Source: a virus. From it: a stretch of DNA of 64,000 nucleotides. A program made the translations under genes and the position numbers. Where the stretch lies: IMG/VR virus record IMGVR_UViG_3300021961_000040, positions 44,075 through 108,074 of that record. One strand, given 5' to 3'. Every line of letters begins with the position of its first letter. Position 1 is the first letter of the stretch. The notes under the pieces were generated by a model, which was not told the origin of the DNA, did no database searches, and saw only the letters and a list, made by a program, of their open reading frames with translations. Of the stretch, positions 1 to 64,000 are shown piece by piece.

Positions 1-11
1 ATTAAAGTGGC

Positions 12-368
12 GTGGGTATGCTTAATTCTAATATTGTTTTCGGCGTCATGTTTGTCGTTACAGGTCATGTTCTCGCTTGGTATACACATAATCTACAGTT
101 TGTGTACGAGTATTGGAAAACTCGCCCCATACTTTCTAATATAATTTTTGGCATACCTTGCGGGTTTGCCTATTGGTATGCTACTAAGTTTTTTATGGCG
201 GTCACAGGTGAACTTTGGACTAGTAGATTTATTGCTTTTTCTTTGTCATATTTAACATTTCCTATTATGACGTGGTTTTATTTGGGTGAGTCAATGTTTA
301 CTCAAAAGACGCTAATTTGTACATTTTTGGCGTTTATGATTATATTAGTGCAATATATTTACAAATAA
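12..368 (+). CDS. Small multi-pass membrane protein (EamA/SMR-like topology)
   Basis: 118-aa ORF with about 4 hydrophobic segments; true start uncertain at the window edge. Confidence 0.55.
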   Translation: MGMLNSNIVFGVMFVVTGHVLAWYTHNLQFVYEYWKTRPILSNIIFGIPCGFAYWYATKFFMAVTGELWTSRFIAFSLSYLTFPIMTWFYLGESMFTQKTLICTFLAFMIILVQYIYK

Positions 369-798
369 GGGCCTGACACGGTTTCGACGGGGTAGAATCA
401 AGGGAGAGTGCAAGCAGGAAAGATACATCCTTAAAAGTTCAAAAACAATAGTTGCAAACAACAACACACACTTCGACGCAGTCGCACTCGCGGCGTAATC
501 GGGTGGCCGCTTAAAGCCATCTATCCAATTTAAGCAAAACAACAGATAAGTTGTAAAAATCGAAATGGTTACCCAATATTGCTGCGGTGGTTAGACAGAC
601 AGGCTTAAATCGTACAATCTGGTGGCGCTTAGAAAGAAATTGCTAAGACAGTCAGATCAATATTGGTGGAGCGCAACAGGTCGGTAAGCGCAGGGAAAAC
701 CGACTATCTTTTCTAATTTGTGATAGTAAATTAGACAAGCTTGTGAATGACTCAAACTAAGACTGCTGCGGAAGCTGGTTCGACTCCAGCCAGGTCCA
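369..798 (+). ncRNA. ssrA: tmRNA; tag ORF 454-498 encodes ANNNTHFDAVALAA*
   Basis: 5' GGGCCTG pairs with 3' CAGGTCC-A including the G3:U70 Ala determinant; GGTTTCGAC 5' motif; T-arm GCTGG-TTCGACT-CCAGC; GCA resume codon and ALAA-stop tag. Confidence 0.95.
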
Positions 799-863
799 CT
801 ATTTTTAATAAATTACTTATACAGGTGCATACTTAATAGCATGAGTGAAACGAAGAGGAGTCT

Positions 864-1754
864 ATGAGCGCAGAAACTTACAATAAAAACCAGTCTAGAA
901 GATTCGGATGGAAGCCTGACTGGTTCATACCTGATCATAAAGACTTTGATACAGTATTAACAGCTGCAATTAGAGAATTTCAGTCAGCACGAGGATTATC
1001 AGCAGACGGTATGTGCGGACCAGGAACCTATAGAATAATATTGTCCGAAAGAGAAGCTTTAGAAGCTGCACATAATTCAGAATGGATTACAGACAATTCT
1101 GATGTTCTATGGTGGGGCGACAAGCCTATCAAGATCGATTGGCCATCAGAAAAAGTTCACACCTTCAAGGATGCAGGTTTTCCCTATCCCATTAGTAAAG
1201 GTCTGACAAAATATAACAGCCAAAGAGATATCAAGTCTTTTGTAACGCATTGGGATGTATGCCTTAACAGCATGTCTTGCGCAAAAGTCCTTGCTAAAAG
1301 AAACGTATCAGTTCACTTTTGTATTGACAACGACGGCACAATTATTCAGCTTCATGACTTGAATGATGCATGCTGGCACGCCGGAAACTCTAAGGTCAAT
1401 AGCACGGGAGTCGGTGTAGAGATTGCAAATGCTTTTTACTTAAAGCATCAAAGCTGGTATAAAAGAAATGGATTTGGAGAAAGGCCAATCATGAGCGGCG
1501 CTCTTGCACAAAATAGAAAAGTAGAAGACTTTACTTGGTTCTACCCGGTTCAAATAGAAGCTCTCAAAGCTCTTTACAAAGCAATGCACGAAGGGTGCGG
1601 TATTCCTCTAGAAGCACCTGCAGAAAAATGGGCTTATGACTCTCATGCTGCTAGCGGGAGATTTAAAGGATTTATGAACCATTTTCACTGCAGTGAGAAA
1701 AAGATTGATTGCGCAGGTCTAGATATAGAAGAGATACTAAAGGAAATTAAATGA
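864..1754 (+). CDS. N-acetylmuramoyl-L-alanine amidase with N-terminal peptidoglycan-binding domain (endolysin-like)
   Basis: AAIREFQ..GL.ADGMCGPGT PG-binding motif; Amidase_2-type motifs VTHWD, SVHF.ID.DG.I.Q, WHAG, GVE. Confidence 0.88.
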   Translation: MSAETYNKNQSRRFGWKPDWFIPDHKDFDTVLTAAIREFQSARGLSADGMCGPGTYRIILSEREALEAAHNSEWITDNSDVLWWGDKPIKIDWPSEKVHTFKDAGFPYPISKGLTKYNSQRDIKSFVTHWDVCLNSMSCAKVLAKRNVSVHFCIDNDGTIIQLHDLNDACWHAGNSKVNSTGVGVEIANAFYLKHQSWYKRNGFGERPIMSGALAQNRKVEDFTWFYPVQIEALKALYKAMHEGCGIPLEAPAEKWAYDSHAASGRFKGFMNHFHCSEKKIDCAGLDIEEILKEIK

Positions 1755-2044
1755 AAATCACACGTAAAGAATTAAGAAGATTAATAGTAGAAACTGTTTT
1801 AAATGAAGACACAGTCAAGATGCATACAGTTAAAAAAGGAGAGACACTTTCTCAAATATACAGCAGACACATGGGTGTATCGTTATCATCAGATCAGATT
1901 AATCAACTAGTACAAATGCAAAACGACAGAGTCGACGCCGGAGACAGTGGGTTGACAAGAATAGAATCAGCTGATAGTGTCAAAGCAGGAGACAAAATTC
2001 TTTTGCCGGGTGAACAGACATCAATTGCTATAGGGGCAATGTAA
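1751..2044 (+). CDS. LysM-domain protein with MKITRxxLRxxI leader
   Basis: HTVKKGETLSQI...N...AGDKILLP LysM pattern. Confidence 0.75.
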   Translation: MKITRKELRRLIVETVLNEDTVKMHTVKKGETLSQIYSRHMGVSLSSDQINQLVQMQNDRVDAGDSGLTRIESADSVKAGDKILLPGEQTSIAIGAM

Positions 2045-2583
2045 TGAAAATAAACAGAAGACAACTTCGTAAAATTATAAATGAGTTTCTTGATACGTCA
2101 AGGCCCATGATTGACCAACCCATTCCTGACCTCAAAGATTTGTCAAATACCTCAGTGTACGATCAACTTACAAACTCAGAGCGTGCAGCTTTTGTTTCCG
2201 CAATGGGAGTTGCAGGAGATGCAGGAGTTCCTGGAACCAGTCAAGAACTAAACGAAGGAGATATGATTCCGTTTCGTCAGCGTCAAAGAGCACTTCCAGA
2301 TTTAGATGGTGATATAACACCTGACGATTTAAGAGCTGCCGGGCTGGCGCCTGTTCACCACTTGCCTCCGACACCGGAGGAAGAAGAAAATCTTCAAAGA
2401 AAGCTGACCACTGCTAGACTGTCTAATCTTCCTGATGATGACGATCTAGATGAAATGATTGAATTGCTTGCACAACGATATGAAAAAGAAAAAAGACGCG
2501 CCGAAGATCTTGCATCGCAAGGAGTTGATGTATTACCTTCAAGATTCATGAGAGATGCCGACGCTGATTATGATGACTATTAA
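2044..2583 (+). CDS. Acidic hypothetical protein with MKINRRQLRKII leader
   Basis: TAATG-coupled ORF; shares the leader motif with other genes. Confidence 0.7.
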   Translation: MKINRRQLRKIINEFLDTSRPMIDQPIPDLKDLSNTSVYDQLTNSERAAFVSAMGVAGDAGVPGTSQELNEGDMIPFRQRQRALPDLDGDITPDDLRAAGLAPVHHLPPTPEEEENLQRKLTTARLSNLPDDDDLDEMIELLAQRYEKEKRRAEDLASQGVDVLPSRFMRDADADYDDY

Positions 2584-2633
2584 AATTAAGTCAAAATAAA
2601 AGTGTACACTCTAAAAATCGTGTCTATGTTATA

Positions 2634-2695
2634 TTTGCGACGCCTAATGGGTCGCAAAATACTATCAAACTTGCTTAAATAAGGAGGACGATATG
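2634..2695 (+). promoter_or_regulatory. ROSE-like RNA thermometer in the hsp20 5' UTR
   Basis: Hairpin TTTGCGAC..GTCGCAAA, then CTTGCTT pairing with the SD AAGGAGG with a bulged G (U(U/C)GCU ROSE signature). Confidence 0.7.
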
Positions 2696-3121
2696 ACACG
2701 TTTGATGATGAGAACCACACCTGCAATTATGAGCAGCAGAGCTTTTGACCAGTTTTTTGAAGGCTTTTTTGCAGAACCCGACCACTGGGTCAAGAATTCA
2801 ACAGAAGGATATCCACTGACAGATATTTGGCGTGAAGACGATGACACCCAAGTCATTCAGATGGCACTCGCAGGTTTTGCGCGAGATAGCTTAAGCGTCG
2901 AAACTGACAAAAACCGTATCACCATCTCTTCTGCCAAAACAGACGAAGATGACAAGCGGAGCGCAAGACGCATCGCGCGTCGAGCTTTTACCAAGACCTT
3001 TGTTGATCACCAGAATCAGTTGGATATGTCAAAGGCAGAAGCCGATTTTACAGATGGTTTACTTACTGTACGAATCCCACCCGTAATTAAATCTAAAAAG
3101 ACAACAATTAAAATCAAGTAA
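2693..3121 (+). CDS. Small heat-shock protein (Hsp20/alpha-crystallin)
   Basis: YP..DI, MALAGF, RIARRAFTKTF, A.FTDGLLTV.IP motifs. Confidence 0.92.
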   Translation: MTRLMMRTTPAIMSSRAFDQFFEGFFAEPDHWVKNSTEGYPLTDIWREDDDTQVIQMALAGFARDSLSVETDKNRITISSAKTDEDDKRSARRIARRAFTKTFVDHQNQLDMSKAEADFTDGLLTVRIPPVIKSKKTTIKIK

Positions 3122-3172
3122 TTGTTAAGAATTTGAACTCCTCGCTGTATAGTTATAGTGAGGAGTTTTTGT

Positions 3173-3814
3173 ATGCGTATAACTAGGAAAAATCTTAGAA
3201 AAATAATATTAGAAAATATTAGAGAGGCTATAGACTTACAAGCATTGCAATCCGCTACAAATTTTATATATCGATCAAATGAAATTGAAGAATACATTGA
3301 CGATCCTAAAGAAATATTTAGTGCGCTTGAAGGTGTTGTGCAAGGATATCCAGCAAGCTACGTTACAAGAAGTGCAAATATAAAAGCACAAATTCTTGGA
3401 ATTCAAGCAACAACAACGTTTGAGGATAGAAAAGGCGCTACACTCGCAGAGGCTTTAGAGGTACATAGAGCGATGGGTGCTGATGTTTTAGACTCTGGCG
3501 TTCCAGGAATGCTTAGAGATAATGATGCGAGATCTGCAGGAGGAACCATTTATGTTTCTCCTGAGTTTGTAGCCGAAGCTATGTCATGGTGGGAATCTAG
3601 TGATTTTGGAACGCCTTTTGAAAGGCACGCTGTCTATGAGTTAATTCATCCATTTTCAGACGGAAACGGCCGGAGTGGCAGAATACTGCTGTTGTCAAAT
3701 ATGAATTACAACTATGCTGCCGCCAACGGAATGATTGGAGAAGGTTATTTTGATAGATTAGATATGTTTAATGATCAATATCAAAATTACTTTGCAGAAA
3801 GAGGTTGGCTGTGA
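3173..3814 (+). CDS. Fic/Doc-family protein with MRITRKNLRKII leader
   Basis: Canonical HPFSDGNGRSGR Fic motif; ATG 3173 follows SD GAGGAG. Confidence 0.88.
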   Translation: MRITRKNLRKIILENIREAIDLQALQSATNFIYRSNEIEEYIDDPKEIFSALEGVVQGYPASYVTRSANIKAQILGIQATTTFEDRKGATLAEALEVHRAMGADVLDSGVPGMLRDNDARSAGGTIYVSPEFVAEAMSWWESSDFGTPFERHAVYELIHPFSDGNGRSGRILLLSNMNYNYAAANGMIGEGYFDRLDMFNDQYQNYFAERGWL

Positions 3815-4392
3815 GAATTACAAAGGAACACCTAAAAAAGATTATTAGAGAAGAAGTTCTTTTTTCAGAAGGTCTGCGTTATCACCTGAGAGAAGGCGTT
3901 TCTTTATCAGAATCTGTATACAGACCCGGGTCTAAAGCATTTTTTGATCTTATAAATGAAGCGCGCGCAAGATGTCTTGCGCACGAGATAACGCTATCTG
4001 AAACTGACATGGAGCTTATTAACAGTGATCTAGGCAAGTGGGGATTATATGAGGGCTGTGAAGTGGCACTTGACTTTCCTCTCACAGAAGAAGCAGATGT
4101 CATGCTTGAAGCAGAATATCGTGGTCGCAAAGTTAAACTTAATAATCCATCCCGAGGTGGAACAAAAAAATTCTATGTCTATGTTAAAAACCCCAAAACA
4201 GGCAAGGTAATGAAAGTTGCATTTGGCGCGAAAGGTATGTCAACAGGTCTTCGAGATCCAAAGCGCAGAAAGTCATTTAAGGATAGGCACAATTGTGAAG
4301 ACAAGAACGACAAGACGAAAGCAGGTTATTGGTCTTGTAGAATCGGTAGATATCCAAAAGTGACAGGGGCACCCTATGTCACATGGTGGTAA
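3811..4392 (+). CDS. Phage hypothetical protein with leader motif and basic C-terminal domain
   Basis: GTGA overlap start; MRITKEHLKKIIREE leader; internal LEAEY followed by a basic domain ending YWSC. Confidence 0.7.
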   Translation: MRITKEHLKKIIREEVLFSEGLRYHLREGVSLSESVYRPGSKAFFDLINEARARCLAHEITLSETDMELINSDLGKWGLYEGCEVALDFPLTEEADVMLEAEYRGRKVKLNNPSRGGTKKFYVYVKNPKTGKVMKVAFGAKGMSTGLRDPKRRKSFKDRHNCEDKNDKTKAGYWSCRIGRYPKVTGAPYVTWW

Positions 4393-4657
4393 AAAACCTT
4401 ATTGGGATAAACAGCTAGATGAAAACTCTTTTTTAAGAACGTTTTCTCTCAATTGCGACTCGTCAGAGCTTGAGTGGCATCGAGATGTGCAGAATCGTCA
4501 AGTCGAAGTTATCTCAGGTAAAGATTGGAAGTTTCAATACGATAATTGTTTACCAGAAACGATAAAACCTGGCGATAAAATTATAGTTGAAAAGAACGAG
4601 TGGCATAGAATAATTAAAGGTAGTACAGATTTAATTTTGTTGGTACACGAAAAATGA
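4376..4657 (+). CDS. Cupin-fold protein
   Basis: EWHRD...EV.SG and PGD.I.V.KNEWHRI cupin motifs. Confidence 0.75.
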   Translation: MSHGGKKPYWDKQLDENSFLRTFSLNCDSSELEWHRDVQNRQVEVISGKDWKFQYDNCLPETIKPGDKIIVEKNEWHRIIKGSTDLILLVHEK

Positions 4658-4866
4658 GATTGATAGAAAAATTTTTAGAGCATCCAAGAGAACAGGGTGA
4701 AACATATCTTGAGCACCTTTACCACGCCCTTAGGTGTGGTTTGCTTTTAAGCATTGCAAGTATTGCATGCATTATTCACTCCTTTATTCCTTTTATATTT
4801 AAGAATACTGCGACAGGTATTATGCGCAACATTCTTTACCAAAGGTGTAAAGAAGAAAAAAATTAA
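4654..4866 (+). CDS. Small membrane protein (DUF6356-like)
   Basis: HP...GETY.EH ... IHS.IPF.F pattern. Confidence 0.55.
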   Translation: MRLIEKFLEHPREQGETYLEHLYHALRCGLLLSIASIACIIHSFIPFIFKNTATGIMRNILYQRCKEEKN

Positions 4867-4893
4867 GTACAATACGCATAAACTGGAAAGTCC

Positions 4894-5235
4894 ATGAAAA
4901 AATTATTAATTGAAGAAAAATTTAAAAAAGCTAGACAGATTTTAGAAAAGAAAAAAGTTATGCAGCTTGAAATAGGCACTGATGAATATACAAGTGTTCT
5001 TGAAAGAATTATTAGCGATTTAAAAAATGTCAAAAGCTCTCTTCGGACTAGATCGAGAGAGGGTGCTGTACATAGAAAAGAGGCGGGTAGAATACAGGCA
5101 GCAATAAATGCAATGAAATACCTGAGCAACAAAAGCAGAAGAATGATTAATAGTTCAACACTGAAGGAAGAAAAAATCGACCGTGAGACGTTTACTCGTT
5201 CAGACGTCAAAAACTTTTTAAAAACTTTTAAATAG
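4894..5235 (+). CDS. Hypothetical protein
   Basis: ATG ORF in series with neighbours. Confidence 0.6.
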   Translation: MKKLLIEEKFKKARQILEKKKVMQLEIGTDEYTSVLERIISDLKNVKSSLRTRSREGAVHRKEAGRIQAAINAMKYLSNKSRRMINSSTLKEEKIDRETFTRSDVKNFLKTFK

Positions 5236-5243
5236 GATTTTTT

Positions 5244-5726
5244 ATGATCTTGCTATCAAATAAACCGCTTTGGGTATGTCCGGGTGGAAACCAGCTGAAT
5301 AGTGAAGACTTTGCAAAAGAAGCTAAAAGCTTAATTGCTAGAGGATCTAATGTTTATGTCGGTACAGACTCTATGATCCGAGGAGAAAATTGTATATTTG
5401 TAACGGTTATTGCTTTTCACAGCAACGAAGGAAAAATAGCTAAGTACTATTATAAAAAATTTAAGATAATAAACAAAGAATACATGAATCTTAAAAATAA
5501 AATAAACGAAGAAGTTAACCTATCAGTTCAAGCCGCTCAAAAAATAAATGAACTTTCACCTAAGACGCCTATCGAACTACATGTAGACATCGGAAGAAAT
5601 AAAGAAAACAAGACCAGAATGATGTTGTCTTCTGTATCAGGTTGGGTAACTGGCATGGGTTATGATTTGAAAGTAAAACCTGATTCTTGGGCTTCGTCGT
5701 CCATCGCAGATAATCATACAAAGTAA
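5244..5726 (+). CDS. RNase H-like YkuK (DUF458) family protein
   Basis: YVGTDS, E...S, ELHVDIG, KPDSWASSSIAD motifs. Confidence 0.85.
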   Translation: MILLSNKPLWVCPGGNQLNSEDFAKEAKSLIARGSNVYVGTDSMIRGENCIFVTVIAFHSNEGKIAKYYYKKFKIINKEYMNLKNKINEEVNLSVQAAQKINELSPKTPIELHVDIGRNKENKTRMMLSSVSGWVTGMGYDLKVKPDSWASSSIADNHTK

Positions 5727-5744
5727 ATATAAGGAGGACCGTCA

Positions 5745-6065
5745 ATGTTTGGTCATTCACCTAGATCTACAATCGAAGAGCTAGTTCAAGAATCTATGCT
5801 TGGGATCATCAAAAGCAAAACAGGAATTAAAAAGTCAGATCAGATTAAATGCTTAGAGTTTATTACTACTTTTAAAAAAGACGAAGAGGGCGTTATTAGA
5901 ATTAATTCCATCTACCTTAAGTACAGAATGAAAGCTGGATACTCTAGAATATCATTAAAAGAAATAAAATTTAGCGGAGCGACAAGTAGTGAATTTGTAA
6001 CTTATTTGCGCCACTGCGGAGCAAGACAAACCACAGACAAAATAGGTTTTCTAGAAAGAATTTAG
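5745..6065 (+). CDS. Hypothetical protein
   Basis: Strong SD AAGGAGG upstream. Confidence 0.6.
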   Translation: MFGHSPRSTIEELVQESMLGIIKSKTGIKKSDQIKCLEFITTFKKDEEGVIRINSIYLKYRMKAGYSRISLKEIKFSGATSSEFVTYLRHCGARQTTDKIGFLERI

Positions 6066-6117
6066 TGTGTAAATCTTACTTATGTAAACTATAATAGTGT
6101 AGCATAGGAGATTCACT

Positions 6118-7734
6118 TTGGATATTAGTAAACATTTTCCGTATCCTGTTCCACGCCCAGAACAGGAGCAGGCAATCGAAGCTGCACTTAAAGCTTTCTT
6201 AAAAAATGACAAGAAGTTTTTTATTCTTGAAGCAGGTACAGGTGTCGGAAAATCGGCGATCGGTTTAACACTGGCTCGTATCTTAAACGAACAGCTTTCA
6301 CATTCTGAAGAGTTTGCAAGAGGATCCTATTTCCTGACAACTCAGCGAGTTCTTCAAGAGCAGTACGAAAATGACTTCGGACATCCGAACGGAAAGATGA
6401 CGTCAGTTTACTCTTCTAAAAACTATCAGTGCGAGTATCACAAGAAAAATGACTGTCGCACTAGTCAACAGATGCTTAGAACAGAAGATAAGTCTTCGAG
6501 ATTTTTTAAGAAGTGCACTGCTGATTGTCTTTACAAGCGTGAGAAAAAGCTCTTTCTGGAATCTCCAGAATCAGTAACAAACTTTCCTTACTTTATTATG
6601 GAGTCAACTTATTCTGGAAAGATTACTCCTCGCAACTTTTTAGTTGTTGATGAGGCTCACAATGCTGAGTCTGTTCTTACAAATTTTGTTGAGATTTCTG
6701 TAAGTCAGTACTTTTGTGATAAGGTCGTCAAATGCAACTGGCCTGAAAAGATCACGCCTGTTGCTTTCTACAAGTGGCTTCGTGATGTTTATAATCCAAA
6801 ACTTCAGAAGCAAATTCTTTACTTTGAACAGCAGCTAGAAAATCTTGGTCTAAAATCTCGTGTAAAAGATTTGGCTTCAATTGCATTGAAGTATGACATG
6901 CTTAAGTCGCATTCGAATAAGCTCACTCTTTTCTTAGAAGATTACTCTCCAGACAATTGGGTTATGGAAGTGGGCGAGACCGAAAAGCGTGGCTATGTTC
7001 GTGTAACTTATCGCGCCATTGATGTGTCGAAGTATGCTGAGACTTATCTTTTCCGAATGGGTCGAAAGGTCCTGCTCATGTCTGCAACAATTCTTAACGC
7101 GAAAGGTTTTACTAAGTCAATGGGTATTTCTGAAGACGACTATGATTCAATTAGCATCGCGTCACCCTTTCCTGTGGAAAATCGTCCCATTATTCATGCC
7201 AATATTGGAAGTTTTAGTGCCAAGGTAATTGATTTTACTCTACCGAGAGCTAAAGACGCTGTCAAGGCAATTTTGGCAGAACACGAAGATGTCAAAGGTG
7301 TGATCCACTGTCATACTTATAAAATTGCTAATTATCTAAAGAAAGAGCTTCGATCGAAACGAATTCTTACACATAATAGCGATAATCGAGATGAGATTCT
7401 GCACAAACATATCACGTCCAAAGAGCCTACTGTTCTTTTAACACCTTCAATGACAGAAGGCGTGGACTTAAAAGGCGATGCTTCTCGATTCCAGATTATT
7501 GTCAAGGTGCCCTATCCTTATCTTGGTGATCCAATTATCAGAAAGCGAATGAACAAGAACGAAAAGTGGTATCCTATGCAAACTGCAATGACGATTGTTC
7601 AGGCATACGGCAGAAGTGTTAGATCAATGGACGACAATGCCGTTACTTATATTCTTGACAGTGACTGGAAACATTTTTACAGCCAGAACAAAGATGTATT
7701 CCCAGCTGGTTTTCATGAGTGCTTAGTTAAGTAA
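6118..7734 (+). CDS. DinG/Rad3-family SF2 helicase
   Basis: EAGTGVGKS, DEAH, SAT, EGVD, QAYGRSVR motifs; Cys cluster after motif Ia. Confidence 0.9.
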   Translation: MDISKHFPYPVPRPEQEQAIEAALKAFLKNDKKFFILEAGTGVGKSAIGLTLARILNEQLSHSEEFARGSYFLTTQRVLQEQYENDFGHPNGKMTSVYSSKNYQCEYHKKNDCRTSQQMLRTEDKSSRFFKKCTADCLYKREKKLFLESPESVTNFPYFIMESTYSGKITPRNFLVVDEAHNAESVLTNFVEISVSQYFCDKVVKCNWPEKITPVAFYKWLRDVYNPKLQKQILYFEQQLENLGLKSRVKDLASIALKYDMLKSHSNKLTLFLEDYSPDNWVMEVGETEKRGYVRVTYRAIDVSKYAETYLFRMGRKVLLMSATILNAKGFTKSMGISEDDYDSISIASPFPVENRPIIHANIGSFSAKVIDFTLPRAKDAVKAILAEHEDVKGVIHCHTYKIANYLKKELRSKRILTHNSDNRDEILHKHITSKEPTVLLTPSMTEGVDLKGDASRFQIIVKVPYPYLGDPIIRKRMNKNEKWYPMQTAMTIVQAYGRSVRSMDDNAVTYILDSDWKHFYSQNKDVFPAGFHECLVK

Positions 7735-9474
7735 ACCTGCTATTTTTAACCATCGTTCTTGAAGCTGCTGATTTTGCTGTTTATTGTATTTGATAAATAC
7801 TGGATTTTGCTCAATTGCTTCTCTATACCGCTTATTGCGCAATAAAGAATCTTCACTTCTATAAATTTGTAACAAAATATCAAGTGGCGTGTCAGGACTT
7901 TTTGCTAGCCGAATTGCAGCACTACCCTTAATGTACAAATCTTCTTTATTTAAAAGTTTTACTAAGACTTCTATCGGCGTACTACTCCTCTGTCTGGGTT
8001 GATCGGTAAAGATCCGTTCTCCATGGTTGAGCAATGCCATCGCGACCGTCATGTCTGGATCATCCGCGAGATCAAGTAATACATCAAGTGGTGTGCTTAT
8101 GTTATCTGCCACTGCTGCTCGGACGTGCTTATCTTCGTCTTTAGAATATTTAATTAAGACGTCAGGTGAAATACCAGGATTCGATGCTAACCATCTATTC
8201 ATTTTTGGCAAGTTGAGTTTTTCAAGCTTACGTATTGTCTTAGGTGAGATACTTGGATTTTTGGCAAGATTCAGTATAACATGGCTTTCTTTGTCATTAG
8301 CAAGATTTTCTAAAGTTTTTTTAGATGCGCTTCTGTTGAATGCTACGGCGGCTTTCACATCAGCGTCTTCATGCCTTGAAAGTTTATCAAGTTCTTCGGG
8401 TGCAGTATTAAGATCACTTGCTGCCCGAACTAGAAGATACTTTTCCATATTTTTGTTTTGGATCGAACCGTCTCTTCTAATCAACAAATTTTTAAGAACA
8501 TCTGTGTATTTTTGAAACAGTTTGTCACTCACTGGATTGTCATTAACGTCCATAAAATGCATGTGACCGTAAGAAAACTGGTATCGTTTTCCATTATCTT
8601 CAATATAATAAAGCGGATCTTCTGGGGTGTAGTAATCATCAAAAAAATCAAGTCCCGGCGCAGCCGTGCACCAGGCAGTATCAATACCTAATTTAACAGC
8701 TGCTGCTTTGCTGTGAATCTCGCCTACAACAAAACCGTTTTCATCAGGAATAGTATAAAAGCCCGTTTGAGGATTTTTCTGAGTCATATTTTCGGCTGCT
8801 ATATTTAATCCTCCTCGGAGCGGAATAAATCCTTTTATTACATTTTCTCCAGAAATTCTAGAGCCTAATCTCTTGTTTTCTGCATCTATTGCTTCTTCAT
8901 GTGCTTCTATTATTGAAAAAAGCTCTTGCATGTCTTTTATTTTAAATAAGTCTCTTTTTTCTGGCGGGCTAATTAAGTGTTTAAACTGGCCAAATTTTTC
9001 TAAACTATTTCTAATTTTATTAACTAAAGTAACCTCTCCTAAGTTTCCGTAATTATTTTCTATTACTTCTTCTTCTTCTGTTACTGCAAAAAACAATCCT
9101 AAGTCTGACTTAAATTGTTTTATTATCCATAAAATAGAGTTTGATCGATCAGCATCATCTACGTCTACGGGTATAAAATTATCAATATTTCTAAAAAGCT
9201 CATCGGCAGTAAGATGTTCTATCCCGTAAGAAGCTCCGTCAAGATGTGTTGGGCTTTCATCCCATTGATTTGTATATGGGCTAGGCTTGTAATTATATTT
9301 TTGAGCCGCAGATCTAATCGCTCCGATGCCATCTCTTTTTACAACAAAAATCAAAGATTTCCAGATCTTCATTTTTTCTTTTTCAAGCTTAGCCTCAGCT
9401 TGCTCAACTGATATCGCCTCAGTAAGCAAGCTTTCTAAAATTATTTTTCTGAGTTGTGATTTCTTAATTTTCAT
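7723..9474 (-). CDS. HEAT/LRV-repeat protein with MKIKKSQLRKII leader
   Basis: Repeated L..L..D.D..V...A.N units in the C-terminal half; TAWCTAAP motif; the only long minus-strand gene. Confidence 0.75.
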   Translation of the reverse strand: MKIKKSQLRKIILESLLTEAISVEQAEAKLEKEKMKIWKSLIFVVKRDGIGAIRSAAQKYNYKPSPYTNQWDESPTHLDGASYGIEHLTADELFRNIDNFIPVDVDDADRSNSILWIIKQFKSDLGLFFAVTEEEEVIENNYGNLGEVTLVNKIRNSLEKFGQFKHLISPPEKRDLFKIKDMQELFSIIEAHEEAIDAENKRLGSRISGENVIKGFIPLRGGLNIAAENMTQKNPQTGFYTIPDENGFVVGEIHSKAAAVKLGIDTAWCTAAPGLDFFDDYYTPEDPLYYIEDNGKRYQFSYGHMHFMDVNDNPVSDKLFQKYTDVLKNLLIRRDGSIQNKNMEKYLLVRAASDLNTAPEELDKLSRHEDADVKAAVAFNRSASKKTLENLANDKESHVILNLAKNPSISPKTIRKLEKLNLPKMNRWLASNPGISPDVLIKYSKDEDKHVRAAVADNISTPLDVLLDLADDPDMTVAMALLNHGERIFTDQPRQRSSTPIEVLVKLLNKEDLYIKGSAAIRLAKSPDTPLDILLQIYRSEDSLLRNKRYREAIEQNPVFIKYNKQQNQQLQERWLKIAGLLN

Positions 9475-9527
9475 GGTGTGCAAACCTCAATAATACACAT
9501 TATAATACAACAATAGGTAGGGGAAAA

Positions 9528-10145
9528 ATGTTTAAACTTGCATGCAAAATTCCAAAGAAAGTTGAAGTCGCGTTGAGCGGAGGCCCTGATTCTGTCGCGC
9601 TTCTTGGATTTCTTGCAAAGAGTCGCAGAGATGTCTCTGCGGCTTTTGTGCACCACGGAACAAAAACCTCAGATGAGTCTGTTTATGTTGTAACAAGGCT
9701 TTGTAAGCAGCTAGATATTCCTCTTAGAATGACCACGTTGTCTTCTGTTGAACAGGAAGGACAAGGCCTTGAGGCAACCTGGAGAGCTTCAAGATATGAC
9801 TTCCTGGATCAGGCAGAGCGCCCTGTGGCCACTGCACATCATCTTGATGATGCAGTTGAGTGGTGGATCTTTTCATCGCTTCATGGGGAAGGAAAGCTTA
9901 TCCCGCGAATTCGTGGAAACTATCTTAGGCCTCTTCTCTTGACTAGAAAAGAAAAACTAGTGGAGTATTGCAACTATAATAATTTGCCTTTTTATATCGA
10001 CGAAACCAATCTTTTGACTGATCGGCCTCGTGTTTTAATCCGCAATAAAATGATGTATGATTGTCTTGAGATTAATCCTGGTTTGCATAAGACCATTAAA
10101 AAGAAATACCTCAAGGAGATTGAAGATGAACGTCAGGGTTGGTGA
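9528..10145 (+). CDS. tilS: tRNA(Ile)-lysidine synthetase (catalytic PP-loop domain only)
   Basis: ALSGGPDS, RY, TAHHLDD.VE, RPLL, DETN..R..IRN motifs. Confidence 0.88.
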   Translation: MFKLACKIPKKVEVALSGGPDSVALLGFLAKSRRDVSAAFVHHGTKTSDESVYVVTRLCKQLDIPLRMTTLSSVEQEGQGLEATWRASRYDFLDQAERPVATAHHLDDAVEWWIFSSLHGEGKLIPRIRGNYLRPLLLTRKEKLVEYCNYNNLPFYIDETNLLTDRPRVLIRNKMMYDCLEINPGLHKTIKKKYLKEIEDERQGW

Positions 10146-10763
10146 TAAAGTAGAAGCTTTATATCATATGAGCAACCGCGGTGTTGTTCAAGAAATTTAT
10201 TATGTATCAGTGACTGCTGGAAATGGCGGAGGCTCATTTTCTAAGATGCGGAGAATTAAGTTTTTAAGTGAACTTGACGGTAAAGTTTATGACATGAAAG
10301 CACAAGATCTTCGTGTAATTAGAGAATAATCAACATATTTATTATAGAGTGAACAGTCAGACACGAGATATAACACGAAAATTCATCAGAGACATGACTG
10401 ATGCATGCATCGTTACTAACATTTTGCTGATGGTTTTATCTGTCATTTTAGTCGATTGGAACCTATTTAAAATTGCGGCTTTATCTGGAAGCCTGTTAGT
10501 TTTAAGTCGGTTGTATCGTTATCATGAGCAAAAAGAAGAAGACAAAAAGCAGTAAACTGAAAGATCTTTACTTAGATCGTCCAACTTCACACGGGGGTTG
10601 GCCTAGCGGTCATAGTGGAAGCTATAGAGACGCTGATACACCCGTCTACAAACAAATTGCAAAATACTTAGAAGATATGGGTCTTCTTGAGTCGCCTGAC
10701 CATGCTGTCTTGAGTGAACAAAAACTTAGACAGATCGTCAGGCGTTTTCTTTTAAACTCTTAA
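10126..10763 (+). other. Three short hypothetical genes (10126-10329, 10349-10555, 10524-10763)
   Basis: Consecutive or overlapping ORFs; the second is hydrophobic. Confidence 0.55.
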
Positions 10764-10771
10764 AATCAGGT

Positions 10772-11293
10772 ATGTTGATGAAAAATCTAGAAAAACTTAG
10801 AGTTCTGACCGAAAATATTAGCAGAGAAGAAGAAAAAAGAATACAAGAACTTTCTCTTTATCAGTCTTTTTTTAAAGAAATTCCTGTGAAAACATTTGTC
10901 TGGTCTATAGACAAAGATCTAAAAATAAGAGTTAAAAATAAAAAATCTTTAAAAGGTAATATCAGCGGAAAAGTTTTAAAAAACGGAACACTCAGAGACG
11001 CTTTTTCATGCAAAGACATGAATGAAATTAATATTCAATATCATAAATCTGCGCTTAAAGGATTTAAACAAACTTATCTTAGTTATGAAGAAGATTCTAC
11101 TTTTTTAACTACTTTAATTCCTGTAAAAGAAAATGATGAAAGAGTTGTTTACGGCTGTTCTTGGGACGTTACAACTATTATTGAAATTCTAGATTTGTCA
11201 AAGACATTGCCAGAAGATTGCAAAAAGTCTTTAACTCAAATTATAGAAAAAAATCCTATGTATAGCTTAGTAAGTCAATTGAGGTTAACATGA
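10772..11293 (+). CDS. PAS-fold-like protein
   Basis: FFKEIPVKTFVWSIDKDL, H..AL.G, L.PV....VVYG...DVT resemble a PAS/PAC pattern. Confidence 0.55.
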   Translation: MLMKNLEKLRVLTENISREEEKRIQELSLYQSFFKEIPVKTFVWSIDKDLKIRVKNKKSLKGNISGKVLKNGTLRDAFSCKDMNEINIQYHKSALKGFKQTYLSYEEDSTFLTTLIPVKENDERVVYGCSWDVTTIIEILDLSKTLPEDCKKSLTQIIEKNPMYSLVSQLRLT

Positions 11294-11616
11294 GTTCAGA
11301 TAGTCAAAATGGATGGGGCGAGTACTCTCGATTAGTTTTAAAAGAGCTTGAAACATTGGCAACGGGTATTGAATCTTTAAGATCTGAACTTCTTGATGTG
11401 AAGCAAGAACTTGCAGCAATTAGAGCAAAAGAAGACAAAATTCATGAACTGAGAGAATGGAAGTCTAAAATTGACGATGTGACTTCTCCTACACAACTTA
11501 AATCGCTTGTTAACGAAGTACAAGAATTAAAGCTTTTTAGGACAAAAGCCGTCACAGTATTTGCTGTAGTTCAGTTCTTGATGGCTGCCGCAGTTGCGGC
11601 TTCAAAGATTTTTTAA
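11290..11616 (+). CDS. Coiled-coil protein with C-terminal membrane anchor
   Basis: Heptad pattern followed by a hydrophobic tail. Confidence 0.6.
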   Translation: MSSDSQNGWGEYSRLVLKELETLATGIESLRSELLDVKQELAAIRAKEDKIHELREWKSKIDDVTSPTQLKSLVNEVQELKLFRTKAVTVFAVVQFLMAAAVAASKIF

Positions 11617-11998
11617 AAAATCAAAGTATGTAAACTTATTTCACTTAAGTTATTATACATTTAAGAAACATAGGAATTTAAGTGAAAGAAGTTTTAAAAA
11701 AGTATTATCTACCGCATAGAGAGTCTAAAGAATCTGAGAAAGATCTAGTCGAGAGAATTGATAAAAAGATTATTGAAGATCAATTTAATTATATTTCTAA
11801 TAGAGATATATTTATAAAAGAGGATTTTTGTGGCGATTCGCGAGAGAATTGAACTAAGAGAGATTAATGGTACGATGTACCTTATTAAATATAGCGAAGT
11901 GGATCGTCACGAAGGTTATACTAGTTATAGCTTTTGTTTTCTTCGTGAAGCATCTGAACAAGACATTAAAGAGCATAAATCTACAAAAGGAAAGTGAC

Positions 11999-12385
11999 TT
12001 GAAAAAAAATAAACCAGTTCTAGAAACACTTACTGGAAGCAGTGATGATACATCTACCATAGAAGAATTAGAAAAAAGCTTTGAGTCAATTGAAGAACTT
12101 AAAGTAAATGCTGAAGATGTAGAAGAAATGTTGCAAAAGTTACTTGATACAGACTGGGATGATGATATTGTAAATGAAATGGCCGGCCCGGCCTATATGC
12201 TCTCTTTGTCAAAGGATATAGAATACTTCTATAGCATTAATAGAAAGACGTTTGTACCAGTTAAAAATAATATTGAAGTAATTCCTGTGAGTATTGATCA
12301 AAATACTACCTCTAATTATTTTGCAATTAATAATGAAATATTTAGCATTGATTCTAGCAAAGTTATTTGTATTGGTTGGAACTAA
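11999..12385 (+). CDS. Hypothetical protein
   Basis: TTG start after GGAAAG preferred over 11867, which overlaps an upstream small ORF. Confidence 0.5.
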   Translation: MKKNKPVLETLTGSSDDTSTIEELEKSFESIEELKVNAEDVEEMLQKLLDTDWDDDIVNEMAGPAYMLSLSKDIEYFYSINRKTFVPVKNNIEVIPVSIDQNTTSNYFAINNEIFSIDSSKVICIGWN

Positions 12386-12723
12386 TGAAACTTGATCATG
12401 TCGCAGTAATTTCAACAGACATTGACGAGTCTGTTAAGTGGTATAAGAAAATGTGGGACGACGCAAAAGTCTTGTACCAGGATAATACGTGGGCGTTTTT
12501 AGAGTCTGAAGATTCTAAAATTGCTTTTGTTACTCCTAAACAACACCCATCTCATGTTGCTTTTAGAGTAGAAAGTAAAGAGCAAGAAGATTTTTTAAAT
12601 ACAATGTTTCCTAATCACGGGTGGAAGCTTCATAGAGATGGTTCAAAGTCTTTTTATGCCAAAGACCCTTCTGGTAATTTTGTTGAGTTTATAAAATATG
12701 AAGAAATTAAAAAAGAAAATTAA
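12385..12723 (+). CDS. VOC/glyoxalase-family protein
   Basis: LDHVAV..DID.S..WY, HVAF.V, HRDGS.SFY.KDPSGN.VE. Confidence 0.88.
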   Translation: MKLDHVAVISTDIDESVKWYKKMWDDAKVLYQDNTWAFLESEDSKIAFVTPKQHPSHVAFRVESKEQEDFLNTMFPNHGWKLHRDGSKSFYAKDPSGNFVEFIKYEEIKKEN

Positions 12724-13446
12724 AGACTTTGTTTACGTGGTCAACTATCCAGCAGGTGTAGATGAACAATGGGATAAGGAGGCTATTGAAAGCTTTAATA
12801 AGCTTTTAGATAGCTCAAATTTGATATTGCTTATTGTGATTTTTGGAATACCCGTAGGAAGCTTTCTTACACTATTGATACAAAATTATGGGAAATAAAT
12901 CAAGCCTATTTGAATACTTATTTATAATTGCGATTATAGTGCCTATTGTGTATTATCAAGTTATTAAGTTAGCAATTAAATCTGAGTTTTTATATGACAG
13001 AATTAGAAATAATAAAGCTTCTTCTAGAAGAGCTGGAAGGACAAGCTACACACTTAAGGGTATCAAGAGGTTACGGTGTTGGGCATCCTCACTGGGAAGA
13101 AAGAGCTGGAAAGCAGATGTTGGGTGATACTCCTTATGCACCAGAAGAAGAAGAATCAAAAGAAACAACTCAAGAATTTAAAAAAGTAAAAGTAAGTAGA
13201 GTATTTAAAAAATGAATTACCTGAAAATGTATTGTGATATTTTTGGTTTAATACTCAAAAAAGACAGTGTCTTTGACAAAGAAAATAATCTAGTTGGGAA
13301 AGTCGAAGACAAAAAATATATCCACTTCACATATCAGAGCAACCCGGTCAAACTATCAGATCTTTGGTTAGCTGTATTTGAAAGAATTCGTGTACATTGA
13401 TTAAATCCAAAGTATAATAAAAGCAACCATTTTAAAGGAGCAAAAA

Positions 13447-13638
13447 ATGGCAACCGTTAAAGCTAAGAAAAATGAAAGACCCGATTCTCTAATTAGACGT
13501 TTTCAGCTTGCAGTCGAGCAATCAGGAATTATGAAGGAACTTAAGCTTCGTCGATATTTTATGACAAATGCTGAAAAGAAAAAAGCAAAGCGTAAGGCAG
13601 CTGAAAAGCGCCGCCGCAAAGAAGCAGAAGGCAAGTAG
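13447..13638 (+). CDS. rpsU: Ribosomal protein bS21
   Basis: E..DSLIRRF...V..SGI..E.K.RRYF....EKKK.KRKAA.KRR; own promoter at 13390 and SD AAGGAG. Confidence 0.88.
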   Translation: MATVKAKKNERPDSLIRRFQLAVEQSGIMKELKLRRYFMTNAEKKKAKRKAAEKRRRKEAEGK

Positions 13639-13665
13639 AATTCCAGAAGTATATTTATATATACT

Positions 13666-14082
13666 ATGAAAATAACTAGACAACAACTTAAAAGTATCGT
13701 CAAAAAAACACTTTTTGAAAATACATTAAGTAAAAATAATGATATTAATATCACGATGGACGTCCCTAAAAGAGAGGGCGTAACTTTTTCAGTCAAAGCT
13801 ATTGGAACTAGAATAGTAGCAATTCTTGAATCAGAAGAAGGTCATCGTCGAATTGGCGACAATGATGAAGATAAGAAAATTCTTTTAGGAATTTTAAGAG
13901 CTACATTAGAAACAACTAGTAAAGAAGATACAAAAGAACACCTTGTTAGGTTGATTGCTAGACTGACAGGGGAATCTGAGTCTGAAATTGATATGCCGGC
14001 GATGATGTCTAAAATATTAAATGATAGATCTTTAGCATCTTATTCACAGCATATTCAAGACAAGAATACAAGACTAGTTTAG
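13666..14082 (+). CDS. Hypothetical protein with MKITRQQLKSIV leader
   Basis: Leader motif; ATATTTA motif at 13651. Confidence 0.65.
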   Translation: MKITRQQLKSIVKKTLFENTLSKNNDINITMDVPKREGVTFSVKAIGTRIVAILESEEGHRRIGDNDEDKKILLGILRATLETTSKEDTKEHLVRLIARLTGESESEIDMPAMMSKILNDRSLASYSQHIQDKNTRLV

Positions 14083-14355
14083 ATGTGGTATGTTTACATT
14101 GTAGAATGCAAAGACCAATCGCTCTACACAGGCATAACTAATGATATTGCTCGGAGAGTATCTGAGCATAATAATTCTAAGCGTGGTGCAAAATATACTA
14201 GATCAAGAAGACCTGTAAAATTAGTTGCACATTGTCTTGTAAAAGATAAATCAACAGCCCTAAGATTAGAACATAAAATAAAGTCTCTAAAGAAGAGCGA
14301 GAAAATTGCTTATTTACTAAAGGAGAAAAGCAATGAACTGGAAGACATTGAGTAA
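14083..14355 (+). CDS. GIY-YIG nuclease (UPF0213/YhbQ-like)
   Basis: WYVYIV.C.D.SLYTGITND..RR..EHN...GAKYTR.RRPV.L. Confidence 0.92.
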   Translation: MWYVYIVECKDQSLYTGITNDIARRVSEHNNSKRGAKYTRSRRPVKLVAHCLVKDKSTALRLEHKIKSLKKSEKIAYLLKEKSNELEDIE

Positions 14356-14722
14356 AATTGAGATGAGAAACCGTGAAAACGAAACTGAGAATTTTGTAAT
14401 TCAATACGACGGTAATTTTTACCGAATCCAGAATGAGTTTGGTAACATTAGTTTTGAGTTCGATGTTTCGTCTGGGTATGCATTTGTAGAAGAGTTGAAC
14501 AGTATTATTTCTTCTGATATTGAGAGTGAGATTAATACTTTCTTGAATGAACAAAACATGCAAAATGACAATGATTGCTGCAGTGATGTTGACACCAATC
14601 CTCAAATGAACCTCTTTGATAATAAAAATATTAATTACAAGAATTCAAAGTCAGTAAAACCATCGAAGGGTCTTAATATTATCAAGAATGGCGTCGGTAT
14701 TACTTTAAAGAAGAATGGGTGA
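14333..14722 (+). CDS. Hypothetical protein
   Basis: SD AAGGAG upstream. Confidence 0.6.
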   Translation: MNWKTLSKIEMRNRENETENFVIQYDGNFYRIQNEFGNISFEFDVSSGYAFVEELNSIISSDIESEINTFLNEQNMQNDNDCCSDVDTNPQMNLFDNKNINYKNSKSVKPSKGLNIIKNGVGITLKKNG

Positions 14723-14725
14723 TAC

Positions 14726-15304
14726 GTGGGAAATCTTGCCACTGCAAAGTCTGTAACTTTTTTAGATATCGAAACAACGAATTTAGACCCTAAGAAAAGT
14801 GCAATCCTCCAGATCTGCTTTATTACAGATTGGGAAGGAGGACAACAAGATGTTTGGTCCACAAAGATCAAACCAAAAGATATAGAGCTTAGCTTTGCAT
14901 CAAAAGATGCATTAAAGATCTGTAACTACAGTGATGATGAATGGCAAGATGCACCCAGCTTTCAAGAGGTAGCCCCAGAAATTTCAAAAAGATTGACTTG
15001 GGGCCCTCTTGTAGCACATAATATCAATTTTGATCTTTCTCATATTCGATCTGTCTTTAAAAGATATGGGTGGACAGAAGTCGATCGGGTTGCTGAACTA
15101 GAAAAAGAAAAACGTTTTAAAGTAGGTTATCCAATTATTGATACATGTGCCCTCGCTTATCTTTTCTTGCCAACAGAAAGACAAAATCTTAATGAACTTA
15201 GAGAATATTTTGACATATCAGACGATGGAGCACACGAAGCCGCAAAAGATACACAAGATTGTAGGCAAGTCTTTTACAGCATAATCGGAGAAAAACTAGG
15301 ATAG
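14726..15304 (+). CDS. DEDDh 3'-5' exonuclease (DnaQ-like)
   Basis: FLDIETT, AHNINFD, IDT, AHEA..D. Confidence 0.88.
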   Translation: MGNLATAKSVTFLDIETTNLDPKKSAILQICFITDWEGGQQDVWSTKIKPKDIELSFASKDALKICNYSDDEWQDAPSFQEVAPEISKRLTWGPLVAHNINFDLSHIRSVFKRYGWTEVDRVAELEKEKRFKVGYPIIDTCALAYLFLPTERQNLNELREYFDISDDGAHEAAKDTQDCRQVFYSIIGEKLG

Positions 15305-15520
15305 CGCTGAGTGCATAAAGTTAAAAAAGGAATTAAAATACTTCTATGGAAATAAAAAGAATTCTTTCTACTAAAGAAGCAGAAGAAGCATCACATGTCA
15401 AAAAAATTCAACCGATAACAGAGAGTTTTTTAAGAGAAAACTACGATATTATTTTGGAAGATATTGAGTGGGATAGGTATGCCCCGGAAAATACATTTCT
15501 AAATACGTATAGGAGACTTT

Positions 15521-16762
15521 ATGAAAGTAGTGGAAATTCTAGAAGAAATTAAATCAACTTCTAAGTCAACTGAAAAACTAGCAATTATGAAGAGAAATTC
15601 TAACAACATTTACTTCAAATCAGCGCTACACTATTCAAGTAACCCATTTAAACCTTTTCATGTTGCAAAAGTTCCAAGAGTAAAGGCGACTGAAAGAGCT
15701 GCAAATTTACTTTCTGAAGAAACTGCATGGCCTGCTTTTTACTCTTTGCTAGATCAGTGTGCATCAAGATCCGTGACAGGAAATGTTGCTATTGATTTGC
15801 TACATTCTCTTTTTCAAACTGTAGATAAAAATACAGAATCATGGATGCGAAAGGTTCTTAACAAGCATCTTGCAATTGGTATATCTGTCAAGTCTATTAA
15901 TAAGGCATTTCCAGGATTTATTCCTACTTTTGAAGTATCTTTAGCTCAAAAGTTTGACATGAAGCGAATCGGAAATAGGAAAACAGTTGCCGTCGAACCT
16001 AAGCTCGACGGCATTCGGTGTTTCACTATTGTTGAGGGCAAATCAGCAATTATGCTTGCTCGCTCCGGAAAGCCAATTACAAATTTTAACGATACTATTT
16101 TAAAAGAAATCATTAAGATGGGTGATGGCTGCTACGATGGCGAGCTTATGGGTAAAGACTTTATTGATCTTATGAAGCAGGCATATCGAAAAGAAGGTAC
16201 TGATATTTTAGGAACATATCTTGCACTTTTTGATTTTCTACCGATTCAAGAATGGAACTCAAAAAAGAGTACAACTTCTTGTCAAAAACGATTTGAAATG
16301 CTTTTCGATCGTTTAAGCAATCCAGAAGTAAATCTAGAGCTTATTAGACCTGTTGAAAGAATTGAGTGTTACCCTGACTATGAAGAAATTAAAGAAATAC
16401 ACGATTCTTATGTCAAGGAAGGTTTTGAAGGTGCCATGATTAAGTTTCTTGATGCACCTTATAAGTTTGGCCGAGGATATGAAGTTATGAAGCTTAAGGC
16501 TTTTCATGACGTTGACCTCCCTATTACAGGGCTTCTAGAGGGAACTGGAAAACATGCAGGGAAACTTGGATCTTTTCAGGTAGATTACCAGGGGGTGGAA
16601 GTTCAAGTAGGTTCTGGGTTAACAGACGATCTTAGAGAAGTTGTCTGGAAAGATCAAGAAAGCTTTCTAGGCAGAATCATTGAGGTTCGTTACCAAGAAG
16701 TCACGCCAGATGGGTCTCTTAGATTTCCTACTTTTGTATGCTTTAGAAATGACAAGAGTTAG
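15521..16762 (+). CDS. ATP-dependent DNA ligase
   Basis: EPKLDGIR (motif I), DGEL, EGAMIK, KLK, GSG, LRFP. Confidence 0.95.
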   Translation: MKVVEILEEIKSTSKSTEKLAIMKRNSNNIYFKSALHYSSNPFKPFHVAKVPRVKATERAANLLSEETAWPAFYSLLDQCASRSVTGNVAIDLLHSLFQTVDKNTESWMRKVLNKHLAIGISVKSINKAFPGFIPTFEVSLAQKFDMKRIGNRKTVAVEPKLDGIRCFTIVEGKSAIMLARSGKPITNFNDTILKEIIKMGDGCYDGELMGKDFIDLMKQAYRKEGTDILGTYLALFDFLPIQEWNSKKSTTSCQKRFEMLFDRLSNPEVNLELIRPVERIECYPDYEEIKEIHDSYVKEGFEGAMIKFLDAPYKFGRGYEVMKLKAFHDVDLPITGLLEGTGKHAGKLGSFQVDYQGVEVQVGSGLTDDLREVVWKDQESFLGRIIEVRYQEVTPDGSLRFPTFVCFRNDKS

Positions 16763-17627
16763 ATCGATAATTCTATGGCTGATATTGTTATCCTGCAACC
16801 CACAGTCTGCAAGTGAAATAAAAGAAGTTCCAGGAGTCTTACCTTCGCAAACGCTTTTTGAAGAAGTAAGAATTGATCCAAAAAGATGTTCTTATCAAGA
16901 CTGTATTTGTACTGTAAGAATTCCTCCTTATCGACCACAATACGTTGAAAAGACTCGGAGATCTTGGACCAGCGTCTTTTTTCAAGAATCTGAGTACGAT
17001 CTAGCAGATGGGTACAAGAGTAGAATAAATGATTTTATGAGCGCCAGAATGAATGCTGACGCTGTTCTGGTAATAGGATATACAGATGGTTGTGGATCTT
17101 ATAATTACAATACAGTACTTTCTAAAAACAGAGCATTAGTAGTTTCTAGATTTATTAGAAGTTTAGGTTTTAGAAATAAAATTGTAACCGCAGGCATGAG
17201 TGAGATAACATCAACACACTCAGACCTTGCGAAGAGAACAGATGTAGTCGCTTCTTTTGACTTTAGAATGGAAGTGCCTCCGCCTAATTTAGTAGCCGAT
17301 CATTATCTTTTAGATGCTTCAGGGTCGGTGCAAGATTATTCATTTTGGGTTAATATAATTGCAGCAAATAAAAAACCTGCAAGCAAGCTGCACTTATCTT
17401 ACACTCTTGCTTGTAGTGACGGTACGAACGCAAATACAGTTAGTCCTGCAGGCCCAACAGAAATTTGGTGGTCATATTGGCAAGTTCTAGACAAAATGAG
17501 CCCAGGACAAACTCTGTTGATATTATCTGATTTTAATTCTAGATACAGTCTCACGGCAGCAGAAAGTAGTGCCTTTATGAAAAAAGTACAACAAAAAGGA
17601 GTAAGAGTTCATGCAATCAGACTTTAA
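16749..17627 (+). CDS. Lipoprotein with OmpA-like peptidoglycan-binding domain and vWA-like C-terminus
   Basis: LILLSC lipobox-like signal; GYTD..G...YN..LS.NRA..V OmpA motif; LLDASGS and ILSD resemble MIDAS residues. Confidence 0.7.
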   Translation: MTRVRSIILWLILLSCNPQSASEIKEVPGVLPSQTLFEEVRIDPKRCSYQDCICTVRIPPYRPQYVEKTRRSWTSVFFQESEYDLADGYKSRINDFMSARMNADAVLVIGYTDGCGSYNYNTVLSKNRALVVSRFIRSLGFRNKIVTAGMSEITSTHSDLAKRTDVVASFDFRMEVPPPNLVADHYLLDASGSVQDYSFWVNIIAANKKPASKLHLSYTLACSDGTNANTVSPAGPTEIWWSYWQVLDKMSPGQTLLILSDFNSRYSLTAAESSAFMKKVQQKGVRVHAIRL

Positions 17628-18441
17628 AACTGTTGAAATTACAGATGTAGAAACTTTACAGGTGCTTTCACATCCAGTTGTTCAAAATGCTTTTCGGAGC
17701 GGCGGATGGATAGCGGGAGGTTTTCCTCGATTGGTTGGACGAACAATTCTAAGACCACATCGTCTTGATAGTATTTCATCTAACAAGTCAAAACTCTTTC
17801 AATTTTATTTTCAAAATAGAGGAGACATAGACTTCTTTTTTCGTAATCATGATGATTTTGCAAGTGCTGTGACGAAAGGAGCTTATCATCAGTCTGCTTT
17901 TGCACATAACATGTGGCTTCATAATCGCGAAGGCGTCTTATCACTTAAAGTACAGCTGGTAAATAAATTTTACTATGACACTATTAAACAAACATTCGAT
18001 TCTTTTGATTTTTTAAATTCTTGTTACGCAATTGTACAAATTAATCGAAAATATTATCTCACATACGATGAAGCCGCTAACGATGCAGATATTGCAAAAG
18101 AGCTTGTCATTAAACATGCAAATTCTCCGTATACTCTTCAAAGAATAGTCAAATATCTTAATGACCGAGGACTAGAAAAAGTCTCAAAAAGTTCTTCAAA
18201 AAATCTTGAAGAACTTTTGATAAGATCTGCTTCTAAAATTTTTGATAAAAAGTATTCTTTTAGTTTAGCTGAACCTTATATTAAAAAGTCAATAGATTTT
18301 ATTTTCACGTCAGGGTTGGTTAGTCCTGAAAATGCTATCTACTTTATCGGTAAATATAGTAAAGTCATTAAACAAAAATATGGACCATCAATTATGTCAG
18401 ACTGGGCTTCAGACATAATTGAAAAGAGTGCAACTTGCTAA
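17611..18441 (+). CDS. Nucleotidyltransferase-fold protein
   Basis: WIAGGF.R ... GDIDFFF ... VQLV ... FDF pattern of pol-beta superfamily NTases. Confidence 0.6.
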   Translation: MQSDFKTVEITDVETLQVLSHPVVQNAFRSGGWIAGGFPRLVGRTILRPHRLDSISSNKSKLFQFYFQNRGDIDFFFRNHDDFASAVTKGAYHQSAFAHNMWLHNREGVLSLKVQLVNKFYYDTIKQTFDSFDFLNSCYAIVQINRKYYLTYDEAANDADIAKELVIKHANSPYTLQRIVKYLNDRGLEKVSKSSSKNLEELLIRSASKIFDKKYSFSLAEPYIKKSIDFIFTSGLVSPENAIYFIGKYSKVIKQKYGPSIMSDWASDIIEKSATC

Positions 18442-18478
18442 AAAAAGATATATGATATAAATAAAGAAGGAGTATACT

Positions 18479-18844
18479 TTGATTAAAAAGACAAAAGTTT
18501 GCATTCATTGTGAAATTGAATTCGATCTTAATTCTACTGCAAAGAAGTATGCTGGAGGAAAGATTAATGAATGCCCGGATTGCGTTGAAGAGCTAGGAAC
18601 AGAAACAGCAGTTAAGTATCTCGGACTCCAGGCCGGAGATGGCAAGGCTAATGCATTAAGCATTGTTGCATTCGAGTCAGATGACGACCGTGAAGCCTAT
18701 TCAAGCGCATGGAAAGCAGTTACGGGGCATCATAAGGGTAAGTCCTGTCAGCTTGGTGGAGTCCAGACTAATATTGGAAATAGACCGATGCGTCATGTTG
18801 CTTATGCCGGCGGAAATGGAAATCACAAAGGCAAAGCTGACTAA
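18479..18844 (+). CDS. Hypothetical Zn-ribbon protein
   Basis: CxxC...CxxC; own promoter (18428) and SD. Confidence 0.6.
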   Translation: MIKKTKVCIHCEIEFDLNSTAKKYAGGKINECPDCVEELGTETAVKYLGLQAGDGKANALSIVAFESDDDREAYSSAWKAVTGHHKGKSCQLGGVQTNIGNRPMRHVAYAGGNGNHKGKAD

Positions 18845-18901
18845 TCAATAAAAAGTCTCCTGATTCTATAATTACTATTAATAGATCAGGTAAAAATAAA
18901 A

Positions 18902-19717
18902 ATGAAAAAAATATTTGAAGATTGGAGAAGCTTTCTTTTAGAAAGAAAAACAGACGTTCTTTATGAAAAGATTGCAGACTATTTTTATAGTTTGTTACAA
19001 GAACATGAAAAATACTTTTGGAAATTTACAGATAATTCTCAAGATTATTTTGAACTTGCTTTGAAAAATCGTGTCATAACTAAAGAAGAATTTGCAAGAT
19101 ACCAAAAATTAACTGGTGATGACACAGTTATGTCAACATATACAGACTTTTATGTTGCAATGTCTAAGTTTGGAGTAAAAGCAACAAATCAAAACGTTCG
19201 TCCAGGAGCAGCAGCTGATATGTCTAATAAAGGCAAAATGAGAATCTTTGTTAGTAGTCAGCCAAAAACTGTTTCTTCTTTTGTTCAAAATATACATCCT
19301 TTAACTTTTAGACATGAAATAGCGCATTGGCTAAATTCAATAAGAAGCGGCTTTAAAAAATATCGTTCTAAAGGTGTTGGAAAAAGTACTTCAAAATCAT
19401 TTAATCCAAGAGAAGCTTACTATTACGCTAATAGCACAGAAGAGATACAAGCAAGAGCTGCAGAAGTTTTTAATATAATTAAAAAAGCAGTTTTTCGTCA
19501 AGTACCTGAAAATTCACAATTTCCAGACGATCTTATTGCAAAAGATTTTCAAAATTCTTTGCGCGAAAGAAAACCTAAGATGTTTGTCAAGCATGCTATA
19601 GAAAATTACGCCTACGATTACTTTTTCTACCATCTTTTAACAGAAAAAAATAAAAGAAGGCTAATAAAAAGATTTTATGAGATGTATAATCACCTTGTAG
19701 AAAAAGAAAATCTATAA
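18902..19717 (+). CDS. HExxH zinc-metallopeptidase-like protein with MKKIFEDWRSFLLE leader
   Basis: HEIAH and downstream Y.NS.EEI.A. Confidence 0.6.
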   Translation: MKKIFEDWRSFLLERKTDVLYEKIADYFYSLLQEHEKYFWKFTDNSQDYFELALKNRVITKEEFARYQKLTGDDTVMSTYTDFYVAMSKFGVKATNQNVRPGAAADMSNKGKMRIFVSSQPKTVSSFVQNIHPLTFRHEIAHWLNSIRSGFKKYRSKGVGKSTSKSFNPREAYYYANSTEEIQARAAEVFNIIKKAVFRQVPENSQFPDDLIAKDFQNSLRERKPKMFVKHAIENYAYDYFFYHLLTEKNKRRLIKRFYEMYNHLVEKENL

Positions 19718-19729
19718 AGGAAAAATCAG

Positions 19730-19921
19730 ATCAAAACTCTTAAAAAAGTTATTTTGTGGAGAATTTTATCAATTGCTTTAACTTATTTTGTAACTTACGC
19801 TTATACAGGTGATATAAAGTCTGCAACTGGATTCACAGCTATTTTACATTTAGTTTTAATGGCTGCTAATTATATATTCGAGATTTGTTGGGAAAATACT
19901 ATAGGCTCACAGAAAGAATAG
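19730..19921 (+). CDS. DUF2061-like small membrane protein, apparent ATC start
   Basis: KTLKKVILWRILS...YTG.I..A reading frame; AAGGA SD 8 nt before ATC; no ATG/GTG/TTG before the conserved region. Confidence 0.45.
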   Translation: MKTLKKVILWRILSIALTYFVTYAYTGDIKSATGFTAILHLVLMAANYIFEICWENTIGSQKE

Positions 19922-20513
19922 TTTTTATGTAAGTTTCATAATCTACAAGATAAAAATCTTCTCCTATTTGCATCCATTCTGGATGCATGATGTGTCCTCT
20001 GATGTGTATATGACTCCAACCAAGAGCATGTCCTAACTCATGCTCTAAAGAAAGTCTTTTTTCTAAAACAAATTCCTTACAAATAACATCAGCATTTAAT
20101 ATTTCATAGGAATCAAATTTTGTGGCAGTTATAGTAACTGCAATTTTATTTTCTAAAATTTCTGCTTCGTTAGATCTTGGAAGTCTAATTCTAATGCTGT
20201 TAAAAAAAGGAGATTGTGCCATACACTCTCTAAATAAGTCTCCTTTTCTAACTTCTCCGAATTCATATCCGAGTTTTTCCCAAAACAACAAGACACTTCT
20301 TATTTCTTCTGTTGTAGCAATTTCGTCACAGATAATAATACTAGGATAAGATTGCTTAGGCCAGTAAGCTAATAAATTATTCTTCTTGATAAACTTTGAT
20401 TCTTCAGTATCAATAATAGAAGTTGGATTATTTTTTAACTGATCAAAGTTTTTTTCTTCGAGATTACAACTAGAAATGCAGAATAAAATAATAAAAAATC
20501 GTAAAATGTTCAT
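19899..20513 (-). CDS. Matrixin (M10)-like metalloprotease lipoprotein
   Basis: HELGHALGWSH plus Met-turn (HIMHP); ISSC lipobox-like signal. Confidence 0.75.
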   Translation of the reverse strand: MNILRFFIILFCISSCNLEEKNFDQLKNNPTSIIDTEESKFIKKNNLLAYWPKQSYPSIIICDEIATTEEIRSVLLFWEKLGYEFGEVRKGDLFRECMAQSPFFNSIRIRLPRSNEAEILENKIAVTITATKFDSYEILNADVICKEFVLEKRLSLEHELGHALGWSHIHIRGHIMHPEWMQIGEDFYLVDYETYIKTILSVSL

Positions 20514-20586
20514 GAAATAAATATTTTAAAATGTTTAAAATTTTGTTTTGTGTTATAATTTTTTGAAGACTAATTTTGGAGAACAA

Positions 20587-21237
20587 ATGAAAAACAAAGT
20601 AGAACTAATAGGGTCTTATGGAAGTGACCTAACACACGCACTTTCGGCTTGGACCTCGACATCCAGGCAGATCGGACCAAAGAAACTCGCAAGAGTTGGG
20701 AAATTGCTCAAAATGCTTGCAACTGAAGGGCACCACACGCCGTTCGAAAAGTCGTCTCTTCACTTTCTCGTAACGACCGACATCGCTACGCACATCCACC
20801 TACTTAAGCACCGCATTGGCGTAAACATCAATGCAGAGTCCGCACGCTACAAAGAGTTTAAGATCGATAAGTATTACTTGCCTGTTGATTGGGACGAAGA
20901 AGATCAGGAAGATTTAGAATCGTTTATCAAGGACGCTTATGAGCGTTATCACAAGTGTATTACTCGCCTAGAAGAGAAGGGCTATTCGCGAAAGCGTGCG
21001 AAGGAAAGTGCACGTCTTTATCTGCCTTACGGCATTCAGATCACTTGTGACATTATGTTCAACTGGCGCTCTTTCGCTCATTTCCAGAAACTACGAAATG
21101 ACGAACACGCCCAACTGGAGGTCCGTGAGGTCGCAGCAGAAATGCTACGACTTGTAGAAGATCAGGGTGATTTCCCTATGACGATTGAGGCTATGACCGC
21201 AGCAGGAATGCTTTCAGGCAAGGAGAAAGAAGAATGA
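20587..21237 (+). CDS. thyX: Flavin-dependent thymidylate synthase
   Basis: HHTPFE, HLLKHR...ESARY, AR.YLP, HAQLEVR. Confidence 0.93.
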   Translation: MKNKVELIGSYGSDLTHALSAWTSTSRQIGPKKLARVGKLLKMLATEGHHTPFEKSSLHFLVTTDIATHIHLLKHRIGVNINAESARYKEFKIDKYYLPVDWDEEDQEDLESFIKDAYERYHKCITRLEEKGYSRKRAKESARLYLPYGIQITCDIMFNWRSFAHFQKLRNDEHAQLEVREVAAEMLRLVEDQGDFPMTIEAMTAAGMLSGKEKEE

Positions 21238-21761
21238 AAATCAAAGAAAATATGGTTAAAACAAAAACTTTGTATTTTACATCTATGTGGGGGACAGGCG
21301 AAAATAAAAATGCTTACATTACTCTTACAGAATGGATCAATGGTGAAGGATACGATGTGTCATTGTGTCACTGTGGTAATGAAAAGAACTTTTCTCTAAC
21401 ATGTGAAGAGTTCGACGCGATTATTGCTCTTTTTCATGCTTTTAATTTAAATATTGCTTCTTAGGACAAAAAAATGAGATATAATCAACACTTTCCTGTT
21501 GCTATTGCTTTAACTAAAAGCCATGGGTGGCAGGCAGTCTATGAGGAGTCACAGTGTAGAGGCGTCGCTTTCGATACAGTTTTCTGGCTAAGACAGCCCT
21601 CTGAAGAGTTAGGTCTAATGATAGACACATGTTTAGGACCTAATTCTGATTGCATTCAGATGCCGAATTTACTTGTGCCTGAGATATTTAGGATGTTAAA
21701 AAAAATAGACTTAGACTTTGATTTTACCAAGATTAATTGATCTTATGCAAGGAGAAGAAAA

Positions 21762-22100
21762 ATGAACGAAAAAAGAAAAGAACCTAGATTTTTGATAGAT
21801 GTTCCTATCAAGTGGAAAAACTCTAATCGAATTATTGAATCTGTTACAAAAGATATCTCCTATTCAGGAGTTTTTGTTGAAACTCTCGCTCCTTGCGAAG
21901 TGGGAGAAAGAATCAATATTTCAATTCCTGTTGTAAACGGAAGCATTGAAATGGAAGGTGAAGTACGCTGGATTCGCGTAGGTGATGATGGATATCCTGA
22001 AGGAATGGGTGTCTACTTTTTAAGAGATCTGACTTCTGCCGAGAAAAGTTTAATGAGGATTATGCTTATTGGAAGCAAAACTGAGACCCTAATTGGCTGA
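21762..22100 (+). CDS. PilZ-domain protein (copy 1)
   Basis: RxxxR and DISxSG c-di-GMP motifs; GEVRW, GMGV.F. Confidence 0.88.
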   Translation: MNEKRKEPRFLIDVPIKWKNSNRIIESVTKDISYSGVFVETLAPCEVGERINISIPVVNGSIEMEGEVRWIRVGDDGYPEGMGVYFLRDLTSAEKSLMRIMLIGSKTETLIG

Positions 22101-22673
22101 TGTTAAGCCAATTTGCAATAGGCTTGGCTATCCTAATTGATCAGCAGCCATCGTGGTCTATTGAGGTGCCTTGGTATTTCCATAAACTTGCTCGTCAAGA
22201 GTGTTATGACTATCAGCATTATGACATAGAGAAAGTAAAAATTAGAAAAACGAATGTTGAGAATATTCACTTTACGTACTTTTATTCTAAATTGCTGTAT
22301 GTCAACATACCTAGTACTCAAACAGATCCTGTTTCCGCAGTTTGGTTCAAAATTCAAAAAAAAAGAAAAGCAAAATTGAGACTAGAAATACAAACAGAAC
22401 AGGTATTAGTCACGGGTGATGGTAAAAAAATATGTTTAAAAACAAGAAGGCCGAAGAATGAATAGAAAACAAAGAAGAGCAATGAAGAAGCAATACGGTG
22501 CAAAAGCCGTTGAAAAAATGCAAGATCTTGAAGAAGCAATATCGAACATGTCTAACATATGCACAGTCTGTGAAGCTGCTTTCGACAAAAATGACAAGTC
22601 TTTGCTTGATTCTTGGCGAGTTACAATTGATGAATCAGGTTTTAGACTATTGTGTCCGAGCTGCACCAATTAA
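22100..22673 (+). other. Two hypothetical genes (22100-22465; 22458-22673 with CxxC pairs)
   Basis: Translationally coupled ORFs. Confidence 0.55.
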
Positions 22674-22806
22674 AATGACAGTTGGCACAGAAGCTGTTTT
22701 TATTTTTTATGCTGTATTTTTCTGTGTCTTGCAATGCTCTATTTTTTAAGTAAGACTTGTTAAAGATAATATGCTTTTAAAGAAATAATTACTCTAAAGA
22801 GGAAAA

Positions 22807-24375
22807 ATGAATTTAAAAGACTTAGTTTTGGAATGGAAAAATTATATTCGTAAGCCTGTTATTCTTGCAGAAGGCGGTAACGCAACTGCCCTTATTCATG
22901 ATGCCGAAGGTAAAGCGTCCCCTGTTATTTGGGATGGAAATATAGCGCAAGCTAAACCTATTGTTTTTGATGAAAAAGTTTCTAGATCTGATTTTGTAAG
23001 AGATGTTAGAAATATGATTAGAAAAATTGATGATATTCACCGTCGAGCTTTTGGAGTGGGTTTATACAGTAAAGGCACAAGAGATGCTATGCTTGAGTCT
23101 GGATACACATTTATGGGCTCATCGGAATTTCTGTTTGCACCTATTTCTAAAATTGATGATAACGAATATACAAAGTATAAAAAGAAAACCGGAGACATAG
23201 ACTTACTTGTTTCAAAAGAAAGAATTAAGACACTTTTTCAACTTTTAAACGAGCTTCGAGAAAGAAAGTTAACTGAAACAATTACTTTTGTTGGACATAA
23301 CAAGCTGTCTGAAGCGCAAATAAGAGAAGAACAGATCAATGGTATTTTTGAATACAAGAGAAGTGGTAGATCGTTCCTTTTTCAAGTAGATTTTGTATTT
23401 GTACCCTTTGATGAAGAAGGTATGCCTTATCCAGAAGAAAAATTTTTAAGAGGTAGTACATGGGAGGATATAAAGGTAGGAATAAAAGGAATTGGTCACA
23501 AGCTTCTACTTCAGTCGTTAGGATCTAAGATTAGAACTATTCCTTATGGTTCTGCCTTGTTGGCAACAGATTCAAGCAAACCTGAAAAAATTAGACTTAA
23601 AACTTTACTCCCTAAAATTGATAATATTAGAATAGGTCTTGCTGGAATTACACCACTTGACTTAGACGCTTTAACATCTATTGTCAATATTAAAAAAATA
23701 CCCAAATCTTTTATGAGCAAAGTGTCTAATGAAGAAATTAAAAGATTTTTAGAAAGTCTTGATGAAAAAAGAATCAGAATGTTAAACGACATTATAAACA
23801 AAGAGGGTTTAGCACAAAATCAAACAATTGAGCTTTTAGTTACTTTTATTGTTCATTCTCCGACAGTTTCTGATTTTGAGCTTGATAGTTACTTTGATTC
23901 ATTTTCTAGTTTAATGTCTTTTTCGATGGGTCGTGGTCTTTCTTCTAAATATAAAAAAGAACCATATCAGGTCGCCGGCAAAGATGTTTATCGCTATCTT
24001 AAATTTGAAGAGCGAGAAGAAAAATTTAGAAAAGCAGAAGATATTTTTGAAGCAATTTTTGGTAACAGAGCTACTGTAGAAGACGTTAGAGATATTGCTT
24101 CTTTTTTAGGCTTGCTAAGAATTATTAATCGCTATCTTTCTCCTGAAAAGAAAATTGCTGCATATGACGGTTTATTTTTCTATTTTTATGAATCTACAAA
24201 CTTTATGTCTGCACATGATATACAAGATGACTTGATTCCTAAAGTAAAGATTATGGAGGCTTTTGAAAATATTGTACCCGAAGTTAGGCAATCTAAAAAG
24301 TATCAAAACAAAGAAGAGTATTTATCTATTTGGATAGACACTTATAACGCAAGACTAGAAAAAGATAGAGTGTAA
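22807..24375 (+). CDS. Large putative nucleotidyltransferase-fold protein with leader ending LAE|GGN
   Basis: MGSS...TGDIDLLV...FQVDF resembles the GS-DxD-D NTase signature. Confidence 0.55.
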   Translation: MNLKDLVLEWKNYIRKPVILAEGGNATALIHDAEGKASPVIWDGNIAQAKPIVFDEKVSRSDFVRDVRNMIRKIDDIHRRAFGVGLYSKGTRDAMLESGYTFMGSSEFLFAPISKIDDNEYTKYKKKTGDIDLLVSKERIKTLFQLLNELRERKLTETITFVGHNKLSEAQIREEQINGIFEYKRSGRSFLFQVDFVFVPFDEEGMPYPEEKFLRGSTWEDIKVGIKGIGHKLLLQSLGSKIRTIPYGSALLATDSSKPEKIRLKTLLPKIDNIRIGLAGITPLDLDALTSIVNIKKIPKSFMSKVSNEEIKRFLESLDEKRIRMLNDIINKEGLAQNQTIELLVTFIVHSPTVSDFELDSYFDSFSSLMSFSMGRGLSSKYKKEPYQVAGKDVYRYLKFEEREEKFRKAEDIFEAIFGNRATVEDVRDIASFLGLLRIINRYLSPEKKIAAYDGLFFYFYESTNFMSAHDIQDDLIPKVKIMEAFENIVPEVRQSKKYQNKEEYLSIWIDTYNARLEKDRV

Positions 24376-24417
24376 AGTTTATAAACTCCTACTATGATAA
24401 AAGTAGGAGAACAAGCA

Positions 24418-24984
24418 ATGCTGGCAAAATCTAATAATAAAAAGATTGTTCAGAAAAACTTTTTTGCACACAGAAAAAAGACTCGAAAGCAGCGATATGC
24501 AGAAAAAATGAATTCTGCACAGTTTTTGCCTATTTCTATTGGATGTGTTAATTTTATGCATGACGGAAATCTTGCTTTCTTAATTAGATCGGCTGTTTGT
24601 TTTGGTGTAAAAGATATCCATGTAATTGGATCAATACCTGCAAGATCAGAGCTTAGGCGCTTGTCAGGTTCTACGTGCGATTTTATCAATCTCATTCAAC
24701 ACAGTTCACCTGGAAGCTTTAATCGATGGACAGAAGAAAACTCAGTTCAAGTTGTAGCTGCTGAACTTTGTGACAAATCAAAAAAGCTAAGAAATTATCG
24801 TTTTAATTTTGACAAAGAAGTCTGTATTTTTACTGGGCATGAGACATACGGCGTGCCAGTTGATGTGACTCAAATTGCTGATTGTGTTGAGATCGACATG
24901 CCAGGTCCAGGTTTTTGCCTAAATACTGCGCAAGCAGCTAATATTGTGCTTTACGAAGCATCAAAACAATATCTGGAGAGATAA
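24418..24984 (+). CDS. SpoU/TrmH-family RNA 2'-O-methyltransferase
   Basis: GN...LIRSA..FG, GHE.YG, I.M.G...CLN.AQAA.IVLYE; start moved to 24418 because ATG 24394 lies in the -10 box. Confidence 0.88.
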   Translation: MLAKSNNKKIVQKNFFAHRKKTRKQRYAEKMNSAQFLPISIGCVNFMHDGNLAFLIRSAVCFGVKDIHVIGSIPARSELRRLSGSTCDFINLIQHSSPGSFNRWTEENSVQVVAAELCDKSKKLRNYRFNFDKEVCIFTGHETYGVPVDVTQIADCVEIDMPGPGFCLNTAQAANIVLYEASKQYLER

Positions 24985-25220
24985 ATGAAAAAAGAAGCTG
25001 TTAATCATCCTAGTCACTACGGTGGTGAAAAAAACCCATATGAAGCAATTAAAGTAATTGAAGCATGGGATTTAAACTTTAGCTTAGGAATGTTTTAAAA
25101 TATATGAGTCGAGCTGGTAAAAAGTCTGATAACATACTAGAAGATCTTAAAAAAGCTGCTTGGTATCTTAATAGAGAGATTAAAAGAATTGAAGACGCAT
25201 CAAAGTATGATTTCAAGTAG
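24985..25220 (+). pseudogene. DUF3310 (SaV-like) gene with a 1-nt frameshift near 25090
   Basis: VNHPSHY...EAIKVIEAW.LNF.LG in one frame; VLKYMSRAGKK...EDLKKAAWYL continues in another frame. Confidence 0.75.
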
Positions 25221-25548
25221 ATTTGTATCTGACCATCTTAGAGATAAAGAAAAATGACAAAACCAGAAATTGCCAGACTGCTTGCAATGATTGCGCACGA
25301 AGATGGTGACCAAGATACTTTTAATTTTGTTTTAGATAGAATCTTTGGTGCAATTCAAGGTAAGGGTGTAAACAAGTGGTATAAAAGTTCTCGTTATACA
25401 GGTTATACAGAACAAGAATGAACCATTATTTCTATTGTCTAAAATGTAATTCCAAAACTTACTATCGGTATGTAAATGGGTTTTATCCACAACCGGGTTG
25501 TCTAAAATGCAATATTTGGTTTGAGAAACCAGAACCAAGGAGCAAATA

Positions 25549-28193
25549 ATGAATCTAATTCCACCCACACAGTGGGACTCTTACTTTGACCTTTTTGGGT
25601 CAGGACGAGTTTATTTTGCAAGAGCCACATTTGGCAAAGGACAAAGAGTTGGAACAGCCCCTATTGTTGCCATGTTTCAGGGGTTAGAGCCTTATTATCC
25701 AACAGAGCCTTTTATCGTGACTTCACGAGACTCTATGTTAAAAATCAATAAAGAAATGGAAGGCAATAGAAATATTCCCGACTGGCTTCGTGCTGATTGT
25801 TTTGAATATTTTTGGAGGAAGAGAAATGAGATGTTACTACTGCGATGACGGTGTTCTACAAATAACCGCTCTAACACCCCCAGACGAAGGGTGGGCTGTT
25901 GATTGTAACAAATGTGATTATTCCACTCGGAAGCCAACAGCAGACCAAATGATTATAGAACAACCAATGACTGCGCCAACAAGCATCAAATGGAAAGTTA
26001 AATGGATACCTAAAAGAGAAAGTTCTTATCAAGGATTATCTGAACACTCGCTTGACTGTCTATGGCATCGCGATTGGCACGCTTGCAATTGTGGTTTCTT
26101 TGATGGAGAAGAAGAATGAAGTTTGAAAAAACTACTCATTGGCGCGCCGAGATTGAAAACTGGGTCGCTACGATTACAAAATACAGCGACGCTGATGATT
26201 ATTTCTGGAAAATCCAAACCAGAACTTTAGATTTTGGATTTGGTGATAGCTGGGAATGGAAGATTCTTACTGAGGGAAAAGAAGAATCTCTTGTTAAGGC
26301 TAAAAGCGCCATTAAAGAATGGAGATAAAAGTAAGAATGGAAAACCATTACGAAGTTTGTTCTTATTGTGAGGGCAACGGTTACGATGAAGAAAGTGAGT
26401 GTCCTAACTGCCTTTCTCGCTGTGTTGTTCCTACTCTTGAAGCCCTCGATCTGGTCGATAGTCTGAGAGCAGAAAACAAAAGACTAATCCTGCTGAGAGA
26501 AAAACTCCGTGCCGAGATTACTAAACTTGAAATGGAAAGAACAGACGACGAACTACGCGAAATGCTAGATCTTGCAGCAAAGCATGAAAACGAAGCAACA
26601 GCAGAGAACGAGATTATGAGAGAAAGGCTAAAAAAGATCAATAACCTTTCTCGCTATGCCGCAGAACAAGTAGCAAGAAAGCCAAAAGAAGCACAACTAA
26701 TTTTTGAAAAGATTTATGATCTTTCTGGAGGCATGTATGGGAAAATTTGCTAAATGGTATCTTTATTTTGCATCTTGCATAGAAGAAGGTCTTCACAGAA
26801 GCATCGAATATGATCCTATTGAATTTGGAAAATAAGTAATGTCTACTTGGAAATACGGTATGATTAAGGTCGCAGAAGATCACGGAGAAGATGTTTGTGA
26901 ACTTGTGGAAGTTTATTCCCAGTCTGGGCTTATTAGTGGACCTTATACAAGTTTCTGTCGCCCTTTTTTAACTTCGCTTAAGTGTCTTCAAATGGCCCTC
27001 AAAGACGTTGAACAAGACGGAATCAACACTTGGTTTTGGGAGAATGGAACTTTCTCTTGGAACCAGAATGAATACTTTTGGGATTGGAAGCCAAACAAAG
27101 AGGAGAACGAAGAATGATTTATCAGTTTTGCGAACCTCATCCTACTGGCGGCGACGCACTTATTGAGATTACAGAAGAACAGATCCGCGTTTGGATGAGA
27201 AAGGCTTATCCAAATGTAAAAGATGAAGATCAGATCGAAGAGTTTTGTACACTTCATTGGGCCTGGGCGAAGGAAAACGAAGAATGAATTTACCTAAGCA
27301 TATCAACTTGGTCATTGAACATAACCCACACAAGGCAAGTTATATGACCGTTGAAGAATGGTGCAAGCATGTGGAGATCGAATGGATTTCGATGGAAGAA
27401 GAGTGGTTAGCAAAAAATAATAATGAAATGTGGACGATTATCTGGTACCCAGATAATCCTGTTGGTTCTTATTCTGAATCTGCTTTTGACTTACAAAACT
27501 TGCTAATCTATATTCAAAATCATTATTAAGGAGAACGAAGAATGAGTTTACATGTCGGGGACAAAGTCCGTGTAAACAAAGATATTGCTCGTGTAGAGGG
27601 ACCATACGCTCAAGCTGGAGAGCAAGGAACTATTATTGAGATCTTTCGTCCACAATCCACTGGGGCTTTTGAACAGAAGCCACCCTGTGCAAAAGTGAGA
27701 ATCATTCGGGAATGGAGCATTCCTATTCTGACGTTTCGACTTACGTCTCTTGAGAGAGTAGAATGAGCACCAAATCAACAATAAGCTATGATAAAGGTTA
27801 TCATCTTTATGCTGAATGTTTTGATGAAAACTTAGTCTATCTAAGGCTCGATGACCCGATTATGTTGAAGGCAGATTTTTGGGAAGGATCGAAGTCTTCT
27901 GTCACTGTAGCACTCTCTAAAGAAGATATGCTTCAGTTATGTAAGGAATTTGTAAACAAATATAACTATTATTCCGGTGAGGAAGAAGAATGAAAGTTAA
28001 ATCTATCAAATCAATCTATCTTTCTGAAAAGGAACTAAAAGGCGCAATCTGTAATTGGCTTTATATTTATGGACGCCATGATTTAGCGACGCACTTGGAA
28101 GATAATTCGTGTGAGTTTGAATGGACCCATCAAGATGATGGTGCCTATCTTGCTATCGATATGGATGGAACATTTAACGAGAGCGAAGAATGA
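25549..28193 (+). other. Array of about 10 short hypothetical genes, mostly ATGA-coupled
   Basis: Successive ORFs joined by ...GAAGAATGA junctions. Confidence 0.65.
26959..27103 (+). repeat. About 145-nt near-identical dispersed repeat (second copy about 48286-48430)
   Basis: Both encode RPFLTSL.CLQMALKDVE.DGINTWFWENGTFSWNQNEYFWDWK.NKEE. Confidence 0.9.
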
Positions 28194-28276
28194 GTTATTG
28201 TTGAAATCAAACTAACAGAAATTAAGTATGTTGAAGAGCCAAATCTATTTGGACAGCTTCGAGGAGGAGAACCAAA

Positions 28277-28990
28277 ATGAAAGGACTTGTTTTATTCTTG
28301 ATGTTTGCCGCCTCCGCTAATGCTTTTTCATTTAAAACCACAGAAGAAGGCGAGCAGATTAAATGGCAACAACCTATTGTTGATTACTACATCAATATTG
28401 AACCAGACAGCAATTTAAACGAGGATGATTATATTGAAGCCGTTCAAGGGTCTTTTGAGGAATGGAATAGCGTTCCTGATAATCCACTTTACTTAAATTA
28501 TAGTGGCTTGACTAGAGACCATGGAACAGATTATACAGATAAAAACATTATTTTTTTTAATAGGGACGAATGGCCAGAGAATTTAGAACCTAATTTCATG
28601 GCTTCTACTTTTGTCTGGAATAACGATGAAGGTGAGATTCTTGCGTTTGATATTATAATCAATAATAGTTTTAAGTGGGGAACCAATGGAGAACCATACA
28701 CGCAGGATCTACAAAATGCTCTAACTCATGAAATAGGACATGTCCTCGGACTGGGACACTCAGAAGAGGACACTGCTACGATGTTCGGAACCAGTTATAC
28801 TGGTGAAAAAAGCAAAAGGACACTAGATGAAGATGATATCCAAGGGATCTCCTATCTTTACTCTGGTTTGACACCCGGCTATTATCAAGGCGGATCTTGT
28901 TCTATCCTAAACGGGACTAAATCATATAATTTTGCTATTTTGAGTTTAATGATAATTATAACTTTAACAAGGAGAAAGAGAAATGACTGA
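28277..28990 (+). CDS. Secreted matrixin (M10) protease with MYXO-CTERM/GlyGly-CTERM-like anchor
   Basis: Signal peptide (ASANA), HEIGHVLGLGH, ATM Met-turn, LxxDDI.G; C-terminal GGSCS, TM helix and RRKR. Confidence 0.85.
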   Translation: MKGLVLFLMFAASANAFSFKTTEEGEQIKWQQPIVDYYINIEPDSNLNEDDYIEAVQGSFEEWNSVPDNPLYLNYSGLTRDHGTDYTDKNIIFFNRDEWPENLEPNFMASTFVWNNDEGEILAFDIIINNSFKWGTNGEPYTQDLQNALTHEIGHVLGLGHSEEDTATMFGTSYTGEKSKRTLDEDDIQGISYLYSGLTPGYYQGGSCSILNGTKSYNFAILSLMIIITLTRRKRND

Positions 28991-29327
28991 GAAAAGAAGT
29001 GAAATGAGGTTTTCAGTAAGTGTCCCCATTAGGTGGACAAATGCAAATCGGATCATTGAGTCTAGTACGAGAGATATTTCATATTCAGGAGTATTTATCC
29101 AGACTCTTGCTCCTTGTTCAATAGGAGACAAGATAAACGCCACAATTCCAGTCGAAAATGGAGATACTAAAATTCAAATAGAAGGAGAAGTTCGCTGGAT
29201 CCGTGTGGACGAAAATGGAAATCCAGAAGGTATGGGCGTCTTCTTTCTAAGAGATTTAACGCCGACTGAGAGAGTCGCAATGGAGGCTATGCTTATTGAC
29301 AGCAATACTGAGACTTTAATTGCATAA
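28983..29327 (+). CDS. PilZ-domain protein (copy 2)
   Basis: Close paralog of 21762-22100; RxxxR and DISYSG. Confidence 0.88.
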   Translation: MTEKRSEMRFSVSVPIRWTNANRIIESSTRDISYSGVFIQTLAPCSIGDKINATIPVENGDTKIQIEGEVRWIRVDENGNPEGMGVFFLRDLTPTERVAMEAMLIDSNTETLIA

Positions 29328-29481
29328 TGTTGAGTCGCTTTGCCGCAGACTTGGCTATCCTATTAGGACAACAAGTCTTATGGTCTATTAAAATTCCTTG
29401 GTACTTCCACAGGTCTGGTCAACAGAAATGTTACAACTATCTTGCTATCGATATAGATGGCACATTTGATGAGAATGAAGA

Positions 29482-30018
29482 ATGAGTTATTTTTTTATTG
29501 ATGTAGAAGCAGACGGCCCTTGTCCAGGACTCTATTCAATGGTGAGTTTTGGAGCCGTTAAGTTTGATGATGATCTTAAGACCACGTTTTACGGAAGAAC
29601 ACGGCCAATTACAAATAATTACAAGCTAGAAGCTCTTCAAATCTCTTGCCCGGATCGAGAAACACATCTTAGTTATGATAATCCAGTCGAAGTAATGAAA
29701 GAGTTTAACCAATGGGTACTTGACAACAATACGGGCTCTCGTCCTATTTTTATGTCTGATAATCCTGCTTTTGACTGGCAGTGGATCAACTATTATTTTC
29801 ATCTAGCAGTGGGTAGTAATCCTTTTGGATACTCAGCACGACGCATCGGTGATGTTTATTGCGGAGCAATGGGAAATATGAGAGCAAAGTGGAAGCACCT
29901 TCGAAAGACTCCACATGATCATAATCCGGTCAATGACGCAAAAGGAAATGCTGAGGCGTTTCGCGTGATGCAAGAGTTGATGCGCGAAGTGAAGCAACTT
30001 CGAAAAAACAACATGTAA
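29482..30018 (+). CDS. DEDDh 3'-5' exoribonuclease-like protein
   Basis: IDVEADGP, DNPAFDW, HNPVNDA. Confidence 0.8.
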   Translation: MSYFFIDVEADGPCPGLYSMVSFGAVKFDDDLKTTFYGRTRPITNNYKLEALQISCPDRETHLSYDNPVEVMKEFNQWVLDNNTGSRPIFMSDNPAFDWQWINYYFHLAVGSNPFGYSARRIGDVYCGAMGNMRAKWKHLRKTPHDHNPVNDAKGNAEAFRVMQELMREVKQLRKNNM

Positions 30019-30084
30019 ATATTTGTGTGTAAATTTTACATCAATAAAGTAAAATATAATTGTACTTTCACACACTAAGGAATT

Positions 30085-31842
30085 ATGTCTGATTTACTCA
30101 AATACAAAAAGCTGACTGACATTGAGCATGTCTTACTTCGGCCAGGAATGTACGTGGGTTCTATCAAGCATAGGACTGACGATATTTCTATTTACAATGA
30201 AGGCCGATTTAAAACTGAAAGTGTCACTTATAACCCGGCATTTTTAAAGATTTTTGATGAGATTGTATCTAACTCTGTTGATGAACACAGGAGAAATCCA
30301 CACAAGCTAAACCAACTTAATGTACTTGTCAATCCTGAAAAAGGTGCAATCCTAGTTAAAGATAACGGTGGTATTATCGTTGATAAGCATCCTGAGCATA
30401 ACGAGTGGATTCCAGAGCTTATTTTTAGCAATCTCAAAGCAGGATCAAACTTTGATGACACTGAAGAGCGTCTTGTTGCTGGAACAAATGGCGTAGGCTC
30501 GACGCTTACTAATATTTTCTCAAGAGTCTTTCGCGTAAAGACATGTGACGGCAAGAAGCAGTTTTCGCAAAAGTTTGTCGATAATATGACAGACCGCGAA
30601 GAACCAGAAGTTGTGAAGGCAACGTCTCCTAAAGGTTTTACAGAAATTGCTTTTATGCCTGATTTTGAACGCTTTGAGATGGAGACAATTGACGAAGATC
30701 ATATGATGATGCTCCAGAAGCGTGTCATTGATCTAGCAGCTTGCAATCCTAAATTAAAAGTTTCATTTAATAACGAAGATCACACTTTCAAATCTTTTGA
30801 AGAATACTGCAAGCTCTATGTAGAAGATGTAATCTATGTTGAAGGCAGTCGATGGAAAATTGGTATGGCACCTTCTAACGGTTCAATGCAACAAGTAAGC
30901 TTTGTTAATTCTGTTGAAACCTCAGATGGAGGCACACATGTTGATTATATTGCAAATCAGATTGTAACACATCTTCGTGCACTAATTAAAAAGAAGCACA
31001 AGATTGATGTCCGCCCTCAGGAAATCAAGAATCACTTGTTTTTGTTTGTGCAGGCTGATATTGTCAATCCTATCTTTTCTTCACAGACTAAAGAAAAACT
31101 TATTACTGAGCCTAAGCAATTCGGATCGTCTTTTGAGTTTTCACCGGCTACGATTAAGAAGATTGCTTCTTCTGAAGTAGTTGAAAGAATCCTAGACTGG
31201 GCACAGCAAAAAGCAATTGCTGAAGAGAAGAAAGAGCTTAGAAATCTTAATAAAAACTTAAGCAAATCAAAGATTCTTAAGTTAATTGATGCAAAAGCAA
31301 GAACCCAGCGTCAAGACTGTTCACTTGCCATCTTTGAGGGAGATTGCTTAGAAGAAAATACTTCTATTTTTGCACTTAGAGAAACAGATGAAGAAATGTT
31401 TCGATCAATTAAAGATGTTGAAGTTGACGATTATGTTTTGACTCATAAAAATCGATTCAAGAGAGTTGTTGCCAAGACTTCAAAAATTGCAAAGTCGATA
31501 ACTATCAAGACAAAAAAAGGCAATGTAGAATCATCAGAAAATCACAGATTGTGGGTTTACGATACAGAGCTTAAAGAATTCTGTTTTGTAAAGTCTTCTA
31601 GCTTGATTCCAGGAAAGCACAAGCTTGTCAAGTCGAAACTAGCAAACAGCCCTGTGTTTTTAAAAATTTCTGAAGTTAGAAAATGCAAAGATTGTATTGT
31701 GATCAAAACAGAAGACGGAATTGTTACTTCTTCTTATGCACATAAATTTCTTGTTTTTTCAATAGAAGATCAAAACTTCATTCTTAAGCTTGCTGAGGAG
31801 ATAAATGGAGAAATTCATCTCTTAGTCTTGAATTCTAATTAG
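30085..31842 (+). CDS. Type IIA topoisomerase B subunit, N-terminal part (GHKL ATPase and transducer), fused to split intein N-fragment
   Basis: EHVLLRPGMYVGS, EIVSNSVDE, DNGG, GTNGVG, SQTKE; stops resembling topoisomerase at FEGD, followed by CLEENT. Confidence 0.93.
   Translation: MSDLLKYKKLTDIEHVLLRPGMYVGSIKHRTDDISIYNEGRFKTESVTYNPAFLKIFDEIVSNSVDEHRRNPHKLNQLNVLVNPEKGAILVKDNGGIIVDKHPEHNEWIPELIFSNLKAGSNFDDTEERLVAGTNGVGSTLTNIFSRVFRVKTCDGKKQFSQKFVDNMTDREEPEVVKATSPKGFTEIAFMPDFERFEMETIDEDHMMMLQKRVIDLAACNPKLKVSFNNEDHTFKSFEEYCKLYVEDVIYVEGSRWKIGMAPSNGSMQQVSFVNSVETSDGGTHVDYIANQIVTHLRALIKKKHKIDVRPQEIKNHLFLFVQADIVNPIFSSQTKEKLITEPKQFGSSFEFSPATIKKIASSEVVERILDWAQQKAIAEEKKELRNLNKNLSKSKILKLIDAKARTQRQDCSLAIFEGDCLEENTSIFALRETDEEMFRSIKDVEVDDYVLTHKNRFKRVVAKTSKIAKSITIKTKKGNVESSENHRLWVYDTELKEFCFVKSSSLIPGKHKLVKSKLANSPVFLKISEVRKCKDCIVIKTEDGIVTSSYAHKFLVFSIEDQNFILKLAEEINGEIHLLVLNSN
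31345..31842 (+). mobile_element. Split intein N-fragment (165 aa)
   Basis: Block A CL..NT.I, I.DV.V.D.VLTH, block B SSENHRL; second block-B-like copy SSYAHKF. Confidence 0.88.
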
Positions 31843-31904
31843 CACCTCCCACAAAAGTAGAGAAGTCTCCCTCCAAGATAGATAATTATCTAAAAGGAGG
31901 CAGT

Positions 31905-32948
31905 ATGTTTATCAGCGTATTTGAAGATTTTAAAAGCTTGGGCAAAATTGAAGTCAAAACAAAAAAACTTGATAAGAAAATTATCGAGATATCAATGAGA
32001 AAAAAATTAAACAAACATTATGACTTTCAACTATTTGAAGATTTTTTTCAAAAAAATAATTTGAAAGTTCCAATATGCAATATTTGTAAATCTCATCACG
32101 TTCCCTATAGTTTTAAAATAACGATTGAATCTGGATTGATTAAAATTCTAGGCGTCAATCTACTTAAGAAATATCAATATTGTTACGCAAAAAGTGATCA
32201 CTGTGCAAAACTAAGTGCAGGAAGAAAAATGAATCCAAATTCAGCCAAGTTTATTTCACTTGTAACGGGAGTAAGCGAGACAGAAGCGAAGCAATATATT
32301 AGAAACAACAATAAAAGTACTTTTTACAGAGAGAATTTTAACTCATACGAAGAGTATAAAAACGCTCAGAAGCGTGATTTGAAATACTTTGTTTCTAAGT
32401 ACGGAGACAAAGAAGGGCAAGAAAAGTATAAAAGTGCAATCAGGAAACAAAATTATAAAAGATCAAAAGAATTTTATATAAAAAAATTTGGCCCTTTGAA
32501 GGGTATTGAAAAATTTCTTAAGTACAATAGGGCGAGAACGAACAAATTTAGAGGTACGTCAAAGTGGTCACTTAAACTTATCAATCGTGTTTTGGCAAAT
32601 GTTGACAAAGAATCATTTGACAAGATTATGTTTGGTAATAAGGAATATTCTTATACAGATGTCTCATGTAAAAAAACATATTTTTGTGACTTCTACATAG
32701 AAAAAGATGGCAAAACAAAAGTAGTAGAATTTAATGGTCATGCTTGGCATGCTCCGCCTAATTTGTCTGAATCTGAGAAACTTCAATGGAAGCCTGCAAG
32801 AGGAAATAGATCGTGGGCAGATGTGCATAAAGGTGATATAAGAAAGTATAATACTTTAAGATGCGCTGACTTTGAAGTCCTGGTCGTTTGGGACTTCGAA
32901 GATGAAGAACAAATAGTAGAAAAAATTTTGGATTTTTTGAATGATTGA
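31905..32948 (+). CDS. Free-standing homing endonuclease (Vsr/DUF559-like PD-(D/E)xK C-terminal domain)
   Basis: KYG..EG repeats; YFCDFY...VVEFNGHAWH...D..K....FEVLVVW; lies between the intein halves. Confidence 0.8.
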   Translation: MFISVFEDFKSLGKIEVKTKKLDKKIIEISMRKKLNKHYDFQLFEDFFQKNNLKVPICNICKSHHVPYSFKITIESGLIKILGVNLLKKYQYCYAKSDHCAKLSAGRKMNPNSAKFISLVTGVSETEAKQYIRNNNKSTFYRENFNSYEEYKNAQKRDLKYFVSKYGDKEGQEKYKSAIRKQNYKRSKEFYIKKFGPLKGIEKFLKYNRARTNKFRGTSKWSLKLINRVLANVDKESFDKIMFGNKEYSYTDVSCKKTYFCDFYIEKDGKTKVVEFNGHAWHAPPNLSESEKLQWKPARGNRSWADVHKGDIRKYNTLRCADFEVLVVWDFEDEEQIVEKILDFLND

Positions 32949-33708
32949 CATTGTTGAAAACTTTTTAGAGTTAGTTGAGATTGATGATCTTATTAAGACT
33001 GACGAATACAAAAACATGATTGACATTACTGTGGAAGATGATGAGACCTTTGTTTTAGAAAACGGAATTGTATCTCACAATTCAGCATCTTCTGCATTCC
33101 GAAAATATCGCAATCCTAACCTCCAAGGTGCATTTCCACTCCGAGGAAAATTTATCAACGTGTCAGGATTGAGCCCACTTAAAGTAGTTAAAAACAAAGA
33201 GGTGACTTCTCTTCTTGGCGCAATCGGATTAAAACTGGGTGAAGAAGCAAAAAATCTACAGTATGGAAAAATTCTAATCTATTCAGACGCAGATCCTGAT
33301 GGTGACTCTATTGCAGGTTTGCTCATTAACTTTTTTGGTCGCTATTGGCCTGAAATGTTTGAGCAAGGGATAATTTGTCGTGTAATCACGCCAATTGTTG
33401 TTGCAAAGAAAGGCAAGCAGAAGAAATCTTTCTATACAAACGAAGAGTTTGATGAATGGGTGTCTGATCGTAGTAAAATTAAAGGCTGGGAAATTGAATA
33501 CAAGAAGGGTCTTGCCGCGCTTGAAGATGAAGAATACAAAGAAATCATTCAAGATCCTAAAATGTTTGTGATCGAGAAAGGCGATAACTTTCATGCCACT
33601 CTAAATCACTGGTTCTCAAAGAACCCTATACACAGAAAAATGAAGATTCTTGGTCGAGACTTAAGTGATCAAGAAGTAGATGAAACTAACGACGAAGAGG
33701 ATGAATAA
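32941..33708 (+). CDS. Split intein C-fragment (47 aa, 32941-33081) fused to the topoisomerase II B Toprim domain
   Basis: MIDITVEDDETFVLENGIVSHN|S (blocks F and G), then SA, FPLRGKF.N, D.DPDG, YKKGL. Confidence 0.93.
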   Translation: MIDIVENFLELVEIDDLIKTDEYKNMIDITVEDDETFVLENGIVSHNSASSAFRKYRNPNLQGAFPLRGKFINVSGLSPLKVVKNKEVTSLLGAIGLKLGEEAKNLQYGKILIYSDADPDGDSIAGLLINFFGRYWPEMFEQGIICRVITPIVVAKKGKQKKSFYTNEEFDEWVSDRSKIKGWEIEYKKGLAALEDEEYKEIIQDPKMFVIEKGDNFHATLNHWFSKNPIHRKMKILGRDLSDQEVDETNDEEDE

Positions 33709-35210
33709 TGGGAAGTAGCGTCCCTGCAAAAGGACAAGTAAAGTTTGATGAAGTTGTAGTAACTTTTAAAAGAGAACATGACGGATCTTACACGAAACAA
33801 ACAAAACGTCTCACACGAGATCGACAGACTAGCGCTGTAAATTATTACAAAAAGAACAATCCGATAATTGAAGAAGGTCCTTATGTAGCTGTCATATCAG
33901 GTGAAGACTACGACGAAATAATGTCTTTTGAAGGTATAAATGGCGAAACAGTCAACATGTACTTTAAAAAGATTGAAGTAGAAGGGATCGAAGAATGAAG
34001 ATTCTCATTGAGGTAGAAATCAACATTAATCTTGAAACAAGCGAATGGACAGAAGAAAGTCTTTTTGAAGTTTTGAATGACCAGCTTCTTAATATCGATT
34101 TGCTCGAAGAAGATGAGTACGTTAGTAATGTTACTCTACTGAAGAACGAAGAATGAACAATCAAAAGTTTTTGTTCAATACTGTCATTGTGGCAATAACT
34201 GATTTTTCTGTAGGTTACGTTTTTGGACGCTGGATTATACATTCTTTACCTGCATTTTAGGAGAAGAAAAAATGAAATGGGAAGTTAGACCTCTCGAAGA
34301 CGGTAGCTGGGGAGTTTTTTTAATGCAAAAGTTTTGCAAAACAAAAGAACCGGTTTGTTACGGAAGAGCAACTTTAAAATCAACTGCCGAAAGTGTAGTC
34401 GAAAGAATGAACAATTGGCAGCAGGAATTAGAATAATGAAACCTGAGCTTGATAAGATTCTTGCAACATCGTATCCGCTTCTTTACGCTGACAGACATGA
34501 AAATAAAAAAAATACATTTATGTGCTGGGGCTTTTCTTGTGGTGATGGATGGTTTGATCTAATTTCAGAACTTAGTCAAAAGATTGAGTCTGAAATTAGT
34601 GATATGTTAAAAGAATATTCTGACTTCTCATGCGTGACGTGTGGTTGTGAAAAACGTAAACATTACGGTTGCGCAACTTCTCAAGTCGGAAAGTGTCTTG
34701 CAATTTACAAAGACCCGACATCAAAAGAAGAACCTCCTGGTAATTATCGTGCTTGTTTTTGTGAAAAATATAAAAGCTCACATCCGAGAGCAGCGCAAGT
34801 GAAAGAAAAATATGGAGGTCTTAGATTCTATATGACTTTGACTAATGACAAAATTAGTGCACTAATTTCTGAAGCTGAGGCTCTTTCTTTGAAGACGTGT
34901 GAACTGTGTGGGAGTGAAGGCAAACTTAGAAAAGATGGCTGGTATTCTACAAGATGTGATGAATGTTACAAAAATAAGAAAGTAAAATATTAGCTAAGGA
35001 ATCATGATAGACATGTTCGATATCAAAGAAGGTGAGCTTATACAAGTTTTAGATAGTAACGGAAGTATTATAGATACAGGAATGTACATTGGTAAAAAGC
35101 GTATTAACAATATACATCACTGGTTAATTTTAAGTGGAAAAGGATATCGAAAACTAGATACATCTTTTCACACTCTTTTAAAACTGGAAGAAACAAATGA
35201 ATGCAGTTAA
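33708..35210 (+). other. Short hypothetical genes between the topoisomerase B and A genes, including Cys-rich 34436-34993
   Basis: Coupled ORFs; QVKEKYGGLRFY..CExCG motif in 34436-34993. Confidence 0.6.
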
Positions 35211-36537
35211 AAGAAAAGCACAAGACTTTTTCGATACTGAATATCTTGGATATGCGAGATATGTTGTCGAAAATCGCGCCATTCCAAGTCTAGTAGACGG
35301 TTTTAAACCAAGCCAGCGCAAGATTGCTTACGCGGCCAACAAACTCTGGAAGACAGGCAAGGAAAAGCCGATGAAAGTCTTTCAGCTAGGCGGGCAAGCT
35401 GCTGCAATCTCATTCTTCCATCACGGTTCTCTTGACGGAACCATTATCGGAATGACTCAGACATTTAAAAACTCCATGCCTATCTTTCAAGGTGTGGGCC
35501 AGTTTGGCTCACTTAGATCGCCAGAAGCGGGTGCGCCTCGATACATCGGTGTGAAGTTTAACGAGAACTTTCGACGTCTCTACATGGACTTTGGTCTTAC
35601 AACACCGAAGTTTGAGGAAGGACAAGAGATTGAGCCTAAGTACTTCCTCCCGATTGTTCCCACAGTGCTTCTTAATGGTGGTTCAGGGATCGCTGTGGGC
35701 TTCGCAACCAATATTTTGAACCGCAACCCATCTGACATTATTGAAGCCTGCCTGGATCATCTGTCAGACAGGAAGATTAATCGACTCAAACCATGGATTA
35801 ATGGATTTTATGGTACGGTTACTCCTATCCCTGACACACCGAGAAGCTGGATCTTTCACGGAGATTATGAAGTCAAGAACACGTCTACAATAATTATCAA
35901 TGAGATCCCGCCCAGTTGGACGTATGAGAAGTACGAAGCACATCTTGATAACCTTCAGGAAAAAGGTGTTATCACAAGTTATGACGATGAATCTTCCGAC
36001 CGCGTAAAATACACAATCAAATTTCAGAGAGTAAAACTTAAAGAGCTTATGGATAAGAACAAGCTCGTGTCAACTTTAAAACTCGAAGAGCGTCAGACAG
36101 AGAACATTACTACGCTTGACGAAAGAGGCGAGCTTAAGATTTTCGAGACAACTGAAGAATTGCTTGCTTATTTTGTAGACTTTCGGTTGGGTTATTACGT
36201 CAAGCGCAAAGAGTACTTGCTTAACAAGATTGATTGTGATCTATTTATTATCAACAATCGGGTCAAGTTTATTAAGTCTATCATCGACACGAAGCTCGAG
36301 CTGCGTAATAGAAAAAGATCAGATATTGAAAAAGATCTGCCTCTTCTTGATATTCAAAAGCATGAAGAGTCCTATCGGTATCTACTTGACATGTCCGTTC
36401 ACTCACTAACAAAAGAGAAATGGGAAGAGCTTCAAAAGCATGCTGCTGATCTAAAGAAAGAACGCGAGAAAATTGAAAAGACCTCACCTGAAGATTTTTA
36501 TAGAAAAGACTTGAGAGAACTTAAAAAGTTTGTTTGA
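35197..36537 (+). CDS. Type IIA topoisomerase A subunit (T4 gp52-like)
   Basis: RAIPSLVDGFKPSQRK, HHG, GQFGS, APRY catalytic Tyr, GIAVGFAT. Confidence 0.95.
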   Translation: MNAVKRKAQDFFDTEYLGYARYVVENRAIPSLVDGFKPSQRKIAYAANKLWKTGKEKPMKVFQLGGQAAAISFFHHGSLDGTIIGMTQTFKNSMPIFQGVGQFGSLRSPEAGAPRYIGVKFNENFRRLYMDFGLTTPKFEEGQEIEPKYFLPIVPTVLLNGGSGIAVGFATNILNRNPSDIIEACLDHLSDRKINRLKPWINGFYGTVTPIPDTPRSWIFHGDYEVKNTSTIIINEIPPSWTYEKYEAHLDNLQEKGVITSYDDESSDRVKYTIKFQRVKLKELMDKNKLVSTLKLEERQTENITTLDERGELKIFETTEELLAYFVDFRLGYYVKRKEYLLNKIDCDLFIINNRVKFIKSIIDTKLELRNRKRSDIEKDLPLLDIQKHEESYRYLLDMSVHSLTKEKWEELQKHAADLKKEREKIEKTSPEDFYRKDLRELKKFV

Positions 36538-36595
36538 TTATTAGAGTGCATATTACATTAATGCAATTTAAAATAATCTCACCAAGGAGGCTGTT

Positions 36596-37096
36596 ATGGG
36601 TGGTAAAGCTCACGGCGGAAAACGCATTAGTAGAGAAACAGCACTGAGTCTATATTCTGAGATTGTAGACCAGATGCCGACTGTTGAAAGTATCATTTTG
36701 TGCGGGAGCGCAAGACGTCTAAAGCCCACGTGCGGTGATCTAGACATTGTCGTTGTGCCTGCTCAAGATCCGAATCTCGCAGGCGAACTTGACAAGTTCT
36801 TTGTACAAATGTTCGGACATCAAAAGAGCGGAAAGTCTGCAAAGAACGGTTTGTTCCGAGGCGTCCAGACAGAGTTTTATATTGCATCTCCGAATAATTA
36901 CGGAACTTTTAAGCAGATGTGGACTGGTAGTGCCTATCATAACGTTTCTTTGCGTCGTAAGGCAACCAAGATGGGATATTCTCTTTCCCAATATGGTCTT
37001 AAATGTAAATCTACGGGTGAGATTGTAGAATTCAAAAGTGAAGAGGATCTTTACAAGGCACTTGACACACCATTTAAAAAACCGGAGGATAGGTAA
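36596..37096 (+). CDS. Minimal X-family DNA polymerase (palm and C-terminal subdomains only)
   Basis: GSARR..TCGDLDIVV, TGS..HN..LR..A...GY.LSQYGL. Confidence 0.88.
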   Translation: MGGKAHGGKRISRETALSLYSEIVDQMPTVESIILCGSARRLKPTCGDLDIVVVPAQDPNLAGELDKFFVQMFGHQKSGKSAKNGLFRGVQTEFYIASPNNYGTFKQMWTGSAYHNVSLRRKATKMGYSLSQYGLKCKSTGEIVEFKSEEDLYKALDTPFKKPEDR

Positions 37097-37099
37097 ATT

Positions 37100-37330
37100 A
37101 TGGCTAATACTGAAATACTAAAAGAGTTTATTGCAAAAGTGAAACAGCTCGAGTCTGAAAAGGAAGAGCTTAAAGAATATGAGAAGCAGCTGTTTGCTGA
37201 ATACAAAGATCAACTTGATGTCAAGGCTTTTCGCTATGCACTTCGAATTGCAAAGATCAAGCAGAAGCTTTCCAACACAGAAGATGCAGAAGTTGAACAG
37301 CAAGTAGAAGTTCTTCTCGAGCAGTTTTGA
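37100..37330 (+). CDS. GapR/DUF2312- or T4 DsbA-like dsDNA-binding protein
   Basis: LKEFI.KV.QLE.EK.EL......FAE.K...DVKA.R..LR..K pattern. Confidence 0.6.
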   Translation: MANTEILKEFIAKVKQLESEKEELKEYEKQLFAEYKDQLDVKAFRYALRIAKIKQKLSNTEDAEVEQQVEVLLEQF

Positions 37331-38079
37331 TGGATGCACCAGAAGTCTCTGATGTCAAATCAATTCTGGTAGAGCATTGGGAAAATGCTTTTCATGTGTC
37401 TTCAACTTCTTCAGAAGTACATGTTTATGTTGAAGTTGAAGATACTGATGCCGACCCAGGGCTTTGGAATCACATTCCTATGCGCTATGGCAAAAAGTAT
37501 GTGATGATATTTAAAGTTCCTATAGGTTATATTGATGTCTTCTTACGTGCTAAGACCAAAAGTTGATGTAGTTATTGTTGAGAAAAAAACTCGAGGAAAG
37601 TTCCCGGGTGAGAAAGCTCCAGCAGGTACAGTAGGCTTGGTATGGTCTAGATGGGTATCAAACAGTCAATGGTCAACAGAAAAGATTTCTCTTTTAACAG
37701 AAAGCGGAACTATGCTGTTTACAACAGCAAGTTGTGCTTCTAAAACAGGTAATATAACTAATTTTCCTAAATTAATGGAAGCTTATAAACGGCATGCTGA
37801 AGAAGAATTTGTCCCTGTTTTTGGTTTTGTTAAAAAACCTGCACAGGAGTATCAACAACAGGTACAATCTTTAATTGTAAAATTCATATCGAAAGATCGT
37901 TTTACCTCAGTGCCTATTTCTTGTATTCATTACGAAGACTTGGACGAAATATTTAATTCTAACTCAGAAGAGAATTTTTTCTGTATAAGAATTGAACCTT
38001 GGTTCTTAGAAAAAGCAGGCATACTTTAGAGTGTATAGCTTCAAAATATGTTTTAAAATAATCTTATCAAGGAGGAAAA

Positions 38080-38847
38080 ATGAGCCTTTACATTACTGAA
38101 AATGATGCTAGAGAAATTCTGAGCCGCATGAAGGGATTTGAATCAGACCTACGCAGCGTTTACGAAAACTGGTCTTACGACTTCCGAGAAAATCTTGGCA
38201 GACGAAATGCTCTTGTGTCTATGGCACAGGAAACTGAAACTGCACGCGTCTTGTCACGTAAGTTCCGCGATGTTTCTTCTGATGGTGCACCAGGCAAACC
38301 TGATATTGTTATCGGCGAAATCAATGTTGAGCTTGAGTGTAAACTGACAAGTGGATCTAGGGCTGGTAATTGTGTCAGCTTCGATTTTCGAACTGACTGG
38401 GAAACCATCTGTAACAAGGCGCAGCTTGACTACATTTACATTCTTGCAGATGAAAACTTCGAGAAGTTTGCCTTTCTATTTTTTGAAGGTCTTACTTCTG
38501 ACGACTTCTTTCCGCCAGCAAGCGGTTCACGTGGAAAGTCTCGTATGAACAAGGAGAAGGGGATGAAGAAGTGTACTCCACTCTTTGGAGCCTTTATCAG
38601 GCGAAACGATACATATATCGATGCACTTAATGCTGACATCAAAGAAGCAACTACAAAGTTCAAGGACAGAATGTATGAGCTTCGTAATCGCTCTGTTTCT
38701 ACTAAAACGCAGAGTGATAGAATTCGTTATCTCATTGCTTCTGAAATGGGCCGTCTTGAAAAGAAAATGACGAAGCTCCAGGAGCGAATTTCTTACTGGG
38801 AAGATTCTCCCGACAGTTTTACTTTCATTCTCGAGAGTTTGAATTAA
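38080..38847 (+). CDS. PD-(D/E)xK nuclease-like protein with C-terminal coiled coil
   Basis: PDIVI.....LECK; own promoter at 38031. Confidence 0.6.
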   Translation: MSLYITENDAREILSRMKGFESDLRSVYENWSYDFRENLGRRNALVSMAQETETARVLSRKFRDVSSDGAPGKPDIVIGEINVELECKLTSGSRAGNCVSFDFRTDWETICNKAQLDYIYILADENFEKFAFLFFEGLTSDDFFPPASGSRGKSRMNKEKGMKKCTPLFGAFIRRNDTYIDALNADIKEATTKFKDRMYELRNRSVSTKTQSDRIRYLIASEMGRLEKKMTKLQERISYWEDSPDSFTFILESLN

Positions 38848-38913
38848 TTGCACATTGAGTGCAATTGCAACCTAATTAATATATAATAAAAAAGCCAACA
38901 TACAGGAGATACA

Positions 38914-39669
38914 ATGAAAATCAATGTGGCAATCGATGAAATCCCGTTTGGAACCTCTATCCAGGACATTACTGTTCCTGATGTTCTAAAAAAGCGAATT
39001 CCGACAGGCTTGGAGTACTTCGATGCTGCAATTGGCGGCGAAGGCTTTACGCCCTCCATGGTAACACTTTTTACTGGAACACCAGGTTGCGGAAAGACTA
39101 CCATGATGTTGACACTTGCAAATTCTCTGCAGGGCCACGGTGCCCAGGTAATCTTCAATACTGCTGAGGAGTCTCTCCACCAGGTAAAGATGACAACTGA
39201 TCGTCTTCGACTTCGTAATTCGTTTATGGTCGGTGGCCTAGACAATGTCGAAACTCTGCTTAAGGGTTGTGACAAGGTGCGTGCTGCTTATCCTGATCGT
39301 CCATTTTTTCTAATTGTTGATTCTTTGCAGTGTATGAACGACGGTTATTTCAAGAGTAATCGGATTACTTCTGCAACAAGCGAACGCGCACTGCAGCTGA
39401 TTACTAACTACGCAAAGGAACATGCTTGCAATATTCTTGTAATCGGACAGGTTACCAAGGATGGCAAGATGGCCGGCTCTAACAAACTTAAGCACATGGT
39501 TGACTCTCATATTCATCTTTCTGTTGAAGAGAAGGATGAGGACCTCCGGGGCTGTCGTGTTCTTGAAACGCAGAAAAATCGTTTTGGTGGTTGCGGCCAT
39601 ATTGTCTTCCTTAACCTTCGCAAGAGCGGTTTCCAGGAAGTTGCACGAATCTCCGCAGCAGGTATTTAA
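38914..39669 (+). CDS. RadA/Sms-like RecA-fold ATPase (lacks the Zn finger and Lon-like domain)
   Basis: GTPGCGKTT, EES, IVDSLQ, VTKDG.MAG, HMVD, KNRFG. Confidence 0.88.
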   Translation: MKINVAIDEIPFGTSIQDITVPDVLKKRIPTGLEYFDAAIGGEGFTPSMVTLFTGTPGCGKTTMMLTLANSLQGHGAQVIFNTAEESLHQVKMTTDRLRLRNSFMVGGLDNVETLLKGCDKVRAAYPDRPFFLIVDSLQCMNDGYFKSNRITSATSERALQLITNYAKEHACNILVIGQVTKDGKMAGSNKLKHMVDSHIHLSVEEKDEDLRGCRVLETQKNRFGGCGHIVFLNLRKSGFQEVARISAAGI

Positions 39670-39672
39670 TCA

Positions 39673-39705
39673 ATATTCCTCGGGGAATTTTTCCCCGAGG
39701 AATAT
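39673..39705. terminator. Long perfect hairpin, probable terminator
   Basis: ATATTCCTCGGGGAA-TTT-TTCCCCGAGGAATAT immediately after the RadA-like stop codon. Confidence 0.65.
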
Positions 39706-40057
39706 AAATAATCTTGTTAAGATGTGTGGGAGTCACATGACAAAAATTTTAAAGACCGCAGCTATGTGCTTAGCTGCTATAACAGTTGTAATTTTATTTG
39801 CGCTCATCTCTCTGGTCAACCAGGAAGAAGTAGCTACAGATTACGTTTTAGAACCTTATAATACACAATACGTTCTGCATGACTTAGTCAAGACATACGA
39901 AGTTACTGAAGATACTGGAATATTTTTATCTGACGGCCGCAAGGTCGACTACTGTGAATACGAATAGAGGTAGTTATGAACATGGTGACTGTAGTACGAT
40001 GCTGTAACTAAGGTTGCGCCTAAACAAGATACAACTTCGTATCATGTTGTTGCTTTT

Positions 40058-40375
40058 GTGAAGCGAGGTAATCATATCGTCGCTGCAGCAAATAACGAAA
40101 AGTCTTCTCCTAAGTTTCTTAGGTTTTATGCAAAGGGCTGTACTACGCGTGCGTATACCGGTCATGCTGAAATGATCCTTTGTGACAAGCTCAAGGGTGA
40201 TATAAAGGGTAAGACTGTGTATGTTGCTAGGTTTTTGCGTGACGGAACACCCACAATGGCACGGCCATGCAAGCATTGCCAGCGTCATCTCTTTGAGCAT
40301 GGTGTTCGGCGTGTTCGGTATACCGACTGGAATGGAAAGTGGAAGAAGATGAAGATTGTGGAAGTTCCTTATTGA
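40058..40375 (+). CDS. Cytidine/dCMP-deaminase-superfamily protein (true start may be 39976 with a frameshift)
   Basis: HAE ... ARPCKHC zinc motif. Confidence 0.8.
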   Translation: MKRGNHIVAAANNEKSSPKFLRFYAKGCTTRAYTGHAEMILCDKLKGDIKGKTVYVARFLRDGTPTMARPCKHCQRHLFEHGVRRVRYTDWNGKWKKMKIVEVPY

Positions 40376-41158
40376 GTGTAAAAGTAACAAAAGAAGAGTA
40401 AAGTAACAAAACAAAGAGGAGGAAATATGAAAAATCTTCATCCAAACATCAGAACACTGGGTAACCACCAGATGGTAACGAATTCTCAACGTGATCGTCA
40501 CATCGATAATATTAACAGCTATAATAACAATTATAGTGATGGGTCAATTTCTTTTTTTGGCGTCGAAATTGACTTCGAGTGGGATAACCAAGTAAAGAGT
40601 TGGCAATGCAGCTTTCCACACATGGTAAATGATGAAGATCTTGTAAGCGCACTTGATAAACTTTATAAGGTTCTTGATACTTCGACTATTGCCTCCACAG
40701 AAGAAGTTTTTTCTGACGAAGCTAAATTGGAATATATCGACTTTATTGAAAAATATGGACATGATAATTCTCGTTCTCCTATTTTTTATGACGGAGAAGC
40801 TTCAACATGGGTCGCCGCACGAGGTAGTAAATATCTTGCAATTAAGGTTAACAAAGTAACTTCTGGAAATTTTGAAGATTGGATTCTTACACCAGAAATT
40901 AGATCCTTTGATCATGATGATGTAGTTTACTTTTACGATGACTGGATGTGAAAATGTACTGTGTAACGATTTATAACAAAAAGAAGCACTGTGATGTAGG
41001 GCCTGCTTTCTTTTCTGGGCATGGTGAAAAATACAAGTCCTTGTCAGATGCAAGAAAAGCTGCCGAAGACTGGCTTGCGCAGCAAAACGAATCAGAAGAT
41101 TTACAAATCAAAGATTTACAAATCAATGCACAGATTGTAGGGTGTCTATAGGTTAATT

Positions 41159-41234
41159 GCCATTGTAGCTCAGTTGGTAGAGCTTCGGTTTTGTAAACCG
41201 ACGGTCGCAGGTTCGACTCCTGTCAATGGCTCCA
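41159..41234 (+). tRNA. tRNA-Thr(UGU)
   Basis: Cloverleaf; anticodon loop TTTGTAA; encoded CCA. Confidence 0.95.
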
Positions 41235-41238
41235 TTTT

Positions 41239-41263
41239 AGAAGTGTGGCCGAGCGATTGAAGG
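41239..41263 (+). pseudogene. 5' remnant of a tRNA-Ser-like gene
   Basis: AGAAGTG-TGGCCGAGCGATTGAAGG resembles the acceptor and D arm of tRNA-Ser; nothing tRNA-like follows. Confidence 0.5.
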
Positions 41264-41333
41264 AATTTAAATGGAAATGTTTTCCTTTTAAAATAAAGAT
41301 ATTGTTCAAAGAAGATATAGAAAAGTTAGAATT

Positions 41334-41421
41334 GGAAGTGACCCGGCTGGATGAGGACACCGCCTTGAAAGCGGCTGGAGTTTAAAAGCTCTTCGGGGTT
41401 CGAGTCCCCGCGCTTCCGCCA
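41334..41421 (+). tRNA. tRNA-Ser(UGA) with atypical position 8 and D arm
   Basis: Loop CTTGAAA, long variable arm, G73, CCA. Confidence 0.88.
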
Positions 41422-41585
41422 CTACTCAATTAAGACAGGTGATAAAATGTATCCTAAGTTTTTCCAAACCATGATGGGGCAGTCTTTCTTTGAAGGTCAA
41501 GTCCCAAGACTTATCAAAGCACTTGAGAAACTAGCCTGTGAGATCCAACGCTATAACGACGCACAAGAAAGAAAAAAGTCAAAGG

Positions 41586-41930
41586 ATGAAAAAGATGTAT
41601 GAATACAGAGCTTTTGTTAGAAAAGTATACGACGGAGATACGATTACAGTTGACATTGATCTAGGCTTTGAAGTAATGCTAAAGAATCAGAAACTTAGGC
41701 TTTACGGAATTAATACGCCCGAAGTTCGAGGAGAATCAAGAGAAGAAGGCACCAAGGTAAGAGATGCTTTGAGAACAAGAATCTCCAACAAGTGGATTAA
41801 AGTCAAGACTCATCGAGATCAAAAGGGTAAATATGGCCGGTGGCTAGCAGAAATTTACGATGATTCCGAAGAGTCAATTAACCAGTGGTTACTTAGTGAA
41901 GGCCATGCAGTAGAATTTATGAAAGGATAA
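41586..41930 (+). CDS. Staphylococcal-nuclease (SNase)-family nuclease
   Basis: VYDGDTI, RLYGINTPE, GKYGRWLA. Confidence 0.9.
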   Translation: MKKMYEYRAFVRKVYDGDTITVDIDLGFEVMLKNQKLRLYGINTPEVRGESREEGTKVRDALRTRISNKWIKVKTHRDQKGKYGRWLAEIYDDSEESINQWLLSEGHAVEFMKG

Positions 41931-41932
41931 AA

Positions 41933-42259
41933 ATGTTAAACGTAACAGATAGTACATTTAAAGAAGAAGTATTAGATTTTGACGGAACAGTCTTTGTTGA
42001 TTTTTGGGCGCCCTGGTGTGGGCCCTGTAAAGTCATGTTACCTATTTATGAAAAACTAGCAGACACTTACACTTCAGAATCTGTTAAGTTTGTCAAGTAC
42101 GAAGCAGGCGCTGAAGATTGCACACAAGCATTAAAAGAATACGGAATCAGCGGAATTCCTACCTTTATTGCTTTTCGTTCGAGCAGAGATCCTATTAAAT
42201 TTGTAGGTGCCGGCGACTTAGAAGGTTTTATTAACAGGACTTTAACATCTAATGATTGA
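41933..42259 (+). CDS. trxA: Thioredoxin
   Basis: VDFWAPWCGPCK, GIPTF. Confidence 0.92.
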   Translation: MLNVTDSTFKEEVLDFDGTVFVDFWAPWCGPCKVMLPIYEKLADTYTSESVKFVKYEAGAEDCTQALKEYGISGIPTFIAFRSSRDPIKFVGAGDLEGFINRTLTSND

Positions 42260-43304
42260 TTACGTAGACATCGTATGTGGTTTGTCTTGGGGTGACGAAG
42301 GAAAAGGTAAAGTAACTTCTCACCTAGTTTCAAAAAATGATTATGATTATGTCTGTCGATGGGCTGGCGGCTCCAATGCTGGACATACTATTTACGTAGA
42401 CGGAAAAAAATACAAGACGCATATTGTTCCAGCAGGCGTGTTTCATGGAATCAAGTCTGTAATTGGCCCGGGCTGCGTATTACATGTAGAGTCTTTTTAT
42501 AAAGAACTCAAATATCTTTCAGAAGCAGGTTTTGATACTTCCCTGGTTAAGGTTTCACCAAGAGCACATATTGTAACAGAAGCTCATCGAAATATTGACA
42601 GCGGCACCTATGCAAAAAGGTTAGGCACGACTTCGTCCGGTATTGGTCCTGCTTATTCAGACAAAGCTTCACGTACAGGAAATCGTGCTCAAGACGTCTT
42701 ACCTGAAAATCTACTTTGGAATGAAAAGTTTGATTCTGACCCAAGAGATTCTGACCCAAGAGATCTCGGTGCAAAGATCTTGTGCGAAGGAGCACAGGGG
42801 ATCTGGTTAGATATCGACTGGGGTAACTATCCGTATGTAACGTCATCTAACACACTACCTTATGCTGCCTGCAGCCTTGGATTCCCGCCCCAGAAAATTA
42901 GACAAGTGTGGGGTTGCGCAAAAGCTTATGACACACGCTCAGGATATGATCCTGAATTTCCAGAAGAACTTGCAGAAGACGCACATCTTAGCTTTCTTCA
43001 AGAAGAGGGTCAAGAGTTTGGAGTCACAACAGGACGCAAGCGTGCTGTAAATTGGTTAAATATTGACAGGCTCATTCGCGCTATGAACATGACAGGGACA
43101 ACTCACCTTGTTGTTTCAAAATGTGATGTGCTAGAAAAGTCAGATGTTATAAAAGTAAAGTTTGCTGGGGGTCGTTTTGAACCCGACACTTACATGAAGA
43201 TTCCTTCTATTTCTAAGTTTGAAAGCTTTATTATCAAGCAAATTAGAGAAAACTGTGAAGAGATTAAAACGATCAAGTTTTCTTATTCACCTGAGACAAT
43301 TTGA
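42252..43304 (+). CDS. purA: Adenylosuccinate synthetase (short form)
   Basis: WGDEGKGK, GGSNAGHT, GIGPAYSDK, EGAQG, YPYVTSS, EFGVTTGRKR. Confidence 0.93.
   Translation: MIDYVDIVCGLSWGDEGKGKVTSHLVSKNDYDYVCRWAGGSNAGHTIYVDGKKYKTHIVPAGVFHGIKSVIGPGCVLHVESFYKELKYLSEAGFDTSLVKVSPRAHIVTEAHRNIDSGTYAKRLGTTSSGIGPAYSDKASRTGNRAQDVLPENLLWNEKFDSDPRDSDPRDLGAKILCEGAQGIWLDIDWGNYPYVTSSNTLPYAACSLGFPPQKIRQVWGCAKAYDTRSGYDPEFPEELAEDAHLSFLQEEGQEFGVTTGRKRAVNWLNIDRLIRAMNMTGTTHLVVSKCDVLEKSDVIKVKFAGGRFEPDTYMKIPSISKFESFIIKQIRENCEEIKTIKFSYSPETI
42732..42764 (+). repeat. In-frame 15-nt tandem duplication in purA (DSDPR x2)
   Basis: GATTCTGACCCAAGA repeated twice. Confidence 0.95.
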
Positions 43305-43414
43305 GCTCGGAGCGCAAGATGTCTTGCACTATATACGTACGTGCGCGAGAGACATATTAGAGTGCAAATAAAATAAAAGTACTTTAAAATAATCTCAAAG
43401 GAAGGGAAAGAGAG

Positions 43415-43876
43415 ATGTTTTCTACGGCACGAAAGAAGGCCCGGGACATTTTGCTTGAAGAAGCAAAGCGTCAAATGTACAGAAATCAGGTTGTCTTTAC
43501 TGAAGACACGAGACCTGTTGACTCTGTCAGGGCACTATACGCTCAACTTAATACAGAGTTGTTTGAAGGTCTCTTGCCTCAAATTGAAGTCAAAATGAAT
43601 AGTCGTCTAAGAAAAACTCTTGGCAAAGCCTTCTATATTATTGAGTCGGGTGGAAAGATTCGTCCGACTAGAATTGAGATTAAGAAGAATCATAAGTGGA
43701 CCCCTCGCTTTCTTAGAAAAGTTATGACTCATGAGATGTGTCATATCTGGGCTTATCACTTCCACAATGAAAAAGGACATGGAAAGATGTTCTGGTCTAA
43801 GATGAAAGAGCTGGGTTATCCAAAGACTCATGTCTGGGATGATGCTTTGACCTGCGAGAAAGATATTTGGTCTTGA
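43415..43876 (+). CDS. SprT-like zinc metalloprotease
   Basis: N..LF.G.LP, HEMCH, HG..F. Confidence 0.85.
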   Translation: MFSTARKKARDILLEEAKRQMYRNQVVFTEDTRPVDSVRALYAQLNTELFEGLLPQIEVKMNSRLRKTLGKAFYIIESGGKIRPTRIEIKKNHKWTPRFLRKVMTHEMCHIWAYHFHNEKGHGKMFWSKMKELGYPKTHVWDDALTCEKDIWS

Positions 43877-44436
43877 GTGTAAAACTCAACAATGATGTGT
43901 TAATATACAAATTACCTAAGTGGAGAAAACAAACTGTATGTCACGTAATGATGATTTGGAAATTGAGTCCGGACCTTATGTTGTGTTGAGCGACGGAAGT
44001 CTTTTTGATGATGCTTTTGAGTGTGAAATCGCTTATATGAGCAGAATTGCCGAAGATGAAGTCTTGATTACACAGAATAGAGGGTGGAAATCGGGTGATG
44101 GGCCAGCTATACATTTTGATGCTGCTGAACCCGACCAAATTTATTCTATTCCTCTTCGAGAAATTATTCGATTTTACTTTGAGAATCACCCAGAAGAGGA
44201 TCCGATGAGATGATTTATACAGCCATCTATTGGAGTACATGCTCTGGTGAGTTTTCTCGGGCAGTTGTTTTTAACGCGTCTTATAATAAAGAAGATGCCT
44301 GGAACATCGCTCTAGAAATGCTGGGTAAACATGAGTGGGAAATGCTCGTTTGTCTTGTTCCGGGCAGCCATGAAACTTGGGCCCCTTGTATGCATTAAGC
44401 CTCACTTAAGTATTAAAATATCAATACGAGGTAAAA

Positions 44437-45177
44437 ATGATCAATTACAACATTATTGAAGAACTTAATAGTTTTACTGAAACGATTGCTGATACCGTTT
44501 GTGAAAGTGTTATGTCGACAAGCTTTGACGCGACCTTTAATGACGAATGGTTTGTAAGTGAGATTCGAGAAAGAGTAAATGTTCCTTTCCCGATCAAACA
44601 GTTCTTTTATCTCGATTTTGACATCCCAAATACAATCAGTTCAATCAACGATGAAACTGACAATATTGTAGTGACAATTGCACTTTTCGTGGGAAATGAT
44701 TCTCTTTCTATTTCTGCAGATAACAGTCCAGTTGATGGATCACCTGTCGGAATGCATATCAATATCTTCCTAACAGACGAATGTGATCTAAAAAGTGATG
44801 TCAACATAGATATTTTTATGTTTGAGCTTGAAAACTCTATTAGACACGAACTTGAGCATATTCTGCAAGAAGAGTTTTCCGAAGCAGTAGAGTACCTTGA
44901 CTATCACAAGATTGATTTTAGATCCTGCAAGGATCCTTCAAGTCTCTGTCTATATCTCGTGCAGCCTGCAGAAGTCTCTGCACATGTTCGAGGTTACGAG
45001 AAGGTATCTCAAACTCATTTTGACTTTTATAGGGCAGTCATTAGTCTTCTTCGTGGATATACTCAGAAAGGATTCTTATCTGATGATGAAGAAATGCGCG
45101 TCTTTTTGTGTTGGAAAGACTGGTTTGAGAGAAATACTTATATTAAAGAAAAGGGAGCAGAACTATGTGCGAAGTAG
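44437..45177 (+). CDS. Acidic HExxH protein
   Basis: IRHELEH and downstream YL.QP.EV.A, similar to 18902-19717. Confidence 0.55.
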   Translation: MINYNIIEELNSFTETIADTVCESVMSTSFDATFNDEWFVSEIRERVNVPFPIKQFFYLDFDIPNTISSINDETDNIVVTIALFVGNDSLSISADNSPVDGSPVGMHINIFLTDECDLKSDVNIDIFMFELENSIRHELEHILQEEFSEAVEYLDYHKIDFRSCKDPSSLCLYLVQPAEVSAHVRGYEKVSQTHFDFYRAVISLLRGYTQKGFLSDDEEMRVFLCWKDWFERNTYIKEKGAELCAK

Positions 45178-46401
45178 TTTCCTTGTCTGAATACAAAAAG
45201 TCTCTTGAGAAAAAGCAGACTCAGATTGAGCTAGATTTTCTCTATCAACAGGTAGATGAAATTATGGAGAAAATTGGCGAAATCGAACCAGAACCCTTTT
45301 ATAATAACGACGAAATTGTTGACGGTTTACTTAAGAACGGGCTTCAGCTCGGACCGTCCGAATCTGCGCTTTTTAGCGCATACTATTCCCTGGTTGGTGA
45401 AGGCAGAGAAGATCTGGCTGAGCTTGTCTTGGGAATCCTTGAGATGAAATGAGTGCAAATAATTCCAATATGATTTAAGATAAAATGGGAGCAATAATGA
45501 AGTACTCACTTAAGCAAGTAGTTGTAGATAGCCTCGGAAATCGTGGGCAGATTGTAGACTTTAAAGCTCTTGACGGACAAAACTTTTATCAAGTTTTGCT
45601 TGACAAGGATTGGGCCACAGGAAAGGCAGACTTTTTTCCCGAAGAAAATCTTAGGCTTCCCCCGAGACTCCAGAAGGCATCTTAGGCGCTCTACGTTGAT
45701 CTCTGTTGATCTTTAAAACAATCTATGATTGTATAATCATTTCGAAGGAGAAAAGAAATGAGTGCTTATATCAAGAACGGCGTGTACTATGCCCTCGATG
45801 CTGCAAACAATGAAATGAGCGGGATTTTTTATCCGCATGCTTTCTTTGTCAAGCGCGATGGAGATAATCCGCTTGCTGAGACTATGACTAGCGGTGTATA
45901 TAATTGCAGCGCTTCGGGCCTTGAGGCTCATGTAAATATCGATTACAAGTCTGCTATTGGGTGGGACAAGGTCCCGAAAGGTGTTGAGTATTATATTCTT
46001 TCAGACTCAGAAAGTGATTATGCAGTAACTGCAAATCATGCTCGAGAAAATTATGAGCTTCTTTTCTCATCTGGCCAGGTTCGAAACATGATTTGCAACG
46101 TTGCGCTCGACGTTTTTTACAACACCGGAGAAGATGCCTGGGGAGATAGAACAGCTAACCAAATCGAGGTAGACATGACCATGGCAGAAGCCGCGCAATG
46201 GGACGAAGAGGAGGCAGCATGAAGCACGTGCAGATGTTTTCTGAACTAATGGCAGAAGAACTCGATCGACAGTTTTGGGGAATGATCGATCCAAACCTTT
46301 TTCATGAAATTGCTGAGAATGCAAATAGCAGTTTTGACGACATGACGTCAGATGCGCAGTCTTTGGCGAAGATTATTCAGTATGCGCTGGAGCGTGAATA
46401 A

Positions 46402-46839
46402 GTGAAACAGTCAGCTGGAATTATTCTTTTAGATGTAAGGCACGACCCGGTAAAAATTCTCTGCCTCAGAGCTTACGCCAACTGGGACTTTCCAAAAGGT
46501 CAACTTGATCCAGGAGAAACTCATCAGCAGGCAGCGTTGCGAGAACTCGAAGAAGAGACCGGATACAACATAGATGATATCCGAATGATCGGAAGTCTTC
46601 TCAATACGCCTGAGTCTGTAACTTATGGTAAGGGTAAAAAACAGAAGACAGCAACGTATTTCTACGCTGTTCTGGAAAACTTTGATAAGGAGCCTTACCT
46701 TCCGATCAATCCTGAACTAGGGAAGCCAGAACATGATGAATGGCGATGGGTTTCTGTGGAAGATCTTCCTGACTTGCTTCCTAAGCGGTTACAGCTTATT
46801 GCACAGAAGCTGAGTGCAAGTTCTCAAAACTCGTATTAA
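46402..46839 (+). CDS. NUDIX hydrolase (Ap4A-hydrolase-like)
   Basis: SAGII, WDFPKG, Nudix box G..DPGE....AALRELEEETG. Confidence 0.9.
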   Translation: MKQSAGIILLDVRHDPVKILCLRAYANWDFPKGQLDPGETHQQAALRELEEETGYNIDDIRMIGSLLNTPESVTYGKGKKQKTATYFYAVLENFDKEPYLPINPELGKPEHDEWRWVSVEDLPDLLPKRLQLIAQKLSASSQNSY

Positions 46840-46867
46840 GATATACACACAATAAAGGAGGTGCTTT

Positions 46868-48079
46868 TTGCATCCAAACATTCGTGAGCTGGTCACGCTT
46901 ATCACGTCCGACATTCGTTCCAACGCTGACAAAAAGGAGAAGTGGGCTGACTTCAAGTGTAACAACGTTGAAGAACTGACTCGCCTGCTCCAGCTTGAAG
47001 GTAAGGGGATGGATAATCCTGGTGCACTCATCGGAATTGACTTCGACGAAGATCGAAAGCTCATGTTGCTTAACTACACAGGTCAGGCACACAACTTCCT
47101 TCACGAGATTGAAGGCGGATGGACTCCCGTTCTGCGGCAGCTTCGTGGTTTGATTGTTGCTTATGATGGCGTGCCTCGAATGGTGTCTCGTGGTTTCGAG
47201 AAGTTCTTCAATTACAACGAGCTCCATGAGTGTTCTGTCGAAGGCTTGTCTGAAAAGTTTGGTGCTGATACAAAGTTTCTTGCACGTGAAAAGGCCGATG
47301 GCCATATGATTGAGTATTTTGTTCACAATGATGAACTCTGTGCTTCGACCCGTGGCAAGTTTGGCACTGCAAGCTCCGATCTTGCAACTGACATGTTCAA
47401 TCTTGAAACATTCAACATCGTTTCTGCTAATGTACCGAACGGCGTCATGTCTATCGTTGTCGAGCTTGTTCATCCTGACACTCGAGTCCATGTTGACTAC
47501 GATAGGTCTCATTTGTTCTTGCTCGCTATTTTTGATAAGGATGGTAATCGGTACAGCAATGAGATTCTTGAATCGCTTTGTGAGCAGCCGGAGTTTTTCT
47601 GCTTTACACCGCCTGCGGCGACAATGATGTCTCTCAACGACATGATTGCTGAAATCAACGATCGTAGTGTCGTTAACAACGAAGGTTGGGTCATGGACTT
47701 CGACGGATACCTTGTCAAGTTCAAGTACATCTCGTACATTGGTGAGATGGTCAAGTCCAAGCTTTCCTACAAATATATCATGAACTGCATGAAGAACGAT
47801 CGTCTCGATAAGATGCTCTTTACTCTGCCCGAAGAGATTCGTGAGGAAGCGTATCGAATGGTTGATGATGTTAAGGCAGCATCTGATCGTGCTATTCGGG
47901 CGGGTACTTATCAGCCACTATACGACTTGTTTAATCCAGACATGGAAGGTTCCAAGGGTTATTTTACTCAGGTTTGTCGGACCTATTGGCACGAGCACGT
48001 GATTCCGAACGGTCTGGATGAGGCTCGCCGAGCTGCGCAGGGTCGACTTCCGGCACTTCCATTTGCATTTGCTGGGTAA
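46868..48079 (+). CDS. RNA ligase, T4 Rnl1-like
   Basis: FEKFFNYNE, EKADG (motif I), STRG, EL, EGWV, VKFK; own promoter at 46814. Confidence 0.85.
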   Translation: MHPNIRELVTLITSDIRSNADKKEKWADFKCNNVEELTRLLQLEGKGMDNPGALIGIDFDEDRKLMLLNYTGQAHNFLHEIEGGWTPVLRQLRGLIVAYDGVPRMVSRGFEKFFNYNELHECSVEGLSEKFGADTKFLAREKADGHMIEYFVHNDELCASTRGKFGTASSDLATDMFNLETFNIVSANVPNGVMSIVVELVHPDTRVHVDYDRSHLFLLAIFDKDGNRYSNEILESLCEQPEFFCFTPPAATMMSLNDMIAEINDRSVVNNEGWVMDFDGYLVKFKYISYIGEMVKSKLSYKYIMNCMKNDRLDKMLFTLPEEIREEAYRMVDDVKAASDRAIRAGTYQPLYDLFNPDMEGSKGYFTQVCRTYWHEHVIPNGLDEARRAAQGRLPALPFAFAG

Positions 48080-49223
48080 CGATTCGAGGAAGATCTTTCT
48101 TTCCAATTAGAAAGTCTAATACTCCGAGCCTTGCAAAAGCAAAGAATGCTAAGACAATTCCGATAATAAGAGATCCGAATATCGAATCGAACATACTTTC
48201 TTTTTCCATGTAAATAAATATTCTTCTCGTATGCAGGTTTGTCACTTGTTTGTTACATGCAGACAATGAATCTCCTTCGTACACCCGCCCTTTTTTAACT
48301 TCCCTCAGATGTCTTCAAATGGCCCTCAAAGACGTTGAACGAGACGGAATAAACACTTGGTTTTGGGAGAATGGAACTTTCTCTTGGAACCAGAATGAAT
48401 ATTTTTGGGATTGGAAGTCAAACAAAGAGGAACAGGAAAAATAATGTGGTTTACTGATTATCCTATCACATCTTTTGGTGATACACCCGGTCAAGAAGCT
48501 CCGAAAAGAAAGGTAAGGATTATCTCTCTTGAAAGACATCCGTATGTTTTAGTAGACATATTTGATGTTGATACAAAAAAGACGATCAGAGAATCTATCA
48601 AGTCATTCTATATCTACATCGAGGAGAACGAAGAATGACACGATTAGTTTTGTTAAGTCTTCTTGTAGGGTGTTCACAGGCAGACTACGACGTGATCGAC
48701 ACAGGTGCATTTGAAGAAGTCGTCTGTTCACACCCAAACTCTCAGTTTGAGGCACAGGTAGAAGTTAACTATCAGGATGAAGATTTCACATCAGTTGAGA
48801 TTATTCTGGGACAGAACGAAGAGTTTTGGATTGCAGATTTGCAGCGCCCAAACGAAGATGTCACAACTTGGCATGCAACAATGCAGATTCTCGAGTTCGA
48901 CTGTTACACAGATTTTACATATAACTTTGTTACTGAGAACTAGGCATGACTGATTTTACGGAATTACTATATTTTTGGCTCATTTTAGGATTTTTAACTA
49001 TTTTTTATAGTATTCAGATTTGGGCTCTTGATTTTCTCTTAGTCAAGCTTAAGAACAAGTTTGATATTGGCAGATTTTTTACTCCGCTTTATCTCTTCAT
49101 TATTTGGGTTTTTGGAGGAGAACTTATTGCCTGGGTTTATCTTTTTACTTGTTTGACAGAATAAAGTGTAAAAGGTACAAAAAAGAGTTAAAATAACTAT
49201 GCCAACAACAAAGGAGGCCAATC

Positions 49224-49679
49224 ATGGCTAAGGCAATTGACAACGCAACTGCTGCTTTGATTTCTAATATTCAGAATGGTGACACGACAGCAAATCAGAT
49301 CTTGGCTACTGAAGCTGTAGGACTCTCTGTTCGTGGCTTTATCGAGCTAGACGACAACGGGGATCTTGCTCTGACTGGTAAGGCATTCCGTGCTCTTCGT
49401 CGCTTCGAGAAGGAAAATGAGATTGATGTCGTAACCGAAGCTGTTCGTGGAGTTATTGACGATATTCTTACTGAGCCTGGTGCAGTTACTCAGCACCGCG
49501 CGGTCTGGAATGCAGTCGGAGGTCCTGATAAGTTTGAGCGGGACATTGTTCTGCAGGCTCTCAATGTTCTAAAGGCTGAGGGCGTTCTCAACAATCATCG
49601 GACTAGCGGCAACAATTTCCAGATTTTCTGGAAGCGTGCTGATGATGTTGCTCCTACTCCTGACTTTGAGGAAAACTGA
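49224..49679 (+). CDS. Hypothetical protein, possibly tandem winged-helix
   Basis: GFIE.....LALTGKA and ALNVLKAEGVL patterns; own promoter at 49166. Confidence 0.5.
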   Translation: MAKAIDNATAALISNIQNGDTTANQILATEAVGLSVRGFIELDDNGDLALTGKAFRALRRFEKENEIDVVTEAVRGVIDDILTEPGAVTQHRAVWNAVGGPDKFERDIVLQALNVLKAEGVLNNHRTSGNNFQIFWKRADDVAPTPDFEEN

Positions 49680-50038
49680 TGAGTCGACACGGCAAAAGGG
49701 GCCATGGCCCTGCTTATATCTTTTTGCTTGGAATGATTGTACTTGTCTCTGTTGGAGTCAGCGAAGGAACAGAGTTTGAAGACACAATTACCGTCGAAAA
49801 GACTTGGACCAAGATGCAATGCGACGGGGACGGAAGTTGTCATGACAAGTATCTTGTCCGAGCTACTTCGGGCGAAGTATTTCAGATCACCGACTCTCTG
49901 TATCGAGCTCAGTTCCGAAGCAGTGATATTTGGTCTGATATGGACCCCGGAGAAACTTTCAAGATCAAGGGCGATGGGTATCGATTCGGCTGTACCAGCT
50001 CTTATCGACGTATCTACAGCGTAGAGGCAGTAAAGTGA
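49679..50038 (+). CDS. Membrane-anchored protein (DUF1523-like)
   Basis: N-terminal TM; KYLV....EVF..TDS...F.SSD....G.R pattern. Confidence 0.55.
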   Translation: MSRHGKRGHGPAYIFLLGMIVLVSVGVSEGTEFEDTITVEKTWTKMQCDGDGSCHDKYLVRATSGEVFQITDSLYRAQFRSSDIWSDMDPGETFKIKGDGYRFGCTSSYRRIYSVEAVK

Positions 50039-50326
50039 TGAAAGAACTTTATTTGGTAGAAGTTGTTAGATTTGGAAATCCAGATTTGGGAGTGCATGTT
50101 TTCGGAGTTTTTGATGAATTTGAAAAGATTGCACCCGCTATGACAGAATACAATGCCCACAGGGGCGGAATATATCCCGAATATTACGTCACTAGCATCG
50201 GTGTCGTAAATCCTACGGATTCTGAGTTTAATAGACGACATGGATATAAAGTTGAATATTAGTGTGTAAATAAATCAAAGATGAGTTAAGATACAAAGGT
50301 AAGGCAGGAAATAAACCTTACAAAAT

Positions 50327-50402
50327 GGGCCTATAGCTCAATTGGCAGAGCATCGGACTCTTAATCCGCAGGTTCCAGGTTCGATTCCTGGTGGGCCCAC
50401 CA
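50327..50402 (+). tRNA. tRNA-Lys(CUU)
   Basis: Cloverleaf; loop CTCTTAA; CCA. Confidence 0.95.
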
Positions 50403-50419
50403 TTTAAAAAATAATCAAA

Positions 50420-50492
50420 GGGGATATAGCTCAGCTGGGAGAGCATCTGCTTTGCACGCAGAAGGTCAAGGGTTCGAATCCCTTTGTCTCCA
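50420..50492 (+). tRNA. tRNA-Ala(UGC), CCA not encoded
   Basis: Cloverleaf; loop TTTGCAC; G3:U70. Confidence 0.93.
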
Positions 50493-50497
50493 CTCTT

Positions 50498-50574
50498 CGG
50501 GGTATAGCGCAGCCTGGCAGCGCATCTGGTTTGGGACCAGAGGGTCGTAGGTTCAAATCCTGCTACCCCGACCA
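50498..50574 (+). tRNA. tRNA-Pro(UGG)
   Basis: Cloverleaf; loop TTTGGGA; CCA. Confidence 0.95.
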
Positions 50575-50596
50575 CTTTATTTGACAAATAAGTTAT

Positions 50597-50681
50597 GACA
50601 CCGTGGCCGAGTGGTTTATGGCAGCAGGCTGTTAACCTGCCGGGTTTCCCATCGTAGGTTCGAATCCTACCGGTGTCGCCA
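50597..50681 (+). tRNA. tRNA-Asn(GUU) with long variable arm
   Basis: Loop CTGTTAA; variable arm CGGGTTTCCCATC; G73; CCA. Confidence 0.88.
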
Positions 50682-51213
50682 CTTTTATTTTTTTCATGTG
50701 TGTATAAACACAACTTTTATATTAAAAAAATAATAAAAAGGAAATCATGTCTGAACTTATTGAGAAAGTCTACATCGATCAAGATCAGTGTGAAGAGTTT
50801 GGGTCTGAATATTTTAATTCGTGTGGGCTAGTTATTTCTTGTCGAGAGCTACGTCACAGCAAGCGATATGATAGTGCGCACACAAAGCTTTTTGATACGT
50901 ACCCAGACAGTATTTTTCATCTCCAGCGAGAAGAGAGAGACGCTCCTGGCTGGTATAGCTGGTCTATTTACATTAACCAAAAGGTTTGAAAAATCACTCT
51001 TATTGGTATAGATAAAACTATGAAAGTAATCAAAACAGACAAAAAACCTGTTGCAATTCCAGATTACTATAAGTTTTACTTGAGCTGGTTGAGCAGAGCA
51101 GAGTTGACAGGTGAGAACCATGCTTACACTGAAGCATTTAGGCTTGCTCGCCTGGCAGAAGAATTTGGCTTGGCTGTCATTGAAGACGACGAAACAATGG
51201 AAGATATGATTTA

Positions 51214-51300
51214 GCCAGCGTGGTGGAATCGGTATACACAGGAGATTCAAAATCTCCCGCTCTTTCGAGCTTGCGAGTTCGAGTCTCGCCGCTGGTACCA
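51214..51300 (+). tRNA. tRNA-Leu(CAA)
   Basis: Loop TTCAAAA; long variable arm; CCA. Confidence 0.95.
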
Positions 51301-51364
51301 TTTTAAAATAAAAAGATTTTGAGTGTAAAAACACAAAATAGGTTATAAGATACAAAAGTAATCA

Positions 51365-51421
51365 AGGAAGCTAACAGCAATCTTTTACTTACCGCAATTC
51401 TACAAGTAAAATGCTTCCTGT
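51365..51421 (+). ncRNA. WACAGCAA structured RNA motif, copy 1
   Basis: AGGAAGC/GCTTCCT stem, TAACAGCAA, inner TTTTACTT/AAGTAAAA stem. Confidence 0.65.
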
Positions 51422-51428
51422 CTTTTTA

Positions 51429-51522
51429 AGGGTAGTTACAGCAACATCCAATCAAATGGAGAGAATTGTCTAACAATTCGCACAGTTTGCAAGAGTTCTG
51501 ACAAACTTGCAACCTACCCTGT
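51429..51522 (+). ncRNA. WACAGCAA structured RNA motif, copy 2
   Basis: AGGGTAG/CTACCCT stem, TTACAGCAA, inner hairpins. Confidence 0.65.
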
Positions 51523-51541
51523 TTATTTTATTGGAGATACG

Positions 51542-53005
51542 ATGTCGAACACATTTCTCAATTCTATGTCAAATAGTGCACAGACTGCAAACGGCGGGGC
51601 AACCAATACTTCTTCTTTGAATAACTGTGTTGATCTGTTCTTCCAGATTGGAAGTATGCGCAGCAATTCCGAAGAGGATATTCTTGTTGCCTGGACTAAG
51701 GCATTTCTAGAAAATCCTCAGACCGCGCTTAAGATCCTGTTTTGGGCCCGCGATGTCCGCCAAGGCGCCGGTGAACGACGAGTGTTTCGGACAATTCTGA
51801 CTCATTTGGCTGAGCGCAATCCTGAGTTGTTTTCGCAGCAACTCATTGCTCAGATTCCTGAGTTTGGGCGATGGGACGATTTGTTCGTGTTTTTTGGAAC
51901 CAAGCTCGAAGGGCGCGCGTCGAACGTTATTGAAAATGCGCTACAGCGTGGCGATGCGCTCTGCGCCAAGTGGATGCCTCGCGAGAAAGGATCAAAGTTA
52001 CACATCGCTCGAGCACTTCGACGCCACATGGGTATGACTCCGAGAGCTTATCGTAAGACGCTTTCTAACTTGACTGCTGTTGTCGAAACGCAGATGTGTA
52101 ATAGCGAGTGGTCTGACATCAACTACTCACATGTTCCTTCTCAAGCTATGCGTATCTACAAAAATGCTTTTCAGCGAAACGCACCCGAGACTTGGGCAGG
52201 ATATCTGTCGCAGATCGCCTCGGGAGAAGCAAAAGTAAATGCTGGTGCCATTCATCCGCACCAGATTCTGGGTCCTTATATTCGTTGTTCGAATAACAGT
52301 GTAGGATATGGATATGGATCGACGACTTACACGACCCATATTGAACCGGTTCCCCAGATTGTTGAAGAGCAGTGGAATGCATTGCCCGACTGGATGGATT
52401 CAAACAAGGGAGGCATCTTGCCTGTTGTTGACACTTCAGGGTCTATGATGGGGCTTCCCATTGAGGTGGCTGTTTCGCTTGGGATTTACATCGCCGAGCG
52501 CACTGTGGGTCCTTTCCAGAATTATTTTATCACCTTCTCTAATCAGCCAAAGATGCAGAAGATGAATGGAGAAACTCTTCATCAGAAGTTGACTTCTGTG
52601 TGCAGCGCCGAGTGGGGTATGTCTACAAACATTGAAGGCACTTTTGAGGCTATTCTGCATCACGCGACCACTAGCGGTGCTGCTAGCGAAGATATGCCTA
52701 AGACGATTCTTATCCTGTCGGACATGGAGTTTAATGCTGCAGCAAACATTAACGAGACTGCAATGCAGTCGATTCGTCGGCAGTACAACGAGGCCGGATT
52801 CGATCTGCCTAACATCGTTTTCTGGAACCTGAATGCTCGGCTGGGCAACGTTCCTGTGCGCTTCGACGAGCAGGGCACGGCTTTAGTTTCTGGATTCTCT
52901 CCGACTATCATGAAGTCAATTCTGAGTGCTGACAACTTTACCGCTGAAAGCATTATGCGTTTGACGATTGACTCTGAACGATACAATAACATCACTTTTG
53001 ACTAA
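51542..53005 (+). CDS. TROVE/Ro60-related helical-repeat plus vWA protein (DUF2828-like)
   Basis: RDVRQGAGER, GRWDD, AKWMPRE, VE..MC, VPS.AM; MIDAS DTSGS...T...SD; FWN, SGFS. Confidence 0.82.
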   Translation: MSNTFLNSMSNSAQTANGGATNTSSLNNCVDLFFQIGSMRSNSEEDILVAWTKAFLENPQTALKILFWARDVRQGAGERRVFRTILTHLAERNPELFSQQLIAQIPEFGRWDDLFVFFGTKLEGRASNVIENALQRGDALCAKWMPREKGSKLHIARALRRHMGMTPRAYRKTLSNLTAVVETQMCNSEWSDINYSHVPSQAMRIYKNAFQRNAPETWAGYLSQIASGEAKVNAGAIHPHQILGPYIRCSNNSVGYGYGSTTYTTHIEPVPQIVEEQWNALPDWMDSNKGGILPVVDTSGSMMGLPIEVAVSLGIYIAERTVGPFQNYFITFSNQPKMQKMNGETLHQKLTSVCSAEWGMSTNIEGTFEAILHHATTSGAASEDMPKTILILSDMEFNAAANINETAMQSIRRQYNEAGFDLPNIVFWNLNARLGNVPVRFDEQGTALVSGFSPTIMKSILSADNFTAESIMRLTIDSERYNNITFD

Positions 53006-53644
53006 GGAAAATAAAATGGCAACTTATCTAGAAAAAGGTACAAAGGTACTTCTCAGCCAGCGAGGACATAAAGGATTTTTCTATCCAGACCCAGAAGTCT
53101 GGGAGACGACTGCAGTTCGTTCACAAGTTATTCCTCAGACTTGGCTAGGTTCAGACATGTCTGCTGTTCTGATTTCAGAAGATGCTATCTACGGAACTGG
53201 TCGCGAAGATCGCTTGATTCCTGTCTGGGTAGAAAAGTCAGATCTGATTGAGGCATAATAGTGATTAAAAAGGCACAAGTAGTACCGGGAGCTCGGGCAA
53301 GAGTAAAAAAGTCTAAGTCTTCTTCTGGCTTTTCCTTTTGGCCACTAATTGATAACCACTCTGAAATTGGTGATCAGTGGTCAAACTTAGGCGTCGTGCT
53401 TAAACCCGGTACTACATTCACAATCCTGTCAGAGCCTTTTAAAGCAAGTGGTGTGTCAGGTCTTTTTGTAAATATTCAAATTGACGGCTTAGATGAGCTT
53501 AGTCAAACTTTTTATGTCGATGTTTATCGACGTGCGGAGTTGATTTAAAAAATAAAATCTCACCTTTGAGTGTAAATGAAGCAAAGGTGAGTTAAGATAT
53601 AAAGGTAAGGCAGGAAACAAGGGGAAACAAACCTTACGTGATAA

Positions 53645-53928
53645 GCCTCGATAGTTCAATGGATAGAACACCGGCCTTCAAATAGGAGCCTCATATCGGA
53701 AACGATATGTTGCATACACTCTCAAATTCGGGGAAGCCTTTAAAATGGTAATCCCGAGCCAAGCCCGAAAGGGAAGGTGTAGAGACTTGACGGGAGTGGC
53801 CTAAAAGAATCAATTGATTCTCATGGTTGAGAGAAAGTCCAGACCACAAACAACTTCGGTTGGCAGCGAAAGCTGTAGAGGGTACGCTAAGCCGTAGGTT
53901 CCAGGTTCGAGTCCTGGTCGAGGCGCCA
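53645..53928 (+). tRNA. tRNA-Arg(UCU) interrupted by a group I intron (exons 53645-53678 and 53887-53928)
   Basis: Joined exons form a cloverleaf with loop CTT|CTAA, acceptor GCCTCGA/TCGAGGC, and GCCA end. Confidence 0.88.
53679..53886 (+). mobile_element. Group I intron (IC3-like), 208 nt, no ORF
   Basis: P AAATTCGGGGAA, Q AATCCCGAGC, R GTAGAGACTTGA, S GAGAAAGTCC; exon ends in U paired with G in P1; terminal G. Confidence 0.9.
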
Positions 53929-54114
53929 TTTTAAAAAGTACTACAAGCTCTCGAAAGAGTAAGCGTCCGGATTAAGCTCCCGGAGGGGCAATGTTTGTGG
54001 GTCGACAAGAGGCACTTGTTATCTCTTTTAAAATAAAAAATCTTTTGAGTGTAAATGAAGCAAAGGTGAGTTAAGATATAAAGGTAAGGCGGGAAACAAA
54101 CCTTACCAAAACAC

Positions 54115-54192
54115 GCACTCTTAGCTCAGTTGGATTAGAGCAGCGGGTTTCTACCCCGCAGGTCGTAGGTTCGAGTCCTACAGAGTGTGCCA
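54115..54192 (+). tRNA. tRNA-Arg(UCU), intronless
   Basis: Cloverleaf; loop TTTCTAC; CCA. Confidence 0.93.
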
Positions 54193-54198
54193 CTTTTT

Positions 54199-54277
54199 GG
54201 GGTGGTAGCTCAATTTGGTTAGAGCACCTGTCTCATAAACAGGCGGTTTGTGGGTTCAAGTCCCACCCACCCTACCA
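54199..54277 (+). tRNA. tRNA(CAU), elongator Met or Ile2, copy 1
   Basis: Loop CTCATAA; no initiator features; CCA. Confidence 0.9.
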
Positions 54278-54281
54278 TTTT

Positions 54282-54345
54282 AGGATGCTAACAGCAAACT
54301 TTTACAAGATATTACCACGAAAATAACAATGTAAATGCATCCTGT
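54282..54345 (+). ncRNA. WACAGCAA structured RNA motif, copy 3
   Basis: AGGATGC/GCATCCT stem, TAACAGCAA, inner TTTACA/TGTAAA stem. Confidence 0.65.
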
Positions 54346-54405
54346 TTTTTAAAATTGTTAGTAATAAAAGAAAAATTTCCTGAGTGTTGTTATACTTATG
54401 TATAC

Positions 54406-54491
54406 GGGGCGATGGCGGAATGGTAGACGCGCGGGCCTTAAAAGCCTGTTCTTGTAAGAGAGTGTGGGTTCGAGTCCCATTCGCCCTACCA
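54406..54491 (+). tRNA. tRNA-Leu(UAA)
   Basis: Loop CTTAAAA; long variable arm; CCA. Confidence 0.93.
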
Positions 54492-54505
54492 CTTAGGAGA
54501 TTTTT

Positions 54506-54949
54506 ATGTATAGTAAGAAAAAAGTATCTGACGAAGAGATAATCGAGGCATGTAACAGTTCTCAATCTATGGCCGCGGCGGCATCGAAAGTTGGTTTACA
54601 TTACAACACTTTTCGAGGCCGTGCAAAAAAGATCGGCTGCTATAGTCCTAATCAAGGCGGGAAAGGAAAAACAAAAAAGCGTGTGCCTGTTTACAGATTG
54701 TCAGATATTTTAGAAGGAAAAGTTCCACATTATCAGACTTATAAGTTAGGCCGCCGGATCATAAAGGAAGGTATTTTAACTTATGAGTGTAAAATATGTG
54801 GAATATCAGAGTGGGAAGGTACTAAGCTCAGTCTAGAGCTTGATCATATAGACGGAAATAGCAGAAATCATCGTTTAGAAAACTTACGATGGTTATGCCC
54901 AAACTGCCACTCACAAACACCTTCTTTTAGAAGTAAAAAAAGAACTTAA
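54506..54949 (+). CDS. HNH homing endonuclease with N-terminal HTH
   Basis: C..CG...W.G..L.LELDHIDGN..N..LENLR.LCPNCH. Confidence 0.92.
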   Translation: MYSKKKVSDEEIIEACNSSQSMAAAASKVGLHYNTFRGRAKKIGCYSPNQGGKGKTKKRVPVYRLSDILEGKVPHYQTYKLGRRIIKEGILTYECKICGISEWEGTKLSLELDHIDGNSRNHRLENLRWLCPNCHSQTPSFRSKKRT

Positions 54950-55028
54950 CAATAAAATACTTTGAGTGTAAATACCTTAAAGTTGTGCTAAAATAATAAA
55001 GGTAAGGAAAAGGCAAAACCTAAAATAA

Positions 55029-55107
55029 GGGGTGGTAGCTCAATTTGGTTAGAGCACCTGTCTCATAAACAGGCGGTTTGTGGGTTCAAGTCCCACCCAC
55101 CCTACCA
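55029..55107 (+). tRNA. tRNA(CAU), copy 2 (identical to 54199-54277)
   Basis: Exact repeat. Confidence 0.9.
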
Positions 55108-55217
55108 TTTCAAAATCCTGTTACTTGGGAAGGTTGCCGTTTAGGCTGTAAAACCGCGAGGAATCTATCCTTTTACCAGCAGGTGCCGCGTCGCACCGGT
55201 TAAAGTGTGCTACTTAT

Positions 55218-55291
55218 TGGGGTGTCGTTCAAAGGCAGGACCTTGGTTTTTGGCACCAATGATGGGGGTTCGAATCCCTCCACCCCAGCCA
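55218..55291 (+). tRNA. tRNA-Gln(UUG), copy 1
   Basis: U1:A72; loop TTTTGGC; GCCA end. Confidence 0.92.
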
Positions 55292-55883
55292 GTTACATTA
55301 CAAGAGTAAGGAGAGAATCAATATGTCGTATTGTATCCACATTATTGTTGCGCAATATAAGCATATTTCACACGGTACTGCCGAGTCTTATCTCACAACT
55401 CGCGTCATTCAGGATTATAACTTTGAGATTATGTCTTTTGGTTCTCGCGAAGAAGCAGAAGAATACCTCAAAGAAGGGATCTACGACGAAATTTGGGGCT
55501 ATGACGTGAAGGGGTATGAGATCAGAGAGTTTGTTCCGTTTGGCAACACCCCGGAACTGAACATTTCGAGGGCGTCTATATCTAAGTCAGACAATAAAAC
55601 CACTTGACAGCCCACGATCGTCGGGTCACATTACAAGAGTATGGAGAACGAAGAATGATTGTCTATGTTGTCTTTGAACACGAACGACACGAAGGGAGCA
55701 GGATTGCTGCTATCTTTGATTCAGAAGAAAAGGCAGAAGATTACATTCACAACCATTATCCAGATGATGACTCTGTTTTCTGGCTTGAATGGGAAGAGTA
55801 CAGAGTTCAGTAAAAAACTTAATGATATACTTTGAGTGCAAATACCTCAAAGTTGTGCTAAAATAATAAAGCAAGGAGATACA

Positions 55884-55988
55884 ATGCGAAACGTTATTAT
55901 GATGGCAGCTGCAATGCTCGTAGCATGTGGCGACAAGGAGAGCGATTCTGCTTCCGATACTGCGGTCGCTGAAGATACCGCAGAGTGA
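55884..55988 (+). CDS. 34-aa lipoprotein MRNVIMMAAAMLVACGDKESDSASDTAVAEDTAE
   Basis: Promoter at 55836, SD AAGGAG, LVAC lipobox; too short for the ORF track. Confidence 0.7.
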   Translation: MRNVIMMAAAMLVACGDKESDSASDTAVAEDTAE

Positions 55989-55996
55989 ATCAAAAC

Positions 55997-56107
55997 TGAA
56001 GCGCGGCGAGAGCACGCAGGGTTCTACTGACAATATACGACCCGGTAAGGAATAAGAGTCTAAAAGGAATACTTACCAATTTGCAGGTGAAAATCCTGTC
56101 GCTTCAA
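55997..56107 (+). ncRNA. tRNA-like RNA with aberrant anticodon and extra arms
   Basis: Perfect 7-bp acceptor TGAAGCG/CGCTTCA plus A; T-arm GCAGG-TGAAAAT-CCTGT; three internal stems. Confidence 0.65.
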
Positions 56108-56492
56108 TACAGGTGTGCAAAAATACTTTGGTACTACTATAAGCCGCGCAATGAGCGGACGTAGCGCATGGGACGCAGACTGATCCACTGCACTGTAAAA
56201 ACGGATTACCGCTGGCACACCGTTTAAAGTGTGCTCCTTATGCTCACCGCCAACATAGGGCCCGAGTAGGTACAGGGAACTGGCTTCAGCGCTAATGCTG
56301 ACTAAGATGCTCCAGTAACGGAAACAACGCTCACCCGTGAGCGGGTCATGCTAATGATGTTGGAAAATGTAGTACCAGAAGTGATGACAGGGTGGGCGTC
56401 CCGTCTGCGTCAGACTTGGTGTCGGAAGGTGAACGCCGCCTCTGACTTTAACTACAAACCCGCTAGCACACCGGTTAAAGTGTGCTACTTAT

Positions 56493-56566
56493 TGGGGTGT
56501 CGTTCAAAGGCAGGACCTTGGTTTTTGGCACCAATGATGGGGGTTCGAATCCCTCCACCCCAGCCA
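56493..56566 (+). tRNA. tRNA-Gln(UUG), copy 2 (identical to copy 1)
   Basis: Exact repeat including the upstream hairpin and leader. Confidence 0.92.
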
Positions 56567-56592
56567 CTTTAAAATAAACACAAGGAGGAACC

Positions 56593-57102
56593 ATGACTTA
56601 CGAATACAAGGTCTCTCACCGAGCCGATGGCTCGGTGGAGTTGGAGGAGTTCTTCAAGGAGGGTCTCCGTCACCGGGAGGGTGACCGACCGGCGTGGGTC
56701 CGTTACCGAGCCGATGGCTCGGTGGAGTTGGAGTCGTTCTGGAAGGAGGGTCAGCGTCACCGGGAGGGTGACCGACCGGCTGTGGTCCGTTACCGAGCCG
56801 ATGGCTCGGTGGAGTGGGAGGAGTTCTGGAAGGAGGGCCTCCTTCACCGGGAGGGTGACCTCCCGGCTGTGGTCCGGTATCGAGCCGATGGCACGGTGGC
56901 GTGGGAGTCGTTCTGGAAGGAGGGTCAGCTTCACCGGGAGGGTGACCGACCGGCTGTGGTCCGGTATCGAGCCGATGGCTCGGTGGAGCGGGAGCTGTTC
57001 TACAAGGAGAATCAGACGTACACTCCGAGCAAGGCAAAGCCTTACGAGGGCAAGACCGTGGAGATTGACGGCGTCAAGTACGTCTTGACGCCTGTGGATT
57101 GA
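56593..57102 (+). CDS. 27-aa tandem-repeat (MORN-variant-like HREGDRPA) protein, copy 1
   Basis: 81-nt repeats; SD AAGGAGG. Confidence 0.85.
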   Translation: MTYEYKVSHRADGSVELEEFFKEGLRHREGDRPAWVRYRADGSVELESFWKEGQRHREGDRPAVVRYRADGSVEWEEFWKEGLLHREGDLPAVVRYRADGTVAWESFWKEGQLHREGDRPAVVRYRADGSVERELFYKENQTYTPSKAKPYEGKTVEIDGVKYVLTPVD

Positions 57103-57932
57103 GTGCAAACTCTTTCAAAGTAAGATAAAATACTTTCACAAGGAGGAACAATGTTCAATACAAATCGTGAAACGGCTTTTGATATTCTTGAAGAGTTGAG
57201 GATGTATGCTGTCTCTGATGAGAAGATTCTCGACTACATCGTAGGAAACAATCTACCAGCACATATCGCACTTCAGATGATGCGTGATGCTCGTGACGAG
57301 TTTCTTTCAGAGCTTAATGATTACGAGGATGAATAGATGACGTTGAATATCCCGCAGCTTTTTCTAATTGGTTGGTCTGTGCTTGCTGTATGTGTAAACA
57401 TTTACAAAGACGGCCAACCTAAAACTTCAAAGGAAAACTTTTATATTCATTCTGCCTGTTGGCTGTTTGAAGTATGTATTCTTGGTACGACTGAATTTTT
57501 TAGTAGTTTTGGTTTTGCACAAAGTATTTGGGGCCTGCTTTCTGTAATCGGCCTTATTAGTGCTGCTAAAAATCACGGCCAGATTCCAACAGGTGCCTTT
57601 TATCAAGGACTTCAGTCCGTGGCGTCGTTTTTCATTGCAATGACTATTTACTATTTCGGTGGATTCTTTAACTAGGGAGAAAATATGAGCATGAAGAATA
57701 TTGATATTTTTGACAACTACTATGACTACGACGACAGTGAGTTTCCAAAGCTTGTAACTTGGTCCTCTCCTGAAGACGGGCAAGGCCGCTCTCGAATCAT
57801 TCGAGATGAGCGGGAGTCCGACGAGTTCTTTTCCTGGTTTAGACGGAAGTACCCGGAGGTCTCTGTTACAATCAAGTAACAACCGAGCGCGAGACATCTT
57901 ACGCTACGCGCGCACGCGCGCGGGGAGGTAAA

Positions 57933-58550
57933 ATGATTAAGAATAGCTTGACTGAAATCGAATATCTTTGTCTGCGAATGATGCTGAACCCGGGCCGGAC
58001 CACTACTTTTTATGCTAAGCATGCTCGCATGTACCGGAATCCTTTTCGGTGGCAGAAAAACTCTAGCAAGAATCTAATCTGCTGGGATCAAATGATAACC
58101 AAAAGTATTCTGACTAATAGAACTGACTATTTTATCGATGCACAAATTAGAGATTTGGGCCCGAAAGAAAAGTCTCGGTGGTTTTTGACGTCTAAAGGAT
58201 TAAGTGAGGCAATCAATGCTGCAAGAGTTATCGGTATTGAGTCGGAAAAGGTAGTGTCAACTGCCCCTCCTGCTCTAACTTTTACAAGGCAGCTTTTGAT
58301 GAAGATGATCGAAGAAGGAGGCATGACTCGCGCGGATGCTAAAGCATATTATGACCAGATTTCAAACGCGAGTCCTCATCACTCTTCGTTGAGGCTTACG
58401 AGGATTATTCGAACTTATTGCACGACTCACGACTGCAGGACTTCGCAAGCCACTGGAAGAGATTCTATCTGGTGCAAGGTCGACGCAAAAATCTTGTGCA
58501 GCATGCTGAGCGAGAATACTTATTCTACTGACAGCACTCTCGTGCATTGA
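57933..58550 (+). CDS. Hypothetical protein, paralog of 60223-60567, possibly winged-helix
   Basis: Shared L..IEYL......NPGR....Y and LTS.G...A..A...IG. Confidence 0.55.
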   Translation: MIKNSLTEIEYLCLRMMLNPGRTTTFYAKHARMYRNPFRWQKNSSKNLICWDQMITKSILTNRTDYFIDAQIRDLGPKEKSRWFLTSKGLSEAINAARVIGIESEKVVSTAPPALTFTRQLLMKMIEEGGMTRADAKAYYDQISNASPHHSSLRLTRIIRTYCTTHDCRTSQATGRDSIWCKVDAKILCSMLSENTYSTDSTLVH

Positions 58551-59664
58551 GTGCAAACTCATATTCAACGTGTTATAATATTCTCACGAGGTGATTATGG
58601 AAATCAAAATCGGTCAAACTGTTTTCCTAAAACATAATCGATTTGCATGCAATCGAACAAAGAATCGTATTCGTGAGCACGGGTCCAAGGGCTTCGTTAT
58701 CCAGAAGTTTGTTCCGGGCTGCGGGCTGTTTGACGGCTGTCCGGCTATTCTGTTCAATTCCGTTACTGCATTTTCGAGCGACGGAGCAGGTGGAAAAGAG
58801 CCTTGGATGGATTGGTTGCCAGTTGACGAAATTGAAATGTCTGAAGGAGCTTGATGATGGAAAACTTGCTTGAACTTTTTGAAAATGTAACCGATGTGAT
58901 GTATCAACTAGGGATTGACCCGCGAGACGTCTTAGCAGGACTTCCTGAAGCAGAAGAGCAGGCGGCCGCTGTTCGAGTTGTCGGTGCACACCAGCCAAAC
59001 TATCCTCTTGCTGAAAATATCAGCGGGCTTGTGCTTCTACCTTCAGATGACGATGATGAAGTTGATGAAGACGACTACGACTACGATGAAATTGATTTGA
59101 GTGGAGATAAGAATCTGATCTGTTGGCTGGTTCTAAATGGCCACCCGAGTGATCTAAGTCCTTATGCTCCGCGCAGTTGTTTTAACTTTTACTAGACCTG
59201 AATATTCTCAAATAAACTCAAGGAGAGAAAAATGAACGGAAACACTTGTTACTTCTACCACAACGGAACTTACCGAACCACCATTGCATACCGGCGCAAT
59301 TCTGACGGGTCTGTCTCTTACGGTGCTTCTTTCTGTCGGCCATCCGATCAGTTTACAAAGGCCCGTGGGCGAAAGATTGCTGAAGGGCGGATGGATCAGA
59401 TGATTCCGACTATTGTGAATGCTCCTTCTGAGCGTTGGGCCCTTCACGAGGAGATTCTTTGTCGACTTGAGGCTCAGGAGTTTGGGTATGTCCCGTCCTG
59501 CTTCCGAAGCTAAGTACTACTGTCGTTTTTGCGGATGTAAGGCATACAGCCCGCAGTGGCTTTGGTCTCATCGGTGTCCAAAGTGCGGTACAACCGTTCC
59601 GCCAAAAAAGTTTTGAGTGCAAACCCTCATTCACTGTGATAAGATAAAGAGGTAAGGAGGAACC

Positions 59665-60174
59665 ATGACTTACGAATACAAGGTCTCTCACCGAGCCGAT
59701 GGCTCGGTGGCGTCGGAGCAGTTCTACAAGGAGGGTCTCCGTCACCGGGAGGGTGACCGCCCGGCTGTGGTCATGTACCGAGCCGATGGCTCGGTGGAGT
59801 GGGAGGAGTTCTTCAAGGAGGGTCTCCGTCACCGGGAGGGTGACCGACCGGGACGGGTCAGTTACCGATCCGATGGCTCGGTGGAGTGGGAGGAGTTCTG
59901 GAAGGAGGATGAGCTTCACCGGGAGGGTGACCGACCGGCTATGGTCTGGTATCAAACCGATGGCTCGGTGGAGACGGAGGCGTTCTACAAGGAGGGTCAG
60001 TGTCACCGGGAGGGTGACCGACCGGCGTGGGTCCGTTACCAAGCCGATGGCTCGGTGGCGTGGGAGGAGTTCTGGAAGGAGGATGAGCAGTACACTCCAA
60101 GCAAGGCAAAGCCTTGCGAGGGCAAGACCGTGGAGATTGACGGCGTCAAGTATGTCTTGACGCCTGTGGATTGA
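59665..60174 (+). CDS. 27-aa tandem-repeat protein, copy 2
   Basis: Same length and termini as copy 1; promoter at 59617. Confidence 0.85.
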   Translation: MTYEYKVSHRADGSVASEQFYKEGLRHREGDRPAVVMYRADGSVEWEEFFKEGLRHREGDRPGRVSYRSDGSVEWEEFWKEDELHREGDRPAMVWYQTDGSVETEAFYKEGQCHREGDRPAWVRYQADGSVAWEEFWKEDEQYTPSKAKPCEGKTVEIDGVKYVLTPVD

Positions 60175-60222
60175 GTGCAAACCCTCATTCAATGTGATAA
60201 AATACTCTCATAAGGAGGAACA

Positions 60223-60567
60223 ATGATTAATCCTAAAACTGCTCTTTCTGGTATCGAATATCTTCTTGTCTGTATTCAGGCAAATCCTGGTCGTAGTCAG
60301 CGGTACTATTTGCGCCGACTGTACGAGTACAAGCACAATTCGATCGATCCTCACAGTGGTGCCACAAACTGTGGTTACTTCACCAACCCGAGATATCGCG
60401 GTCGTCTATTCGAAGATGCAGCACCTAAGAACTCTCGCGGCCGCATTTGGCTTGGATGGAAGCCGAAGGCACACACTTCACAGATGCATTTGACTTCTGC
60501 TGGAAATCGACGTGCCAACGAAGCAAGAGTAAAGATTGGTTTGCCTGCCATTCCTTTCATCAAGTGA
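60223..60567 (+). CDS. Hypothetical protein, paralog of 57933-58550
   Basis: See paralog; promoter at 60175 and SD AAGGAGG. Confidence 0.6.
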   Translation: MINPKTALSGIEYLLVCIQANPGRSQRYYLRRLYEYKHNSIDPHSGATNCGYFTNPRYRGRLFEDAAPKNSRGRIWLGWKPKAHTSQMHLTSAGNRRANEARVKIGLPAIPFIK

Positions 60568-62997
60568 GCTGTCTTATGAATCTTGAAGTCACGCGATCTG
60601 AGCTGTCGATTATTATCAACGCTCTTGATGTTTATGCACAGCGTCTATCAGATGAAGTTGTATGGACCGGAGATCCTGAGTCTGAAGAAGATCTCGATGC
60701 TATTCGGATTCTTGATGCCAAGATTAAGGATCTTTTGGTGACTAACGATGATAACCCAGCGTCACATCGATGTTGAGTGCAAACTCACACTCATAATGAT
60801 AAAATAATCCCACAAGGAGGCAGCATGCCAACATCTGACTACATGTACGACGACGAGATCGAGTACGAAGTCAACAACCGTGATTCTGGATACGTTGACG
60901 TCTGGGAAACTGTTCCTGTTGATGAGCAAGATTCCGGAGCCAATGACGAAGGCTACGGATACGAGAACTGCTACGAGTGTGGTCGCATTACAGAGCACGA
61001 TGACTGCGGAAACTGCCTCGAGCACGATTACTACCTCTAAGGAGACGACATGAAGTACACCATCCGAAAGTTTGATGGGGACGACAGCTATAGCTGGGCG
61101 GTCTTCAAGAAGTCTGATCTTCCCAAGGGACATCGAGGAATCGTGTTCTGGGGTGAAGCCCGGCCGATTGTCAGTGGTTGCAGTCGATACCAGGCAAGTA
61201 GCTACAAGAAGTCGTTGGAGAACGAAGAATGAAAGTCTACGGAACCAGTTACTTCCCGACTCGGTCGGACGTCTATCGATACTACAGTGCTCAGCACTAC
61301 AGCGGAGACGCAATTAAGTACGTGCTCGACCAGGGTGGTGTCCATATTGGCAAGCCACCCAAGGTGAGCCCGAGTGACAAGATTCTTCTCAAGTCTGACG
61401 TCGGTGGCTCGCGTCGCTATCACATCGAGGTGATTGCATGAAATGGTTTGAGCAGATCAAGAAAGCAATCGAAGCTTTGGAATGGATTTAGTTTGAGTGC
61501 AAACTCGCGCTTACAGTGATAAGATAACACCATAAAGGAGACCAATCATGGCAATGACTACACGAAAGAAGTCCGCTCACCTGCGAAAGCTCGGCTTTCA
61601 GAAGGCTCGGATGCAGCTTACTCGAGTCGGAACCACCTACATGCGTGGAAGCACGTCTGTTACCATCGTCAAGGGTGACCAGGGAGGTGGTAACTTTATT
61701 GCAGTGACCCCCGGTCAGGGGTCTTTTAACTCTGGTCTGCTTCACATCGGAAACACGGCCGCAGGCATGAAGCAATCGATTCGAGTTTACCGCGATCATG
61801 GCGTTGACCTGCCTGACCCGGATGATGCTGACTTCGGCATGACCGACTGGAATGATCGTCTATTCGTCGGTATCACTGAAGCTCTTCCGTAGGACTGACA
61901 GATTAATGTCTTCAGATGCACAAACCGTCGCCAAGCTTCTCAGTGGGCCTCAGTATAACTGGGTCGGCGAAGAGCGAGACAACTACTGTATTTCTTACAC
62001 AAACAACTCGTCCATCGGCAATCGATACATCAACTGGCATGGGCTCTGGGCTTACAAGTCAATTGAAGAAGAGAAGCCTCCCAAGGGGTCTGTTGTCGAC
62101 ACAGAAAGTGCACACGATCTTATCAGAGAATACGACTGGCGTTGTGTGTTTGCGTTTATCGAGCATGGAATCTTCGTTGGCCCAGCAACGCAAGAAGCCC
62201 TACTTAACTGTATCAAATTGATCGAAAATACCGAGCTTCCTGAAGAAGGGGCTCAAAAGTTTCGAGTGTGGAATGGTATGACTTATGTCTATGTAACTAA
62301 GCACACTCAAAAGACGTGGGAACTTCAAGACAGGGTCCGTCAGCACATGCTTGAAGGGTTTAGGGCAGATCGCGATGAAAAGAAACTACTTTCCAATGAC
62401 TGGGTCTATATGACTCACAGACATAGCGGATGGAGCCGAAGCTGCTGATGGATACACACACATACAAAGATTGCAGAAGAAAAGAGTTTTGTCGAATTGT
62501 GTTTTCTGATTCGTGGAGAAGTTTTTCTCAAGGCGACTATTTTGACACAAATAACTCTGATGACATTAGTGTAATTCCGGGTGTCCCTGACATGTATTAC
62601 GTCCAAAATCTTGGATATGTCCCGAGAGCTGTTGTAAAAGAAGTTCAGATTATTGAAAAGACGATTACGACAACTACGATAGAGACACTTCAAGTTATTG
62701 ATACGATGAGTTTTATTGCTTGAGATTGAGTGCAAACTCACTCAAAATAAGATATAATATTCTCACCAACCCCACCAAGAGGTGAAACATGGAAAGCTTT
62801 TGGACAGAGATTTATGCAGCAATCTACCACGCTACTTGCGATAAATGCGGGAAGTCTGGTAACGGGTGGTTTTACATTCTTGACGGAAGTCATGATAACG
62901 GAACGGTCTGTTCTGATTGTCATTCCTGCTTGACTAAATTGCGCTTGAGTGCAAACTTACAACAAGTATGGTAAAATATCTCCACAAGGAGGAAGAT

Positions 62998-63711
62998 ATG
63001 ACTATCAAACTTTTTGAAGTGGGTGGTTCCATTCGGGACGAGCTCATGGGTCTGGAGTCTGCAGATCGCGACTTCTGTGCAGTGTCGCCCAAGGGTTGGG
63101 AGTCTCTTCTCAGCTGGGCAAACAACAAGATGCTTGTCTTCAAGGTCACACCTGAGTTTTTCACGATTCGTGGTTCGCTCGGCCCAGATATCATTGACAT
63201 CGTCATGTGTCGAAAGGACGGCGCTTCGAGTGACGGTCGCCACCCTGACGAGGTGGAACCCGGAACTTTGCTTGATGACCTCGCTCGTCGAGATTTCACT
63301 TGCAACGCACTGGCCCGTCCGGTCAATCGGAATCTCGAGATCATCGGCGAGATTGTCGACCCTTTTGGCGGAGCTGAAGATATTCAGCATCGTCGCTTGG
63401 TCTCGGTCGGAAATGGTCAGGCTCGATTCGAAGAGGACAATTTGCGTCTGCTTCGTGCCGTTCGATTCTCATTGACTAAGTCCATGACGCCCTCTAACGA
63501 TCTTGCGCACATGATTTCTGATCCTCGCAACTGGCAACAGATGATGTCCACTGTTTCTATCGAGCGTGTTCGAGAGGAAATGAACAAGATGTTTGTTTTT
63601 TCCACGGCAGGCACACTTCGATTCATGAACATGCATTTGCCCCGAATTGCTTTCGATGCGCTGTTCGAAGACACGGGCTTGTGGCTCAAGCCGACGCTGG
63701 CAAGGCGCTGA
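62998..63711 (+). CDS. CCA-adding/poly(A) polymerase-family nucleotidyltransferase (short form)
   Basis: VGGSIRD..MG...DRDF, DLARRDFT.NALA, DPFGG..DI, RF.ED.LR.LRAVRF, S.ER..EE. Confidence 0.9.
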   Translation: MTIKLFEVGGSIRDELMGLESADRDFCAVSPKGWESLLSWANNKMLVFKVTPEFFTIRGSLGPDIIDIVMCRKDGASSDGRHPDEVEPGTLLDDLARRDFTCNALARPVNRNLEIIGEIVDPFGGAEDIQHRRLVSVGNGQARFEEDNLRLLRAVRFSLTKSMTPSNDLAHMISDPRNWQQMMSTVSIERVREEMNKMFVFSTAGTLRFMNMHLPRIAFDALFEDTGLWLKPTLARR

Positions 63712-63759
63712 GTGCAAACTCACTCAAAATAAGATAAAATACTCTCTTAAGGAGGAATA

Positions 63760-64000
63760 ATGACTTACGAATACAAGGTCTCTCACCGAGACGATGGCTC
63801 GGTGGTGTGGGAGCAGTTCTACAAGGAGGGTCTCCGTCACCGGGAGGGTGACCGCCCGGCTGTGGTCATGTATCGAGCCGATGGCTCGGTGGGGGAGGAG
63901 GAGTTCTTCAAGGAGGGCCTCCTTCACCGGGAGGGTGACCGACCGGGACGGGTCCGTTACCGATCCGATGGCTCGGTGGAGTTGGAGGAGTTCTGGAAGG
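63760..64000 (+). CDS. 27-aa tandem-repeat protein, copy 3 (truncated by window end)
   Basis: Starts MTYEYKVSHR like copies 1 and 2; promoter at 63712. Confidence 0.85.
   Translation, partial: MTYEYKVSHRDDGSVVWEQFYKEGLRHREGDRPAVVMYRADGSVGEEEFFKEGLLHREGDRPGRVRYRSDGSVELEEFWK

Follow-up and report, generated by a model that had tools for sequence, protein, structure and literature searches.

How is a phage type II topoisomerase made when the gene of its large subunit is interrupted in the middle of the catalytic Toprim loop? In the window (the whole stretch of 64,000 nucleotides analysed here), the initial annotation described such a gene as broken at the motif EGD/SA, where the slash marks here and below the break or splice junction. 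A split intein was proposed to cause the break, with a free-standing nuclease between the halves. Our analysis supports this reading with high confidence: the locus is very probably a fractured large-subunit gene with a split intein and an intervening homing endonuclease, and its two products would be joined by trans-splicing.

Anatomy of the fractured gene

The three ORFs, their positions and both junctions were all recovered as described (Table 1). ORF1 comprises 585 aa, of which the first 420 form an extein that ends in AIFEGD and the last 165 start with CLEENT and run to a TAG stop codon. ORF3 comprises 255 aa and starts with 47 aa that end in GIVSHN, followed by SASSAF and the Toprim domain. 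The two extein halves are thereby encoded on separate ORFs of one locus, with the endonuclease gene between them.

The N-extein matched phrog_543 with an E-value of 6.9e-123, and Pfam DNA_gyraseB was also matched. On the PHROG profile of the topoisomerase II large subunit, residues 6-420 of ORF1 cover positions 27-445, and residues 47-252 of ORF3 cover positions 445-651. The BLASTP comparison with an uninterrupted homolog from LR756502.1 (615 aa) placed ORF1 residues 6-420 onto residues 6-420 of the homolog (56% identity) and ORF3 residues 48-237 onto residues 421-614 (53% identity). The halves are colinear with this homolog, and the break falls between D420 and S421, which is exactly EGD/SA; the proposed breakpoint is thus exact by both profile and homolog. 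The intact gp52-like A-type subunit encoded downstream would pair with the large subunit once this is spliced. As a separate observation, dnaE of the same genome is also broken.

Table 1. Positions of the features of the fractured topoisomerase II locus within the window
Feature	Position	Strand	Evidence or content
ORF1	30085-31842		585 aa
N-extein, topoisomerase II large subunit (gp39-like), 420 aa	30085..31344	+	GHKL ATPase and transducer, to Toprim E-G-D
IntN, 165 aa	31345..31839	+	Family profile vs gp41-1 split intein; transitive homology
IntN Cys1 codon	31345-31347
IntN block-B His67 codon	31543-31545
Internal block-B module duplicate in IntN (residues 107-161, copy of 41-95)	31663..31827	+	Local alignment
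ORF1 stop codon	31840-31842		TAG
Spacer with predicted hairpin pairing the GGAGG Shine-Dalgarno of the endonuclease gene	31843..31904	+	RNAfold
ORF2, free-standing homing endonuclease (putative), 347 aa	31905..32948	+	VIA-align, conserved residues, phrog_22677
ORF2 C-terminal Vsr-like (EDxHD) nuclease domain	32553-32945		Residues 217-347
ORF3	32941-33708		255 aa
IntC, 47 aa, terminal His46-Asn47	32941..33081	+	TIGR01443; Pfam Intein_splicing
IntC Asn47 codon	33079-33081
C-extein Ser+1 codon	33082-33084
C-extein, 208 aa, Toprim remainder and TOPRIM_C, then stop	33082..33708	+	Pfam Toprim, TOPRIM_C; phrog_543 445-651
Context: intact topoisomerase II A-type (gp52-like) subunit	35197..36537	+	Pfam DNA_topoisoIV, E 1.7e-83; phrog_551

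Recurrence of the layout

The three-ORF layout was found in 13 independent IMG/VR loci and in the GenBank huge phage LR756500.1, at 30-60% identity, and because of this recurrence the architecture is far beyond chance. It extends to about 100 protein clusters, whose identity to each other is just 30-40%. The related loci have separate starts, overlapping stop and start codons and full-length conserved ORFs. The fractured topoisomerase II arrangement is abundant in public metagenomes, and such fractured phage genes are common in large phages.

These data bear on whether the break is spurious, from errors in assembly or sequencing, or marks a recent pseudogene; in either case, stops and frameshifts would have disrupted a once-contiguous intein that contained its endonuclease. 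The window is one metagenomic contig, and one relative (P0163) has, at the matching site FEG(x)/C...SHN/SAS, a contiguous mini-intein (about 154 aa; recognized by Pfam Intein_splicing) that is trailed by a junk-like tail, which would favour such an origin. However, the 13 IMG/VR contigs and the GenBank genome repeat the layout at the divergence given above, their endonuclease C-terminal domains differ, some loci are endonuclease-free, and the three ORFs are full-length and conserved. We therefore regard an artefact or pseudogene as hardly credible.

The two intein pieces

The assignment of the 165-aa piece (CLEENT) and the 47-aa piece (VSHN) to one split intein was borne out by links to Hint proteins and by conserved catalytic motifs. 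The two pieces differed in profile searches against intein and Hint models. IntC passed the TIGR01443 intein_Cterm model with 30 bits (cutoff 15.6), matched positions 121-155 of Pfam Intein_splicing (E 9e-4) and had the Npu DnaE inteins as top PDB sequence matches, whereas IntN alone gave no Hint match in direct Pfam, NCBIfam (TIGR01445 included) or PDB sequence searches. The IntN family profile matched the gp41-1 split intein (6riz) with an E-value of 1.8e-5, and phmmer joined IntN to an RNR intein (P0155) precisely where Pfam calls Hint_2 and Intein_splicing. IntN is homologous to Pfam-recognized inteins in RNR and DnaE, and the contiguous P0163 element at the same site, which Pfam assigns to Intein_splicing, likewise speaks for an intein. 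Its AF2 model (pLDDT 88) had inteins as nearest structural neighbours, with Z-scores of at most 6.2 and a large rmsd across the full core. On the strength of this homology, IntN is assigned to the Hint superfamily.

IntN carries Cys1 and the block-B motif S64-x-x-H67, and within the family Cys1 is retained by 91 of 96 members, the block-B His by 106 of 107. On the other side of the junction, the C-terminal blocks F and G of IntC end in His-Asn with Ser at +1, and SHN/SA is kept in all 51 homologs (51/51). The extein residue at position -1 is less constant: Asp was found in 52 of 87 family members and is not universal; therefore, the restoration of EGDSA is not a family-wide outcome.

These conservation patterns also weigh on the view that the intein halves splice no more and act only as non-covalent assembly tags, in the manner of the C- and N-terminal extensions of T4 gp39/gp60 and of the split NrdA of Aeh1. 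There is a precedent in the same enzyme, since in T4 the mobA insertion leaves a topoisomerase II that works with three subunits held together non-covalently, its function being restored through added tails plus a 50-nt translational bypass (PMC11461880; 10.1101/2022.08.31.505936). The variable -1 residue and an extra, duplicated IntN module point in the same direction. Nevertheless, the residues required for splicing only (Cys1, block-B His, terminal His-Asn and Ser+1) are near invariant despite high divergence, which is not expected of a mere dimerization tag, and about 210 extra residues inside the catalytic EGDSA loop would probably be disruptive. We consider assembly tags unlikely and retain the trans-splicing intein.

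A duplicated module in IntN

The unusual length of IntN is explained by an internal duplication. Residues 107-161 aligned locally to residues 41-95 with a score of 60, against 25.9 +/- 4.8 for shuffled sequences, none of which reached 60 (0/2000), and in BLAST, IntN residues 108-163 also aligned with the block-B part of IntN from L028. Neither the contiguous mini-intein P0163 nor the IntN at the second site of L040 has the duplicate. We also considered the IntN tail as a pseudo-IntC "cage" but discarded this view, as the similarity between tail and IntC is weak (44/2000 shuffles reach it).

In relatives, split inteins of this kind interrupt further positions of the enzyme, with up to three sites per holoenzyme. 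Together with the duplicate, this led us to a tentative joint reading, which we think is less likely than not: a new Hint architecture with an appended block-B copy as chaperone or placeholder, plus naturally orthogonal sister inteins. The tandem copy would have been appended at the canonical endonuclease-insertion or split point of IntN, and it may hold the N-fragment in a soluble or inactive state as long as IntC is missing. In some phages, two or three sites of one holoenzyme are broken by sister inteins that share the CLEENT block A, namely EGD/SA and DAD/CDG in the large subunit and HHGD/SA in the A subunit (the A-subunit pair being that of LR756500.1); such sister inteins must then be naturally orthogonal to avoid mis-splicing.

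The intervening endonuclease gene

As proposed, a free-standing nuclease ORF lies between the halves, and its fold is Vsr-like. The AF2 model of ORF2 has a pLDDT of 80. VIA-align matched its nuclease domain to the catalytic domain of I-Bth0305I (3r3p; Z 9.7, 92 aa, i.e. 92/98 residues, rmsd 2.4), followed by 3hrl (Z 9.6) and Vsr (1cw0, Z 9.5). The residues D262, E275 (EFNG), H282 and D330 (VWD) are invariant among 10 homologs, and this conserved E, D, H, D set is shared with the EDxHD enzymes; the four residues are assigned to catalytic positions by comparing their motifs with those in PMC2677866 and PMC3239194 and not by superposition. Residues 1-216, the putative DNA-binding region, are mostly helical in the model and had neither a Pfam match nor a detectable NUMOD. 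The ORF2 family profile retrieved nothing meaningful among PDB sequences, and Foldseek returned weak PD-(D/E)xK matches only.

Like ORF2, I-Bth0305I has an N-terminal DNA-binding region and a C-terminal Vsr-like nuclease (PMC3239194). That enzyme is intron-encoded in recA, whereas ORF2 is free-standing, and in relatives its N-terminal domain is joined to other nuclease domains: it recurs at this position in 11 of the 13 loci, and the nuclease domains attached to it are swapped. The layout also occurs without an endonuclease, in L036 and L040. For eight related loci, Pfam assigned no domain to the ORFs between the halves. An HNH-like motif in the intervening ORF of LR756500.1 is a by-eye reading only.

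The middle ORF could instead be an unrelated nuclease, for example of defence or repair, and not the homing endonuclease of this site. ORF2 has no Pfam or PADLOC-type annotation, and Vsr itself is a repair enzyme, both of which would suit this explanation. Its best structural match, however, is a characterized homing endonuclease, I-Bth0305I; one N-terminal domain recurs at the exact position, with exchanged nuclease domains; and Vsr-like ORFs are typical occupants of fractured genes (PMC2677866). We find an unrelated nuclease improbable and treat ORF2 as the putative homing endonuclease of this site.

Two features bear on how expression of the locus may be regulated. The ATG of IntC overlaps the endonuclease stop (8 nt), and this overlap suggests translational coupling of the C-half. 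The spacer ahead of the endonuclease gene contains a hairpin with a weak score (-12.9 kcal/mol, z -1.6), which is only suggestive of sequestration of the ribosome-binding site (RBS). RBS-sequestering hairpins are present in the fractured genes of Dassa et al., whereas the counterpart here is weak and its sequence is not conserved across related loci. The scan for sigma-70 promoters and terminators gave results no better than shuffles.

Comparison with known systems

The closest systems are the fractured genes of Dassa et al. 2009 (gp41-1, NrdJ-1, IMPDH-1 and DnaE, among others; PMC2677866), which have the identical layout in an essential phage DNA-metabolism gene, with a free-standing Vsr-like endonuclease and overlapping frames. 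Endonuclease-free loci are likewise known there (gp41-7), as in L036 and L040. The differences lie in the host, since topoisomerase II is absent from the seven hosts of that set; in IntN, which has 165 aa and an internal duplication here against about 88-105 aa; and in the multiple sites per holoenzyme among the relatives of this locus.

Topoisomerase II as an intein host had been put forward as possibly new. This does not hold, because contiguous GyrB inteins were already listed (PMC4760082), and a GyrB intein at EGDSAGG/C...VHN/SAKQ is present in 37 of 401 cyanobacterial genomes. The Ssp GyrB-type intein is also class-1, lies in the Toprim E-G-D-S-A-G-G loop and has Ser-Ala first in its C-extein. 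It is contiguous and cellular, with an internal endonuclease-sized insert, whereas the phage intein is split. Its site (EGDSAGG/C...GVFVHN/SAKQGRD) is four residues downstream of the phage site (EGD/.../SASS). The pattern HN-SAGGSAK had no true match among 185,579 species genomes, and none of the representative bacterial genomes had an intein before SAGGSAK. An Ssp GyrB intein at the identical EGD/SA site was thus considered and rejected, both genome-wide pattern scans being without true matches and the site four residues off.

The novelty of the insertion site stands in part. The exact phage site appears distinct from the classical GyrB site, four residues upstream of it, but a 2022 preprint (10.1101/2022.08.31.505936) mentions a metagenomic Topo2L (MGS5) that is interrupted by a VSR endonuclease with Hint/HintC on its two sides. 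MGS5 is covered there by one sentence and a figure panel for one sequence, and the site, a split-intein analysis and the distribution are not stated. It probably belongs to the same element family, as judged by its description and not by its sequence.

T4 gene 39/mobA/gene 60 concerns the same enzyme, split within Toprim by a homing-endonuclease cassette. The T4 split (at about aa 466-473) lacks an intein, whereas the one here falls at residue 420 and carries intein motifs. The locus fits neither the T4 mobA-type split nor a classical GyrB intein allele.

Proposed mechanism and implications

From the anatomy, colinearity, motifs, conservation and nuclease fold, we infer association of the pieces, splicing, homing and regulation. 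After translation, the two intein pieces would associate into a class-1 Hint domain. Cys1 would undergo an N-S acyl shift, and Ser+1 would then attack the thioester. Cyclization of Asn47, aided by His46, would release the intein pieces and leave ...FEGD joined to SASSAF... in a 628-aa subunit with the EGDSA Toprim motif restored, which would pair with the gp52-like subunit. The endonuclease would cut intein-less alleles of co-infecting relatives, and the whole cassette would be copied in.

The family represents a large and diverse group of natural split inteins (about 100 clusters), in which the C piece has 47 aa and the junction a Ser at +1. Some of the fastest tools for protein ligation, gp41-1, NrdJ-1 and IMPDH-1 for example, are natural split inteins from fractured phage genes. 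Related pairs within one enzyme imply orthogonality, and if this is true, the family would provide, ready for use, a set of split inteins that co-evolved and are orthogonal. For annotation, huge-phage proteins labelled "gyrase B fragments" (approximately 240 aa) or "truncated" topoisomerases (580 aa) are halves of one protein. The Toprim loop is a hotspot for homing elements, since cellular GyrB inteins, the split inteins of phages and the T4 mobA cassette have each entered it independently. As read from these sequences, a phage may tie its essential type IIA topoisomerase to one to three trans-splicing events.

Anatomy of the fractured locus

The 64-kb window lies at the end of a linear IMG/VR virus record of 108 kb (estimated completeness ~48%). 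The evidence well supports a real fracture of the topoisomerase II gene by a natural split intein, together with an EDxHD endonuclease. An ORF check of the window reproduced exactly the coordinates and junctions of the three ORFs in the initial annotation: the N part of the large subunit with IntN, the 165-aa N piece of the intein; a free-standing endonuclease; and IntC, the 47-aa C piece, with the rest of Toprim. The stop of ORF2 and the ATG of ORF3 overlap by 8 nt, and the endonuclease and C-half overlapped by 4-11 nt in seven of nine loci examined. A hairpin predicted to bury the ORF2 GGAGG was weak (z -1.6), and its conservation was looked for across related loci but not found.

Coordinates of the fractured locus and related features (↓, intein junction)
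Feature	Record	Position	Strand	Description
ORF1	window	30085-31842	+	585 aa; ...AIFEGD then CLEENT...; TAG at 31840-31842
Asp420 codon	window	31342-31344		residue -1 to intein
ORF2	window	31905-32948	+	347 aa
ORF3	window	32941-33708	+	255 aa; first 47 residues end ...GIVSHN, then SASSAF + Toprim/TOPRIM_C
gp52-like A subunit	window	35197-36537	+	intact; downstream of ORF3
Small ORF	window	36596-37096		166 aa; DNA polymerase beta-like (PolX palm + thumb); directly 3' of A subunit
dnaE N fragment	G000:C1 (own genome)	13033-14661		
dnaE C fragment	G000:C1 (own genome)	17941-20214		
Second Toprim split intein	L040	5998-7176		
Second Toprim split intein	L039	5998-8584		
A-subunit split	L001	9658-12380		...FYHHGD↓CGDYDT..., 300-aa Vsr-like endonuclease, ...VVHN↓SALNQ...
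A-subunit split	L031	7535-9377		as in L001
Intervening ORF	L001	7804-8925		
ACCTTCAAA motif	L032	4624-4660		
ACCTTCAAA motif	L035	4623-4655		
ACCTTCAAA motif	L038	4627-4660		
ACCTTCAAA motif	L028, L001, L040			near IntN ORF end

On the PHROG topoisomerase II large-subunit profile, ORF1 6-420 and ORF3 47-252 corresponded to positions 27-445 and 445-651, respectively. The closest uninterrupted homolog, a 615-aa protein of LR756502.1 (an uncultured 642-kb phage), reads ...FEGDSAAGAF..., and ORF1 6-420 and ORF3 48-237 aligned to its residues 6-420 and 421-614. Both comparisons are colinear across the junction, which places the break exactly at EGD↓SA, as proposed. Excision of the 165 and 47 residues would join D420 to S+1, yielding a 628-aa subunit with EGDSA restored. 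The residue preceding the intein, the D of EGDSA, was Asp in 52 of 87 fractured alleles, the others including L (13), Q (6), N (6), F (3), and A (3). This variability suggests either relaxed constraint at the Toprim position or co-adaptation with the -1 preference of the intein.

Identity of the split intein

The initial annotation had called for an HMM search against intein profiles, which succeeded for IntC and not for IntN. IntC passed the curated TIGR01443 model (30 bits, cutoff 15.6), aligned to the end of Pfam Intein_splicing, and had Npu DnaE inteins as its nearest PDB sequences, whereas IntN alone gave no Hint match in direct profile and sequence searches (Pfam, NCBIfam, and PDB). An exhaustive phmmer search, run against 1.84 billion representatives, returned 105 IntN matches, the majority being ~570-620-aa proteins with this same module at the C-terminus after ...EG(x)↓C(L/I)xE(N/D)T. 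Remoter matches sit within long RNR and DnaE proteins, precisely at Pfam Hint_2 and Intein_splicing calls, as exemplified by the RNR protein P0155 (matched region 207-305). A profile from IntN-only fragments matched the gp41-1 split intein (6riz, E 1.8e-5); weaker matches were to the KlbA intein and hedgehog Hint. The split-intein assignment was upheld by the TIGR01443 result for IntC, by the gp41-1 and RNR/DnaE matches tying IntN to Hint, and by the contiguous mini-intein of one relative, P0163.

The AF2 model of IntN was locally confident (pLDDT 88.4, pTM 0.43). Its structural neighbours were mainly inteins (PI-PfuI, PolII mini-intein, MchDnaB-1, KlbA, NrdJ-1, Npu DnaE, and gp41-1), with Z of 6.2 at most, as expected since half a Hint domain was folded alone. 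Despite an overall identity of just ~30-40%, family members conserve Cys1 (91/96), the block-B His (106/107), and SHN↓SA (51/51), which points to selection for splicing chemistry. Association of the two halves, splicing, homing, and expression are inferences.

IntN owes its length to a tandem copy of the block-B module: residues 107-161 are a diverged copy of 41-95 (self-alignment score 60 versus 25.9 ± 4.8 for shuffles, reached by 0 of 2000). Of 89 family members, 69 retain the His of the duplicate, whose structure is reminiscent of a small Hint-like beta module (Npu intein 5ol6, Z 5.8). The duplicate was not found in the contiguous mini-intein P0163 or in sister inteins at other sites. P0163 carries a ~154-aa intein at the equivalent site (FEGF↓CLDGDT...SNGIISHN↓SAS; Pfam call, Intein_splicing). 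In this 676-aa metagenomic protein, the stretch after the C-extein start resembles out-of-frame junk, which may reflect a frameshifted or chimeric record.

The intervening endonuclease

Sequence searches of ORF2 against PDB gave no meaningful match. Structural matches of its AF2 model (pLDDT 80) span residues 217-347 and comprise the I-Bth0305I catalytic domain (3r3p; Z 9.7, 92/98 residues, rmsd 2.4 Å), a DUF559-like protein (3hrl; Z 9.6), and Vsr (1cw0; Z 9.5). Among ten homologs, D262, E275 (in EFNG), H282, and D330 (in VWD) are all invariant. These residues and the 3r3p and 1cw0 fold matches support a free-standing nuclease between the halves. The model assigns ORF2 to the Vsr-like/EDxHD homing endonucleases, a family that was originally recognised in fractured genes (PMC2677866) and whose biochemistry was described later (PMC3239194).

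The N-terminal domain of ORF2 was common to the intervening ORFs of 11 of 13 IMG/VR loci, and its Vsr-like C-domain was also present in L028 and L029 only. The N-terminal domain (~200 aa) occurred without the Vsr-like domain in the intervening ORFs of L001 (GenBank LR756500.1) and of IMG/VR loci L030, L032, L034, L035, L037, and L038. Pfam recognised none of these ORFs; the L001 ORF has, judged by eye, a C-terminal HNH-like motif (HLDH...NL...N..K). Loci L036 and L040 have no endonuclease whatsoever between the halves. A shared N-terminal domain with differing C-terminal parts suggests that nuclease modules were swapped, a site-specific DNA-binding module being combined with interchangeable nuclease modules.

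Distribution and sister split inteins

LR756500.1, from a 462-kb uncultured phage, has the identical three-ORF layout, and all 13 IMG/VR loci, collected by search with the IntC-Toprim alignment, carry topoN+IntN and IntC+Toprim. At 90% identity, the ~240-aa IntC-Toprim proteins fall into at least 51 clusters, and the contigs that carry them reach 770 kb. By these sequence comparisons, the fractured topoisomerase II is neither a one-off nor an artefact. In several loci, the motif ACCTTCAAA occupies the last codons of the IntN ORF (...TFKL and the stop) and recurs ~12-20 nt downstream in the spacer; it may serve in regulation or be a recombination scar.

Sister split inteins sharing the CLEENT start also interrupt the Toprim DxDxD motif, the A subunit, and apparently dnaE. 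Loci L039 and L040 have a second split intein within this metal-binding motif (...LYTDAD↓CLEENT... and ...ILSHN↓CDGNAIS...), leaving the large subunit in three pieces. The ORF between the second-site halves of L039 is Eco57I/N6-methyltransferase-like by Pfam, not a homing endonuclease. The gp52-like A subunit is likewise fractured in L001 and L031, so that one holoenzyme would need two different trans-splicing events. Upstream of the window (which starts at C1:44075), a related split intein seems to fracture this phage's own dnaE (Pol III alpha) as well. The dnaE N fragment ends in an IntN-like module (residues 448-514; IntN HMM, E 8e-14), and an IntC opens the C fragment (TIGR01443, 19.8 bits; IntC HMM, E 1e-4). 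The fragments are ~3.3 kb apart, with a minus-strand ORF within the gap.

Comparison with known systems

The suggestion that host and site may be new held in part. Contiguous GyrB inteins were already known (PMC4760082), and the only prior mention found is a preprint sentence on a metagenomic Topo2L interrupted by a VSR endonuclease flanked by Hint/HintC (bioRxiv 10.1101/2022.08.31.505936). However, the fractured hosts of Dassa et al. (gp41, IMPDH, DnaE, NrdA, NrdJ, ligase, and terminase) include no topoisomerase (PMC2677866), and the site differs. We located the classical GyrB site in a cyanobacterial GyrB (...FLVEGDSAGG↓CFDGDT...GVFVHN↓SAKQGRD), with the intein in 37 of the 401 cyanobacterial genomes sampled, and no true HN↓SAGGSAK junction occurred among a genome collection of 185,579 species; the phage site at EGD↓SA thus precedes the classical one by four residues. 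In T4, the mobA cassette divides the same protein at ~aa 466-473, and no intein is involved.

The topoisomerase II split-intein family is widespread yet essentially undescribed, and its main value lies in the odd duplicated N-intein and as a source of new, possibly orthogonal split inteins.

Follow-up and report, generated by a model that had tools for sequence, protein, structure and literature searches.

Hypervariable MORN-like repeat proteins in a phage multigene family: putative binder scaffolds probably shaped by diversifying selection and recombination

Introduction

Three genes at the end of a large phage contig consist of tandem DNA repeats that are nearly uniform in most of their codons and highly variable in a few, which raises the question of how such a pattern is generated and what the encoded proteins may be good for. 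The window analysed here encompasses 64,000 nucleotides (positions 44,075 to 108,074) of the IMG/VR virus record IMGVR_UViG_3300021961_000040, a 108-kb contig with a CheckV completeness of 48 %. The original prediction, made from the sequence alone, interpreted the genes as a shuffled library of β-hairpin binders that are diversified by gene conversion and contain hairpins as possible recombination signals. As detailed in the following sections, we favor an evolution by diversifying selection combined with recombination among units and paralogs, acting on proteins with a general role as binders, and assign a probability of roughly 0.6 to this joint reading. The evolutionary description on its own is highly probable; a specific anti-defence or anti-toxin target of the proteins, argued by analogy, would be doubtful.

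Gene copies and genomic context

The three genes (Table 1) are paralogs with matching N-termini as predicted, given that their translations all begin with MTYEYKVSHR, and copies 1 and 2 furthermore agree in length and in their C-terminal 27 residues. The repeat unit, which had been taken to be 81 nt (27 aa), needs to be corrected to 87 nt (29 aa), as evident from both Tandem Repeats Finder (period 87, 4.5 copies) and the register of the translations. Copy 1 starts with an 8-residue N-cap, continues with four full 29-aa units plus half of a fifth, and ends in a conserved C-terminal tail of 27 residues. Copy 3 is most closely related to copy 2, from which it differs in 10 of 80 codons; eight of these changes are non-synonymous, and seven of them affect hypervariable codons (see below). 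A sequence check recovered all three sub-blocks that were said to recur between paralogs exactly as claimed. The noted GC richness also holds, with a GC content of 0.61–0.62 and a GC3 of 0.74–0.76 in the repeat genes, as compared to GC contents of 0.45 for the 11 kb around them and 0.381 for the contig.

Table 1. Coordinates of the repeat genes and associated features (positions within the window).
Feature	Position	Strand	Remarks
tRNA-Gln(UUG)	56493..56566	+	ARAGORN; 26 nt upstream of copy 1
Copy 1	56593..57102	+	169 aa; ORF and translation; full units 56617-56964
Third palindrome	57070..57092	+	9-bp stem, 5-nt loop; conserved C-terminal coding part of copy 1
Promoter-like motif (TTGAGTGCAAAC ... 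GATAAGATA) and Shine-Dalgarno sequence AAGGAGGAA	59613..59664	+	precedes copy 2; repeat family D4
Copy 2	59665..60174	+	169 aa; architecture as copy 1; full units 59689-60036
Third palindrome, copy 2	60142-60164		identical to that of copy 1
Promoter-like motif and Shine-Dalgarno sequence as before copy 2	63708..63759	+	precedes copy 3; repeat family D4
Copy 3	63760..64000	+	first 80 codons only, contig ends inside the gene; units from 63784

In the neighborhood of the repeat genes lie tRNA genes, a gene for a tRNA nucleotidyltransferase, and small ORFs that matched no family, and no toxin-like gene was apparent next to them, either in the window or in related loci, the ORFs of the latter being judged by inspection only. 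The promoter-like motif is present in 19 copies on the + strand (0.6 expected) and was missed by a standard sigma-70 scan; its repetition is the sole basis on which a putative early expression of the repeat genes may be proposed. Copy 1 lacks such a motif and may share a transcript with the upstream tRNA gene.

Occurrence of the family

Altogether, 31 family genes were found on 19 contigs, often as tandem pairs or triplets, and the genes of the window and its metagenome relatives together provided a set of 88 distinct units. Relatives of similar length (n=117) mostly have 111 aa (three units) and the same termini as the window genes; units of 28–29 aa are common among relatives, some of which were named YwqK antitoxin by JGI. 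Both the number of units per gene (2 to 7) and the number of genes vary among closely related phages. All relatives stem from short-read metagenome contigs, many of which end within repeat genes, and the family accounts for the tendency of assemblies of these phages to break at this point. Searches of 50,697 phage records by megablast and tblastn retrieved no match to the locus or the protein, and cultured phage genomes contained no match to the repeat family. An alignment-based scan of viral contigs yielded only distant relatives with 23-aa units, and the bacterial matches in a genome collection (Isosphaeraceae and Promicromonospora) were only about 40 % identical. No function match for the repeat proteins was obtained with PADLOC, NCBIfam, or PHROG, and a literature search did not find a phage family of this type on a MORN-type hairpin scaffold.

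Hypervariable positions and selection

Across the 88 distinct units, eight positions of the 29-aa unit are hypervariable (8, 9, 11, 13, 17, 18, 27, and 29 in our register), with amino-acid entropies of 1.35–2.9 bits according to the per-codon table. The framework codons are near-fixed including their third bases, for example, GTG in 85 and GAG, TTC, and GAC in 87 units each. The window units vary at the codons that had been pointed out, and mostly retain G at the third base there. No two of the 57 units in the high-GC clade share the same 8-residue variable word, the parts of this word combine almost independently as sub-blocks, and within a lineage the framework DNA is near-uniform across units and paralogs (concerted evolution).

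The anticipated non-synonymous diversification at fixed positions is borne out by a Nei-Gojobori analysis by site class, which gave dN/dS values of 3.8 (hypervariable) and 0.27 (framework) for the window units and of 3.2 and 0.20, respectively, for the high-GC clade, although the hypervariable values are inflated because the sites were picked after their variation had been seen, and the comparisons are between paralogous and recombining units. A conceivable scenario without positive selection is that the units were amplified recently, that the eight positions are neutral, unconstrained surface residues, and that the framework is uniform owing to its youth. Single-layer sheets do tolerate surface changes, the post hoc choice of sites raises dN/dS, and the framework shows nothing unusual in its silent divergence between lineages (high-GC versus the L005 and L008 clades). 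However, non-synonymous diversity per site at the hypervariable codons amounts to 2.4–2.9 times their synonymous diversity, and the two gene comparisons with a closely related strain (L002, see below) sum up to 43 non-synonymous versus 2 synonymous changes, as opposed to the ratio of about 3 to 1 expected under neutral drift. The variable residues are also not evenly spread but skewed, with W, R, S, Y, E, and Q in excess. We thus regard a neutral origin of the pattern as improbable and diversifying selection as the better account.

Fold and relationship to MORN and YwqK proteins

The AF2 model of copy 1 consists entirely of β-hairpins (pLDDT 84.8, pTM 0.75). The proposed assignment to a MORN-variant or YwqK-like hairpin family is supported, with Pfam MORN_2 recognized in 13 of 32 family members (E ≤ 0.01, best 3.9e-8) and an Atlas model that matches a YwqK-family cluster with a TM of 0.82. 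Copy 1 itself, with 17.6 bits against MORN_2 (PF07661; E = 0.0042), stays below the gathering cut-off of 29.6. In structural alignments, the single-layer sheet of OspA ranked best (Z 9.0), ahead of MORN4 (Z 7.9) and junctophilin (Z 6.5), and the Foldseek list likewise includes MORN4, MORN1, and junctophilin. A sequence search of the PDB returned nothing meaningful (best E = 0.15). Matches to Pfam DUF5122, Mago-bind, and Cro were confined to short motifs, no stretch of which passed alone, and were set aside. MORN repeats are β-hairpin modules of canonically 23 residues that serve protein-protein interaction (PMC7725318). Going by the strand assignment of the model, both arms of the long hairpin carry variable positions in an alternating pattern, which on a single-layer sheet would leave the variable side chains exposed.

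Hairpin repeats are also found in choline-binding proteins and CROPs, and the phage proteins could by comparison bind a polymer (cell-wall glycan or teichoic acid) or be part of the virion instead of binding intracellular proteins. In line with this, position 13 is mainly aromatic, aromatic residues are common at positions 9, 27, and 29, and choline-binding proteins, the CROPs of TcdA/TcdB, and glucan-binding domains appear among the weak Foldseek matches. These matches, however, have TM values of 0.14–0.2 and low probability, and MORN4 and OspA align better. Inspection of the translations by eye revealed no signal peptide or membrane segment, and the genes lie among tRNAs and small accessory ORFs with their own promoter-like motifs rather than in a structural module. 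Taken together, a polymer-binding or virion role appears highly unlikely as compared to intracellular protein binding.

Strain comparison and recombination

Population-level variation, which the original prediction implied, became apparent from two near-identical strains, the flanks of which are 98.6–99.3 % identical to the window and the repeat genes only 84–88 %. In L002, the flank is 99.3 % identical (4 differences in 564), and two repeat genes are arranged in tandem where the window has one. One of them shares 87.8 % identity with copy 1 and has 24 non-synonymous changes and a single synonymous one in hypervariable codons; for the other, the respective values are 88.4 % and 19 to 1. In the second strain (L013; flank 98.6 %, gene 84.3 % identical), the gene has three units as opposed to five. 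Differences between strains are enriched in hypervariable codons, which comprise 25 of 45 differing codons as compared to a share of 22 % (p = 1.6e-6). Silent divergence is about tenfold higher within the repeat genes than in the flanks, and new alleles therefore arise largely via recombination or gene conversion, point mutation in place not being the sole source.

A recombination signal was indeed detected by a PHI-like test for units (p = 0.008) and for the 169-aa genes (p = 0.05); it did not reach significance for the full set of 88 units, nor for the 111-aa genes. The N- and C-terminal halves of units have different nearest neighbors. Unit order, unit number, and mosaicism could in part be assembly artefacts, since the relatives are short-read contigs that frequently end in repeat genes. 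Within the three window genes, only 2 % of the 51-mers are non-unique.

Diversity-generating retroelements

A candidate for targeted variation is a diversity-generating retroelement, in which a template repeat is reverse-transcribed with errors at its adenines and transferred into the units, such that NNG and GNG codons would derive from AAG and GAG in the template. The variable codons of the window indeed change at their first two bases and keep the third, which resembles the AAY-to-NNY pattern of retroelement variable proteins. The search for the two hallmark components nevertheless came out negative, with no match to RVT_1 (PF00078) at E ≤ 1 in the 108-kb contig and all occurrences of the unit motif inside the three genes, leaving no non-coding template copy; therefore, a retroelement is unlikely, with the proviso that the contig is only about 48 % complete. 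The related loci, assessed by ORF inspection only, equally have no ORF of reverse-transcriptase size adjoining the genes. Moreover, many framework adenines (codons 10, 14, 15, 21, and 23) are invariant, silent sites other than adenines are variable, and the numbers of units and genes change, an effect that such elements do not cause. Overall, we deem this mechanism extremely improbable.

Palindromes within the repeats

The two palindromes described for the units do exist: ACCGAGCC-GAT-GGCTCGGT is perfect in five units and GTCACC-GGGAG-GGTGAC in six, the 5-bp core of the latter being present in ten. The silent conservation and GC richness of the genes might reflect selection on the nucleic acid itself, with the palindromes serving as signals for recombination, replication pausing, or RNA processing. 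Each gene contains three perfect palindromes, the C-terminal one (Table 1) retains its 9-bp stem in the L005/L010 lineage through a single compensatory double change (V>I together with T>M), and the mRNA of copy 1 folds with z = −5.15 relative to dinucleotide shuffles. Perfect stems also exceed those of synonymous recodings from the gene's own codon pool (p = 0.025 for the best stem and p = 0.003 for stem number), with the caveat that the YRADGSV palindrome was counted twice in these stem counts. Folding energy, however, is ordinary when compared to synonymous recodings (z = −0.96), and covariation within the repeat-unit palindromes equals that of shuffles (reached by 283 of 500), double-change cells amounting to 3 of 1232. 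Paired silent-site changes are uncompensated, for example, AGA with TCA, which results in an A-A mismatch. A selected nucleic acid is, in sum, quite unlikely. The suggested function of the hairpins as recombination signals is likewise unsupported, because the two repeat-unit palindromes exhibit no covariation and are decayed in a low-GC lineage. Most simply, GC richness and palindromes would be properties of an ancestral unit that were copied along with it.

A bolder variant may be envisaged, in which the phage possesses a diversity generator free of reverse transcriptase: the palindrome-rich, uniform framework would provide homology as well as pausing or cleavage sites that drive a frequent exchange of segments smaller than a unit between units and between paralogs. 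Ever new sets of the eight variable residues per unit would thereby be presented on the MORN-like scaffold, giving rise to a natural combinatorial binder library against host defence or toxin proteins. To this we attach little credence.

Proposed mechanism

The favored reading, diversifying selection and recombination acting on binders, can be summarized as follows. The phage multigene family presumably encodes small cytoplasmic proteins in which 29-residue long-hairpin MORN-variant units are stacked between a fixed N-cap and C-tail. New alleles arise largely where units, paralogs, or co-infecting relatives recombine or undergo gene conversion with one another, beyond point mutation in place. 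The proteins are putative binder scaffolds, the variable side chains of which may form a contact surface, and the phage might keep several separate copies, of which copies 2 and 3 are each preceded by a promoter-like motif, in order to follow variable host targets. By analogy with YwqK-type immunity proteins, the most plausible targets would be host defence or toxin proteins. If this applies, the family would testify to a rapid arms race in an uncultured large phage from estuarine and marine habitats and would offer a small all-β scaffold (111–169 aa) with naturally defined variable positions.

Comparison with known systems

Close counterparts are MORN_2 (PF07661) and YwqK (COG2849) proteins, which also form tandem β-hairpins in an elongated sheet and have the W-K-x-G-x-x-H-R-x-G core in common with the phage units. 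The phage unit, however, has 29 instead of 22–23 residues because both hairpin arms are longer, and the window genes, in contrast to YwqK, are without an adjacent toxin gene. The conserved N-cap and C-tail, the uniformity at the DNA level, and the fixed hypervariable positions are features of the phage family that have not been described for YwqK. Similarly, giant-virus MORN-type families (HREGDQPA units of 23 aa) are 45–50 % identical in the repeat core and occur as many tandem paralogs, for example, on a 353-kb viral contig, but differ by their shorter units, a long conserved N-terminal domain, and the lack of the C-tail.

With retroelement variable proteins such as Mtd of Bordetella phage BPP-1, the family has in common that phage genes vary at fixed hypervariable codons and mainly in the first two bases. 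Mtd-type proteins, in contrast, adopt a C-type lectin fold rather than a repeat array, and variation in the phage family is not confined to adenine-templated sites, nor was a reverse transcriptase or template repeat found on the contig. TAL effectors, as an analogy only, likewise combine near-identical tandem DNA repeats with variation in few fixed codons and a repeat number that is changed by recombination. They are helical proteins of plant pathogens with two variable positions per unit, as opposed to β-hairpins of a phage with eight, and nucleic-acid binding is without evidence for the phage repeat proteins.

Finally, repeat binder scaffolds, including ankyrin/DARPin proteins, lamprey variable lymphocyte receptors, and engineered OspA sheets, resemble the family in their conserved framework and variable residues at fixed repeat positions, with the difference that the phage family is of natural origin, builds on a MORN-like scaffold, and shows no sign of a somatic assembly mechanism. 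Repeat proteins with fixed hypervariable positions underlie several recognition systems, both natural and engineered, as exemplified by TAL effectors, lamprey receptors, and designed ankyrin binders.

Architecture and hypervariability of the repeat genes

All three repeat genes of the window start with MTYEYKVSHR behind a strong Shine-Dalgarno sequence, and copies 1 and 2 have a 27-residue C-terminal tail in common. Tandem Repeats Finder returned a period of 87 nt (4.5 copies), and the unit therefore comprises 29 residues rather than the 27 of the original prediction. Other elements of that prediction were recovered: the genes are GC-rich (GC 0.62, GC3 0.75, as compared to 0.45 in their surroundings and 0.381 in the contig), two palindromes are present in the repeat unit, the sub-blocks quoted as common to the paralogs are found there, and the variable codons lie where they had been placed. 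A profile search of the contig gave no family copies beyond these three genes.

Coordinates of the features discussed (window positions unless a related metagenome contig is named)
Feature	Position	Strand	Remarks
Copy 1	56593-57102	+	ORF, 169 aa
Copy 2	59665-60174	+	ORF, 169 aa
Copy 3	63760 to window end	+	ORF cut by contig end (64000)
Third palindrome	57070-57092 and 60142-60164		9-bp stem
Promoter-like motif	38334-63718	+	TGAGTGYAAA, ~17 nt, GATAAAATA, then Shine-Dalgarno
tRNA-Met, duplicated	54199-54289 and 55029-55119		96% identity
tRNA-Gln(UUG) with upstream sequence, duplicated	55194-55294 and 56469-56569		99% identity
ORF ~830 nt after copy 1	57933-58550		34-residue N-terminal motif
ORF directly after copy 2	60223-60567		34-residue N-terminal motif
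PurZ-type ORF	42252-43304		phrog_1211, E = 2e-72
Frameshifted gene	L004:92-661		
Frameshifted gene	L006:919-1539		
Fusion gene	L011:2061-3398		also P0127, a related protein

Every codon was tabulated over 88 distinct full units from 31 genes in close-relative loci (2-7 units each, the genes often 2-3 in tandem with a spacing of ~50 nt), in a register that starts at the Tyr/His preceding R-A-D-G-S-V. Positions 8, 9, 11, 13, 17, 18, 27, and 29 show amino-acid entropies of 1.35-2.9 bits, with W, R, S, Y, E, Q, V, and L as the commonest residues, and framework codons are nearly fixed, third bases included (GTG 85/88, GAG 87/88, TTC 87/88, GAC 87/88, CGG 84/88). In line with the predicted non-synonymous variation at specific codons, Nei-Gojobori dN/dS amounts to 3.8 (hypervariable) and 0.27 (framework) in the window units and to 3.2 and 0.20 in the high-GC clade, these sites having been picked post hoc, which biases the estimates upward. 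Per-site non-synonymous diversity of the hypervariable codons is furthermore 2.4-2.9 times the synonymous diversity of the same codons, an excess not expected under neutral drift. Within the high-GC clade, the eight-residue variable word is unique in 57/57 units and its three sub-blocks combine almost independently. The core idea of the original prediction holds, and the pattern is real and statistically solid.

Differences among near-identical phages and signs of recombination

Downstream of copy 1, the related contig L002 is 99.3% identical to the window (4 differences in 564 nt), but in place of the window's single gene it has a tandem pair, each of 169 aa. These are 87.8% and 88.4% identical to copy 1, with 24 non-synonymous versus 1 synonymous and 19 versus 1 changes at hypervariable codons, respectively; in the former gene, 45 codons differ and 25 of these are hypervariable, where a share of 22% would be expected (p = 1.6e-6). 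Another contig, L013, with 98.6% identity in the flank after copy 2, has a gene of three units versus five (84.3% identity). Among the first 80 codons of copies 2 and 3, ten differ, eight of them non-synonymously and seven at hypervariable positions. Framework silent differences within the gene number 9-13 over ~130 codons and, because this is roughly 10 times the flank divergence, in-place point mutation alone cannot explain the alleles, which arose by exchange involving units, paralogs, or relatives that had already diverged.

At codons 5, 6, and 14, silent variants do not differ inside a lineage but do so between lineages, as is characteristic of concerted evolution. A PHI-like test gave p = 0.008 for the high-GC clade units and 0.05 for the 169-aa genes, and did not reach significance when run on all units or on the 111-aa genes; the nearest neighbours of the N- and C-halves of the window units differ. 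Together with the silent excess over the flanks, these signals agree with the proposed shuffling. Part of the mosaicism could be chimeric, all relatives being short-read assemblies; in the window genes, exact repeats reach at most 63 nt and only 2% of 51-mers occur more than once.

A diversity-generating retroelement behind the variation retains a small residual chance because half of the genome is missing (~48% completeness according to CheckV). Searches of this contig found neither a reverse transcriptase nor a template repeat, that is, nothing resembling a unit beyond the three genes, and no ORF of reverse-transcriptase size lies beside the related genes. Moreover, many framework adenines are invariant whereas non-adenine silent sites vary, and changes in unit number are foreign to the retroelement mechanism. 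The genes represent a family of repeat proteins whose hypervariable positions are fixed and whose units evolve in concert.

Palindromes

In the two unit palindromes, 86% of cells are paired across the 88 units. The hairpins had been proposed to act as recombination signals; such a role, or one as RNA signals, is possible but unsupported, as covariation is no better than in shuffles (283/500 reach the observed value) and no compensation of silent changes at paired sites was found. Both-sided changes occur in only 3/1232 cells, and the first stem has gained one mismatch and one wobble pair in the low-GC lineages. A third palindrome is located within the conserved sequence coding for the C-terminus, and its stem is kept in one lineage (L005/L010) via the double change V>I and T>M, with a G-T intermediate in one contig (contigs concerned: L005, L010, and L017); this compensation amounts to one evolutionary event only. 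There is a moderate excess of perfect stems versus synonymous recodings from the gene's own codon pool (p = 0.003-0.025, inflated by one palindrome being counted twice), and folding energy is not unusual against such recodings (z = -0.96). The mRNA is more structured than dinucleotide shuffles (z = -5.15). Most simply, the palindromes belong to the unit itself and were copied along with it.

Genomic context

The contig, 108,074 bp long with the window as its last 64 kb, is a fragment of a large tailed phage. It encodes a helicase (only 30-36% identity to helicases from cultured jumbo phages), an ATP-dependent DNA ligase, topoisomerase II subunits, an RNA ligase, an HNH nuclease, a tRNA nucleotidyltransferase, and a Ro/TROVE-like gene, and the window holds 13 tRNA genes. 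The ORF matching the PurZ-type adenylosuccinate synthetase family is a hint of possible 2-aminoadenine use instead of adenine.

The repeat genes are surrounded by tRNAs and small accessory ORFs. With the three genes excluded, GC increases from 0.37 (window 1-46000) to 0.46 (46001-64000), and with this rise over the last 18 kb the accessory region is compositionally distinct from the replication module. The promoter-like motif, missed by a standard sigma-70 scan, has 19 occurrences, all on the + strand, versus 0.6 expected, and precedes both copy 2 and copy 3; it probably splits the tRNA/small-ORF region into separately promoted cassettes. The early expression proposed for the repeat genes is unsupported. 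Copy 1 starts 26 nt after tRNA-Gln. The tRNA-Gln and tRNA-Met duplications suggest that segments of the cassette region were duplicated recently. The ORFs following copies 1 and 2 have their N-terminal motif in common (35% identity, E = 1e-5), and repeat genes and neighbouring genes may have been duplicated together.

Family and distribution

A protein search returned 117 relatives of comparable length. The nearest 35 have both termini in common and mostly comprise 111 aa (three units); a metagenome scan gave 36 loci, ~20 of them close relatives. Contigs break inside repeat genes in the window phage and in L003, L012, and L014-L018. The form with these termini turned up only in metagenome contigs, with no match to the family in cultured phage genomes and only distant matches in bacterial genomes and other viral contigs. 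The repeat type is widespread (7,745 cluster representatives at E <= 1e-3); many of these proteins are long and also contain ankyrin repeats or membrane segments.

Two relatives, in L004 and L006, have each been frameshifted independently a short distance ahead of the conserved C-tail, after which the same alternative frame is read on; they may be pseudogenes or sequencing errors. The fusion gene joins 29-residue units to a ~200-residue N-terminal domain with membrane segments and is devoid of the conserved C-tail. Among the loci L021, L023, and L040-L050, on viral contigs of 353 kb and 213 kb, a giant-virus-sized contig has many tandem paralogs of a 23-residue repeat version (HREGDQPA core) with a conserved N-terminal domain ahead.

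Fold, likely function, and known systems

An AlphaFold model built from the family alignment consists of hairpins only (overall pLDDT 84.8, confident over the repeats, 54-60 in the C-tail). Structural matches include OspA single-layer sheets (Z 9.0), the extended sheet domains of GtfA and TarM (Z ~8), MORN4 (Z 7.9, 19% identity), axonemal MORN proteins, and junctophilin; since these Z values fall within the tool's 'common' range, they support a fold class, not a function. An Atlas model matches a YwqK-family cluster with a TM of 0.82. According to the strand assignment of the model, the variable positions alternate along both hairpin arms and a short third strand of a single-layer sheet, so that their side chains must, if the model is correct, be solvent-exposed.

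No signal peptide or membrane segment was seen on reading the window translations. The repeat proteins may serve as intracellular binders that track variable host targets. The most plausible ones, if YwqK immunity proteins are a guide, would be host defence proteins or toxin proteins; the anti-defence role in the original prediction is unsupported. The canonical MORN repeat is a 23-residue hairpin and a protein-protein interaction module (PMC7725318), whereas the phage units have longer arms on both hairpin sides. While families of this kind are already known, new here are the phage setting and the scaffold, a MORN type with long hairpins.
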